A stretch of DNA of 45,846 nt, taken from contig JANMPT010000016.1 in NCBI GenBank assembly GCA_031370005.1, positions 1 through 45,846 of the forward strand. Reading direction: 5' to 3'. The stretch comes from Bdellovibrionales bacterium (GTDB taxonomy: Bacteria > Bdellovibrionota > Bdellovibrionia > Bdellovibrionales > Bdellovibrionaceae). A program made the translations under genes and the position numbers. Shown here piece after piece: positions 1 through 45,846 of the stretch. The notes beneath the pieces were generated by a model. The model made no database searches. It was not told the origin of the DNA and saw only the letters and a list, made by a program, of their open reading frames with translations. The first letter of the stretch is position 1, and every line of letters starts with the position of its first letter.

Positions 1-70
1 CGCGGGCCAGACAACGGTGCGGGATCGCTTGCACAGGCTGAAGTCCCACAGAGCCAAATAGGGGGTTCGG

Positions 71-217
71 ATGGATTCGTTTATTAAATGGATGTTTGCA
101 GTGGCATTGAGTCTCGCGGCTACGGGCCAATTGAAGTCTGCGACCTTGGAAATGGCTCAGTTGGCGATTGGGGCTAGCAGCATCAACTTAGCTATGGAAA
201 ATTTAGGAGGATGCTGA
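71..217 (+). CDS. small hypothetical protein (48 aa, hydrophobic N-terminus), possibly frameshifted
   Basis: ATG at 71 after a G-rich RBS-like run; MDSFIKWMFAVALSLAATGQLKSATLEMAQLAIGA...; a -1 frame from about 178 continues QHQLSYGKFRRMLTEH... to TAG at 259-261. Too short for the ORF track. Confidence 0.35.
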   Translation: MDSFIKWMFAVALSLAATGQLKSATLEMAQLAIGASSINLAMENLGGC

Positions 218-233
218 CGGAGCATCCTCCTAA
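203..233. repeat. perfect 13-bp inverted repeat (hairpin)
   Basis: TTAGGAGGATGCT (203-215), loop GACGG, AGCATCCTCCTAA (221-233). Confidence 0.85.
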
Positions 234-265
234 GCCCATGAAATCCTTTGTGAAATTCTAGGCGC

Positions 266-288
266 TTGACTTACATATTTATGTAAGT
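266..288 (+). promoter_or_regulatory. TA promoter -35 overlapped by a palindromic operator
   Basis: TTGACT at 266-271; ACTTACATA-TT-TATGTAAGT palindrome at 269-288, directly upstream of the toxin remnant and XRE antitoxin. Confidence 0.6.
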
Positions 289-312
289 TGCATTTAACAA
301 CAGGAGTTTAGG

Positions 313-460
313 ATGACATGGAAAGTTGACTATGAATCTCATATAAAGGCAGAGATTAAAAATCAGCTCTCCAACGGAACCTTAACCAAAGATGATCTGC
401 AAGCTCTGGCGAAGTGGGTAGACGAGATCGAATCCTATAACTCATAACTATCGAAAGTGA
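313..460 (+). pseudogene. internally deleted RelE/HigB-type toxin
   Basis: RBS AGGAG, ATG at 313: MTWKVDYESHIKAEIKNQLSNGTLTKDDLQALAKWVDEIE, stop at 445-447. The shifted frame 437-460 reads ITHNYRK*, resembling a toxin C-terminus. Toxin-first order with an XRE gene. Confidence 0.55.
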
Positions 461-468
461 GGGCAATT

Positions 469-819
469 ATGTCATCATTCAAAAAACTTCTTCAGGAGCT
501 TGGGGCCACCGAGGCCACGCCCAATGAAACTGTGCGAACTTTCCGCAAGGGTTTGGGCATGACTTTAAAGGAGGCTGAAGAGGTGACGGGAATTCGGGAG
601 TCACACCTGAGCGCCATCGAAAATAGGAAAATTGAAATGACCCAACATTATGCCGAAGTCTTTGCCGTGACCTTCGGGCTTCACCCAACCGTGTTTTTGT
701 ATCCAAACGGAGAGTTTAAAAAATCCAGGGAGCTTGAATCCATTGAGAAAAAAGCAAAGAAATTTATTATTCGTGCCCGACCCGAGACGAGGAACAGCAA
801 GAAAAAACATGCCATCTAA
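469..819 (+). CDS. XRE-family HTH regulator (HigA-like antitoxin)
   Basis: Cro/C1 HTH: FRKGLGMTLKEAEEVTGIRESHLSAIENRK. ATG at 469 after GAGGG. Confidence 0.8.
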   Translation: MSSFKKLLQELGATEATPNETVRTFRKGLGMTLKEAEEVTGIRESHLSAIENRKIEMTQHYAEVFAVTFGLHPTVFLYPNGEFKKSRELESIEKKAKKFIIRARPETRNSKKKHAI

Positions 820-908
820 ATTGCTCGCTCTTCTGGCGGGATTTGGAGCTTAAGAATTTGAGGTGCTCTCTAACTCTAATCGGGTGCCTCGGGTCATTTC
901 GATTTTTC

Positions 909-958
909 TGAATGTTGGCAGCAATGCCAAGGATTTTTAGAGAATCTGCCAACATTCA
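909..958. promoter_or_regulatory. 13-bp perfect inverted repeat upstream of the TIGR02147 gene (putative operator)
   Basis: TGAATGTTGGCAG (909-921), 24-nt spacer, CTGCCAACATTCA (946-958); nested TTGGCA-N4-TGCCAA at 915-930. Confidence 0.55.
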
Positions 959-995
959 CCTTGTATCTCGCCAACGCCATTGCTACACAAACCTT

Positions 996-1847
996 ATGAA
1001 GATGGCAGTGAACCTCTATCAATTTACGGACTACCGAACCTACTTAGTAGCTTATGCACAAGATATGAAGCATAAGCGCAAGCAATGGTCCTATGGAGCC
1101 TGGGCGCGCGTACTAGGGCTTAAATCCACGTCCTCGATAACTAAAATAGTTCAAGGCCAGCGTGAGCCCGGTGAAGAAATAACCGAGCGTCTGATCAAAT
1201 ATTTTGAGTTCTCTGACAAACAGGCGCGTTATTTTCGTGACCTCATTCAGCTTGAAAAAATCAATAGAGATCCCAAACTAAGTGTTCTGCTTATTGAAAA
1301 AATGGGTAAAGAGTATTCTGACTCTTCCATTCGAATTATGGACAACAAGAGCTTTATGACTATCTCTCACTGGTACTACCTCGCTCTGAGAGAACTCTGT
1401 CGAACCAAGACTTTTAAAGAAGATCCTGAATGGATCTCTAGTCGATTTCTTTATAGGGTGACTCCACGAGATATTAGGCAAGCCATTCAAGTTCTGTTGG
1501 ACGTCGGTCTTTTGGCTCGTGAAAAAAACGGCAAACTTTATTTGGCCGAAGGACGAATAGACACGACTACGGACATTTCCTCCGAAGCTATAAAGCGTTA
1601 TCATGAACAAATGTTGGAACATGCCAAAATCGCGGTTCGAGAAACTCCCGTAGAAGAGCGGGAAATAACATCTACTACTTTAGTTATGAGTTCAAAAAAT
1701 ATAGGCATGGCTAAAGAGTTAATTCGCGAATTCAGGCAGAATTTTGAGCGCCTTCTCGAGGAAGATACGGGCGATCGGGTATTTCAAATACAAATACAAC
1801 TTTTTCCACTCACGGTTAAGGAAAATCACAAGGAGTACAAAAAATGA
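996..1847 (+). CDS. TIGR02147 family protein (N-terminal HTH plus DUF4423)
   Basis: Family motifs NLYQFTDYRTYL, WARVLGLKSTSSITKIVQGQR, WYYLALREL, AIKRYHEQML, EREITSTT, QIQLFPLT. Start placed at ATG 996 (or 1002) rather than 912. Confidence 0.85.
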   Translation: MKMAVNLYQFTDYRTYLVAYAQDMKHKRKQWSYGAWARVLGLKSTSSITKIVQGQREPGEEITERLIKYFEFSDKQARYFRDLIQLEKINRDPKLSVLLIEKMGKEYSDSSIRIMDNKSFMTISHWYYLALRELCRTKTFKEDPEWISSRFLYRVTPRDIRQAIQVLLDVGLLAREKNGKLYLAEGRIDTTTDISSEAIKRYHEQMLEHAKIAVRETPVEEREITSTTLVMSSKNIGMAKELIREFRQNFERLLEEDTGDRVFQIQIQLFPLTVKENHKEYKK

Positions 1848-3949
1848 AAAGATATCTAAGCATGTTGCTCTCCGCAGTTATTTGTGCAGGAGTCCCTCTT
1901 TGGGCCTTTGCCGGCGGGTCGGTAGGTAATGGTGGAGATGGAATTGTCTGTAGGAGCGGCACTAAGCCGGAAGTTGAAACTTTAGATCTTTATGAAGCCA
2001 GAACCATGAGAGGCATTACTGCCGAACTGGGTGGACCTCAGCTTAGTTGGAGAGACAAATTAGACATCGCACTGACTCGTCTGGAAAAAATCGATCACTT
2101 TAGGGCAGCCCACTATCAAGACAGATTAAATACTTTTTTAAGTGAAGCTTCCTTTATTCCGGGTATTAAGCTCATTGACATCCCAGACTCGCAGCAAGTG
2201 ATACTTCCATCACAGTGCACGATTGAGCAGGTAGCCATTCAGAAGCCACCACAATTTCCAGGAGATGCTTACTACGTTGTCAATAAAGACCTCTGGGATC
2301 TTATGAGTACGGATAATCAGGCGGCGCTCGTATTGCATGAAATTGTCTATCGGGAAGCCATTGAGTTTGGCCATCAAAACTCGATATCGGCTCGTTATTT
2401 TAATTCATTAGTATTGTCCAATCGTTTTGATAAAATAGCTCTCAATGATTATATTCATCTCCTATATCGGTTGCCATTTGGGACTGCCACAGTCCGAGGA
2501 GTTGAGGCCGCATTGTTTGTGCCAACTTCTGGTGGTGGCTTGAACTTCAGTGAAAGCCTTGAAGATCAGTTCAATCCTAATGTCTTGCCGGAATCGCTTT
2601 ACGTTTACCGGGACAGTCGATTACAAGTGAGTTCAAATTGGCTCAATGTTGCTGGAAATTCACAGATTTCATTTTTTTCTAATGGAAATGTGAAGTCGGC
2701 AGCCGTGGTTTTGGGCCAGTGGTCTCAGAATCAAAATACATACTTTCTCAGTGGAAACACGAAATTCTTTGACAACGGCCGGCTTGACGCGATCCATCTG
2801 GCTCAGCCGCAGATTGTAAGTTTGCCAAAAAGGAGCGCTTCTTTATCTGTCGAATCGGGATCAGGTGTGACCTTCTTTGCGTCTAATGGCGACATTAAAG
2901 AGATAGATCATGTTCGTGACGGTAGTATCCAGCAAAATGGAATTACTTATACAAATCTCTATGGTGCGATCTCATTTTATGAGAGTCAGATTATAAATTA
3001 TTTGAGTACGAAGACCTCTGTTGCCGTTACAACGCCATGGCTGAGCCTGCAGACCCTACCGCAAACACCCATATTCTTTTACCCAAATGGCGAATACAAC
3101 TCTATGACCGTTCAGACGGGTAAGGCACATTTGGCAAATCAAAAACCAGGACAATTTTTTAATTTAGCTCCAAAAGAAACACTTGTGCTTAACCCCAACA
3201 AAAGCGTGAACACCTTGAGGGTGACTCAGGGGGACTTGGAGCTGGACGGAATTCAGTATTCTTTGGTTTCTGTTTCTACCGAAATACAAATCAACGGCGC
3301 AGGGGTGGTTCTTAGTTTGTCTATGGCAAATGGAGAATTTACTTTAAAGCAGCAGGCTATTAGTCTATCGACGCGCGGGAAAATGGACTATGTTTTAACC
3401 ACCAGCGGAAACAGAACATTCTATAAGTATAAGTATGGGTATATAACTGGGGTTAACCTTTTAGTAGCGGGTGTCCAACTTCCCGTAAATGAAATGGATT
3501 CTTTTTCATTTTCTCCCGACTCGGTCTCAATCAAACTTTCACGACAAAATGACGCCGTTCGCGAGGACGGTTCGCCCTATGAGCTGCACGGCTATGTCGA
3601 ACTTTCTGGTGTAATTTCACCGCCGACTGGATATAAATTTGTAAGATGCTCTGATGAAATCAGGTTTTATAACAATGGAAAGATTCAATACTGTGCGGTG
3701 ATATACAATCCACGTGGAAAACCTTTTCCTGTCACTATGCTGACCCCTCAGGGGCCACGAGACTTCGCAGTAGAGTGGAACTATTCGCCTCAACATCAGT
3801 TCCCAGAATTTTTCTTTTTCGACAACGGGCAGGTAAAAAAAGGTACTCTTGGAAGACAAGCAACATTTATTGATGTTAACGGTGCAACCGTTATCAAAAA
3901 TGCAGATGAAGTGGTTGAGTTTGATGGAAATGGTAAATTACTTCGATAA
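1844..3949 (+). CDS. large secreted hypothetical protein: GNGG N-terminal domain plus beta-rich F(F/Y)xNG repeats
   Basis: Signal peptide ending AFA; GGSVGNGGD; LDLYE; AALVLHEIVY; repeated FFSNG, FFDNG, FYPNG, FYNNG, FDGNG. ATGA overlap with the upstream gene. Confidence 0.75.
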   Translation: MKRYLSMLLSAVICAGVPLWAFAGGSVGNGGDGIVCRSGTKPEVETLDLYEARTMRGITAELGGPQLSWRDKLDIALTRLEKIDHFRAAHYQDRLNTFLSEASFIPGIKLIDIPDSQQVILPSQCTIEQVAIQKPPQFPGDAYYVVNKDLWDLMSTDNQAALVLHEIVYREAIEFGHQNSISARYFNSLVLSNRFDKIALNDYIHLLYRLPFGTATVRGVEAALFVPTSGGGLNFSESLEDQFNPNVLPESLYVYRDSRLQVSSNWLNVAGNSQISFFSNGNVKSAAVVLGQWSQNQNTYFLSGNTKFFDNGRLDAIHLAQPQIVSLPKRSASLSVESGSGVTFFASNGDIKEIDHVRDGSIQQNGITYTNLYGAISFYESQIINYLSTKTSVAVTTPWLSLQTLPQTPIFFYPNGEYNSMTVQTGKAHLANQKPGQFFNLAPKETLVLNPNKSVNTLRVTQGDLELDGIQYSLVSVSTEIQINGAGVVLSLSMANGEFTLKQQAISLSTRGKMDYVLTTSGNRTFYKYKYGYITGVNLLVAGVQLPVNEMDSFSFSPDSVSIKLSRQNDAVREDGSPYELHGYVELSGVISPPTGYKFVRCSDEIRFYNNGKIQYCAVIYNPRGKPFPVTMLTPQGPRDFAVEWNYSPQHQFPEFFFFDNGQVKKGTLGRQATFIDVNGATVIKNADEVVEFDGNGKLLR

Positions 3950-4051
3950 AAGGCAAGCGGGAAAAATTTGCGGAAAAAGAATAGATGAGTTTCGAATAGC
4001 TTGCATGCAGTTTTGGCCCGCCCATCGTTAGTTTTGTTTCAAAATCTCTAG

Positions 4052-4088
4052 AAAAAAAGCCAAGGTGAGATAAAAAACGCCTTGGCTT
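4052..4088 (-). terminator. putative intrinsic terminator
   Basis: Stem AAGCCAAGGTG (4057-4067) / CGCCTTGGCTT (4078-4088); the A-run at 4052-4058 gives a U-tail on the minus strand. Confidence 0.4.
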
Positions 4089-4369
4089 GTCAGTTGCTTG
4101 GAAATTGAGTCTGATTTTCATAATCTGGGCATCGGAACATTGCAGGTTGAAGTAAGCCGGGCCGACGCCATCATTTCATGGAACTTTAAGCATATGTTAA
4201 GAAGCTGATGACTGACAAATCAGCGCGCGGACGCCTTGAGATTTCTGATCCTAAATTGGCGGCTTGGTCTAACGATGTAATCGCGCACACTAAAAAAATG
4301 AAGGTCAGTTAGCTCGGTTTTTATACCGCCTACCTAAAATGACCTAACTATTCGAAATAATTGAAAATT

Positions 4370-4446
<77 letters not shown>

Positions 4447-4508
4447 ACGGCCTCAAGGAAACGGCGCGTTGCGCGGTTGCTTGTGTTCCATTTCTTTTGA
4501 GTGAAACT

Positions 4509-4537
4509 TTTTTAGCGATCTGTGACGCTTATGTCAA
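4509..4537 (-). promoter_or_regulatory. sigma70-type promoter for the tRNA
   Basis: Minus strand TTGACA-17 nt-TAAAAA, about 60 nt upstream of the tRNA 5' end. Confidence 0.5.
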
Positions 4538-4641
4538 ACACAAAAAGCTAGCATTCTAGCCTTTCGTATTGACTAGGGCACCCTATCTAAAATGCAATTG
4601 GAATTTGAAGCTTGTCCATAACTGAAAGGGGATCCCTCATT

Positions 4642-6117
4642 ATGTTTATGAATCTTCGAACTCAACTCAGAGGTATTGTGCTCGCAGCAGCACTGGTATC
4701 CATTGGTCTCGTCGGCTGTACTCCGGATAAATCAACCACGCTAAACAATGATAAATTAGGTGGCTTTGCGGAGACAACGAATGTCACAGGTTTGAATGTT
4801 GTAGGTGAGGATCTTCAACCGCTGGCCGGGGCAAAAATTCTAATTGGGACTGAGCTCAATACTCCATTCACTAATAACTATTTGGTGGCCGATATCTTAG
4901 GTCGCATCGATCTTCCCACAGCTTGGATGGATGCTCAGCCTGTGACTATTGAAGCCCCAGGTTATGTTAGAGCTACTTATTATGCTCAAACTCCTGGCGA
5001 TCACATTTATCGCTTGCGTAAAAAAAGCAATATTGGCACGACTCAGTATGAAGTGAAGGGCGTGACCACAGGCCATAATATCGCTGATCATGATGGCTAT
5101 ATTGATTTTGGCCTCGTAATACCAGCAATGACTCGCAATGACTTCTTGAGCTTCAATATTGATTCTGTGATTAGCCCTCAATATGACAGGATCACTATTT
5201 TGGGTCAAGATGCTGATATTCCGAGCAATATTACTTTTCCAAAGCAAAAAGAGTCTTATATTTTGCCAGTGACTGTTAGCAAACCCGGCTATCGCGTTTA
5301 TTTTTCAGATGGCGGAGTTCAAAAAGTTTTTGCGGCCCGCGGTCGTTTTCCATTCAAAGAAGTTGTTGATAAGCTCCGCAACAGAGCTCCTTTCTATGAG
5401 ATTGTAAATGATTTCACTATCTCTGGTGGAGGAGTCAAAGATCTCAATCTGACAGCTGCCAGCTCGCAAGTGGATCTTTCAGTGAAAGACTTAGACTTCA
5501 AAAACAAAGTGATGGTCACGGCTCCTGCAATTAGCGGGGATGAAACTTTGATGGTCGTGGGTATGGCTCATATGGCCGAGTACATGATTCCGACCGACGT
5601 AAAGGCCCTTAAATCTAGACAAAAACTAGGAATCAGCATGTTGGATGCAAATGGTTCCGTGTTTTCAATTCTTAAAAAAACCAAGGATATGGAGTCCAAT
5701 GACCCAGGAGCAGACCGTTTAAGCGCTGTTTTGGTTCCGGCCGGCACGGGGGCCTCTCCTGAATTCTTGCCAATTCTGGCAGATCCTAGCCTGGCGAGCA
5801 ATGGCGACATGCTTGTGCCAAAAATGCTACCAATTGCTGGCGTGAATGCTGTTGCGACCTATGCCGTGATTTCACAGGTTCAGCAGGTTCTACAGGGAGC
5901 ACAAAAAGTGAAGGTCAATAGCAGCTATTGGGAGATGTATGCTCCCAACTGGCTGGAAGTAATTAATTTGCCAAAATGGCCAGAGGGCAATCACCTGACT
6001 GGAAAAAAGCATTGGGAAATTAACTTGATTGGCAGCCTCACTGTTTCTCAAGTTGATCTCGGACCCGCAATGATTAATAATGCTACCCATGTCACGCATT
6101 CTTCTTTGGATTTCTAG
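4642..6117 (+). CDS. lipoprotein, hypothetical (N-terminal carboxypeptidase-regulatory-like beta domain)
   Basis: Lipobox LVGC; VVGEDLQPLAGAKILIG...VTIEAPGY pattern; ATG at 4642 after AAGGGG. Confidence 0.7.
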   Translation: MFMNLRTQLRGIVLAAALVSIGLVGCTPDKSTTLNNDKLGGFAETTNVTGLNVVGEDLQPLAGAKILIGTELNTPFTNNYLVADILGRIDLPTAWMDAQPVTIEAPGYVRATYYAQTPGDHIYRLRKKSNIGTTQYEVKGVTTGHNIADHDGYIDFGLVIPAMTRNDFLSFNIDSVISPQYDRITILGQDADIPSNITFPKQKESYILPVTVSKPGYRVYFSDGGVQKVFAARGRFPFKEVVDKLRNRAPFYEIVNDFTISGGGVKDLNLTAASSQVDLSVKDLDFKNKVMVTAPAISGDETLMVVGMAHMAEYMIPTDVKALKSRQKLGISMLDANGSVFSILKKTKDMESNDPGADRLSAVLVPAGTGASPEFLPILADPSLASNGDMLVPKMLPIAGVNAVATYAVISQVQQVLQGAQKVKVNSSYWEMYAPNWLEVINLPKWPEGNHLTGKKHWEINLIGSLTVSQVDLGPAMINNATHVTHSSLDF

Positions 6118-6592
6118 CTTTATTCTTATATGTTTTGTCTTTATCGAGTCTGGTTGCAGTCTTTTCGACAGGCAGCCAGACCCGGAAAATGCTATTCTAA
6201 AGCAATCCATTCATCAAAAAGTTTTCTTCGCCCCTTATGACAGCGTATGGAAAGCGGCTCATACTTCGATTAGGTATCCTATTGCAGTTGAAAATCAAGA
6301 CACTGGTTATTTAGAAACAGAATACATCAAAGGAGTGGATGGTTTTTTGCCTCCAGAGGTTTCTAAGCCACCATCAGCGGGTATTCGCTATAAATTAGTT
6401 TTTAATTTTGCAAAGGGAAAAACTGAAGGCAGGGAGTCTACTCGAGTCACTATAGAGAAGAAAATTGAAAGACTGCGTGATTTCTTCTCAGAAGCAGATA
6501 GCTTGGCATCAGATGGCCTTGAGGAAAAGGCGCTCTTTTATCGTATTGAACGCGAAATTGTAATCGATTCAGCACTTAAAAACGCTCAATAG
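6080..6592 (+). CDS. outer-membrane lipoprotein, BamC-like helix-grip domain
   Basis: Hydrophobic leader plus SGC; APYDSVWKAA...I...NQDTGYLETEY pattern. Start may be 6089. Confidence 0.6.
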   Translation: MLPMSRILLWISSFILICFVFIESGCSLFDRQPDPENAILKQSIHQKVFFAPYDSVWKAAHTSIRYPIAVENQDTGYLETEYIKGVDGFLPPEVSKPPSAGIRYKLVFNFAKGKTEGRESTRVTIEKKIERLRDFFSEADSLASDGLEEKALFYRIEREIVIDSALKNAQ

Positions 6593-6619
6593 AATAAATG
6601 TTCAAGAATAGTAGACAGC

Positions 6620-9600
6620 TCACTCGTCGCGCAGTGCCTCAGGTGTAAAGTCGGAAGTTTTTAGATTTTGATCAACTTTAATTTTAGATAGAGAAATTTC
6701 AGTGGCGCGATTATTTTGCATATTGTGGATCATTATTTTTCTTGCGCGCCATTTCCCAGTGCCAACTTTTATATAGTCACTGAAGTCGATGACTTTTAAT
6801 AACTTACCCTGTTTATCATAGCATTCCGTCTTGCTGGGCAGATACTCATTGGCCGAAATATAGCTAATAATCTTTGAATAATTTGCTGATGTTTGATTTA
6901 CGTCACTTTCGACCACAAAATATTTTTGATTTTCAATTTTTATTTCTTTTTTGAGAACGTTTTTAATACTGCTATCTACATTGATGTTGAAATCTTCAGT
7001 ATTCAGTTCTGAGCCTAAGATAGAGTTTGATTCGTGCGAAGAGGGTGCCAGTCGGCGAATTTGTTTGCTCGAAGGAAGGTAAAGCCATTTTTCCTCTTTG
7101 CCGTTTCTGTACGTTGCCAGCAATGAGGTTCCCTTAAGATCTTTCGGACTTTCCATATGTACCAGCACATAGTGTTCTTTCTTGGAAGGGCTGAGTCGCA
7201 GAATCTTCATACCACGCACTTTAAAACTCTCATCTGCCTCGATAATTTTCATCGAGGCATCGAATTCCTCATCTTTTGCGCTCATGCGGCTAGCAATTTC
7301 TTGAGTGATCTTGGAAATATCAATCGGAGCGAGGTTTGCGCGTGAGAAGCTTTGTGGCCCCAAGAGTATAAATAAAAATCCAAACATTGAAAGACCAAGC
7401 ACAAGTTTCTCCTTTCCTGTTTTATTCATTTTCGGTGTTGAAAGCAGCCAAGGACAGCTTTTTAGGAGTGTTGGAAGAAGAATCAAATCCCCGATAAGTC
7501 CTGCTAACATGGTTAAGACCATATAAAACCCAAAAGTTCTGTTCATTGCGAAATATGAGATAAGAAATACCGATAATCCTGCAAGTAAAGTTAAACTTGA
7601 TATGAGACAGGGGTTGCCCTCAAGCCAAAGGGCTTTTTCCACATTTAAGCGATTGATAGGGCTATTTTTTTGTATGCTTCTTAACCTTTCGAGAAAGTAA
7701 ACGGTATTGTTAAATGCCAGTCCCAAGGCGATCGAAAAAATAATCGCAATACTTGGTTTTATTGGAGTTTGTGAAATGGCAAGAAATCCTAAGAGGACTG
7801 CCGGAGGAACAAGGTTCGGAATGCAAGCAAGTATCGACCATCGTACGGAGCGAAATACAAAAATTAAAATCACGAAGATAGCAAACATTGACTGCCAGAA
7901 TCCATAGATGAGTTCTTTTGAAAGCTGATTGTTAAGCGTGTGAATAGTAGAGCCCATTCCAGTGGCATTAACTTTAAACTCTGGAAAAAACTTCTGGGCC
8001 TTGCTTTTAAGCTTTTCAATTAGCAAAAAGACTTCATCAGATGGAAGATCTCTCGTTCGAATTGCTATGCGGGTTTTAGAAGAGTCTGTACTTAGATAGT
8101 TTTTAAGCGGGCTTTGGTCGGAAAGCGAATGCAAAAATATAATCTCCGCTGTTGCGGCCCTGCTTGTTGGCAAGCGATTGCGGGTGAGGCTTGAGGCTGC
8201 AATTAAATCAGAAAGACCTACAACGCTGCCTACACCCGGATAACTGCGATAGTGATGAATAAGCTTATCCAGTTGACTCAGCAGCTGTGGGTCGCTCCAT
8301 ATGTCTTTAGTGCCACGTAGTTCTATATCAATAGGAATCATTCCTCCAAGCTTATGATCAATCAGCTCTGTGGAGTTTCGCACCTGATGATTAGTTGGTA
8401 AATCATCAAAAAGTCTTGCGGTCCAAGAAAGTGTTTGGCCTTTTATGGCTAGAGCCACGGAAACTGCGATGATAAGAAAGGCCACTGCACCACTTTTATG
8501 GAAGAAGTATAAACTCCAGCGGGCCTTTGCCCAGGCCCATTTACGAGCTCGCGGTTTTGGCAAAAGAATTAAAAGCGGAACTAAAAGAATATTGGTAACA
8601 ATCCAGCAAATAAAAATTGCCATAGCGACAGTAAAGCCAAAGTCTCTGATTATTGGCACTTTGGTGGTGGCAAGACTCAGAAATCCAATCATCGGAGTTA
8701 GAGCTGCTAAGAAGTTCGCACTTAGCAAGGATTTCATGGTTTTAAGAATTAATTTGTAGTGGCTAGTTGAAGATTCCAGCCTGTCTTCTTCCACCAGACG
8801 AAGCATCGAGTGAATGCATAAAGACATGACCGTAACAGTTGCCAGAATAGGAATCATGGTAGAAAGCACAGTGAAGGTATAGCCAAAAACTGCCATAGCA
8901 GCCAAGATCATAAGATTTGCGACTACGGTAATGATAAAGGAAATAAGTACCGGAGTAATATTGCTAAAAACAATCGATAGTACGATGAGGCAAGCCAAAA
9001 ATCCAAGCCCCACGAAATTACGGATCTCACTTTGGAGAAGTGTACTGATATCGGACTGCACTGCCGGGGAGCCGCCGATTTCTACTTTAGCAAAGGGCAG
9101 ATCCCTTTGTACGGTAGTTTCGATGTGGGATTTCAGACCTTGTAGGTCCGCTGCTGAAATTTCATTAATGTTGATAATCACAGAGACGGTTTTAGCGTCT
9201 CTAGAGATCAAAGCTGGGGTGAGTATACTATTCTTAAGAACTTGTTCCTGCCACTTCCCCGTTGGAATGCTTTTAAGCAAGGGACCTATGCTAAGACCCT
9301 CTCTGGAGCTAATAGCACCTTCTACCGTTGCAAGGCTTAAAGAGTTTTTGACCCCAGCAATTTTACTTAGATCCTCAGTTGTTTGTTTGAGTGCTTGAAT
9401 TTTTTCCGCTTCCAACCAGCTTTGTTTGTCGCCAAAAATTTGTAAGGTGGCAATAAATGGCTGCAAGTCAGATATTTGAAAAGTTTTTTTTGTTTTTGCA
9501 TCCAGTGCCAGAAGTGAGTTTTGTTTGGGTAGAAATTGACTCAAAGAATACTGAGTTTGTAATTTCGAAAAGCAAAAGGCGCTCAAAACTGTCAATACGC

Positions 9601-9691
9601 TAATCAAAATCAATATTGCTATACAAGCTCTTTTGACAAAATCTGGAAGTGCATCCTTAACCAATGATGAACTCACAACGGAATTGGTCAC
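6620..9691 (-). CDS. MMPL/RND-family transporter fused to a C-terminal LolA-like (outer-membrane lipoprotein-sorting) domain
   Basis: Two repeats of TM, periplasmic domain and five TMs (ACIPNLVP, FLSLATTKVPIIRDFG, GDLILLPTLL); C-terminal domain with SPKDLKGTSLL, WLYLPSSKQIRRL, ILGSELNTED, CYDKQGKLLK, FTPEAL. Confidence 0.85.
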   Translation of the reverse strand: MTNSVVSSSLVKDALPDFVKRACIAILILISVLTVLSAFCFSKLQTQYSLSQFLPKQNSLLALDAKTKKTFQISDLQPFIATLQIFGDKQSWLEAEKIQALKQTTEDLSKIAGVKNSLSLATVEGAISSREGLSIGPLLKSIPTGKWQEQVLKNSILTPALISRDAKTVSVIININEISAADLQGLKSHIETTVQRDLPFAKVEIGGSPAVQSDISTLLQSEIRNFVGLGFLACLIVLSIVFSNITPVLISFIITVVANLMILAAMAVFGYTFTVLSTMIPILATVTVMSLCIHSMLRLVEEDRLESSTSHYKLILKTMKSLLSANFLAALTPMIGFLSLATTKVPIIRDFGFTVAMAIFICWIVTNILLVPLLILLPKPRARKWAWAKARWSLYFFHKSGAVAFLIIAVSVALAIKGQTLSWTARLFDDLPTNHQVRNSTELIDHKLGGMIPIDIELRGTKDIWSDPQLLSQLDKLIHHYRSYPGVGSVVGLSDLIAASSLTRNRLPTSRAATAEIIFLHSLSDQSPLKNYLSTDSSKTRIAIRTRDLPSDEVFLLIEKLKSKAQKFFPEFKVNATGMGSTIHTLNNQLSKELIYGFWQSMFAIFVILIFVFRSVRWSILACIPNLVPPAVLLGFLAISQTPIKPSIAIIFSIALGLAFNNTVYFLERLRSIQKNSPINRLNVEKALWLEGNPCLISSLTLLAGLSVFLISYFAMNRTFGFYMVLTMLAGLIGDLILLPTLLKSCPWLLSTPKMNKTGKEKLVLGLSMFGFLFILLGPQSFSRANLAPIDISKITQEIASRMSAKDEEFDASMKIIEADESFKVRGMKILRLSPSKKEHYVLVHMESPKDLKGTSLLATYRNGKEEKWLYLPSSKQIRRLAPSSHESNSILGSELNTEDFNINVDSSIKNVLKKEIKIENQKYFVVESDVNQTSANYSKIISYISANEYLPSKTECYDKQGKLLKVIDFSDYIKVGTGKWRARKIMIHNMQNNRATEISLSKIKVDQNLKTSDFTPEALRDE

Positions 9692-9774
9692 TGAGGTTCC
9701 TTTGCAAAAAATTAAAAAAGGATTAACATGGGTGCAGTCTAATGATGCTATTACAGCTTCACGCGAGGGACAAG

Positions 9775-11283
9775 ATGCACATCAATCGTTTTATAATTTT
9801 ATTAATAGCTTTTATTTATTTATTGGGCGTTCCTGTTGCTTCTGCCAGTTCAAACCTTGAAACAGAATTTGAAATGATACTTCCACAAGCTTTCCAACAA
9901 AATCTTATTGAGCAAGAGTGGCAAGCTTTACAAAAAAATGAGCTTAAGATGAGCTGGCATATCCCGGATCAGGTTTATGATGCGCCAGATGTAAAAGTTC
10001 ACTTATCTGGTTTGCTATTGGATTTGAAAACGAAACTAAAAAATCCAGGTCAGAGCCAAGGGGCCGAAAGCATCACTCTTGAATCAAAAGATCTTCAGGC
10101 AGAGTTAAACATTCAGGCTGTAACGATTGACCAATATATTGAAAAAGAAGTCGGGGGAGTCATTGGTCGTTTTCGTATTCAGGCTCGTTGTGAGGGCATT
10201 CGACTTCACATGGATACTGGCAAAGGCTCTTTTGCCATGAAGCTCAGTCCCTCCTTTGAGGGCAGTTTAGTTCGGGCCCATGTGAATGATGTGAGTCTCT
10301 CATGGACTCCAGATGCTTGGAGCCTTGGTGATATGAAATGCACTGGCGCCCAAGGTTTTGATGACATAATTAAAGCCGAGGTTTTAAAGCTCACCGGGGA
10401 TTCTTCTATTGTCGATCAGCAAAAAGATATTTTACGACAAAATGTACAGGACTACGTGAATAAATATTCTATCGACCTGGCTCAATCCCGAAATTTGACG
10501 AGCACGCGACCTGATATTAAAGTCTCTATGCGAATCAGAGAATTTGCAGCAACTGAAAAAAAAGCTCTAGTAGTAAGAGGAATCATTCGCGCTGAGTTTA
10601 TGAAGTTTAAGGGCAGCGATAATATCTATTTAAAACTTTCAAAACAAAGTTCTAAAGACGACTCCTCGACGAACGCTAGGCTTCGCATCCCAGAAGAATT
10701 TGTATTGATAATGGCAAAGCAGGCCTTTGGTGCAAACTCCTGGTTGCAAAGAGTGTACTCAAGTCAACTTCCAGGATTTTCTTCTCTGATGCAGTCGAGA
10801 TTTAGTCAATTTTTTATTTGGTGCGAGTTGATGAGTTTTCCAAAATCCGCTGAGTTTTTATTTGATACGTATTCGCAAAAAAATATTGAAGTCGCTGGGG
10901 AAAATTTAAATTATCAAGTGAGGGCGTCATTGCGGGCTGAAATGTATGCCCCTAAGAATGGCAGATATATTCCATTTATGAATTTTAGAGCGCCGTTTTC
11001 AAGTCAGGTGCAGTTGTCTGTTAAGCAGGGAAATGTTTTGGCTAAGTTTTCAGCGGTATCTTTTGATTTGCAAGAACAGTGGGAGCCTTTATATATCGAG
11101 AGATACCACCCATCTCAGGCTTTTGCTCGCAACAAAATTAATACACGTCTTGAAAAGGCGATGGAAGGATTCGCAACTCTCTACTCCCTGCCTAGGATCC
11201 CATTGACTGATAAGATATTTCTGCAACTTGAAAAGGTTCAGAAGTCCACTCAAACAACGGATTTAGTTTTTTACCTGAAGTAG
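9775..11283 (+). CDS. secreted hypothetical protein, possible BPI/LBP (TULIP) two-domain fold
   Basis: Signal peptide ending ASA; RBS GAGGGA before ATG 9775; alternating long amphipathic beta-strands and helices in two roughly 250-aa halves. The fold is an inference. Confidence 0.6.
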   Translation: MHINRFIILLIAFIYLLGVPVASASSNLETEFEMILPQAFQQNLIEQEWQALQKNELKMSWHIPDQVYDAPDVKVHLSGLLLDLKTKLKNPGQSQGAESITLESKDLQAELNIQAVTIDQYIEKEVGGVIGRFRIQARCEGIRLHMDTGKGSFAMKLSPSFEGSLVRAHVNDVSLSWTPDAWSLGDMKCTGAQGFDDIIKAEVLKLTGDSSIVDQQKDILRQNVQDYVNKYSIDLAQSRNLTSTRPDIKVSMRIREFAATEKKALVVRGIIRAEFMKFKGSDNIYLKLSKQSSKDDSSTNARLRIPEEFVLIMAKQAFGANSWLQRVYSSQLPGFSSLMQSRFSQFFIWCELMSFPKSAEFLFDTYSQKNIEVAGENLNYQVRASLRAEMYAPKNGRYIPFMNFRAPFSSQVQLSVKQGNVLAKFSAVSFDLQEQWEPLYIERYHPSQAFARNKINTRLEKAMEGFATLYSLPRIPLTDKIFLQLEKVQKSTQTTDLVFYLK

Positions 11284-11284
11284 T

Positions 11285-12595
11285 TTAAAAACTATGGCTT
11301 AAGGATATTCGATAGTTGTCATTGTCATTGTAAACACCGAGCGGAGTATCTTTATTGCCCGAGATAAGCTCTGCACTTAGCTGCAGAGTCCAAGCGTCAT
11401 ATATTCGCCGTGTAACGGAGTATTGTTGAAAATTGCTGTAACGAAGTGAATCATAGAGTGCGAAAGTGCTCAGGGCCCATCGGTCCCCCCAACTGAAACG
11501 ACCGCCGGCCATCCAAGTATTGCGAAATATTTCTGCCACCGAGAGGTTCGAATTATTTTCTTTCTCGGAGTTGATGTACGAGTACTGAAGAATTCCCACA
11601 AGCAGACCCTCCGCTCCAAGCTTGAAGTTTTTCTCAAGCCCCACTACGTTTTCATGGGTCCATCCGGGCAAAAGTGGATCATCCCCCATGCTTTGGGAAT
11701 AACTCGTGGCAAACTTAAGAAGAAAATTCATCTGTGAACTTACCCAGGAAAATCCAGCTACTTTATATCGATAGTTTTTGGTGCCAAGAACAATATTGGG
11801 ATCTGTCCGAAAAATGACCTTAGGAGAAATTTGAACTACTGTGCCGGTGACTTTGGGTTGTATGAGGGGGAAGCTTGCAACCCCTTCAAAGCCGTTGAGG
11901 CTGAGATCTACAGACCCGAGATGCCATTGCAACCTTAGGCCAATGTTGTTGTCGGGGGCGTTGTTTATATTTTCACGGCTTTCATAAGTGTAATTTAAGT
12001 TCTCTGGGAGAAGCAGAACCACATTGTTATCGATAGAGCGTGGAATATAGATTTGTCGTGGAAGCCAACGACTATGTGTCCCTGGCAGAATTGAACTTTG
12101 ATTCTTAGGTATATAAACAAACTCCTGCTCGCTTGTTTCAGAATTGTGAGAAAGGAGCATAGACAGGGCTCCGAGTTTTACCGAGTGAAGTGGGTCATAG
12201 TACTGGCGCATATTCACAACATCTAAGGGGTTATAACCATCGGTGACGCCCCAATTAAGGATATTGTTGCCCACCTGCACACTGGTTGTATCTTTTTTGT
12301 ATTTAAGGTTCACCTCGCTTGCATCAAAAAAGACCTGTTCCTCCTTGGATTTGTTTTGAGGATCCCATAAAAAATTTGGTTTGAAATAAAAACGATAGGA
12401 GTCAGAGAGCCTTCCCGAGAGTGTTGGAATCAGCTCCAGTCGATTGAGGCTGTTATTGGTGTCTTCGCCAGAAGCCTTAGGCCAATAGACCGATTCAATT
12501 TTCGCATCTGTTGTAAGATTCCAGGTGTTTTTGGCTAAAACAAGAAAAGGCAGCTGAGACGAGCAGATGATTAAAACACTAGTTAAGCGGAGCAT
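11285..12595 (-). CDS. outer-membrane beta-barrel protein (DUF1302-like, the type found beside MMPL/LolA-like genes)
   Basis: Signal peptide; GNNILNWGVTDGYNPLDVVN motif; amphipathic strands; C-terminal beta-signal YRISLSHSF. Confidence 0.75.
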   Translation of the reverse strand: MLRLTSVLIICSSQLPFLVLAKNTWNLTTDAKIESVYWPKASGEDTNNSLNRLELIPTLSGRLSDSYRFYFKPNFLWDPQNKSKEEQVFFDASEVNLKYKKDTTSVQVGNNILNWGVTDGYNPLDVVNMRQYYDPLHSVKLGALSMLLSHNSETSEQEFVYIPKNQSSILPGTHSRWLPRQIYIPRSIDNNVVLLLPENLNYTYESRENINNAPDNNIGLRLQWHLGSVDLSLNGFEGVASFPLIQPKVTGTVVQISPKVIFRTDPNIVLGTKNYRYKVAGFSWVSSQMNFLLKFATSYSQSMGDDPLLPGWTHENVVGLEKNFKLGAEGLLVGILQYSYINSEKENNSNLSVAEIFRNTWMAGGRFSWGDRWALSTFALYDSLRYSNFQQYSVTRRIYDAWTLQLSAELISGNKDTPLGVYNDNDNYRISLSHSF

Positions 12596-12737
12596 AATTC
12601 AAAAAAACACAGATAATAGGCTCTGACTATACTTAGTCCTAGAAGACTTTATCCACTTTAGAGTAACTTTTTAGGACACTCTGTCTATGTTTTTGTCATG
12701 CAAATTGTCCCCAGTTCATTTTTACATAAATTAACCG

Positions 12738-12753
12738 TGGCACAGGCAGTGCA
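12738..12753 (+). promoter_or_regulatory. sigma54 (-24/-12) promoter
   Basis: TGGCACAGGCAGTGCA fits TGGCAC-N5-(T)TGCA with GG-N10-GC spacing, about 40 nt upstream of ATG 12793. Confidence 0.6.
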
Positions 12754-12792
12754 TTGAATCGGGTGTGTTTAAATATTGAACGTGGAGGATTT

Positions 12793-13332
12793 ATGAAAAG
12801 CGTGTTGAAATCTTTAGTTATAGCTGGAGTACTCATACTTAGCGCGTGCGCTAAAGACAGTGGTGGTGGTGGTGCGACCCCAGCCGTGGCAGTAGTGCCT
12901 CAGTCGAATAACTGTGCCGTTGGCCAGGTATACACTCAATATGGTTGCTTGGCTCAGAGCAGCTGCCCAGTAAACTTTGGAATGTACAATAATCAATGTA
13001 TTCCGGCGACAACTGCGAATACGAATGGTTCATGTGCTGTTGGCCAAGTATACACTCAATATGGTTGTTTGGCTCAGAGCACCTGTCCAGTGAACTTTGG
13101 AATGTATAATAACCAATGTGTTCAAGCTTATGCCAATGGCAATAACAACGGTTATTATGGCAATGGAAATGGTGGATACTACAATGCGTACTACTACCAA
13201 AATAGAAATGCATATTATGGCAATGGTGGCGGTTATACCTACGGCTATCCTTATGCCACAGGCGCTGGTATCGGAGCTGGTTTTTATATTGGTGGACGCG
13301 TATCGACTCCGGGCATGTACTACGGTTACTAA
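12793..13332 (+). CDS. lipoprotein with two 4-Cys repeats and a G/Y/N-rich low-complexity tail
   Basis: RBS GGAGGA, lipobox LSAC; CAVGQVYTQYGCLAQS(S/T)CPVNFGMYNNQC twice; tail NGNNNGYYGNGNGGYYNAYYY... Confidence 0.8.
   Translation: MKSVLKSLVIAGVLILSACAKDSGGGGATPAVAVVPQSNNCAVGQVYTQYGCLAQSSCPVNFGMYNNQCIPATTANTNGSCAVGQVYTQYGCLAQSTCPVNFGMYNNQCVQAYANGNNNGYYGNGNGGYYNAYYYQNRNAYYGNGGGYTYGYPYATGAGIGAGFYIGGRVSTPGMYYGY
12913..13119 (+). repeat. intragenic duplication of 87 bp, period 120 bp
   Basis: 12913-12999 and 13033-13119 encode 29-aa units differing at one residue; most DNA differences are synonymous. Confidence 0.9.
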
Positions 13333-13348
13333 GTAGATCAGAAATACA

Positions 13349-13397
13349 AATACAAACGAAAGAGAGGGCTTTGGCGCCTCTCTTTTTCGTTTGTATT
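13349..13397. terminator. long, likely bidirectional intrinsic terminator
   Basis: AATACAAACGAAAGAGAGG ... CCTCTCTTTTTCGTTTGTATT between convergent genes. Confidence 0.7.
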
Positions 13398-13527
13398 ATT
13401 AAGCCAAGATCCACTCAAGCCCAAGAATCCACCAGTCTTCGCGGGGATCAAGAGCTTTTTCTTAGAAGGTTTTAAAATTAACTGACATTGAGAGCATAGA
13501 CATAGAAGGTCTTCGGATAAAGAAAAT

Positions 13528-15588
13528 CTAGGGATGATTTCTTCTATGGGCTATTTTGTTTTTCGGATAAAATAAGCTTAAGGGTTGTCGTTTGATGTGT
13601 GCCATGACAGCTGCATAAATTTGTTTTTGCTGCGGCAGTTGGATTCTGCGGGCGCGAATGGCAACAAACATTGACATACTAAAAGCCACTATCACATTTA
13701 AGAAGCCGCAGGCCACAATGCCAATAGCCGCAAGCCAAAATTCCCAAGTGGATAAAGAATCCAGACCAAGACTGACAACTGAAGCCGCTAAAGCCCCTGA
13801 GGACAGAGTCACATGACGGATATCGATGGGTAGACCCAAGAAGATGCCTGCGGCAGGAATAAGGCCTAAGAAGAACGCCAAAGAAATATTTCCGCTAAAG
13901 CCGGAGATATTTTTTCTAAAGAAGAGGGCGATTTTTTTTGATCCAGATTCTCCAAAAACAAAAATCATGCGGCGATTTTGTGAAATAGCGGAATTCAGAC
14001 GGTGGTAGGCAAACCAGTTATCCATCCAGCCTGCGATCACACTTGAAAGCCATAAGAAAATTCCAGTGAAGGCAGCGTAGGGGGCCATGCCGCCCAAAAT
14101 GGAAAAAGAGTGTAGGGTATGGTGAGCTTTGGCAGGATCAATGAGCGGGCTATGAAAAAGCATAAACCAACCAAAAGACAACAATATCATTGTGGGAATT
14201 ACGGCATAAATATTACCAAGCACTGCAATAAACTGAGAACGCATTAAATGTATAATTTCGTCGACCAGTTTTTCTAATGAGTCCTTGTCATTTACTTTAT
14301 GCATTTTTGCGGCAAGGGCCGGGGCAGTCATCGCTGGCTGTTTGGTTGCGAGTGTAAAACCGAAAAGCTGAATGGCTACGAAACTGACAGAATAATTCAA
14401 GGAGGCTAAGAGGCCCGTGAAAAAGATTGAGGCATCAACGCGATAAATAAGAAATTTTATTAGTGTCGTAAATGCAGTGATAATGCCGCCGCCAATAGCT
14501 TTTTTCAGAATATGGAGATACTCAGAGCGATTGCGCGTGATGTAGTGCTCGCCGGTCTCGGCACTGCGATCAACAATTTTTTTAGAGATCAAAGCTAAGT
14601 TATCAGCAAACAGCGCGCCAATTTCATGAAAGCGAATATTTTCCATCATGAGTGTTGAAATAAATTGAGAAACGGCCTCTGGGTTTTTTTCATGGCTAAG
14701 AAGCAATTCTATCAGATTGCGAATCCGACGAAGTTGACCCTCCATACGGTCGAGCAAGAATACAATATTAATACTGACGCCATATTCACTCAGATGAGTA
14801 TAAACTTCAGAAATTGCCAACTGACAGTGATCAACAAGCTTTTTAAGTTGCTCTGCTAATACCAAACGCTGATCGGTGTCTGTAGTGTCCACCATTTTTT
14901 TTGCAAGAAGAGGCAGCTCAAAGAATGGCAGGTCTTTAAAGTGCCTTCCACTTAAGCGATTTCGAATGGGGGTGGAGAGTCCTGCACCATGAACCTGAGT
15001 GCTTAAAAGTAAAATGGCATCCTTGGCGTCCTCAATAAGGCTATTCCACTGAGCATGATCATCCTCTTCATAGGAAAATAGTGCCAAGAGATCCTGAAAA
15101 GTCTTTTTATCCATTTGCTCAATCCACAAATAATCGTTCTCTTTGCGGAAAGTCTGGCCAAAGAAAGAAGCAAGATTTACATATTCTAGAGCGCGGGGTA
15201 AAAATTTATAATGTAAGCGATCAATTAGCTCAGCACTAAAACCTTGTTGATTGTGTACTCCAGTATTCACAAATAAATCAAGGGCACTTGTATCATGGAT
15301 AATGGATCTTAAAGTCGCAGCAACGTTTTTTTTCCACGATGGATTGCGCTCTAGCATTTGCAATAAATATTTGGCGCGTAAAGCCTGAGGATGTCCGGTT
15401 TGGAAATTTAACTCAGTTTTGACTACGCCCTTGATGCGAATCCACTGAATAAGATCTGTCAGCCACTCAAGCCTCTTGCGTAATAAAGCACTCGGTAAAG
15501 GTGGGCTACTTAGTAAAGTGTCAAGATTGCGTCTTGAATGGGGAGCTAAGCTCCACTTTGTAATCACTGCGCGTGTTTTTTTAAACAT
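13528..15588 (-). CDS. Gcr-family ('site-specific recombinase', PF10136) polytopic membrane protein
   Basis: Motifs ETGEHYITR, FTLATKQPAMTAPALA, DIRHVTLSSG. Start placed at ATG 15588, which forms a TAATG overlap with the PAP2 stop. Confidence 0.8.
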   Translation of the reverse strand: MFKKTRAVITKWSLAPHSRRNLDTLLSSPPLPSALLRKRLEWLTDLIQWIRIKGVVKTELNFQTGHPQALRAKYLLQMLERNPSWKKNVAATLRSIIHDTSALDLFVNTGVHNQQGFSAELIDRLHYKFLPRALEYVNLASFFGQTFRKENDYLWIEQMDKKTFQDLLALFSYEEDDHAQWNSLIEDAKDAILLLSTQVHGAGLSTPIRNRLSGRHFKDLPFFELPLLAKKMVDTTDTDQRLVLAEQLKKLVDHCQLAISEVYTHLSEYGVSINIVFLLDRMEGQLRRIRNLIELLLSHEKNPEAVSQFISTLMMENIRFHEIGALFADNLALISKKIVDRSAETGEHYITRNRSEYLHILKKAIGGGIITAFTTLIKFLIYRVDASIFFTGLLASLNYSVSFVAIQLFGFTLATKQPAMTAPALAAKMHKVNDKDSLEKLVDEIIHLMRSQFIAVLGNIYAVIPTMILLSFGWFMLFHSPLIDPAKAHHTLHSFSILGGMAPYAAFTGIFLWLSSVIAGWMDNWFAYHRLNSAISQNRRMIFVFGESGSKKIALFFRKNISGFSGNISLAFFLGLIPAAGIFLGLPIDIRHVTLSSGALAASVVSLGLDSLSTWEFWLAAIGIVACGFLNVIVAFSMSMFVAIRARRIQLPQQKQIYAAVMAHIKRQPLSLFYPKNKIAHRRNHP

Positions 15589-16208
15589 TAAGCTCTCCGG
15601 GTTTGCCACAGGCGAACCCAATAAAGTGCGGTTAAGGTGCCAATATAGCCAATAGTGGCCCCGCCAATGACATCGCTTAAAAAGTGATCATGAATGATCA
15701 CTCGGGTGAATCCAAAAAAAGCGGCGACTATAAAAAAGAACCATTTTGCCTTCGGCATTGCAAGTGAAAGCATTGTGGCTACTGTAAACATAACTTGAGC
15801 ATGGCCAGAGGCAAATGACTGGAAGTCCCAATTAAGGGTAAAGGGATGAAAAACAAAGGGATTGAAATCCGGGCTAATGTGTGGACGCTGTCGTCCCACG
15901 CAAAACTTTACAACAAGAAGAAAAATTCCTGAGATTGTTAAAGCAAAAAAGAAATCTCGAGACCATTCGCGAAGTCGAGAGTACTTGGGGCGTACCCAGC
16001 GTGCAAATATATACAATAAAACAGCAGCTAAGAAGTAGTGTTCGCCCAGTCCAACATTAGTAATGGCGCGTGCCATTAGCCAAATTGCACCGAGCTCGGG
16101 TCGCTTAAAATAAAGAGACAGATTTTGATCTAATGTAAGAGCCGCGAGGATAATTAAAGAAAAACCAAGCAGGCTCGCTGTCAGAATTTTGCGCTTTGGA
16201 TAAGTCAT
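15588..16208 (-). CDS. PAP2-family membrane phosphatase (lipid A / undecaprenyl-PP phosphatase-like)
   Basis: C1 KFCVGRQRP, C2 SFASGH, C3 TRVIIHDHFLSD; multiple TM segments. Confidence 0.9.
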   Translation of the reverse strand: MTYPKRKILTASLLGFSLIILAALTLDQNLSLYFKRPELGAIWLMARAITNVGLGEHYFLAAVLLYIFARWVRPKYSRLREWSRDFFFALTISGIFLLVVKFCVGRQRPHISPDFNPFVFHPFTLNWDFQSFASGHAQVMFTVATMLSLAMPKAKWFFFIVAAFFGFTRVIIHDHFLSDVIGGATIGYIGTLTALYWVRLWQTRRA

Positions 16209-16378
16209 GAATGCATGCTAACAAAGAAAATTCTCAGTGGGTAGTAGGGATGTGTAACATAATCATCCTAGACCTAAGCAAATCCTAACAAATAAAAACT
16301 TGCCTAGACAAGAGTCCGTCGTCTTAAATGGGTTTAGGTTAGCAGGAAGTTACAGCTCTAAAAGGAATTGGAGTTTCA

Positions 16379-17209
16379 ATGGTGCGGCAGAGAATTACAC
16401 AGCTTGTATTTGCCTACTTGATTTTTTTTATTTCATTTTCAACATTAGCGTCATCTCCTGATTACTACACTGTTCAGGATAATCTAAGTTCCAAGATCTC
16501 CGATGTTTCGTTAAGCCCGATAAGCACCTTTTCACAGGTACTTGAAGAGTCTGCGAAGAAAACTTTTGATCTCAATTTAATGAGTTGGAATCATCACAAT
16601 GAAGAGCTTGTGGACCCGGCAATTTCCTATGAGCGCAAGACTCAGTATGGCACTTGGGTGCGGGATCCCAAGGAGAAAAATTGTTACAATACGCGTGCCC
16701 GGGTTTTGATTCGATCTTCTGATACTCCTGTGAGTTTTAATGCAAGCGGCTGCACTGTGACTGCTGGGCAATGGCATGACCCATATTCGAATCGCCAGTA
16801 TACTCAGGCCAGTGATATTCAAATTGATCACGTGGTTCCTTTGAAAAATTCCTATATGAGCGGCGCTTGGAAGTGGGATTTTAAAAAGCGCTGCTTGTAT
16901 GCAAATTTTATGTCCAATGAGTTTCACCTTTTGGCTGTTAATGGGCCTGACAATATGAGAAAAGGCGATAAAACCCCCGAGGGCTTCATGCCTTCAAATG
17001 CAGCATACTCTTGTGATTACCTGACGATTTGGTTGAAGATTAAAATGATCTGGAATTTGGCAATGACTCCTTCAGAAGCTCAAGCTATTTCGCATTTGGT
17101 GAAGCAAAATCATTGTGACATGTCACTTCTAGTTATGACTTCCCAGGAGCTGAGTCAGCAAAGACAGAGTATTCTCGAGAGTATGACATTGTGTAGAGCG
17201 GCTCAGTAA
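16379..17209 (+). CDS. secreted HNH/DUF1524-type nuclease
   Basis: Signal peptide; NTRARVL, GQWHDPYS, IQIDHVVPL, LLAVNGPDNMRKGDK, CDY...W..IK..W.L. Confidence 0.85.
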   Translation: MVRQRITQLVFAYLIFFISFSTLASSPDYYTVQDNLSSKISDVSLSPISTFSQVLEESAKKTFDLNLMSWNHHNEELVDPAISYERKTQYGTWVRDPKEKNCYNTRARVLIRSSDTPVSFNASGCTVTAGQWHDPYSNRQYTQASDIQIDHVVPLKNSYMSGAWKWDFKKRCLYANFMSNEFHLLAVNGPDNMRKGDKTPEGFMPSNAAYSCDYLTIWLKIKMIWNLAMTPSEAQAISHLVKQNHCDMSLLVMTSQELSQQRQSILESMTLCRAAQ

Positions 17210-18507
17210 TGAGCCCTTCTACTATGGAAATCCTTGGTACGGTGATTTTTGCTATCGCCATTTTACATACTTTTTTGGTTCAAAAAATATTGAATTGGTC
17301 TCATAACTTTTCCAAAGATTCCTTGTGGGGCGGTTTTTTACATTTGATGTCAGAAATTGAAATTGTCTTTGGGGTCTGGGCGGCAGTTTTTTTGATATTA
17401 ATGACAATTATAGATGGTGGTCAGGTCGCTGTAAATTATCAAGAGAGGTTAAGTTTTAAGGAGCCTCTTTTTGTTTTTTGCATCATGGTAATTACGTCCA
17501 CACGTCCAGTGCTTGCAGTGGCTGGCAGTGGAATTCAGTTTATCAGTATTTTATTAAGGAAAATTTTTAAAACTCCAGAAAAAATTACTGATATTTTTGT
17601 GGTTCTGACTTTAGGTCCACTGAGTGGTGGCTTCATCACTGAACCCGCAGCGATGACCTTGACGGCACTTTTACTGGCGTCCATGTTTCATAGTCCCCCA
17701 GAGCGTTTGGCTTATTTTTTAATGGCCGTTCTTTTTGTCAACGTCTCTGTCGGAGGAGCATTAACCCCCTATGCAGCTCCGCCGATTTTAATGGTTGCGA
17801 CACGTTGGGGTTGGGATTTTAATTTTGTTTTTCAGCATTTTGGCTTAAAAAGTATTCTCATAACCGTGATCAATGCCTTTTTCCTAGTTTTATATTTCCG
17901 CAAAGATATTCAGCAATTTTGTTATAGCCTTTTGGAAGCCAATAAAAAGCAAGAAACCCGCGGGGCGCAAATCCCTTTTGGCGTGAGTATTTTGCATTTG
18001 GCTTTTTTGCTGATGATTATTCTGATGGCTCACTATCAAAGTGTCTTCATGGGAGTTTTCTTGTTTTTCTTGGGTCTTACGAATGCAACGAAGCATTACC
18101 AAGACCGACTGCGTTTGCGGGAGAGCCTGCTTGTTGCTTTTTTCTTGGGGGGAATTATTGTCTTCGGACCATTTCAAAAGTGGTGGCTAGAGCCTTTACT
18201 GTCATCAATGTCCAATGTGACGCTTTTTAAAGGTGCGACATTGTTAACGGCCATCACTGATAATGCCGCATTGACATACTTAGGCTCACAGGTGCCAACT
18301 CTCTCAGAGGCATCTCGTTATGCCTTGGTGGCAGGAGCTATTGCGGGTGGCGGATTGACGGTGATTGCAAATGCGCCAAATCCGGCGGGCTTTAGTATTT
18401 TGAATCATAAGTTTCCAGGTGGGAACGTCAACCCCTTGAAGCTTTTTGCTGCCGCAATTATTCCGACAATTGTTGCAGCTACTTGTCTATGGTTATTACC
18501 ACATTAG
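17209..18507 (+). CDS. putative Na+/H+ antiporter (DUF1504/PF07399-like)
   Basis: EIEIVFGVW, ITEPAAMT, NVSVGGALTPYAAPP, TDNAALTYL, GGGLTVIANAPNPAG; many TM segments. Confidence 0.8.
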   Translation: MSPSTMEILGTVIFAIAILHTFLVQKILNWSHNFSKDSLWGGFLHLMSEIEIVFGVWAAVFLILMTIIDGGQVAVNYQERLSFKEPLFVFCIMVITSTRPVLAVAGSGIQFISILLRKIFKTPEKITDIFVVLTLGPLSGGFITEPAAMTLTALLLASMFHSPPERLAYFLMAVLFVNVSVGGALTPYAAPPILMVATRWGWDFNFVFQHFGLKSILITVINAFFLVLYFRKDIQQFCYSLLEANKKQETRGAQIPFGVSILHLAFLLMIILMAHYQSVFMGVFLFFLGLTNATKHYQDRLRLRESLLVAFFLGGIIVFGPFQKWWLEPLLSSMSNVTLFKGATLLTAITDNAALTYLGSQVPTLSEASRYALVAGAIAGGGLTVIANAPNPAGFSILNHKFPGGNVNPLKLFAAAIIPTIVAATCLWLLPH

Positions 18508-18518
18508 TATTTGTGAAT

Positions 18519-18552
18519 AAAAAAAAGGGAACTCCAAAGAGCTCCCTTTTTT
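18519..18552. terminator. bidirectional intrinsic terminator
   Basis: A8-GGGAACTC-CAAA-GAGCTCCC-T6 between convergent genes. Confidence 0.8.
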
Positions 18553-18576
18553 AGCTATTAGCCAGCGTAACTAAAA

Positions 18577-18783
18577 TTATTTAGTTGCAGGAGCTTCAGC
18601 AGCACCTTTTTTGTGGCCTTTTTTCTTAGCGTGCTTTTTGCCTTCTTCTTTTTTAGCTTCTGGAGCTGGAGTAGCAGTAGCTGAAACAGCAGGAGCTGAG
18701 TGATCAGCAGGAGCTGAATGTTCTTCAGCGTGAGCAACAACACCAGCAAAAGCAAGAGCGATAACGATAGATACGATTTTCAT
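18577..18783 (-). CDS. small secreted Ala/Lys/His-rich protein (Asr-like)
   Basis: RBS GGAGG; signal peptide ending AHA; HSAPA twice; KKHAKKKGHKK. Confidence 0.8.
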   Translation of the reverse strand: MKIVSIVIALAFAGVVAHAEEHSAPADHSAPAVSATATPAPEAKKEEGKKHAKKKGHKKGAAEAPATK

Positions 18784-18882
18784 AGAGCCTCCAAGTGGTC
18801 TATTTGTTTGTTATTGTTTGTTATGTACTTCAGAACTTAGTTCCTGAAAACATCACTAGAATATCAAAGGGACATAAAACTA

Positions 18883-18900
18883 AGATTAAAGAGAGATTAA
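18883..18900 (-). promoter_or_regulatory. OmpR/PhoB-type direct-repeat box
   Basis: Minus strand TTAATCT-N4-TTAATCT (11-bp period), then a TATTCT -10 element 19 nt further on, upstream of the small secreted protein. Confidence 0.5.
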
Positions 18901-20363
18901 TTATTCTTAATCTCAAAATGAAATCGGGCGCCGTTTTCTAAGTTTTTTTCAGCATATAGCTTGGCTTGATGAAGTATGGCTATCTTTTGAGCAATTGCCA
19001 AGCCCAAGCCAAAGCCTTTAGTCTTGTGCTCAACCTCGGCTCCTCGGCTAAATCTTTCAAAAATAAGTGGCAATTGATCTGCAGAAATGCCAGGCCCGTT
19101 ATCAGCAACAAGAATCTCGCTGGTATCCCGGCTCCATTTCAAGCTTATCATGATCATTTCATTTAGGGGTGAGTACTTAATGCTGTTTTCAATCACGTTT
19201 ACCAATAGATTCAGTAAAAGGTCGTAATCGCCACGGACTGCTTTACGGCCCTCGGCTTCGTCCAGGATATCAAATTTGATGCGGATATTTTTACTGTTTG
19301 CAATTTTCTCAACTCGGCCAATGGCTTCAAAAACTAATTCATCTAGATAAATTTCCTGTAAATTTAGTCCGCCTTGTCCTGAGTCCACTCGAGCTAATAG
19401 CAGCATGTCCTTGACGATTTTTGCAAGGCTATCAATTTCTTGGAGTGTGCTTTTTAGGAAGCCTTCAAATTCTTCCTTGTTGAAGTCTTGCTTTTGCAGA
19501 ACTTCAAGCTCGCCTTTCATGATCGCTAGAGGCGTTAGCAACTGATGAGACGCATCGGCGACGAAGCGCTCTTGGCTCTGAAATGCTTGATGGATGCGCT
19601 CCAACATCTCATTCAAAGTAAGCGATAGTTTTTTAATCTCATCATTGGCTTCAGGTACGGGAACTCTTTGATCAAGCTCGCTGGCATCGATCCCTTGGGC
19701 TATTTGGATCATATGCTTCACTGGAGCAAGCGCCCTTGAAGAGAAAAAAAGTCCGCCTAGGGTCGCAAAAAGAAGCACTAGAGGGATGCCAATCTGCAAA
19801 AGAGTCAGGCGATTGCTGATCTGGGTCTCCAACAAGGTGAGCGGAACTGCGATTTGCAAAATAACTTGAGGATGGGTGGAGTTGTCCAATGGAAAGCTGA
19901 TCAGGCGATAAGTATCGGCCTCGGCTGAGGGAATTTTACTGATATTAGAGATTGTGCGGTAGGTGGCTTCCTCGCCTTTTGAAAGTCGCTCGAGGTCTTT
20001 TTTAAATGGAGGATTAAAGTCACCAAAGTCCCCCACTCGGGCAAGGACTGTGCCTGAGGTATGGACGACTTGAATCAAGGCAGTGCCGAGCGGAAATGGG
20101 AGGACCTTTCCCGTATCCAGTCGGAGGGGCGGAAAGTTTAAATCCCCTTTGACTCCGATCTCAATTGATTGGGAAACATCAACGGCGTAGTTAAAAAGAG
20201 CATCGTCAAAATCCTGTTGCAAAGTTTGGATCATGAATAGAAATAGGAACGTATTAAAGATAACTGTCGATGCTCCGAAAATGACGACAAAAATCAAGGT
20301 CAAGCGCAGGCGAATGCTGATTTTTCGAAATGGTTTAAAGATTTTCTTTGAGAACGTAGCCAA
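18897..20363 (-). CDS. sensor histidine kinase (2 TM, HAMP, HisKA, HATPase; CusS/ArlS-like)
   Basis: H-box FVADASHQLLTPL, N-box NVIENSIKYS, DNGPGI, GFGLGLAI. Confidence 0.95.
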   Translation of the reverse strand: MATFSKKIFKPFRKISIRLRLTLIFVVIFGASTVIFNTFLFLFMIQTLQQDFDDALFNYAVDVSQSIEIGVKGDLNFPPLRLDTGKVLPFPLGTALIQVVHTSGTVLARVGDFGDFNPPFKKDLERLSKGEEATYRTISNISKIPSAEADTYRLISFPLDNSTHPQVILQIAVPLTLLETQISNRLTLLQIGIPLVLLFATLGGLFFSSRALAPVKHMIQIAQGIDASELDQRVPVPEANDEIKKLSLTLNEMLERIHQAFQSQERFVADASHQLLTPLAIMKGELEVLQKQDFNKEEFEGFLKSTLQEIDSLAKIVKDMLLLARVDSGQGGLNLQEIYLDELVFEAIGRVEKIANSKNIRIKFDILDEAEGRKAVRGDYDLLLNLLVNVIENSIKYSPLNEMIMISLKWSRDTSEILVADNGPGISADQLPLIFERFSRGAEVEHKTKGFGLGLAIAQKIAILHQAKLYAEKNLENGARFHFEIKNN

Positions 20364-21021
20364 CGCCTACCACCGTGTGGATGAGTTTTTTACTAAAAGG
20401 CGCATCTATTTTTTTACGTAGCATGTTGATATATACATCAATTACATTACTTTCAGAATCAAAATGAATATCCCAAACATGTTCGGCAATAGAAACTCGC
20501 CCTAAAGGGCGCTCGGCATTTCGCAAAAGATACTCCAGCAAAGAAAATTCCTTCGTTGTGAGGCTGAGTTCCTGGCCAGATCTGCGAACTTTGCGGTGCA
20601 AAAGATCGAGTACTAAATCAGAATACTGCAGAAGCGAGTTGCTGCCGCTCGTGGCTGCGGAGGACTTGCGACGAAAGAGCGCGCGAACTCGAGCCAAGAG
20701 TTCATCAAAGGAGTATGGTTTTGTTAAATAGTCATCTGCTCCTGCATCTAAACCCATGATTTTATCTTTGGTCGTTGAAAGAGCTGTAAGCATCAAGATC
20801 GGCCCTTCGTAGCCGTCACGGCGCAGGTTGCGGGCAGTATCAATGCCATTTTGATCTGGCAGCATAACATCTAAAATTACAAGATCGTATTCGCCTTGAG
20901 CCATGAAGGACTCTGCAGAAGTTCCACTTTCGGCAATATCAACGGCATATCCGACCTCGTTGAGGCCCTTTTTGAGAAAATTTGCCATTTTCACCTGATC
21001 TTCAACAACAAGAATACGCAT
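20335..21021 (-). CDS. OmpR-family response regulator (CusR/CzcR-like)
   Basis: MRILVVED, LDVMLP, GADDYLTKP, LTTKEFSLL, NVIDVYINMLRKKID, HTVVGVGY. Confidence 0.95.
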   Translation of the reverse strand: MRILVVEDQVKMANFLKKGLNEVGYAVDIAESGTSAESFMAQGEYDLVILDVMLPDQNGIDTARNLRRDGYEGPILMLTALSTTKDKIMGLDAGADDYLTKPYSFDELLARVRALFRRKSSAATSGSNSLLQYSDLVLDLLHRKVRRSGQELSLTTKEFSLLEYLLRNAERPLGRVSIAEHVWDIHFDSESNVIDVYINMLRKKIDAPFSKKLIHTVVGVGYVLKENL

Positions 21022-21054
21022 GTTAACTTCCGATTGGTTGGAACCCCTAGAAAC

Positions 21055-21420
21055 TTAAAACTGCCACTCGGGATGAGATTTAGCGGAACTTTCAGATTCT
21101 TCAACGGATTTTATACGCTGCTGATCATCAATGCTGATAGTCACAGCTGGGCCCCCTGGTTTTTGGCTTTTTTGGAGGGATTTAAGTATCTTTGCTCGGT
21201 TTTTAAGGCCTTGGGGAAGGACATAGGGTCCGCTATTTCCCTTGGTTTCGATAAAGACCTCTGTCTCCTCTTGAATTTCACGAACAGTCTTAACCTTTCC
21301 ACTGATTGAGTTTTCGCTTTCTTGCTTTTCGTAGAGGTTGGTATTGAGTTTACTTTTTTGAGCAAGGGAAGCCTGTGGTAAGCACAACGACAGGGCAAAA
21401 ATTATAATAGATATCTTCAT
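21055..21420 (-). CDS. small secreted hypothetical protein (possible OB fold)
   Basis: RBS GGAGG; signal peptide ending SLA; beta-rich ISGKVKTVRE...EVFIE...VTISID. Confidence 0.7.
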   Translation of the reverse strand: MKISIIIFALSLCLPQASLAQKSKLNTNLYEKQESENSISGKVKTVREIQEETEVFIETKGNSGPYVLPQGLKNRAKILKSLQKSQKPGGPAVTISIDDQQRIKSVEESESSAKSHPEWQF

Positions 21421-21503
21421 GGGTCCTCCGCATCTTGGGTAACAGCTCTATTCTGCCAGATTTAAATTGCAGTGCAATATGTGAGTGGCTAGAATACGCC
21501 ATT

Positions 21504-22565
21504 ATGAGCTCAGAACGCATGGCCCTTACTCAAACCGTCCAAAAGGGCGGGTGTGCCGCGAAAGTGGCGGCATCCGAACTTCGTAAAATCCTTTCTCAGG
21601 TGAAATTTCCCCAGGCTCATTCTGCCTTGCTTGTGGATGGAGGCTTGTTTGATGACGCCGCTATCTACAAAGTCAGTGAAGAGATTGCTTTGGTGCAAAC
21701 TTTGGACTTTTTCACTCCGATTGTCGATACTCCAAAGCTCTTTGGTCGAATTGCAGCAGCAAATTCTTTGAGCGATGTATACGCCATGGGAGGGCGGCCT
21801 AAGACTGCCATGGGTATTTTGGCCTTTCCCATAGCAACGCTTCCAAGTTCAGTAATTGTGGATGTGATGCAAGGGGCGAGCGATGTAATTGCTGAAGCCC
21901 AAGCAAATTTTGTAGGTGGTCACTCTATTGATGATGAAACTTTAAAGTTTGGTCTTTCAGTGACAGGTTTTGTTCACCCCGAGAAAATGTGGTCCAATAC
22001 CAGGGCGCAAGCGGGTGATATTTTAATTCTTACAAAGGCTCTCGGGACTGGGGCGATGACGGCAGCTCTGAAACGTCAAGAAGTCAGTGAGGATGATATC
22101 CTTGAGGCCACTGACAGCATGAGCATGTTAAATAATATCATCGATTTCTTATCTGAAGATTCGCTCGCAGCCATTCATGCTGCTACGGATATTACTGGTT
22201 TTGGTCTGTCAGGACATAGTATGCAACTTGCAAAAGCCAGCCAAGTTCGCTTGAGAATGAATTTTTCGGCTCTGCCAAAATTCGCCCGAAGTCTTGAGTT
22301 TTTAGAAAAAGGTTTTTTAACCAAAGCGCATGGAAGCAATGCCCTTTATACTGAAGGAGCTGTGGATCTGAGAATTTTATCAGACCTCCAAAAGCTTTTG
22401 GTCCATGATCCGCAAACTAGCGGTGGCCTGCTACTTTCCGTCAAAAAAACCAAGGCGGCGCAAATTCTATGTCAACTTCAAGGAAGTTTTGTGAAAAGCG
22501 CCATTATCGGCGAAGTTCTGCCCCCTTTGGTATCGGCGGCTGATGCTGTGGTGATTTTTGAGTAA
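21504..22565 (+). CDS. selD: selenide, water dikinase (Cys form)
   Basis: KGGCAAK (TGT codon), DDAAIY, QTLDFFTP, AANSLSDVYAMGG, GGHSI, TDITGFGL, DPQTSGGLL. Start at 21504 or 21519. Confidence 0.95.
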   Translation: MSSERMALTQTVQKGGCAAKVAASELRKILSQVKFPQAHSALLVDGGLFDDAAIYKVSEEIALVQTLDFFTPIVDTPKLFGRIAAANSLSDVYAMGGRPKTAMGILAFPIATLPSSVIVDVMQGASDVIAEAQANFVGGHSIDDETLKFGLSVTGFVHPEKMWSNTRAQAGDILILTKALGTGAMTAALKRQEVSEDDILEATDSMSMLNNIIDFLSEDSLAAIHAATDITGFGLSGHSMQLAKASQVRLRMNFSALPKFARSLEFLEKGFLTKAHGSNALYTEGAVDLRILSDLQKLLVHDPQTSGGLLLSVKKTKAAQILCQLQGSFVKSAIIGEVLPPLVSAADAVVIFE

Positions 22566-23673
22566 TATTCAAGAGATTGAACTCCGTGATTTGTTTCTTA
22601 AGGAGAGCCCTTTGATTGACGTCAGGGCGCCGGCAGAATTCGCTCAGGGCTCACTTCCTGGAGCTATAAACCGCCCCATTATGAATGATGAAGAGCGGGC
22701 TCGTGTGGGAACAGCTTATAAAACCTTAGGGCGGGAAAAGGCCGAGGCCTTAGGTTATGAGTTGGTCTCCGGTGAGGTGAAAGAGGCCCGAGTTCATGCC
22801 TGGATGGCGCAGACCAAAAAAAATTCGCAGACGGCGATTTACTGTTTCCGAGGGGGGCTGCGCTCGCAAATCACTCAAAGCTGGTTAAAAGATCAAGGAG
22901 TTGAGATCCCTTTGATTGTTGGTGGCTACAAAAAAGCCCGTCATTTTTTAATGGATGAAATCGAACGGTTTTCGCAAAACTCAGAATTTATGTTACTAAC
23001 AGGGCCTACTGGGAGTGCAAAGACGCAGATTCTTAAAAAAGCCTCTGAATTCTATCCATGTTTGGATCTTGAGGGTCTTGCTCATCATCGAGGATCGGCC
23101 TTTGGTGCCTGGCAGATTCCTCAGCCTTCGCAAATTGACTTTGAAAATCGCTTGGCTGTGGGTTTATTGAAGCTTCAAGCGAGATTTCCGCAGAACTTGA
23201 TGCTGCTGCTTGAAGACGAAAGCCGGATGATCGGGCGCTGTACCTTGCCTGAGAACTTTTTCTCAAGAATGCGGGTTTCGCCTGTGATTCATGTGGATGA
23301 GGCTTTCGAGCAAAGAGTAGAGAATATCTATCAAGATTATGTGGTAGACACTGCAATTGCGAAGGGCTCAGAGCCTGAGGCGCTGAGGGTTTTTGGGGGT
23401 TATCGCCATGCGGCCCAGACAATTTCACGGAAGCTCGGTGGTGCTAGAACTCAGGAAGTGCTGCAAGATTTAGCATTTTCTGAACAGGCCTACTTGGAGG
23501 GGCGGGGCTTAGAGTCTAATAAGGCATGGATCGCAAAGCTCTTGAGTTTCTATTATGATCCTCTCTATGCGAAGAGTTTGGCGGTTCGACAGCCTAAAAT
23601 TCTTTTTCGAGGCAGCTTTTTGGAAGTTCTTGTCGAACTTCAGAAATCTTCGCGCGGGATGTTAAGTCTTTGA
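22558..23673 (+). CDS. selU: tRNA 2-selenouridine synthase
   Basis: Rhodanese domain IDVRAPAEF, CFRGGLRS; P-loop GPTGSAKT; LEGLAHHRGSAFG; EDESRMIG; adjacent to selD. Confidence 0.95.
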   Translation: MSNIQEIELRDLFLKESPLIDVRAPAEFAQGSLPGAINRPIMNDEERARVGTAYKTLGREKAEALGYELVSGEVKEARVHAWMAQTKKNSQTAIYCFRGGLRSQITQSWLKDQGVEIPLIVGGYKKARHFLMDEIERFSQNSEFMLLTGPTGSAKTQILKKASEFYPCLDLEGLAHHRGSAFGAWQIPQPSQIDFENRLAVGLLKLQARFPQNLMLLLEDESRMIGRCTLPENFFSRMRVSPVIHVDEAFEQRVENIYQDYVVDTAIAKGSEPEALRVFGGYRHAAQTISRKLGGARTQEVLQDLAFSEQAYLEGRGLESNKAWIAKLLSFYYDPLYAKSLAVRQPKILFRGSFLEVLVELQKSSRGMLSL

Positions 23674-23732
23674 AAAAAATGAATTCTGTTTAAAGATATA
23701 GAATATTTAAGATTAAAAACTTAACAATAATG

Positions 23733-23767
23733 CTTAGAAATAGAACAAGAACTTAGAAATAGAACAA
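23733..23767 (+). repeat. 16-bp direct repeat in the FKBP gene leader
   Basis: CTTAGAAATAGAACAA at 23733-23748 and 23752-23767. Confidence 0.85.
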
Positions 23768-23778
23768 CAGGAGAATAA

Positions 23779-24510
23779 ATGAAAAAGTTGATTATTGCGG
23801 GTGCCTCTGCGGTCCTTTTTATCGCTGTAGGCTGTACAAAAAAATTGGATACTGATCAAAAAAAAGCTAGCTATGCTATTGGCCAACAAATTGGTGGCAA
23901 TATGAAACAGCAAGACATCGATATTGATTCTGAGATTATGGCAATGGCCATGAAGGATGCGATCAAAGGCGATAGCAAAATGACTAAGGACGAAATTCAG
24001 CAGGCAATGAAGACTCTCCAAGAGTCCGTAATGAAAAAGCAACAAGAGGCCTCTGTTGAGAATAAGAAAAAAGGCACTGACTTTCTTGAGAAAAATAAAA
24101 CTGCCGAAGGCGTAAAGGTAACAGCTTCTGGTTTGCAATACAAAGTTGAAAAAGAAGGCGAAGGCAAAATACCTACTAAAACTGATACTGTAAAGGCTCA
24201 CTACAAAGGGACCTTAATTGATGGAACACAGTTTGATTCTTCTTATGACCGGGGTCAGCCTGCTGAATTCCCAGTTCAGGGAGTCATTCCTGGTTGGTCA
24301 GAAGCTCTTCAATTGATGAAAGTTGGCTCTAAGTACAAGCTTTTCATTCCGCCTGAACTTGCTTATGGAGCCACTGCTCGTCCTGGGATTCCTGCAAACT
24401 CAGTTTTGATTTTTGAAGTTGAATTATTGGATATTGTTAAGCCTGGTTCAGACGCTCATAAAGCCGAAGGCACTAAAGCTGAAGTTAAGCCAAAATCAAA
24501 GAAAAAGTAA
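23779..24510 (+). CDS. fkpA: FKBP-type peptidyl-prolyl isomerase (FkpA/Mip-like lipoprotein)
   Basis: Lipobox AVGC; SYAIG; TASGLQY; HYKGTLIDGTQFDSSYDRG; VIPGWSEAL; IPPELAYG. Confidence 0.92.
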   Translation: MKKLIIAGASAVLFIAVGCTKKLDTDQKKASYAIGQQIGGNMKQQDIDIDSEIMAMAMKDAIKGDSKMTKDEIQQAMKTLQESVMKKQQEASVENKKKGTDFLEKNKTAEGVKVTASGLQYKVEKEGEGKIPTKTDTVKAHYKGTLIDGTQFDSSYDRGQPAEFPVQGVIPGWSEALQLMKVGSKYKLFIPPELAYGATARPGIPANSVLIFEVELLDIVKPGSDAHKAEGTKAEVKPKSKKK

Positions 24511-25109
24511 TGATATTTGACTTTAGTTTAGATCCTTTTTTGCACTTCTCAAACTTCCTTGAGGAGGCTAAAAATCGCGGGGAGCCTGAGCACAATGCTA
24601 TGGCTCTTGCGACTGTAGGAACTGATCTTAAGCCCTCCGTTCGAATTGTTTATTTCAAAGGACTTGTTCGCGGAGGTCTTTCTTTTTACTGCAATTACGA
24701 CTCTACCAAGGCTAAGAATATTGAGCAAAACAATCAGGTTTGCGTGAATTTCTATTATCCAAAAGAGTGGTATCAGATGCGTATTGCTGGCAAAGCTTCG
24801 AAACTGACTCGGGACGAGAGCGCGGCCTATTTTGCAACTCGCAATCGCCTCAGTCAACTCGGCGCTTGGGCTTCAAATCAAAGTCAAGAAATCCCCGGTG
24901 CGGAATATTTTCAAAAGCGGCTGGCTGAATACGAAAAAGCCTATGAAGGGCAAGAAATTCCATGCCCTGAAAATTGGGGTGGCTATCATGTGATCCCAGA
25001 AGAATTTGAATTTTGGTTCGGTCAAGAGGGGCGCCTTCATGGACGCTACATCTATCAACGAGTGGCCTCAGACGTTGGCAAGTGGCGCTGCTTTATGAAG
25101 GCTCCATAA
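24510..25109 (+). CDS. pdxH: pyridoxamine 5'-phosphate oxidase
   Basis: NAMALAT, PSVRIV, SQLGAWASNQS, PENWGGY, EFWFGQEGRLH. Confidence 0.9.
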   Translation: MIFDFSLDPFLHFSNFLEEAKNRGEPEHNAMALATVGTDLKPSVRIVYFKGLVRGGLSFYCNYDSTKAKNIEQNNQVCVNFYYPKEWYQMRIAGKASKLTRDESAAYFATRNRLSQLGAWASNQSQEIPGAEYFQKRLAEYEKAYEGQEIPCPENWGGYHVIPEEFEFWFGQEGRLHGRYIYQRVASDVGKWRCFMKAP

Positions 25110-26209
25110 ACTTTCATGATCTCGGCAGTTATTTTTTCGGTGGAGAACAGTTCTACGGCCATCTTACGTGACTCTTGCCCCATTTTCTTGCAAAGCTCTG
25201 AGTTTGAAATAAGTTTTTCAAGCGCATCAGCTAAGGCTTGCGCATTTTTTATAGGCACTAAAAATCCATTGGATCCTTCTTTAACTGTTGCCCGACATCC
25301 GGGTGCATTGCTTGTGACAATGGGTTTTCCCGCAGCCATTGCCTCAAGTAGGGCCATGGGCAAACCCTCTCGATAAGACGGCAGGCAGGCAATGTCGGCA
25401 GACTTAAGAATTGAAACCATCTCTTTTTGAAATCCCAAAAAGTTCGCAATATTAGAGTGTTTCCACTCGTTGATTTGTGACTCGGAAATAGATCCAGGAT
25501 TTCCGGGATCAATATCTCCGGCAATGACGGCTTCGAACTTAAGATCTTTTTGTTTAAGAATTTGTATGGCATCCATGAATTCGAAAATGCCTTTTTCTAT
25601 CAGCAATCGAGAGGCCAGAAGGATTTTCGGTATGCTATTATGAACGGTGGACGGAGTAAATTTGTAAATATCAACGCCTGAACCTTGGACAAGAAAACAG
25701 CGATCCTGCCGAATGATATGATGCCTGATAAAAAAACTTCTATCGTCTTCATTCTGAAAAATAACTCGTACCCTTGAGCTTGCAAAACAAAAACGATACA
25801 AATTCTTGACCAAAACACCCAAGACTTTGGCTTTTAACGAATTTGAGGTGAAAACGAATCCAAGTCCTGTAATGGAGTTCACGATTTTTGGTACGCCAGC
25901 AAGTCTTGCTGCTAAGCTACCGTAAATGACAGGTTTAATTGTAAAATGGTGGACCAAATCTGGTTTGTTTTCAGAATATAGTCGGTAGTATGCAACAATG
26001 GCGCGAAGCTCAGCAAGCGGATTGATGCCTTTTCGAGTCATGGGAATGCCCAAAAGACTTGGGCTTGGGATTTCTTTCAGCGCGGCTGTAGGGTCCTCAG
26101 AGTCGGGTAAAATCACCTGAACATCATGACTCTCTCTGAGCTTCAAGTACAGGCCGCGTCGATGAGAAATAAATGAGCCCAAAGTGTTTACTGCAAGGAT
26201 GATTTTCAT
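25055..26209 (-). CDS. GT4 glycosyltransferase (CapM/PglA-like)
   Basis: HHFTIKPVIYG, ITGLG, FQNEDD, GSGVD, PSYREGLPMALLEAMAAG. Confidence 0.9.
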   Translation of the reverse strand: MKIILAVNTLGSFISHRRGLYLKLRESHDVQVILPDSEDPTAALKEIPSPSLLGIPMTRKGINPLAELRAIVAYYRLYSENKPDLVHHFTIKPVIYGSLAARLAGVPKIVNSITGLGFVFTSNSLKAKVLGVLVKNLYRFCFASSRVRVIFQNEDDRSFFIRHHIIRQDRCFLVQGSGVDIYKFTPSTVHNSIPKILLASRLLIEKGIFEFMDAIQILKQKDLKFEAVIAGDIDPGNPGSISESQINEWKHSNIANFLGFQKEMVSILKSADIACLPSYREGLPMALLEAMAAGKPIVTSNAPGCRATVKEGSNGFLVPIKNAQALADALEKLISNSELCKKMGQESRKMAVELFSTEKITAEIMKVYGAFIKQRHLPTSEATR

Positions 26210-26295
26210 AGTGTTAAGCTTTAGTTTGAGATAGCTTTTGCGTCAATTAAAGATAATAATCCGGCTTTGTGCTAGATGTAATTTTAGGGGGATCT

Positions 26296-27063
26296 ATGAA
26301 GGCTGTACTTCTTGCCGGTGGCTTGGGGACACGAATTAGCGAAGAGAGTGTTTTGAAGCCAAAACCGATGATTGAAATCGGCGGAAAGCCTATTTTATGG
26401 CATATCATGAAAATGTATGCCGCACATGACGTTAACGAATTTGTTATTTGTTGCGGTTACAAAGCCTATGTCATCAAAGAATATTTTGCGAATTACTTTA
26501 TTCACAACTCTGACATTACTTTCGATGTTAAAAATAATAAAATGGAAATCCATCAAAATAGCGCAGAGCCTTGGAAGGTCACAGTTGTTGATACTGGTGA
26601 AGATACTATGACGGGCGGGCGTTTGAAGCGTGTTGCGCGATATATTGGCAACGAGGACTTTTGTTTTACCTATGGCGATGGTGTTAGTGACGTAAATATC
26701 AGAGCATCCATTGAATTTCATAAATCCCACGGGAAACTTTCAACGATCACAGCCGTTCAACCTCCTGGGCGTTATGGTGCCTTGAAAATGAATGGTAATA
26801 AAGTTGAAAGCTTTATGGAAAAACCAAAAGGTGACGGAGGCGTTATTAATGGCGGTTTTTTTGTTCTCAACAGTAAAGTCATTGAATACATCAAAGAAGA
26901 CTCCACCATTTGGGAAAAAGAACCGATGGAAAAACTTGCAGCCGACGGCCAAATGCAAGCCTTCGTTCATGAGGGCTTTTGGCAGCCCATGGATACCTTA
27001 AGGGATAAGAAGCATCTCGAAGAACTTTGGAGTGCTGGAAAGGCCCCATGGAAAATTTGGTAG
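26296..27063 (+). CDS. rfbF: glucose-1-phosphate cytidylyltransferase
   Basis: [51 protein letters not shown]. Confidence 0.96.
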
Positions 27064-28139
27064 TCAGTGCTGAGTTCTGGCGGGGCAAGCGGGTTTTTCT
27101 AACAGGACATACCGGTTTTAAGGGCAGCTGGATGGCTTTGTGGCTTAAAAGGCTTGGTGCAAAGGTTACAGGCTTTGCTTTAAGTCCCGATACGCAGCCA
27201 AGTCTTTTTGGCGAGATCGAAAATGAACTGGATATCAAATCCGTTATTGGCGACATTTGTAATTTTGAATTGCTAAATGCCACGATGCAGGCGGCAAATC
27301 CTGAGGTCATTTTCCATATGGCAGCTCAGCCCTTGGTTCGCTATTCCTATGATCACCCCCTTGAAACATTTCAAACAAATATTATGGGCACTGCGAATCT
27401 TTTAGAGGCCGCGAGGCATTTGAAAAATTTAAAATCAATCGTGGTTATTACCACCGATAAAGTTTATGAAAACGCAGAGTGGGCCTGGTCTTATCGTGAA
27501 AATGATGTGCTCGGGGGCCATGATCCTTACTCAAGCAGTAAAGCTTGTGCGGAAATTGTCACAACGGCGATGCGAAAATCTTTTTTTTCAAAGCCTGGAA
27601 GCCCTGGGGTAGCCACAGTCCGAGCGGGTAATGTTATTGGTGGCGGAGACTGGGCCCTGGATCGTATCGTTCCTGACGTTATGAACGCGTTTCAAAAATC
27701 AGAGATCCTGAAACTTAGAAATCCAAAAGCCATTCGCCCATGGCAGCACGTCTTAGAACCGCTCGGTGGCTATCTTGCTTTGGGACAGAAGTTATTTGTG
27801 GAACCGACAGGTCCTTTTGCCTCTGCGTGGAATTTTGGCCCCTATGCCGACAATGCGGTGACAGTGGGCGAACTCGTTGCCCTGCTCTCTGCACATTGGC
27901 CCGGTGGGAAATGGGAGATCGATAAAGGCCAACATCCCCATGAGGCATTTTATTTAAAATTGGATAGTTCAAAAGCAAAGCACTATCTTGGTTGGCACTC
28001 GCTTTTAAATATTCAGAAGACGACACAAATAACCGTTGATTGGTATCGCCACTTTTTCAACAAAGAAGCCACAGCTTTTGCTTTATGTAATAAACAGATT
28101 GATGAATACTCTAAGGAACTAAACCATGTTGCCAAGTAA
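27048..28139 (+). CDS. rfbG: CDP-glucose 4,6-dehydratase
   Basis: [51 protein letters not shown]. Confidence 0.96.
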
Positions 28140-29475
28140 TGAAAATGAAGCGCGTGAGCACATTAAAAATCTCGTTGCTGATTATTATCATAAGTTTCAT
28201 GCGCCAAAGCAGAACCTCGATTTTGTTCCTGGCACCTCTCAAATTAATTATGGGGGCCGAGTTTACGACGAAAAAGAGATGGTCAATCTAGCTGACTCCA
28301 TGCTCGACTTTTGGTTAACCTCCGGTCGGTATTGTGATAGCTTCGAAAAACGTTTTGCAGAGATCATTGGCGTTAAGTATTCGCTGCTTGTGAACTCAGG
28401 GTCTTCGGCCAATCTTGTGGCATTTAGTGCATTGACGTCTCCATTGTTAAAAGAGCGTCAAATCAAAAAAGGCGATGAGGTGATCACTGTGGCCGCAGGA
28501 TTTCCCACAACGGTCAATCCAATTATTCAATATGGAGCGGTTCCAGTTTTTGTTGATATCTGTGTGGAGGATGGAACTTACAATATCGATGTTTCCTATT
28601 TAGAAGCCGCTCGCAGTGAAAAAACCAAGGCTGTGATGATTGCTCACACTCTTGGGAATCCTTTTAATCTTGAAGCTGTGGGTGCGTTTTGCAAAAAATA
28701 TAATCTTTGGTTGATTGAAGATAACTGTGATGCTCTGGGCTCTCGTTATAAGGCTCAGTATACAGGATCTTTTGGTGACATTGCCACCAGCAGCTTTTAT
28801 CCGCCTCATCATTTGACCATGGGCGAGGGTGGTGCTGTATACACTTCAAATCCCTTACTGAAGAGAGCAGCCGAGTCCTTTAGAGATTGGGGACGGGATT
28901 GCTGGTGTCCTTCGGGGAAAGACAATACCTGCAAAAAACGTTTTGGTTGGACACTTGGTGAGTTACCCAAAGGCTATGATCACAAATATGTATACAGCCA
29001 CTTTGGTTATAACCTTAAAGTGACTGAGATGCAGGCCTCGATTGGTTTAGCCCAATTGGATAAGCTCGAAGGCTTCAGCGAAAAAAGAAGAAAAAACTTT
29101 AAATTTCTTCGTGAGTCTTTATCGGGCTTGTCTGATTACTTTGTACTGCCAAATCCAACTCCCAATTCGGACCCAAGTTGGTTCGGTTTTTTATTAACGG
29201 TGCGGGACAATGCAGGCTTTTCACGAGATGAAATTGTTCGTCATTTGGAAGACAAGAAGATTCAAACAAGGATGCTCTTTGCCGGCAATATGATCCGCCA
29301 GCCTATGTTTGATCCTCTCCGTGGGTCCTCCTCGGGCTACAGAGTCATTAGCGAGCTTAAAGAAACAGATCGCGTTATGACAAATACATTTTGGGTGGGC
29401 GTTTACCCAGGGATGAAGTCTGGGGCCTTGGACTATATGGCGCAAACTATTACGAACTTTGCGAGAGCTAAATAA
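28126..29475 (+). CDS. rfbH: CDP-4-keto-6-deoxy-D-glucose 3-dehydrase (E1, DdhC)
   Basis: SFYPPHHLTMGEGG (His in place of the PLP Lys), Fe-S motif RDCWC...DNTC, YDHKY. Confidence 0.95.
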   Translation: MLPSNENEAREHIKNLVADYYHKFHAPKQNLDFVPGTSQINYGGRVYDEKEMVNLADSMLDFWLTSGRYCDSFEKRFAEIIGVKYSLLVNSGSSANLVAFSALTSPLLKERQIKKGDEVITVAAGFPTTVNPIIQYGAVPVFVDICVEDGTYNIDVSYLEAARSEKTKAVMIAHTLGNPFNLEAVGAFCKKYNLWLIEDNCDALGSRYKAQYTGSFGDIATSSFYPPHHLTMGEGGAVYTSNPLLKRAAESFRDWGRDCWCPSGKDNTCKKRFGWTLGELPKGYDHKYVYSHFGYNLKVTEMQASIGLAQLDKLEGFSEKRRKNFKFLRESLSGLSDYFVLPNPTPNSDPSWFGFLLTVRDNAGFSRDEIVRHLEDKKIQTRMLFAGNMIRQPMFDPLRGSSSGYRVISELKETDRVMTNTFWVGVYPGMKSGALDYMAQTITNFARAK

Positions 29476-30305
29476 TGCGTGCTTTGCTGACCGGAGCCAC
29501 CGGCTTTGTTGGCCAAAACCTCAAGACTTATCTGCAGGATCGCGGATGGCAGCTTGGGACTATTGGTCGCAAAGACAGCAGCAAAGACATGGACGAAAAA
29601 ATGCAGAGCTTTAAGCCAGATGTGGTCATTCACTTGGCCACGCTGTTTAAGGCCGAGCACCAGACAGAAGACATTCCTGATTTAATTCAAAGTAATATTA
29701 CATTTGGAACTCAAGTCCTTGAGTCCATGGTTCGGCATAATATCTTGAATTTCATAAATACGGGAACTCTTTGGCAGTATTATGAAGGACAAAAAGATGT
29801 ACCCTCATGCTTATATGCTGCTACCAAAACCGCATTTGAAAGTATTTTAAGATTTTACAGCTCGGCCAATCAAATGAAAGTTATCAACTTGATGCTAGCG
29901 GACACTTATGGACCTAAGGATCCGCGAAAAAAATTATTACCAAAGCTTTTAAGCATTGCCGGCACGGAGAAAAAACTTCAACTGTCCGAAGGGCAGCAAG
30001 TGATCGCGTGGACCTTTATCGGTGACGTCGTCGAGGCTTTCGAGGTGGCGGCTCAAAGATTAATTTTAGATCAAGAAGCCAAAAGATTTGTAAGCTACAC
30101 CGTCACCTCTACTGAGGAATTGAGCCTTCGTGAAAGCGTGCGACTTTGTGAGCAAGTGCTTGGTAAAAAAATATGGGTGGACTTTGGCACCAAACCCTAC
30201 CGTAAAAGAGAGGTCATGGGACCTGAAAGATTAGACCCTCAGCTTCCGGGTTGGACTGCAAAAGTCTCCTTGGCTCAAGGTATTGAGGCCTGTCGTCATG
30301 GGTGA
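29475..30305 (+). CDS. NAD-dependent sugar 4-reductase (CDP-abequose/paratose/ascarylose synthase-like)
   Basis: TGATGFVG, YAATK, DTYGP; located directly after rfbH. Confidence 0.75.
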   Translation: MRALLTGATGFVGQNLKTYLQDRGWQLGTIGRKDSSKDMDEKMQSFKPDVVIHLATLFKAEHQTEDIPDLIQSNITFGTQVLESMVRHNILNFINTGTLWQYYEGQKDVPSCLYAATKTAFESILRFYSSANQMKVINLMLADTYGPKDPRKKLLPKLLSIAGTEKKLQLSEGQQVIAWTFIGDVVEAFEVAAQRLILDQEAKRFVSYTVTSTEELSLRESVRLCEQVLGKKIWVDFGTKPYRKREVMGPERLDPQLPGWTAKVSLAQGIEACRHG

Positions 30306-30843
30306 GATGTTTCAGAAAACTGAAATTGAAGGCTGTTTTGTTTTTAAAAGTTCACTTTTTAAAGATAAGCGCGGATCTTTTTCAAAAATATATTCAAGCG
30401 AAATTTTTATGTCTTTGGGGCTTGAGATTCCCGTGGCGGAAGTTTTTTTTTCGAATTCTCATAAAAACGTTATCCGAGGGATGCACTTTCAGAGCCCTCC
30501 CCATGATCATGCCAAGATCGTCAGCTGCGTCGCTGGGCGGGTTTTGGACGTGGTCTTGGATTTACGCAAAAGCTCGTCAAGCTATGGCAAAGCCATGGGT
30601 ACAGAGCTCACTGCTTTGAATGAAATGACTTTATTTATTCCTAAGGGCTGCGCCCACGGGTTTTATTCTTATGAAGACAATAGCATCATTTGTTATATTG
30701 TTGAAACCAATCATCACAAAGATTCAGATAAAGGAATTTTATGGAATTCCTTTGGCTTTCAGTGGCCGCAGGAGCAGGTCATTCTCTCAGAGCGGGATCT
30801 TGAGTTCCCGACTCTGAAAAACTTCGTAAATCCATTTAAATAA
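30298..30843 (+). CDS. RmlC-family sugar epimerase (possibly an AscE-like 5-epimerase)
   Basis: DKRGSF, IRGMHFQ, DVVLDLR, IPKGCAHGF. Confidence 0.85.
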   Translation: MGEMFQKTEIEGCFVFKSSLFKDKRGSFSKIYSSEIFMSLGLEIPVAEVFFSNSHKNVIRGMHFQSPPHDHAKIVSCVAGRVLDVVLDLRKSSSSYGKAMGTELTALNEMTLFIPKGCAHGFYSYEDNSIICYIVETNHHKDSDKGILWNSFGFQWPQEQVILSERDLEFPTLKNFVNPFK

Positions 30844-30859
30844 ACTTGAAGAGGACTTA

Positions 30860-31927
30860 GTGAAAATTTTAGTTTTAAGTAAGTACTCTCGAAAAGGCGC
30901 CTCTAGCCGCTATAGAATGTTTCAGTATTTTCCGAGTCTTCAGGCTCAGGGTGCGGAATTAACTTCTGAAGCTCTTTTTGACGATGAATATTTGGAGCGC
31001 TTGTATTCTGAAAAAAATCGTTTATGGAGTGTGCTTAAAGCATATACCCATCGTGTTCAAATTCTTTTATTTGCGAAGGGATTTGATGTCCTGTGGATTG
31101 AAAAGGAGCTTTTCCCTTGGATTCCGTGGTTTATTGAAGCTTGGTTTTTGCAGCGCCTAAAGACGCCTTATGTTGTTGACTATGATGATGCGATTTTTCA
31201 TCAGTATGATACTCATCCTTGGGCCTTTGTTCGTAAGCTCCTCGGCGCAAAATGTGATGAAGTCATGGCTTCAGCCGAGATTGTCGTCGCCGGGAACGGG
31301 TATCTGGCCCAGAGAGCGCGGACGGCCGGTGCCAAAAAAGTTTTTGAAATTCCCACGGTGGTCTCTGAAAAAGTCTTTACTCCGAAAGAGACTCAAAATC
31401 CAGTTCCTGTAATTGGCTGGATTGGCTCGATGTCTACGGCAATTTACCTGGAAAAGTTGAGACCAATTTTTTCGGAGCTCAGTCAAAAATATTCATTTAA
31501 GTTTCGCGTGGTGGGGGCTTCCGTCCAATGGAGTGATGTTCCCGTTGAGTCGATCCCTTGGAGTGAGAGCCAGGAGGTTCCGCTTGTTCAGTCCTTTGAT
31601 ATTGGGATTATGCCGCTGTTGGATTCCCCTTGGGAGCGCGGCAAGTGTGGTTTTAAGCTGATTCAATACATGGCCTGCGGAAAGCCCATAGTCGCAGATT
31701 CCGTGGGGGCGAATGTTGAAATCGTGGACAATGGCCAAAGCGGTTATTTGGTTTCAGAAAAAATGAGTTGGTCTCAGGCCCTTGAGAAGCTTTTGCTTGA
31801 AGCCCCCCTGAGAGCCGATATGGGCCGCCGGGGGCGAGAACGCTTTAAAAACCGATACTCTCTTGAGTGCTGGCAGGTGTATTTATATAAACTCTTTCAA
31901 GAGTGCTCTCACGTGGAGAGGCTTTGA
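30860..31927 (+). CDS. GT4 glycosyltransferase
   Basis: GASSRYR, DYDDA, IGWIGS, DIGIMPL, GKCGFKLIQYMACG. Confidence 0.9.
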   Translation: MKILVLSKYSRKGASSRYRMFQYFPSLQAQGAELTSEALFDDEYLERLYSEKNRLWSVLKAYTHRVQILLFAKGFDVLWIEKELFPWIPWFIEAWFLQRLKTPYVVDYDDAIFHQYDTHPWAFVRKLLGAKCDEVMASAEIVVAGNGYLAQRARTAGAKKVFEIPTVVSEKVFTPKETQNPVPVIGWIGSMSTAIYLEKLRPIFSELSQKYSFKFRVVGASVQWSDVPVESIPWSESQEVPLVQSFDIGIMPLLDSPWERGKCGFKLIQYMACGKPIVADSVGANVEIVDNGQSGYLVSEKMSWSQALEKLLLEAPLRADMGRRGRERFKNRYSLECWQVYLYKLFQECSHVERL

Positions 31928-33237
31928 TGCTGAAAAAGTTTTTTTTCTTTCAAAAAAAATCCTGGATTTATAGTCTGATCTCACTTGTTAATGTGGGCTG
32001 TGGACTTTCTGTGACGGCCTTGATTTGGTATAAGTATGCGGCCACGAGGGACTCTGACATACTACTGCTCGCCACCTCATCAATTTCACTTCTTGCCCAA
32101 TTGTCGTTAGTGGGTGTTGAACAAGTACTTTATTTTTATGCGGATGAAAGAAAAAAAAGCCAAGAGGCCGCTGAGCAGTTTTTTAAACTCGCCTTTACTT
32201 GGTCCTTATTGAGTGGAGCACTCTTTGCTGTTTTGTTCATGGTACTCTCAAAATATTTTCTAATGATGGTAGCCACGGGCTTTTCTGCGGAGGCCAAGAC
32301 ATTGGCCAGATATTTATTATTCTGTCTTTCGCCGCAACTGGTGATGAGTCCCGCCTTGCATGTTCTCAGAGCCAAGTGGGCTCTGGATGAGAAATTTGGC
32401 CGGGCTTATCTTCTGTCCGCAGTGAATTCCTTTGTCCTCTTGGTTTGTTTGGTTTTGACCCTAATGCTTGGAATTAACAGTCTTGAAGATTTTGGAAGTT
32501 TGGCTCTTTCAGTCTTTTTGATTTTTCTTTGCGGCTTTATCATCCAACACAGAAGCTTCTTCATAGCACCCCACCGTTCGGAGTGGCTCAAGATAAAAGG
32601 CTTGGTCTTTCATAGCTCCACAGTAAAGGGAGCCAATGCGGTTCATAATTTTTTAGTGCAGGCCTTGATCAGCAGTATTCTATCAAGGATGCCGACGGGC
32701 TCTATTTCAATTTTTCAGTATGCCAAACGCCTGGCCGACGGAGTCTTTGCCATTACTGCCGGCCCCCAGGTTATGATCTATCACTCGCGTTGTGCGACTG
32801 CGGTTTCAAGCTGGAATAAGGCTGAGATGCGAAGCAATGTCAGTCATTTTTTAAAAACCTTCTTAAGCCTCTTCTTTGCCATGGCTTTGATTGTGTATTT
32901 GCTGACTCCAATTGCCTTATCGATTGTGGCCAAGAGTTTTTCGGCCAGCACTATTGATGAGATTCGCTTAGTTTATTTAGGGATTGTGTTTTGGTATCTG
33001 ATTATGGGCGTTGAAACTCTGTCCGTGGGAGTTATCCTTGCAACGCGGAGCAGTTTGATTCTTTTCAGTGTTAATTTAATTTTTATTTTTTTATTTTTCA
33101 GTTGGAGCCGAATTCGCAGTATTGAAAATGTTTTAGAGTTAACATTTACCACGGCGGGATTTCAGCTTGTGAGCCTCACTTTGTTCACCTTATCAGCCTT
33201 ATGGATTATTAGACGTAGGAGCCTCGGTGCGCGTTAG
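31927..33237 (+). CDS. MOP-superfamily flippase (Wzx/MurJ-like)
   Basis: About 12 hydrophobic segments; GSISIFQYAKRL resembles MurJ; lies within the polysaccharide cluster. Confidence 0.7.
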   Translation: MLKKFFFFQKKSWIYSLISLVNVGCGLSVTALIWYKYAATRDSDILLLATSSISLLAQLSLVGVEQVLYFYADERKKSQEAAEQFFKLAFTWSLLSGALFAVLFMVLSKYFLMMVATGFSAEAKTLARYLLFCLSPQLVMSPALHVLRAKWALDEKFGRAYLLSAVNSFVLLVCLVLTLMLGINSLEDFGSLALSVFLIFLCGFIIQHRSFFIAPHRSEWLKIKGLVFHSSTVKGANAVHNFLVQALISSILSRMPTGSISIFQYAKRLADGVFAITAGPQVMIYHSRCATAVSSWNKAEMRSNVSHFLKTFLSLFFAMALIVYLLTPIALSIVAKSFSASTIDEIRLVYLGIVFWYLIMGVETLSVGVILATRSSLILFSVNLIFIFLFFSWSRIRSIENVLELTFTTAGFQLVSLTLFTLSALWIIRRRSLGAR

Positions 33238-34285
33238 TGTAATTGTACCGACATTTAATAGGGCAAGTTTCTTAGTGGAGGCCATTGAAAGCGTCCTTCG
33301 CCAAGACTATAGCGATCTTGAGGTGGTCATTTCGGACAATGCTTCGTCGGACTATACGGCCGACGTCGGAAGCTATTTTTCAAAAGACCCGAGGGTTAAG
33401 TACTTTCGCAATTCTGAAAATATCGGCATGGTCAGGAATTGGCATAAAGCTGTCTTTGAATACGCCACTGGGGACTGGTTTCTTCTTTTATCAGATGATG
33501 ATATTTTGACCAATCCGAAGTTCATTTCTCAGGCGGTTGAAATTATAAAGTCCTCAAAGGATGTGGCTATTGTTTATTCAAATAGTTACATTTTTGATGA
33601 GGCCTTAAATACGATTACAAAACTCAAGCTCCCATTTCAGCGTATTGAAAATGGGCTTTTTATCTTTTCGCGGCGAGGCACCATTCGCCCTCAGGACTTT
33701 GCCCTTTGCAATGTGCTTTTTGACAGAAAGCGTTCGGCAGAGGCCGGTGCTTTTTTGAATCCCAATAACCTCTCCTGTGATTCAGAACTTTTTTTGAATC
33801 TTTGCTTGAAGGGCCAAGTGGGTGTTGTTGACGAATACTCAAGTATCTATCGAGTTCATTCAGGAAACCTGCTAAAATCAGCGAGTAAAAACATCGAGCT
33901 TTTTGTTGGAAGTTTGGACTCCCTCTTAAGACCGTTGATCGAAGCAGAGAAAGCTCATATAGATTCAAGTGTCATTCGCGAGTTTATAGCCAATTCCAGA
34001 ATTAAAAGAGAGATTTGGGTGAGTTTATTAAAAACCTCGTCGATGAGTAAAAAAAGAGCGCGAGAGCTTTATCGAGAGCTACAGAGTTTATTAAAGGACT
34101 GCAATGAGCGCCTGCTGCCTTCAAAGTTGATATTTTTTGGGATGTTGATTGCAGCGGGGACTTTAACCCCATTGTTTATTTTGAGAAGACGAACCCTGTT
34201 TATGACAAATTCGCTGAAACGAATATTTTTTGGCCGACAGGTTTATTTTAAACTCTTAAAACAAAAGGTTTATTTAATTGAGTAG
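33227..34285 (+). CDS. GT2 glycosyltransferase
   Basis: VSVIVPTFNR, SDNASSD, LSDDD, YRVH. Confidence 0.9.
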   Translation: MRVSVIVPTFNRASFLVEAIESVLRQDYSDLEVVISDNASSDYTADVGSYFSKDPRVKYFRNSENIGMVRNWHKAVFEYATGDWFLLLSDDDILTNPKFISQAVEIIKSSKDVAIVYSNSYIFDEALNTITKLKLPFQRIENGLFIFSRRGTIRPQDFALCNVLFDRKRSAEAGAFLNPNNLSCDSELFLNLCLKGQVGVVDEYSSIYRVHSGNLLKSASKNIELFVGSLDSLLRPLIEAEKAHIDSSVIREFIANSRIKREIWVSLLKTSSMSKKRARELYRELQSLLKDCNERLLPSKLIFFGMLIAAGTLTPLFILRRRTLFMTNSLKRIFFGRQVYFKLLKQKVYLIE

Positions 34286-35276
34286 TATAAATGAGGAAAA
34301 CAAAATTATGAGTATGCCACTAATTGGAATTGCGATGGCCACCTATAACCCCAGCCTTTCTTATTTTTTAGGTCAGATTTCGTCTTTGAAAAACCAGACC
34401 TATAAAAACTGGAAGTGTGTGGTCGTCGATGATTTTTCCAGTGATGGAAGCTATCAGGTCATTTTGGATGTGATTGGCAAGGATCCACGTTTTGAGATTC
34501 ATCGCAATAGCAGCAATCTTGGAAGTTTTAAAACTTTTGAGCGGGCCTTGACCTTATTGCCGAAGGAGGCCAGTTTCATTTGTTATTGCGATCAAGATGA
34601 TATTTGGATTTCAACAAAACTGGAGCGTCAGTTGGAGGCCTTCAAGGACCCGACAGTGGCTTTGGTGCATACAGATCAATCTCTGATTGATGAAAAGAAC
34701 AGGGTTTTTGCAATATCCTGTTGGCAACTCGAAGGTCGTGACGTTCTTGAAGCTAGTACAGATTTATTGTTATTCAGGAATTTAATAACCGGCTGCACGA
34801 CTATGTTTCGCCAAGAAATCCTGCGTACGGCCTTGCCATTTTGTCCACTGAGGGCTCAAAAGGAAATGTACCACCATGATATGTGGGTGGCGATGCATGC
34901 CTGTGTTCACGGCAAGGTCTTAGGCTTAAAAGAACCTTTGGTTTTATACCGTCAACATGGTGGAAATTTAGTGGGAGTTTCAAGCCTTCGTCGCAATGTC
35001 AAATTGGGGGAACTGGTTTCTAAAGCTCGTCGAGCTTTTAATGAAAGATGGGGTTTACGAGAAGATTTTCTGGGCTCTTTGGAACGCGTTCACAACAAAA
35101 ATTGCAAAGATCAAAAACTGAAGCTTTCTTATTTAGATAAACCGATGGCATTATTTGTAAAAGGATTTGGCTTTGTTTCAGCGCATCCGATGTTTTTTAG
35201 AACTTGGGTGATGCTGGCTGTGGGACTTTTGGCCTTTTCTCGCCGAAACGGGAACCTTACTGAAAAAGCGAGTTAG
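34278..35276 (+). CDS. GT2 glycosyltransferase (rhamnosyltransferase-like)
   Basis: MATYN, DDFSSD, CDQDDIW, TGCT, HDMW, YRQHGGN. Confidence 0.9.
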   Translation: MSSINEENKIMSMPLIGIAMATYNPSLSYFLGQISSLKNQTYKNWKCVVVDDFSSDGSYQVILDVIGKDPRFEIHRNSSNLGSFKTFERALTLLPKEASFICYCDQDDIWISTKLERQLEAFKDPTVALVHTDQSLIDEKNRVFAISCWQLEGRDVLEASTDLLLFRNLITGCTTMFRQEILRTALPFCPLRAQKEMYHHDMWVAMHACVHGKVLGLKEPLVLYRQHGGNLVGVSSLRRNVKLGELVSKARRAFNERWGLREDFLGSLERVHNKNCKDQKLKLSYLDKPMALFVKGFGFVSAHPMFFRTWVMLAVGLLAFSRRNGNLTEKAS

Positions 35277-35279
35277 TTC

Positions 35280-36125
35280 ATGTCCTCTACTTTGGCCGTC
35301 GTTCTAAGCTATCGCCCCGAAGCCTCGATAGTTCAAAATATCGAGGCTCTTTTATTGCAGGTTTCACGAGTTGTCGTAGTTGACAATGAGTCTTCGGAGC
35401 AGTCAAAAATAATACTTGCGACATTAGATCAAACGAAGGTGGCCCTGATCTTTAATGATGAAAACAAGGGCGTGGCTGAAGGCTTTAACCAAGGCATCCG
35501 CTGGGGGCTTGAGCAAGGTTTTGAGTATTTTCTTTTAATGGACCAGGACAGCTTTCCTAAGCCAGGTATGGTGGAAGTGCTGCTTGAAACTTTAAAGGCT
35601 TATACGGGAAAAGATCAGACAGTGCTTGTGGGGCCTCACCATGAAGATTTTGAGAGAAAAATGGCGGCCTTGAATAATGAAAATATTGAGCCAGTTCCGC
35701 TTCTGATTACATCGGGAAGTTTGCTTTCAAAAAAGCTGATCGAAGAGGTGGGCCTTTACGACGGAAGACTTTTTATTGACCATGTTGATCACGACTATTG
35801 TTTGCGAGTCGCAAAAAAAGGCGGTTTTTGTTTAAAGATCAATTCTGCGGTATTGCTTCATAAATTCGGCGAGGCTCAGGTTAAAACAGTTTTAGGAAAG
35901 TCATTTTTTCTGCAAGATTACTCGGCCTTTCGCCGTTACCATATGATGCGAAATCGGATCGTTCTTTATAAACGCTATGGAATATTTAGTGGGGCTTGGT
36001 TTTGGATGGATCTGCGCTCGGCACTGAAGGATCTGGCGAAGTTGATTTTGTTCGAGAGCGATAAGGCAGTAAAACTACGGGCGGTTCTTCGTGGCCTCAA
36101 AGACGGCCTGCTGTGGCGGGACTAA
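35280..36125 (+). CDS. GT2 rhamnosyltransferase-like protein
   Basis: VVVVDN, NKGVAEGFNQG, MDQDS, ITSGSL, LFIDHVDHDYC. Confidence 0.9.
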   Translation: MSSTLAVVLSYRPEASIVQNIEALLLQVSRVVVVDNESSEQSKIILATLDQTKVALIFNDENKGVAEGFNQGIRWGLEQGFEYFLLMDQDSFPKPGMVEVLLETLKAYTGKDQTVLVGPHHEDFERKMAALNNENIEPVPLLITSGSLLSKKLIEEVGLYDGRLFIDHVDHDYCLRVAKKGGFCLKINSAVLLHKFGEAQVKTVLGKSFFLQDYSAFRRYHMMRNRIVLYKRYGIFSGAWFWMDLRSALKDLAKLILFESDKAVKLRAVLRGLKDGLLWRD

Positions 36126-36134
36126 GGGGGGCTT

Positions 36135-37310
36135 TTAATCAGCGTCTAGTTCCTTCAGAAACAGTTCATAGGGAGTAATAGAGACAGAGTCATCTTTTAA
36201 TCGGCGTTGGCCTCGGTACACTATAATGAGCTCAACTGGTTTGTTTGGTTTTTGTTCTACGAATGTCTGCAATGAGGTTTTCCATGAAGATTTGTATTTA
36301 TCCGCCCATTTGACTTCAATGGCCATAATTTTTGAATCGGTTTCAATGATGATGTCGATCTCTGTTTTTTTATCATCTCGATAGTAATACAATTTCCACT
36401 TTTTCTTTTTATAGGAGTTTAGAGTTATGATTTGAAGGGCGATCCATTGCTCGAAAAGATGGCCGAGTTGATCTGCGGTGAACTTATTGTTTTGAATGCC
36501 AAGAATCCCATTTCTAACTCCGATATCGAAGAATAAAAATTTTTCCTTTTGAATCGCCTTTCGAGAACTATTAATTTGAGTGAAGCCGGGGATTCGATGG
36601 ATCAATAAAGTATCTGATAAAATGTCCATAAAGCGGCGAATTGTTTCCTTGGGTATCTCAGAATCCGAGGCCCATTGTGAATAGTTTAGCTCTTGCCAGG
36701 AACCTACTGCTGCTAAATCGATGAAGCGACTAAAACTAGCGACGTTTCTGACCAGTGCTTCGGCGATAATTTCTTCCCGCAGGTACCCATCGATGTACTC
36801 GCCTAAAAGCTCGGGTCCATAGGAAGCAAAATAAATTTCTGGCAGAGCTCCTCTTGTCAGACACTTCTGTAGGTCAAAATTCTTCTGCAGTTCCCAAAAT
36901 GATAACGGAAATAGTTGATGCGAAAAAATACGACCAGGCAGCAAATTGATCTCTTTCTTTCTTAGTTTTCGGGGTGACGATCCTGATAGTAAAAAAACGA
37001 TATTTTTATGATCGTCGATGAGAGACTGAATCGTATTCATCATTGCAGGAATTCGTTGTATTTCATCAATAAAGACAATGCCACCTTTGTCTTCAGTGAG
37101 TGGCATGACAATTTTTTCAAGCAAATCTGGATACTTTAAATGCTCTTGGTATTCCGACTCTTTCGCAAGATTGATGAGGATGTTCGGTTTTAAGCTTTTC
37201 AATAGAAAACTTTTTCCAGTTTGCCGAGGGCCAAGAAGTAACAGGCTTTTATGTTTTTTAGAGATGTGGTCCAAAAGCATTGGTTTTAATTGTCTTTGAA
37301 TTTCTATCAA
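36135..37310 (-). CDS. AAA+ ATPase (AAA_14) with DUF4143 and a C-terminal PD-(D/E)xK-like domain
   Basis: Walker A GPRQTGKS, Walker B FIDEIQ, SGSS, KFLFFDIG, EIDII...AIEVK. Confidence 0.9.
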   Translation of the reverse strand: MIEIQRQLKPMLLDHISKKHKSLLLLGPRQTGKSFLLKSLKPNILINLAKESEYQEHLKYPDLLEKIVMPLTEDKGGIVFIDEIQRIPAMMNTIQSLIDDHKNIVFLLSGSSPRKLRKKEINLLPGRIFSHQLFPLSFWELQKNFDLQKCLTRGALPEIYFASYGPELLGEYIDGYLREEIIAEALVRNVASFSRFIDLAAVGSWQELNYSQWASDSEIPKETIRRFMDILSDTLLIHRIPGFTQINSSRKAIQKEKFLFFDIGVRNGILGIQNNKFTADQLGHLFEQWIALQIITLNSYKKKKWKLYYYRDDKKTEIDIIIETDSKIMAIEVKWADKYKSSWKTSLQTFVEQKPNKPVELIIVYRGQRRLKDDSVSITPYELFLKELDAD

Positions 37311-37359
37311 TTGCGACCTCTAATTTAAACACTAAGCCATATTGATGGAGAACGCAACG

Positions 37360-37414
37360 AAAATGACCCACGACATGGGTCAAAACTAGATAAAATGACC
37401 CACGACATGGGGCA
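37360..37414. promoter_or_regulatory. tandem palindromic operator pair (20-bp direct repeat, period 32)
   Basis: AAAATGACCCACGACATGGG at 37360 and 37392; the copies read TGACCCA-CGACA-TGGG(T/G)CA. They lie just upstream of minus-strand TTGCGT-17-TAGTGT. Confidence 0.7.
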
Positions 37415-37415
37415 C

Positions 37416-38078
37416 TTATAGGTTCGGAGTGGTCGCGTGAATGAGCATTTGCTTCCCAGGTTTAAAAGGGGATAGCAGCCATAACTTCACCAGCCAAGAG
37501 GTGATCGGCAGCCTTGAATCCTTCACTGAAAAGGGCATAAATCTTGGGTGCACGAATTTCACTTGGTAACCACAGGACGAAAGCCAATCAGAAATCGAGC
37601 GGTCGGAAATGGGAGTAATATGAGTGTAGTCATCGAAATACTCCTTACTACAAAAACGATAGTTCGGCATAAATATCAGGAGTGAGCCGCCGGGCTTTAA
37701 TAGGTTTTTACAGTCCAAAAAAAACTCAGTCACTTGATCCCGGGTCAGATGTTCTAGCAAGTTGCTGGAAAAAATCCAGTCAAAGTCATGGGCCTTAAAA
37801 GAGCTCTTTAGATCCGAAGTGAGACCAGCTTTAAAATCCACGCTTGGATCTAAGAATGTTTTCATTTCGGAGTTGGCATCTAGGGCGGATTTTCGGTTTG
37901 TTTGAATATGATTGATAAAGTCGCCAAAGCCACAGCCGACGTCTAAGACATGGCCCTGGATCTGAAACTTTTTTTGCAAGTAAGGCGCAAACACCTTCCA
38001 AACTAGGCTTCTTTTTGAATCTAAACTGTATCGAGTCTGGGTGTAAGCGGATGTATAAGTGCTGTTTTTTTCATTCAT
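37416..38078 (-). CDS. class I SAM-dependent methyltransferase
   Basis: VLDVGCGFG, SNLLEHL, LKPGG, DDYTH. Confidence 0.9.
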   Translation of the reverse strand: MNEKNSTYTSAYTQTRYSLDSKRSLVWKVFAPYLQKKFQIQGHVLDVGCGFGDFINHIQTNRKSALDANSEMKTFLDPSVDFKAGLTSDLKSSFKAHDFDWIFSSNLLEHLTRDQVTEFFLDCKNLLKPGGSLLIFMPNYRFCSKEYFDDYTHITPISDRSISDWLSSCGYQVKFVHPRFMPFSVKDSRLPITSWLVKLWLLSPFKPGKQMLIHATTPNL

Positions 38079-38120
38079 CTACATGGACCTTGGTGGGCTT
38101 TTAAGTTATTATTCCAATTA

Positions 38121-39434
38121 ATGTCTGAAAATCAAATTATTCACTCTTTTGACGCCACTTTTTCTGTTCAAGGGGAACTCTATACCACAGAGAAGTATCG
38201 TGATCTTTACACGGCCATGACGCAGAAGTCTTTTATTTCTCGAGGGGCCGGAGTTAGTTACCCTTTGGCGAGTGCGGGCGAAGGGGTTCGTTCGATTGTG
38301 AGTTTGCAGTTCAACCGGATTCTTGAATTCAACTCTGTTACAGGCGTGGTCAAGGTGGAGAGCGGTCTTTCAGTGGGTGAGCTCTTGAGATTTCTCTCCC
38401 ACAGAGGATGGTGGCTTCCGACAATCCCGGGACATCCCTCGATCACTATTGGCGGCTGTGTGGCAGCCAATGTGCATGGGAAAAGTCAATTTCATAGTGG
38501 GCTTTTTGCTGACTCCGTTTTAGAAATGGAATTGTTTCATCCAAAATATGGGAAAATAAATTGCATTCCCGGATCTCTAGATTTTAAGCTCACTGCCGGG
38601 GGCTTTGGCTTGACTGGGCATATTCTCTCCGTGTCTATTCAGTGCGTGCCCTTAGAGGGAAAGTCCCTGGTTAAAACGGCGCGTCCATGTGCGAACATCT
38701 TTGAGTGCGTTGAGCTGATGTTGAATGAAAAAGACCGCTATCATCAGGTCTATTCTTGGAATGATCTGAATAAAAAAAATGAAAAATTTGGAGCAGGTTA
38801 TGTTTACTGTGAAAAGCTAGAGGCAGAGGCAACTGAGGATCTTTCTGAGTTCAGTGTTTTGTCTGCCCCACCAAGAAAAGGTTGGACTGAGCAATTCTTT
38901 GCGTTGGTGCTGAAAAATCAAATCAGTCGGGTCTATGCACTAAAGGAGGCTCTAGCCCCTAGATCCCAACGCTTAGGGCTTCTAGCGGGAGCATTTCCTA
39001 TTCATGGCAAGGAAATATACCATCGTTTGTTTGGTAAAGAGGGCTTATTAGAGTCTCAAATTATTATTCCAACTTCAGAATTAAAGCCAGTTATGGAAAA
39101 GTTATCTCGTGCCATTGCCGAGTTTGGTCAGCCGGTTTCCCTGGGCTCATTAAAAATATTTCGTGGTCAACAAAGTTATATCAACTTTTTGACTGATGGA
39201 ATTTGCTTGGCCTTGAACGTTCCGAATTCACCAAAAGCTTTGGTTTTATTCCAAAAGATCGATCAGATTTGTATGGATCATCAGTGTCTGCCGAATATCG
39301 CAAAGGACAGTCGTCTCTCGAAAGAGGTCATTGCGGCTACTTACGAAGGCCACAGTTTATTTGTAAAAGACATTCAAGAGTTTGATTCATCCAGGGCCAT
39401 CAACTCGGCTCTTCGAGTAAGGCTTGGTTTATGA
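38121..39434 (+). CDS. FAD-linked oxidase, DprE1-like (polyprenylphosphoryl-ribose 2'-oxidase)
   Basis: SRGAGVSY, PGHPSITIGGCVAANVHGK, GGFGLTG, SLKIF, AKDSR. Confidence 0.8.
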   Translation: MSENQIIHSFDATFSVQGELYTTEKYRDLYTAMTQKSFISRGAGVSYPLASAGEGVRSIVSLQFNRILEFNSVTGVVKVESGLSVGELLRFLSHRGWWLPTIPGHPSITIGGCVAANVHGKSQFHSGLFADSVLEMELFHPKYGKINCIPGSLDFKLTAGGFGLTGHILSVSIQCVPLEGKSLVKTARPCANIFECVELMLNEKDRYHQVYSWNDLNKKNEKFGAGYVYCEKLEAEATEDLSEFSVLSAPPRKGWTEQFFALVLKNQISRVYALKEALAPRSQRLGLLAGAFPIHGKEIYHRLFGKEGLLESQIIIPTSELKPVMEKLSRAIAEFGQPVSLGSLKIFRGQQSYINFLTDGICLALNVPNSPKALVLFQKIDQICMDHQCLPNIAKDSRLSKEVIAATYEGHSLFVKDIQEFDSSRAINSALRVRLGL

Positions 39435-40183
39435 AGCCGCCAACAGCTTTGATCTTAGGCGGTTCATCAGGTTTGGGGCGGGCACTGGCTACCTTGTTGG
39501 CATCAAAGGGCTATGGGCTAGCTTTGATATCCCGCGATCAAAAGGATCTTCAAGCGATGCAGTCGTCTTTGCAAACACAGCACGGTAGCCAGGTTTTTAT
39601 TTATGCAATAGATTTGTTGGACTCAGGACTTAATATTGAGAACATCATTGCAAAGGTTGCTGAGGACTTAGGGAGCATCGAATATGCCTTTTTGGTTGCT
39701 GGCGGAAGCTTTTCGGGGGACGAAAAGGTGCCATCAGAAGCTGCCTTCAGTATGTCCTTGCGCCTGAACTTTGAGGCGATAGGTCTTTTTATGAATGCCA
39801 TTCTCTCCCTTAGAGCCAAGACCGCCTGTCGGTCGATTCTGGTAGTTTCAAGTATTGCGGCAGTGGCTCCACGAAGTCAGAACAGTTCCTATTCCGCTGC
39901 TAAAAAGGCCCTCGAAAACTATGCCATATCTTTGCGACATTATTGTTTTCAGGCAAATATTTTTACTAAGATTCAAGTCGTGCGATTGGGTTACATGGAG
40001 TCTGGATTTACTCGGGGGAAGACTTTGTTGTTTCCAATTTCCAAGCCTGAGGCTGTGGCAAAATTCCTATTCAAGATGAAGGATCGGGACTATGGCCTTC
40101 GGGTTTTTCCCAGATTCTGGGGTATCATACTTTTTGTCTTAACAAAACTGCCCTGGGCGATTTATAAAAGACTTCGTTTTTAG
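39431..40183 (+). CDS. short-chain dehydrogenase, DprE2-like
   Basis: GGSSGLG, VSSIA, YSAAK, VRLGYMES; overlaps the DprE1-like gene (ATGA). Confidence 0.75.
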   Translation: MKPPTALILGGSSGLGRALATLLASKGYGLALISRDQKDLQAMQSSLQTQHGSQVFIYAIDLLDSGLNIENIIAKVAEDLGSIEYAFLVAGGSFSGDEKVPSEAAFSMSLRLNFEAIGLFMNAILSLRAKTACRSILVVSSIAAVAPRSQNSSYSAAKKALENYAISLRHYCFQANIFTKIQVVRLGYMESGFTRGKTLLFPISKPEAVAKFLFKMKDRDYGLRVFPRFWGIILFVLTKLPWAIYKRLRF

Positions 40184-40301
40184 GAGTTGGTTAATGTACC
40201 TAAAAAGTTCATGGCCTTCTAGCCCCTGAAGCGATTTTTCGGGCTGAAGTGTGATTAGGAATTAGAAGTCAGCGAAAAAGAATTGGCAAAAAAGTTGCCG
40301 C

Positions 40302-40574
40302 TTAGAGACGTTTGAGTTGCTTGTAGGCATCACCGTCATTGCGACGTCCGACTAAAACGATGATTAAAAGAATGTTGTCGCGCACGTAGTAGATGACGCG
40401 ATATTCGCCGACGCTCGTTCGTCGATATTGTTCGAAGCCTTTTAGACGAATGGAGTCCTGCGGCTCTGGATTGGTGCGCAGTTCAAGAATCTTAGAGGTG
40501 ATTTGGCGCTTCTGTTTTGCCGGTAAGGTGTCGATGAACTTGTCTGCGCGCTTAGAAATCTCAATCTTTAGCAT
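40302..40574 (-). CDS. RelE/ParE-family toxin
   Basis: 90 aa, basic; ISKRADKF, NPEPQDSIRLKG, RTSVGEYRVIY, VGRRND. Confidence 0.9.
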   Translation of the reverse strand: MLKIEISKRADKFIDTLPAKQKRQITSKILELRTNPEPQDSIRLKGFEQYRRTSVGEYRVIYYVRDNILLIIVLVGRRNDGDAYKQLKRL

Positions 40575-40842
40575 TCATCCACTTCGCCAGGCGCTTTTCG
40601 CTTTCCTCTTGTCCTAAGAAGCCCTCGCTCGCAGCCTCATCAGCCTGTCGCGCCCACATAGCATCTTCCATCGACTCCAGACGCTCGTACTCTTCAGTAG
40701 AGATCACCACGGCAACAGGGCGCCCGTTCTTTATGATCTTCACTGGCTTTGATTGTGCGTTATCAAGGAGTTCGCCGAAGAGTGTCTTTGCGGCGGTCGC
40801 GTCGAATGATCCATCTGCGTTTTTTTTGGCTTTAGCGCCCAT
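40561..40842 (-). CDS. Phd/YefM-family antitoxin
   Basis: ATAAKTLFGELLD, PVKIIKNGRPVAVVISTEEY. Confidence 0.9.
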   Translation of the reverse strand: MGAKAKKNADGSFDATAAKTLFGELLDNAQSKPVKIIKNGRPVAVVISTEEYERLESMEDAMWARQADEAASEGFLGQEESEKRLAKWMNAKD

Positions 40843-40862
40843 GATAACACCTCAGTTTAATT

Positions 40863-40892
40863 ATATTAACCGTTTTGATCGAAATGGTCAAT
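40863..40892 (-). promoter_or_regulatory. phd-relE promoter with an overlapping inverted-repeat operator
   Basis: Minus strand TTGACC-17-TAATAT; imperfect IR ATTAACCGTTTTG / CGAAATGGTCAAT at 40865-40892. Confidence 0.6.
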
Positions 40893-41030
40893 ATCAAAGT
40901 AACTGGCAAGTGATATTGAGTTAAAACGACGCAACATTGCGAAACTGTTTAATTAATTGCCGCTTAACTAATTGGGGGTTCTAATTCTGAAAGAGTTAAG
41001 CCAGACTCTAGATGTTTCTCGGCCAGCGGT

Positions 41031-41261
41031 TTGCTCTCGCTAGGGTGGCTTGATTTAGCTACCAAAGAACCAATTCGTATCCAGCGCAGGGCTGGCGATT
41101 CGTTTATCTTACTTAATGAAATGGCTTATCAGGAAATGCAGCAGGAGCTATTGTCTTTGCAACGGCGTCTCTTTGGGATGTCAGAAGTTGTTTCCGGCAA
41201 AACTAATGAATATAAAATCGGTGATCGCTCTCGCCTGAATCGCTTAACAAAAAAGAAATAG
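41031..41261 (+). pseudogene. 5'-truncated Phd/YefM-like antitoxin
   Basis: LDLATKEPIRIQRRAGDSFILLNEMAY matches the second half of a Phd fold; the first strand and helix and an RBS are missing. Confidence 0.55.
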
Positions 41262-41267
41262 CTCATC

Positions 41268-41601
41268 GTGGACAAGTTTATATTTTCAGACAACTACAAC
41301 AAAAATTTAGAACGTGTAGAGGACTACATCCTTGAGTCGGCTGAATCCATTGATAATGTTTTCGAATTTCTTGATCAACATGACAAAGTACTTCAGTTCA
41401 TCGAACAGAATCCAACAACTGCAGCAGCTCACCCTACAACAGGAGATCAATCCTGGGTTTTCGGTGATGGACGGTACAGAATTTTCTTTAAATGTACTGG
41501 CTCTGGATCTGATAATCTATTTGGTTCACATCATCGACAACAAAGAACTCAATAAAAGCGTTTATCCCGGAAACAAGATTCCGACATATGACGAGGAATA
41601 A
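41268..41601 (+). pseudogene. frameshifted ParE/RelE-like toxin
   Basis: One frame gives MDKFIFSDNYNKNLERVEDYI...GRYRIFFK; the +1 frame gives IIYLVHIIDNKELN...DEE*. The shift lies near 41490-41510. Confidence 0.65.
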
Positions 41602-41665
41602 AGAGTAATGTAACTTTGGCCAATCTTTACTTTGCCAAATATATTTAGGCCCAATTAGCCTCCTT
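41602..41665 (-). pseudogene. 5' fragment of a Fic/DUF4172-family gene
   Basis: Minus strand AAGGAGG, then PKYIWQSKDWPKLHYS, matching the YIWQxxDWP N-terminal signature. Confidence 0.55.
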
Positions 41666-41787
41666 TATTGGGTCATAAAATGGCCCGATTGTATAAGTAT
41701 CCAGCGCGATATCTCTATTAAGTATTTGTTTTTATAGGATAAATTATGTTTATTAGCTCACTCTCAAGTGGCTCGCGAAAAGTGCTG

Positions 41788-41823
41788 ATAGGAATTGCGT
41801 AAAATCATATTTTCCTATATTAT
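41788..41823 (+). promoter_or_regulatory. sigma70 promoter with a flanking inverted repeat
   Basis: TTGCGT-17-TATTAT; ATAGGAA...TTCCTAT IR at 41788-41818. Confidence 0.55.
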
Positions 41824-41841
41824 TAAAAAGTGGAGGTTTCT

Positions 41842-42114
41842 ATGGGTCTCAAACAAGCAAAGCTTTTAATGGTTCCCGCAAATGGCCAGATTAGCATTGG
41901 GAAGTCATGGGCTGGTCGACAGATCATTGTTGAACAGGTCGGTAATAATGAGATTAGAATCTCTGCGGGGACGTTTGTACCGGACTCTCAAAAGGCCTTC
42001 TTCACCAAAGAAGCAAAGGCATCTCTTGAGGCTTTTAACGAGTGGGAAGGCAAGAAGCCCGCTAAGGCCACTAATACAAAAGCATTATTTGCTTCATTGA
42101 GAAAGAAAAAGTAG
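41842..42114 (+). CDS. putative antitoxin with AbrB/MazE-like N-terminus
   Basis: RBS GGAGG; LLMVPANGQISIGKSWAGRQIIVE swapped-hairpin pattern. Confidence 0.65.
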   Translation: MGLKQAKLLMVPANGQISIGKSWAGRQIIVEQVGNNEIRISAGTFVPDSQKAFFTKEAKASLEAFNEWEGKKPAKATNTKALFASLRKKK

Positions 42115-42117
42115 ATC

Positions 42118-42516
42118 GTGAATCGTGAGACGGGTCAGAAACAGTTAAAGAAGAAGCGTCAAGCCGTCTCTACACAGCACGAATTGGTTGAGTGTGATTT
42201 GGAGTGGCCGCGCCTGATAAAAGACCTTGGTAATCTTGAAGCGGATGAACTCAACCAGGTAGAAGGCAGTATCGACAAAATTAAAAAGATGACCTGGGAT
42301 CAGGTTTATAAGACCCCGTCGAAGTCTCAAAAGCGTGGGTTGAACTGGGAGCCTATTGATGGGCAAGTTACCAAGTCATGTAAAACGATTGCCTCTATTA
42401 GAATTTCTAAGAGATTCCGAGCCCGCGTTTGTCGTGACGGAAGATACATGCGTTTTATTTCGCTACATCCAGATCATGACAGCGCTTACGATGAATCGGG
42501 CGGAGAAGACATCTAG
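42118..42516 (+). CDS. putative RelE-superfamily toxin
   Basis: GLNWEPI, SIRISKRFRA, FISLHPDHDSAY; 3 nt downstream of the antitoxin. Confidence 0.65.
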   Translation: MNRETGQKQLKKKRQAVSTQHELVECDLEWPRLIKDLGNLEADELNQVEGSIDKIKKMTWDQVYKTPSKSQKRGLNWEPIDGQVTKSCKTIASIRISKRFRARVCRDGRYMRFISLHPDHDSAYDESGGEDI

Positions 42517-42561
42517 GAGCGTTGATATGTGCTTATTTGAAAATGAGTTGGATTCTTCAGG

Positions 42562-42630
42562 GGTAGGTATCTGAGAGTCGTGACACTCAGTGACGGCGAA
42601 ACGATTCACAATGCGTTTCCGGATCGTAAT
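42562..42630 (+). pseudogene. 3' fragment of a small RelE-like toxin (type normally paired with DUF2283 antitoxins)
   Basis: Reads GRYLRVVTLSDGETIHNAFPDRN with no upstream part and no partner gene. Confidence 0.55.
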
Positions 42631-42789
42631 TCTAATCTTCAAAATAGCGCCCTGTTTTCTTGGCTCTGGAAAATAAATTTTATCCGATTATTGAACATGC
42701 GCGGACGCCTACTAAGCTCCAGCCTTAATCCTGGAAGTCATGCTTCTTGCTGATGGATAAAGGCTTATATGAAGAATAAACAAAAGAAG

Positions 42790-42828
42790 TTGCAAAACAA
42801 CAGCGCCTCCACTATAATGGAGGTGCTG
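42790..42828 (+). promoter_or_regulatory. sigma70 promoter with an operator enclosing the -10 element
   Basis: TTGCAA-17-TATAAT; IR CAGCGCCTCCA (42801-42811) / TGGAGGTGCTG (42818-42828). Confidence 0.7.
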
Positions 42829-43173
42829 GATCAGCCCATCGAGGTCATCGTTTATGAAACCCTGGCGGGAGAGCAACCATTTAATGAATGGTTGAATTTA
42901 CTAGATAAGTCCGTCAGAGGAAGAGTTGACGCCAGGATTGATCGGCTTGCCCATGGCAATCGGGGGCACGTTAAGTCGCTTAAAGATGGAATGGCTGAAT
43001 TAAAGCTCAAAGTTGGGCCTGGTTACCGGGTTTATTTCGCTGAAATTGGAAGGCAAGTTGTACTTTTAATTTCGGGGGGAGACAAATCCTCACAGTCAGA
43101 TGATATAAAAAGAGCGAAAGAGTATTTGAAAGATTACCGAGGTCGTTATGGCAGCAAAAAAAGTAAATTCTAG
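42823..43173 (+). CDS. addiction-module killer protein (HigB/RelE family, TIGR02683-like)
   Basis: PFNEWL, ARIDRLAHGNRG, ELKLKVGPGYRVYF, GGDKSSQSDDIKRA. Start uncertain (42817, 42823 or 42826). Confidence 0.88.
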   Translation: MLDQPIEVIVYETLAGEQPFNEWLNLLDKSVRGRVDARIDRLAHGNRGHVKSLKDGMAELKLKVGPGYRVYFAEIGRQVVLLISGGDKSSQSDDIKRAKEYLKDYRGRYGSKKSKF

Positions 43174-43474
43174 AAAATTGAAAACTTGGTCCGAGCTTAA
43201 AAAAGAACGCTTCAAGAGAGATCCAGTGGAGGCGATTGAATATCTTAATGCTTCCTTTGAGCAGAACTCCGATATGCCAGAGGCTATTGCTGAGGCGATT
43301 CGGGTAGTGTCTGAATCTTTGGGCTTGTCCCCTGAACAAATAGCCAAAAAAGCCAACATGGCCCCCTCGACGATTCATAAAGCTTTGGGGAGATCTGGAA
43401 ATCCAACCCTGGGGACTCTTACCGCAGTTCTAAAGACCATGGGTCTGAAGATCACGGTAAAAAAGGCGTCTTAA
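43148..43474 (+). CDS. addiction-module antidote (HigA-like HTH, TIGR02684-like)
   Basis: EYLNASF, IAKKANMAPSTIHKAL, GNPTLGTLTAVLKTMGL. Confidence 0.88.
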   Translation: MAAKKVNSRKLKTWSELKKERFKRDPVEAIEYLNASFEQNSDMPEAIAEAIRVVSESLGLSPEQIAKKANMAPSTIHKALGRSGNPTLGTLTAVLKTMGLKITVKKAS

Positions 43475-43522
43475 TTGTCCAATTGGAGTGCACCACAAGG
43501 AACATCAGGCTTTGTTCGATGA

Positions 43523-44671
43523 TTATACCCATTTATCGGCTGTTGTTAAAAATTTCTCGATGGGGATAACTTGGACATCTTTGAAGATTTTTGTTTCGGC
43601 TCCCCCATAAAGCATCATCAAGTTTGCTTTAGGGTAATCCTTTTTGAATTCTAAAAGCCCTTCAAAGTCTGAATCTCGCAAGCGTGAGCCAGATTTTACT
43701 TCGATAGCATGAAGTCCTCGCTGGCCGTATAAGATGAAGTCGACTTCAATATGGTTTTTCGTATGCCAAAAATTAACTTTGTATTCCCACTCTTGATATT
43801 CATTTCGCGCTAGCAGCTCCTGAAGAACCAGCGTTTCCACAGCCGCTCCTAAAATCTCTGAATCTGAATCAAGAGGGCCACGAGGGCGGATTTGCTGAAA
43901 GACCCCGGCATCAAAGAAGTAAAACTTTTTGTGTTTAATCAATTCCCGTTTTGCCCTCAAAGAAAAGACATCCAGAGTATGGGCCAACATGAGGTCTTCT
44001 AAAATTTGAAAAAAATTGGTGACAGTCTTTCGCTCCACCGAACAATCGGCGCTGACATTGGAATAATTCAATATTTGCCCTTGGGAAAAACTGGCAGCTT
44101 CTAAGAAACGTGCAAAAGTACCAACGTTTCTCACCAATCCCTCTTGCTGAACTTCCTCTTTGAGATAGGTTGCAACATAGGATGCTAGAAAATCTTTGTA
44201 CTCATCCTCCAAATACGCTTTAGGTAGCATTCCTGATTTGAGGGCCCGCTTGATGTCAAACCTATCCCCTAGCTCCAGGGCCGTCAGCGGATAGGAGTGT
44301 TGAGAGTGTGCCCGACCAGCTAAGAGATTGGCTCCCGCTCTTTTAAGCTTTCTGGCGCTAGATCCCGTTAATACGAAGCGAATTTTTTTCTCTTCAATGA
44401 GGCGATGAACTTCATCTAGTAATGCCGGAATTTTTTGAATCTCATCAATAACCACCCAGTCTCTATGTTTTGATGGAATCAGCAGTTCCAAACGGCTCGG
44501 ATTTGCCAGCAGAGACTGATAGGTCTGATCTTCAAGCAGATTAATGTAAAGGCACTTCTCAAAAGTTGTACGAATGAAGGAGGATTTTCCTGTGCCTCGT
44601 GGGCCTAAGAGGAAAAAGCTATTGTTTTTCGGGTATTTAAATGATCGGCCAATAAAATTTATGGAATTCAT
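43523..44671 (-). CDS. second AAA+ ATPase (AAA_14) with DUF4143
   Basis: GPRGTGKS, VIDEIQK, TGSSARKL, KFYFFDAG, EVDFI...AIEVK. Confidence 0.9.
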   Translation of the reverse strand: MNSINFIGRSFKYPKNNSFFLLGPRGTGKSSFIRTTFEKCLYINLLEDQTYQSLLANPSRLELLIPSKHRDWVVIDEIQKIPALLDEVHRLIEEKKIRFVLTGSSARKLKRAGANLLAGRAHSQHSYPLTALELGDRFDIKRALKSGMLPKAYLEDEYKDFLASYVATYLKEEVQQEGLVRNVGTFARFLEAASFSQGQILNYSNVSADCSVERKTVTNFFQILEDLMLAHTLDVFSLRAKRELIKHKKFYFFDAGVFQQIRPRGPLDSDSEILGAAVETLVLQELLARNEYQEWEYKVNFWHTKNHIEVDFILYGQRGLHAIEVKSGSRLRDSDFEGLLEFKKDYPKANLMMLYGGAETKIFKDVQVIPIEKFLTTADKWV

Positions 44672-44711
44672 AATTCCATTATTTCAGGTAAAACGGAATA
44701 GTCAATTCCTA
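44661..44711 (-). promoter_or_regulatory. tandem palindromic operators (period 32) overlapping a probable leaderless promoter
   Basis: ATGGAAT-N5-ATTCCAT (44661-44679) and ACGGAAT-N5-ATTCCTA (44693-44711); minus strand TTGACT-16-AATAAT with a TGn extension, 6 nt before the ATG. Confidence 0.6.
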
Positions 44712-44861
44712 AATTTTTTACTTCGTGCTCAGAATCAAGGCTTTTATTCTCGGGACCACCCGATAGACCTCAAGAGTTTCTTCGATAAAATTCCCCACGA
44801 TCTGATCTTAAAACTGGGAACAAGTCTGTAAGTGCCTAAAAGTACAGGATAAATTAAAATG

Positions 44862-44965
44862 TAAAATAATTATAAATTATATCTAAAAAATCCGATAAAA
44901 TAGGGTATAATTAGATATAAATAATAATTTTAGTTATATTCTATATATATATTTAATATATTAAA
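44862..44965 (+). promoter_or_regulatory. very AT-rich abiE promoter region with inverted repeats
   Basis: TTATATCTAA (44877-44886) / TTAGATATAA (44911-44920); TATAAT at 44906; palindrome TTTAATATATTAAA at 44952-44965. Confidence 0.5.
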
Positions 44966-44975
44966 AGGGGTATTT

Positions 44976-45830
44976 ATGGATATAAATACTAATTTAACGA
45001 AGAGCTTGGGGCCAAAGTCCGCTAACTTCATCCTTTCCCTTTATGACCAGGGGAGAACTATTTTTACCAATGATGACGCCGCTCAGATTTTGGGGTTAGA
45101 GGATAAAGGTCTTCAAAAATTTTTAAGTCCCTTGGTGAAAAAAGGAATTTTGAATCGCCTCATTCCAGGTCTCTACACGATTGTGCCATTTGAGCTCGGT
45201 CGCACAATGGAGTTCATGGGAAACCCCTATGTCGTGGCTAGAGAAATTGTTAGGCGCAAACAGAAGGTTAAAGAGCCCCAATATTATATTTCTCATGCCT
45301 CGGCCTTTGAGTTGTACCAGATGGTAACTCAGCCCCATATGGACGTTTATGTTACCACCGCAAAGCAGATCAAAGAGAAGATCTCGGTTCAAGGGACAGA
45401 GTTTCATTTTGTCACTTGCAAGAAGGGTGATTTTTTTGGATTTAAAAAGTATTGGATCGATAAAACTGAGCTTGTCTTCGTCAGTGACTTGGAGCGAACT
45501 ATTATCGATGGGTTAAAGATCCCTGAGTATTGCGGTGGGATTCCGGAGGTTGCGAAAGGGCTTTGGATGAAGAGAAATGAAATAAACCTAGAAAGACTTC
45601 TTGAGTATGCAGAGAGAATTGATAGTGGTATCGTCTATCGTCGGCTTGGGTACTTGCTTGAAGTCTATAAGATAAACCCGAGTCAAATCATCGAGCGATT
45701 GCAGGGAAAACTTACTGATGCGTATCAGCTTCTAGATCCAACACAGATTGATGAGGGGAAGTACTACTCTCGGTGGAAGCTAAGACTGAATATTTCTGAA
45801 GACGAGTTGCTGTCAGCGGTGAGGACATAA
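44976..45830 (+). CDS. type IV TA antitoxin, AbiEi family
   Basis: N-terminal winged HTH (LVKKGILNRLIPGLY), YYISHASAF, SDLERTIID, PEYCGGIPEV, RRLGYLLE, WKLRLN. Confidence 0.88.
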   Translation: MDINTNLTKSLGPKSANFILSLYDQGRTIFTNDDAAQILGLEDKGLQKFLSPLVKKGILNRLIPGLYTIVPFELGRTMEFMGNPYVVAREIVRRKQKVKEPQYYISHASAFELYQMVTQPHMDVYVTTAKQIKEKISVQGTEFHFVTCKKGDFFGFKKYWIDKTELVFVSDLERTIIDGLKIPEYCGGIPEVAKGLWMKRNEINLERLLEYAERIDSGIVYRRLGYLLEVYKINPSQIIERLQGKLTDAYQLLDPTQIDEGKYYSRWKLRLNISEDELLSAVRT

Positions 45831-45846
45831 TTGATTGAGCAAAAGA
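45831..45846 (+). CDS. probable start of an AbiEii nucleotidyltransferase toxin (runs off the window)
   Basis: TTG ATT GAG CAA AAG directly after the AbiEi stop, with GAGGA upstream. Identity inferred from context only. Confidence 0.4.

Follow-up and report, generated by a model that had tools for sequence, protein, structure and literature searches.

The most probable reading of three neighbouring genes in the window (the whole 45,846-nucleotide stretch of DNA that was analysed, from a Bdellovibrio relative) is, with moderate confidence, that they form one four-part line moving lipid-like cargo, an accessory system that leans toward a facilitator and lies outside prey invasion. The locus itself is best read as a variant of the known cassette of an RND pump, a LolA-like protein, and a DUF1302 barrel, with a predicted double TULIP as its fourth part. 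The earlier note had proposed a four-module lipid conduit that might serve a predator in handling its own or prey-derived lipids; the predicted fold and the genetic coupling of the parts are supported, whereas the prey-lipid role during invasion is not. The three open reading frames were verified at 6620-9691 (minus strand), 9775-11283 (plus strand), and 11285-12595 (minus strand), where that note had placed them, although it omitted that the middle gene lies on the strand opposite to the MMPL and barrel genes. The middle gene is head-to-head with the MMPL gene across an 83-bp gap (9692..9774) and tail-to-tail with the barrel gene, with the stop codons 1 bp apart. Because of this opposite strand, the three genes are not one operon. 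A promoter scan listed no sigma-70-like site wholly inside the gap, and promoter and terminator sites in the region were no more frequent than in shuffled sequences.

The gene at 6620-9691 encodes a 1023-aa product in which an inner-membrane MMPL is fused to a LolA-like domain, as had been proposed from the letters alone. Residues 1-745 (7457..9691, minus strand) are an MMPL/HAE3-type RND transporter, matched by Pfam MMPL in two stretches (E 5.8e-26), and residues 784-1023 (6620..7342, minus strand) are a LolA-like periplasmic domain, matched by LolA_like PF17131 at residues 840-1021 (E 2e-41) and by DUF1329 (E 1.1e-12). The transporter part has the repeat architecture with two periplasmic domains that marks HAE3/MMPL RND proteins and gave profile matches to MmpL4, MmpL5, SecDF, and HpnN, whereas the TIGR00921 (HAE3) score over residues 25-743, 142.7 bits, was under the cut-off of that model (351.9). 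The LolA-like part matched the solved LolA-superfamily proteins 3bk5 (E 2.6e-25), 9tp6, 4z48, and 3buu. The linker behind TM12 (7343..7456, minus strand) resembles a retained internal signal peptide, with an extra TM segment and a possible cleavage site. Its hydrophobic stretch is present in 45 of 52 fusions and is followed in 37 of the 52 by a small-x-Ala motif (background, 0.24), and cleavage in this linker may occur.

The 502-aa product of the middle gene (9775..11283, plus strand), ortholog of Bd1994, is predicted to be an exported, BPI-like double TULIP. Its AlphaFold model (pLDDT 94.2, pTM 0.85) was matched by Foldseek along the whole length to BPI (E 2e-15), LBP, and CETP, and the alignment to BPI covered 420 residues (4-477 against 2-452) with a Z of 14.1 and an rmsd of 8.2, which supports, at the level of a predicted model, the TULIP/BPI fold suggested earlier. 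The alignment agrees with the layout of BPI, LBP, and CETP, where a central sheet joins two tubular domains (each helix, long curved sheet, helix), and the two strand-helix openings that had been pointed out correspond in the model to E2-11/H13-29 and E276-281/H283-292 (mature numbering). Human BPI, LBP, and CETP (1bp1, 1ewf, 4m4d, and 2obd) are the best structural matches, with both domains aligned, but at 8-12% identity, and the middle protein differs from them in being bacterial and tied to a membrane transporter. The modeled fold is divergent from BPI and CETP, since TM-scores are 0.38-0.42 and rmsd values 8-13. The predicted N-terminal domain (9889..10578, plus strand) also matched the single TULIPs Der p 7, Takeout, and JHBP (Z 8.5-10.1); its Cys139 and Cys189 are both found in 150 of 150 alignment rows and may form a disulfide. 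The predicted C-terminal domain (10687..11190, plus strand; model range 280-447) contains the motif that is best conserved across the family. Comparison of the two halves by hhalign gave a weak internal repeat in register (E 2e-4, 66 columns, probability 46%), and many strands of the model have one apolar face, although a packed core would look alike. Sequence searches against PDB, Pfam, and NCBIfam returned nothing significant, and no Pfam family matched, including LBP_BPI_CETP and LBP_BPI_CETP_C; as a feature lead, Atlas neighbours carrying LBP_BPI_CETP_C were found at 0.91. The N terminus looks by eye like a signal peptide (residues 1-24; 9775..9846, plus strand), 135 of 149 homologs share a hydrophobic segment at this place, and no TM-like stretch follows in the mature protein. 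The evidence supports calling this protein secreted only in the sense of export across the inner membrane.

Bacterial TULIPs had been called poorly characterised, which overstates the gap: the double TULIP TipA (Bd2538) has been solved and shown to bind lipid (bioRxiv 10.1101/2025.09.09.675085), and the triad of MMPL, LolA-like protein, and barrel is already in print. TipA, like the middle protein, is an exported BPI-like double TULIP from the same group of organisms, but it has 572 aa, a partner TipB, another locus, and induction on prey entry. Identity of the middle protein with TipA was rejected, with the family HMM giving ~0 bits on TipA orthologs and hhalign a probability of 0.2%. A TipA-type locus was likewise rejected; the downstream gene is a convergent barrel rather than a co-oriented tipB, and there is no prey-entry induction. 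The source genome encodes its own TipA elsewhere (C5:13219-14979). An ortholog of the middle protein and the top Atlas cluster both carry the automatic name DUF4403 family protein, and DUF4403 proteins are likewise predicted pseudo-dimeric TULIPs of diderm bacteria, but they are mostly lipoproteins (PMC6791001), which the middle-protein family mostly is not. Membership was rejected: PF14356 finds nothing in the source genome at E 1 and is not one of the 25 families recorded across 71 homologs. In its accessible text, PMC6791001 leaves open the partners with which bacterial TULIPs cooperate, and that of the TipA preprint, which names no transporter, contains neither of the words MMPL and LolA. 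At the present locus, a double TULIP is accompanied by a membrane transporter, a partner in the periplasm, and a barrel.

The third gene (11285..12595, minus strand), ortholog of Bd1995, encodes a 436-aa protein for which the earlier prediction of an outer-membrane beta-barrel holds well: the model has a pLDDT of 94.2 and matches porins and AlgE with E values of 1.6e-11 to 2e-9. No Pfam match was found for it, and DUF1302 gave a weak match in 2 of 54 homologs; in the Atlas, it lies at 0.98 to a DUF1302 cluster. This combination has known relatives in AmeABCD of Castellaniella defragrans and in the DUF1302/DUF1329/BNR/RND cassettes of Shewanella and Pseudomonas (PMC6394551; 10.1101/072470; 10.1101/2020.07.04.188060). 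Of the AmeABCD-type features, the RND pump (HAE3 type) and the LolA-superfamily protein are present at the locus, which, like these cassettes, also has a fourth exported protein and a barrel gene, here a predicted barrel that may be DUF1302-like. That fourth part is a YCF48/BNR propeller in the AmeABCD-type cassettes and a predicted double TULIP here; with one family model (PF14870), no such propeller was found in the source genome (99.8% complete). The locus further differs in that the LolA-like part is fused, the genes are not co-oriented, and the pump lacks the canonical aspartates. AmeABCD-type cassettes, like related triads, have been linked to hydrophobic compounds, for instance to monoterpene tolerance (PMC6394551), to fitness on Tween 20 and butyl stearate (10.1101/2020.07.04.188060), and to induction on a C28 alkane (PMC6304351). 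A close parallel is TOL_3187/TOL_3188 of Thalassolituus oleivorans, in which an MMPL-LolA-like fusion also lies beside a porin-like gene; it is induced by long-chain alkane, and the accessible text describes no TULIP partner (PMC6304351).

Further analysis across genomes showed that the middle gene is strongly coupled to the transporter, and the synteny expected from the earlier note was found. First, among 151 genomes of the family, 79 have the middle gene; a LolA-like match lies within 12 kb in 73 of these, always head-to-head, a barrel is nearby in 72, and both partners are nearby in 68. Second, in a phylum sample of 251 genomes, the MMPL subfamily occurs in 37, all 37 of which have the middle gene, compared to 5 with a middle-gene match alone and 209 with neither, although related genomes are not independent and such counts overstate the linkage. 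Third, the linkage is kept through rearrangement, including two wholly co-oriented loci (L087 and L088). Finally, there are natural fusions (P0175, P0158, and L071) in which the TULIP stands behind the MMPL and replaces the LolA-like domain; L071 and P0175, being sister branches of the tree, probably derive from one fusion event. The 150-row alignment, when used to look for longer, fused forms, retrieved none even though fusions exist, which means that this search was insensitive. Among 66 fetched loci, five had a middle-gene match with no partner nearby, and in three the pump lay outside the locus.

The pump departs from its relatives at the proton relay. Ser290-Leu291 in TM4 (8819..8824, minus strand) stands at the place of the Asp-Tyr relay pair of MmpL proteins and aligns to that of MmpL4, and Asn661-Asn662 in TM10 (7706..7711, minus strand), aligned to an Asp of SecDF, occupies the site where other HAE3/MMPL pumps have a conserved Asp. 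The TM4 relay columns are acidic in 0 of 57 family pumps compared to 15 of 25 controls; column 661 is Asp in 9 of 58 compared to 24 of 25, and both sites are acidic in 0 of 57 compared to 14 of 25. Any acid in TM4 or TM10 was found in 18 of 57 family pumps (25 of 25 controls) and none in 39; in some members, an acidic residue (Asp or Glu) sits one turn before this site in TM4, or the TM10 Asp is retained. By these alignments, the canonical relay aspartates are mostly lost in the TULIP-associated MMPL subfamily, an observation that is new here. On a FastTree pump tree, a 99% branch keeps the 59 TULIP-associated pumps together on one side; since HMM score helped to define the groups, the tree carries little weight. 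The mycobacterial MmpL7 also lacks the TM4/TM10 Asp-Tyr relay yet is required for lipid export; it is a distant PDIM exporter from a different envelope, and no LolA-like, TULIP, or barrel partner is described for it in the accessible text (PMC8427324). Since MmpL7 exports without the relay, and since His294, Glu691, and Asp735 remain near-invariant in the pump family, the aspartate loss proves neither uncoupling nor direction.

In the proposed line, cargo would move among the inner-membrane MMPL, the LolA-like periplasmic carrier, the predicted double TULIP, and the predicted outer-membrane barrel. The TULIP tube would keep lipid inside the periplasm, or at the barrel, and either pass it on to the LolA-like domain and the MMPL or receive it from them. 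A hand-off is preferred to a single bridge because a double TULIP is ~14 nm long, as for TipA (10.1101/2025.09.09.675085), and the periplasm is 20 nm or more (PMC6791001). The MMPL is more likely a weakly coupled or uncoupled facilitator through which lipid would run down its gradient, because most of the pumps have no acid in TM4 or TM10. Inward traffic (lipid uptake or recycling) is slightly favoured over export, and the role would be a low-level accessory one. The main alternative, an unlikely one, is that the same four parts are an energised exporter like HpnN, BstABC, and AmeABCD, which would use a non-canonical proton path to carry lipid made by the cell itself to the outer membrane or into the medium. 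Characterised HAE3/MMPL pumps export (PMC6394551; PMC8427324), the BstA and HpnN models match the MMPL part, if weakly, and the other near-invariant charges and the 18 pumps with some acid agree with it, but the 39 pumps with none do not. Nor do the neighbours: in a hand-picked set of 40, including S8 peptidases, GT2, GH3, MFS, and hydrolases, there was no recurring cargo-making enzyme, and none recurs across families as a pathway. The exporter and the facilitator share the core of the lipid line and differ in energy and direction. A tentative extension of the facilitator reading is that a CETP/BPI-like tube joined to a relay-less MMPL lets lipid be exchanged or imported down a gradient via barrel, TULIP, LolA-like domain, and pump. 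It would add a fourth architecture to those of Mla, Lpt/Lol, and the MCE/AsmA bridges and, within the literature reached, would be the first case of a bacterial double TULIP with an assigned transporter; that literature, with few subscription journals and no bioRxiv supplements, held no paper on the combination of TULIP, MMPL-LolA-like fusion, and barrel. The relay-less pump offers a test of whether RND/MMPL proteins serve as passive lipid facilitators or importers in Gram-negatives.

Published expression data for the B. bacteriovorus orthologs (Bd1992, Bd1994, and Bd1995, of which only the pump has an annotation other than hypothetical) bear on two further alternatives, and these genes make the question testable in a genetically tractable predator. 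In host-independent growth, Bd1994 was up 2.6- to 3.0-fold, Bd1995 dropped to 0.27-0.34, and Bd1992 changed little (0.7-1.0); because one rises, one falls, and one is steady, the three are not co-regulated there, a point against the single lipid line. This opposite regulation of TULIP and barrel, together with the separate transcription unit, suits the improbable reading that the TULIP is a client or effector, a BPI-like protein that binds membranes or LPS and that the transporter would charge with lipid or help to position at the surface. TipA binds and destabilises bilayers (10.1101/2025.09.09.675085), 4 of 149 homologs start with a lipobox-like motif (by pattern), and some homologs have no pump. 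However, the fusion to the pump and the strict co-occurrence suit a component at least equally. The N domain of BPI is cationic, whereas the N-terminal half of the middle protein is acidic (pI 5.5).

Prey-lipid harvest within the bdelloplast is a decidedly improbable role for the system, and the lipid line is probably not a prey-invasion tool. On prey entry, Bd1994 was at 0.70- to 0.75-fold and Bd1992 and Bd1995 at ~1-fold, compared to 3.2- to 4.2-fold for TipA; Bd1992 protein was down by log2 0.7-0.9 at 2, 5, and 7 h in prey, with TipA up 1.8 at 1 h, which lends no support to lipid taking during invasion. Two genomes of 99% completeness (G061 and G097) have the TipA motif yet lack both the middle gene and the TULIP-associated pump. 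In favour of harvest, Bdellovibrio uses prey lipids (introduction of 10.1101/2025.09.09.675085), the middle-gene matches all come from this phylum (the only one sampled), and read counts, although low, are higher in growth phase than in attack phase. Other published data are less informative: an RNA-seq supplement (PMC3627812) flags all three genes as not expressed, and TipA too, so the flags cannot separate the genes; the seven proteome supplement files searched, one of them truncated, contain neither Bd1994 nor Bd1995, and eight Tn-seq supplement files of PMC6561027 contain none of the Bd tags and are hence uninformative.

An unrelated middle gene within an ordinary barrel-MMPL-LolA cassette, in keeping with its opposite strand and with the other such triads of the phylum, which sit in genomes without it, is extremely improbable: most of the case against it is already made by the 37/37 co-occurrence and by the natural fusion with the pump, to which retention through rearrangement and a G+C content (0.40) similar to that of its neighbours (0.41 and 0.44) can be added.

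The three open reading frames read in the earlier note as a lipid conduit are present in the window. The first encodes a 1023-aa pump (6620 to 9691, minus strand), in which an MMPL region is followed by a C-terminal LolA-like domain with solved relatives; the second encodes a 502-aa exported protein, the predicted TULIP (9775 to 11283, plus strand); and the third encodes a 436-aa protein, the predicted barrel (11285 to 12595, minus strand). The TULIP gene lies on the strand opposite to the pump and barrel genes, a point absent from the earlier note, with its start 83 bp from the pump start and its stop 1 bp from the barrel stop. Homologs with names come from Bdellovibrio and Pseudobdellovibrionaceae. 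In the available parts of the sources, a cassette of pump, LolA-like domain, and barrel is known from AmeABCD (PMC6394551), TOL_3187/3188 (PMC6304351), and Pseudomonas and Shewanella clusters (10.1101/072470; 10.1101/2020.07.04.188060). Here a predicted double TULIP is added. A literature search found no publication in which such a cassette includes a double TULIP, and no paper treating the Bdellovibrio bacteriovorus orthologs Bd1992 (pump), Bd1994 (TULIP), and Bd1995 (barrel) in its main text. The TULIP-bearing locus is a real, well-linked, undescribed form of a known transporter kind.

Searches of Pfam, NCBIfam, and the PDB sequences gave no match for the TULIP protein, whereas a profile search with it retrieved 384 representatives at E ≤ 0.001. 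The BPI/TULIP-like fold suspected earlier is supported by the predicted model of the mature protein (150 sequences; pLDDT 94.2, pTM 0.85), for which Foldseek ranked BPI (E 2e-15), LBP, and CETP at the top, followed by the bacterial TULIPs OrfX3, P47, and OrfX2; TM-scores to BPI and CETP were low (0.38 to 0.42). A second, independent aligner gave Z 14.1 against BPI (420 residues, rmsd 8.2) and Z 11.1 against CETP, with single TULIPs ranking after these at Z 8.5 to 10.1; only 4 of the 48,161 chains screened in its first pass scored at least Z 8. The N- and C-terminal halves are weakly homologous (E 2e-4), and a cysteine pair is invariant (150 of 150 rows). The barrel protein likewise has no Pfam match. 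Its model, built from 54 homologs (pLDDT 94.2), matches porins and AlgE in a structure search, and its Atlas neighbor is a DUF1302 cluster (0.98), so that the product is a predicted outer-membrane beta-barrel.

A double TULIP, TipA, has already been solved in B. bacteriovorus (10.1101/2025.09.09.675085, available part). The protein studied here is not TipA: the TipA orthologs, located via the motif from that paper, are at another locus and score ∼0 bits against the family profile (hhalign, 0.2%). The ortholog at one named locus (L116) has all 17 checked residues in the numbering of the available text (10.1101/2025.09.09.675085), and a gene for the 171-aa TipB follows. A TipA ortholog is also encoded in the genome from which the window comes (C5, 13219 to 14979; E 6.5e-226), which therefore has at least two unrelated double TULIPs, predicted or known. 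DUF4403 proteins are another bacterial group of predicted double TULIPs (PMC6791001, in part), but the protein studied here does not match the DUF4403 model, despite automatic names pointing there. The Lipocone paper, in its available part, mentions TULIP and LolA-like neighbors in other contexts (PMC12419801).

The synteny of the TULIP gene with the pump and barrel was evident in three samples. First, single-protein searches of 151 genomes of the family detected the TULIP gene in 79; the corresponding numbers were 90 for the barrel and 105 for the LolA-like part. In 73 of the 79, the contig with the TULIP gene also had a LolA-like match no more than 12 kb away, in every case upstream and on the other strand; the barrel was near in 72, barrel and LolA-like part in 68, and neither in 3. 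These counts treat split matches as one and disregard the 35 LolA-like rows of lowest significance (E above 1e-11). Thirteen genomes had the barrel without a TULIP match, and a profile recheck of 11 recovered the TULIP gene in 10; it was absent by this recheck in G026, a genome whose contig stops at the pump start. Second, among 251 sampled genomes of the phylum, the TULIP gene was found in 42 and the pump subfamily (E 1e-90) in 37, all within the 42, with neither in 209. Of the five genomes beyond the 37, one has its pump split where a contig ends (L090), and the TULIP matches of the other four are weak and lie in different contexts (L091 to L094). Third, 66 of 70 hand-picked loci were counted (3 refetches and 1 locus lacking the TULIP gene removed), with the pump in 58, the LolA-like domain in 57, the barrel in 58, and no partner in 5. 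The gene order was as in the window at 35 loci; the barrel was behind the pump at 7 and co-oriented with the TULIP at 2, and at L087 and L088 the LolA-like gene stands alone and every gene is co-oriented. The TULIP is even fused behind the pump in L071 (1285 aa), P0175 (1281 aa), and P0158 (partial), and the fusions in L071 and P0175 indicate a position that the TULIP can take. The co-occurrence counts are not independent events, because the genomes are related to one another and L071 and P0175, the only complete fusions, are sisters on the tree; linkage kept through rearrangement is the stronger argument.

Other contexts were also seen. Distant TULIP-family members follow, in the same orientation, the gene for a 1030-aa S8 peptidase that carries FG-GAP repeats, at loci lacking the pump (L091, 6261 to 10813; L092, 3313 to 7887), a second kind of context for the family. 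A third TULIP copy in genome G345 precedes an AMP-binding enzyme gene with no pump near (L073, 6307 to 9543), and at L033, L035, and L097 the TULIP, a stand-alone LolA-like gene, and the barrel are together, with the pump on a different contig. In one genus, a GT2 glycosyltransferase gene, co-oriented with the TULIP, lies between pump and TULIP (L084, 5312 to 6565; L086, 8089 to 9426), and a glycolipid cargo is possible at these loci. In genus g3, the barrel gene is immediately preceded, on the same strand, by the gene for an S8 peptidase with a lipoprotein-like start (L047, 743 to 1924; L058, 544 to 1794; and kin). In B. bacteriovorus, the pump end is flanked by genes for a GH3-family adenylating enzyme and a TetR regulator, Bd1991 (L103, 651 to 2821), which are not at that place in the window.

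Two features of the pump stood out. First, 45 of 52 pump::LolA-like fusions keep a hydrophobic stretch after TM12, and 37 of the 52 have a small-x-Ala motif behind it (background, 0.24). This linker (7343 to 7456, minus strand) resembles an internal signal peptide, and signal peptidase may cleave the fusion as a polyprotein. Second, the proton-relay residues are largely lost. In RND pumps, protons pass via acidic TM4 and TM10 residues, with Asp-Tyr pairs in MmpL proteins (PMC8427324, available part). In the family profile, Ser290-Leu291 of the window pump aligns to the MmpL4 Asp-Tyr pair of TM4, and TM10 has Asn661-Asn662. An acid at 290/291 occurred in 0 of 57 family pumps compared to 15 of 25 controls, at 661/662 in 9 of 57 compared to 24 of 25, and anywhere in TM4 283-293 or TM10 652-665 in 18 of 57 compared to 25 of 25. 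The 57 leave out the pump of the window and a row with a gap; the controls are other MMPL-type pumps of the phylum (from 30 loci; at least 680 aa, family score < 400), several of which sit in MMPL, LolA-like, and barrel triads of genomes without the TULIP. His294 (55 of 58), Glu691 (56 of 58), and Asp735 (57 of 58) are near-invariant and could provide an alternative path. The domains precomputed for one family pump, P0352 (851 aa), include PF07238 (PilZ); in B. bacteriovorus, the gene in front of the barrel gene also encodes a PilZ protein (Bd1996), and c-di-GMP control is possible.

Gene sizes and order match the locus to HD100 Bd1992 (3042 bp), Bd1994 (1530 bp), and Bd1995 (1311 bp). The suggestion that the system might move prey-derived lipids in a predator was not supported by these orthologs, which were not induced at prey entry: Bd1992 changed 1.16- to 1.17-fold, Bd1994 0.70- to 0.75-fold, and Bd1995 0.98- to 0.99-fold, compared to 3.2- to 4.2-fold for TipA (PMC2797640, supplement). 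The Bd1992 protein (5 peptides) was flat to 1 h and then fell by log2 0.69, 0.91, and 0.75 at 2, 5, and 7 h, while TipA had risen by 1.8 at the 1-h point; neither Bd1994 nor Bd1995 was present in the supplements searched (PMC12546842). Read numbers were low for all three genes, and likewise for TipA, in the available part of PMC3627812. Two genomes of 99% completeness, G061 and G097, carry the TipA motif and lack the TULIP-pump system. The expression data and these genomes speak against an invasion role. In host-independent growth, Bd1994 rose 2.6- to 3.0-fold, Bd1995 was at 0.27- to 0.34-fold, and Bd1992 at 0.68- to 1.01-fold (PMC2797640, supplement); with Bd1994 and Bd1995 moving in opposite directions, the data argue against tight co-regulation. 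A gap of 1 bp in the window (11281 to 11287) and of 6 bp in HD100 separates the convergent TULIP and barrel genes, and no terminator-like site was seen between them. The TULIP:barrel ratio may be set by transcriptional interference or antisense overlap.

The observed parts are the domains, predicted folds, linkage, natural fusion, and relay-motif loss. Pump, LolA-like domain, TULIP, and barrel would probably form one lipid-moving line, in which the TULIP would be a periplasmic or barrel-associated carrier that gives cargo to, or takes it from, the LolA-like domain and a weakly coupled or uncoupled pump. Export by the same parts is a possible alternative, to which AmeABCD (PMC6394551), the proposal in 10.1101/072470, and MmpL7 (PMC8427324) point in their available parts. 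The direction leans slightly to import or recycling, because growth on fatty esters depends on related triads (10.1101/2020.07.04.188060, in part) or alkanes induce them (PMC6304351, in part) and because the pump has lost its relay. No recurring cargo enzyme was present among 40 hand-picked neighbors.

Elsewhere in the window, a DUF4423 gene and then a gene for a 701-aa exported beta-rich repeat protein without family occupy 912 to 3949. Two co-oriented lipoprotein-like frames without a Pfam match (501 and 170 aa; 4612 to 6592) converge with the pump end, and another lipoprotein-like frame (192 aa; 12754 to 13332) has two Cys-rich repeats and a Gly/Tyr/Asn-rich tail. A surface-polysaccharide cluster (nucleotidyl transferase, dehydratases, DegT-family enzyme, flippase, and glycosyltransferases) spans 25055 to 36125, and two AAA_14/DUF4143 ATPases and an AbiEi-type regulator are encoded at 36135 to 37310, 43523 to 44671, and 44976 to 45830.
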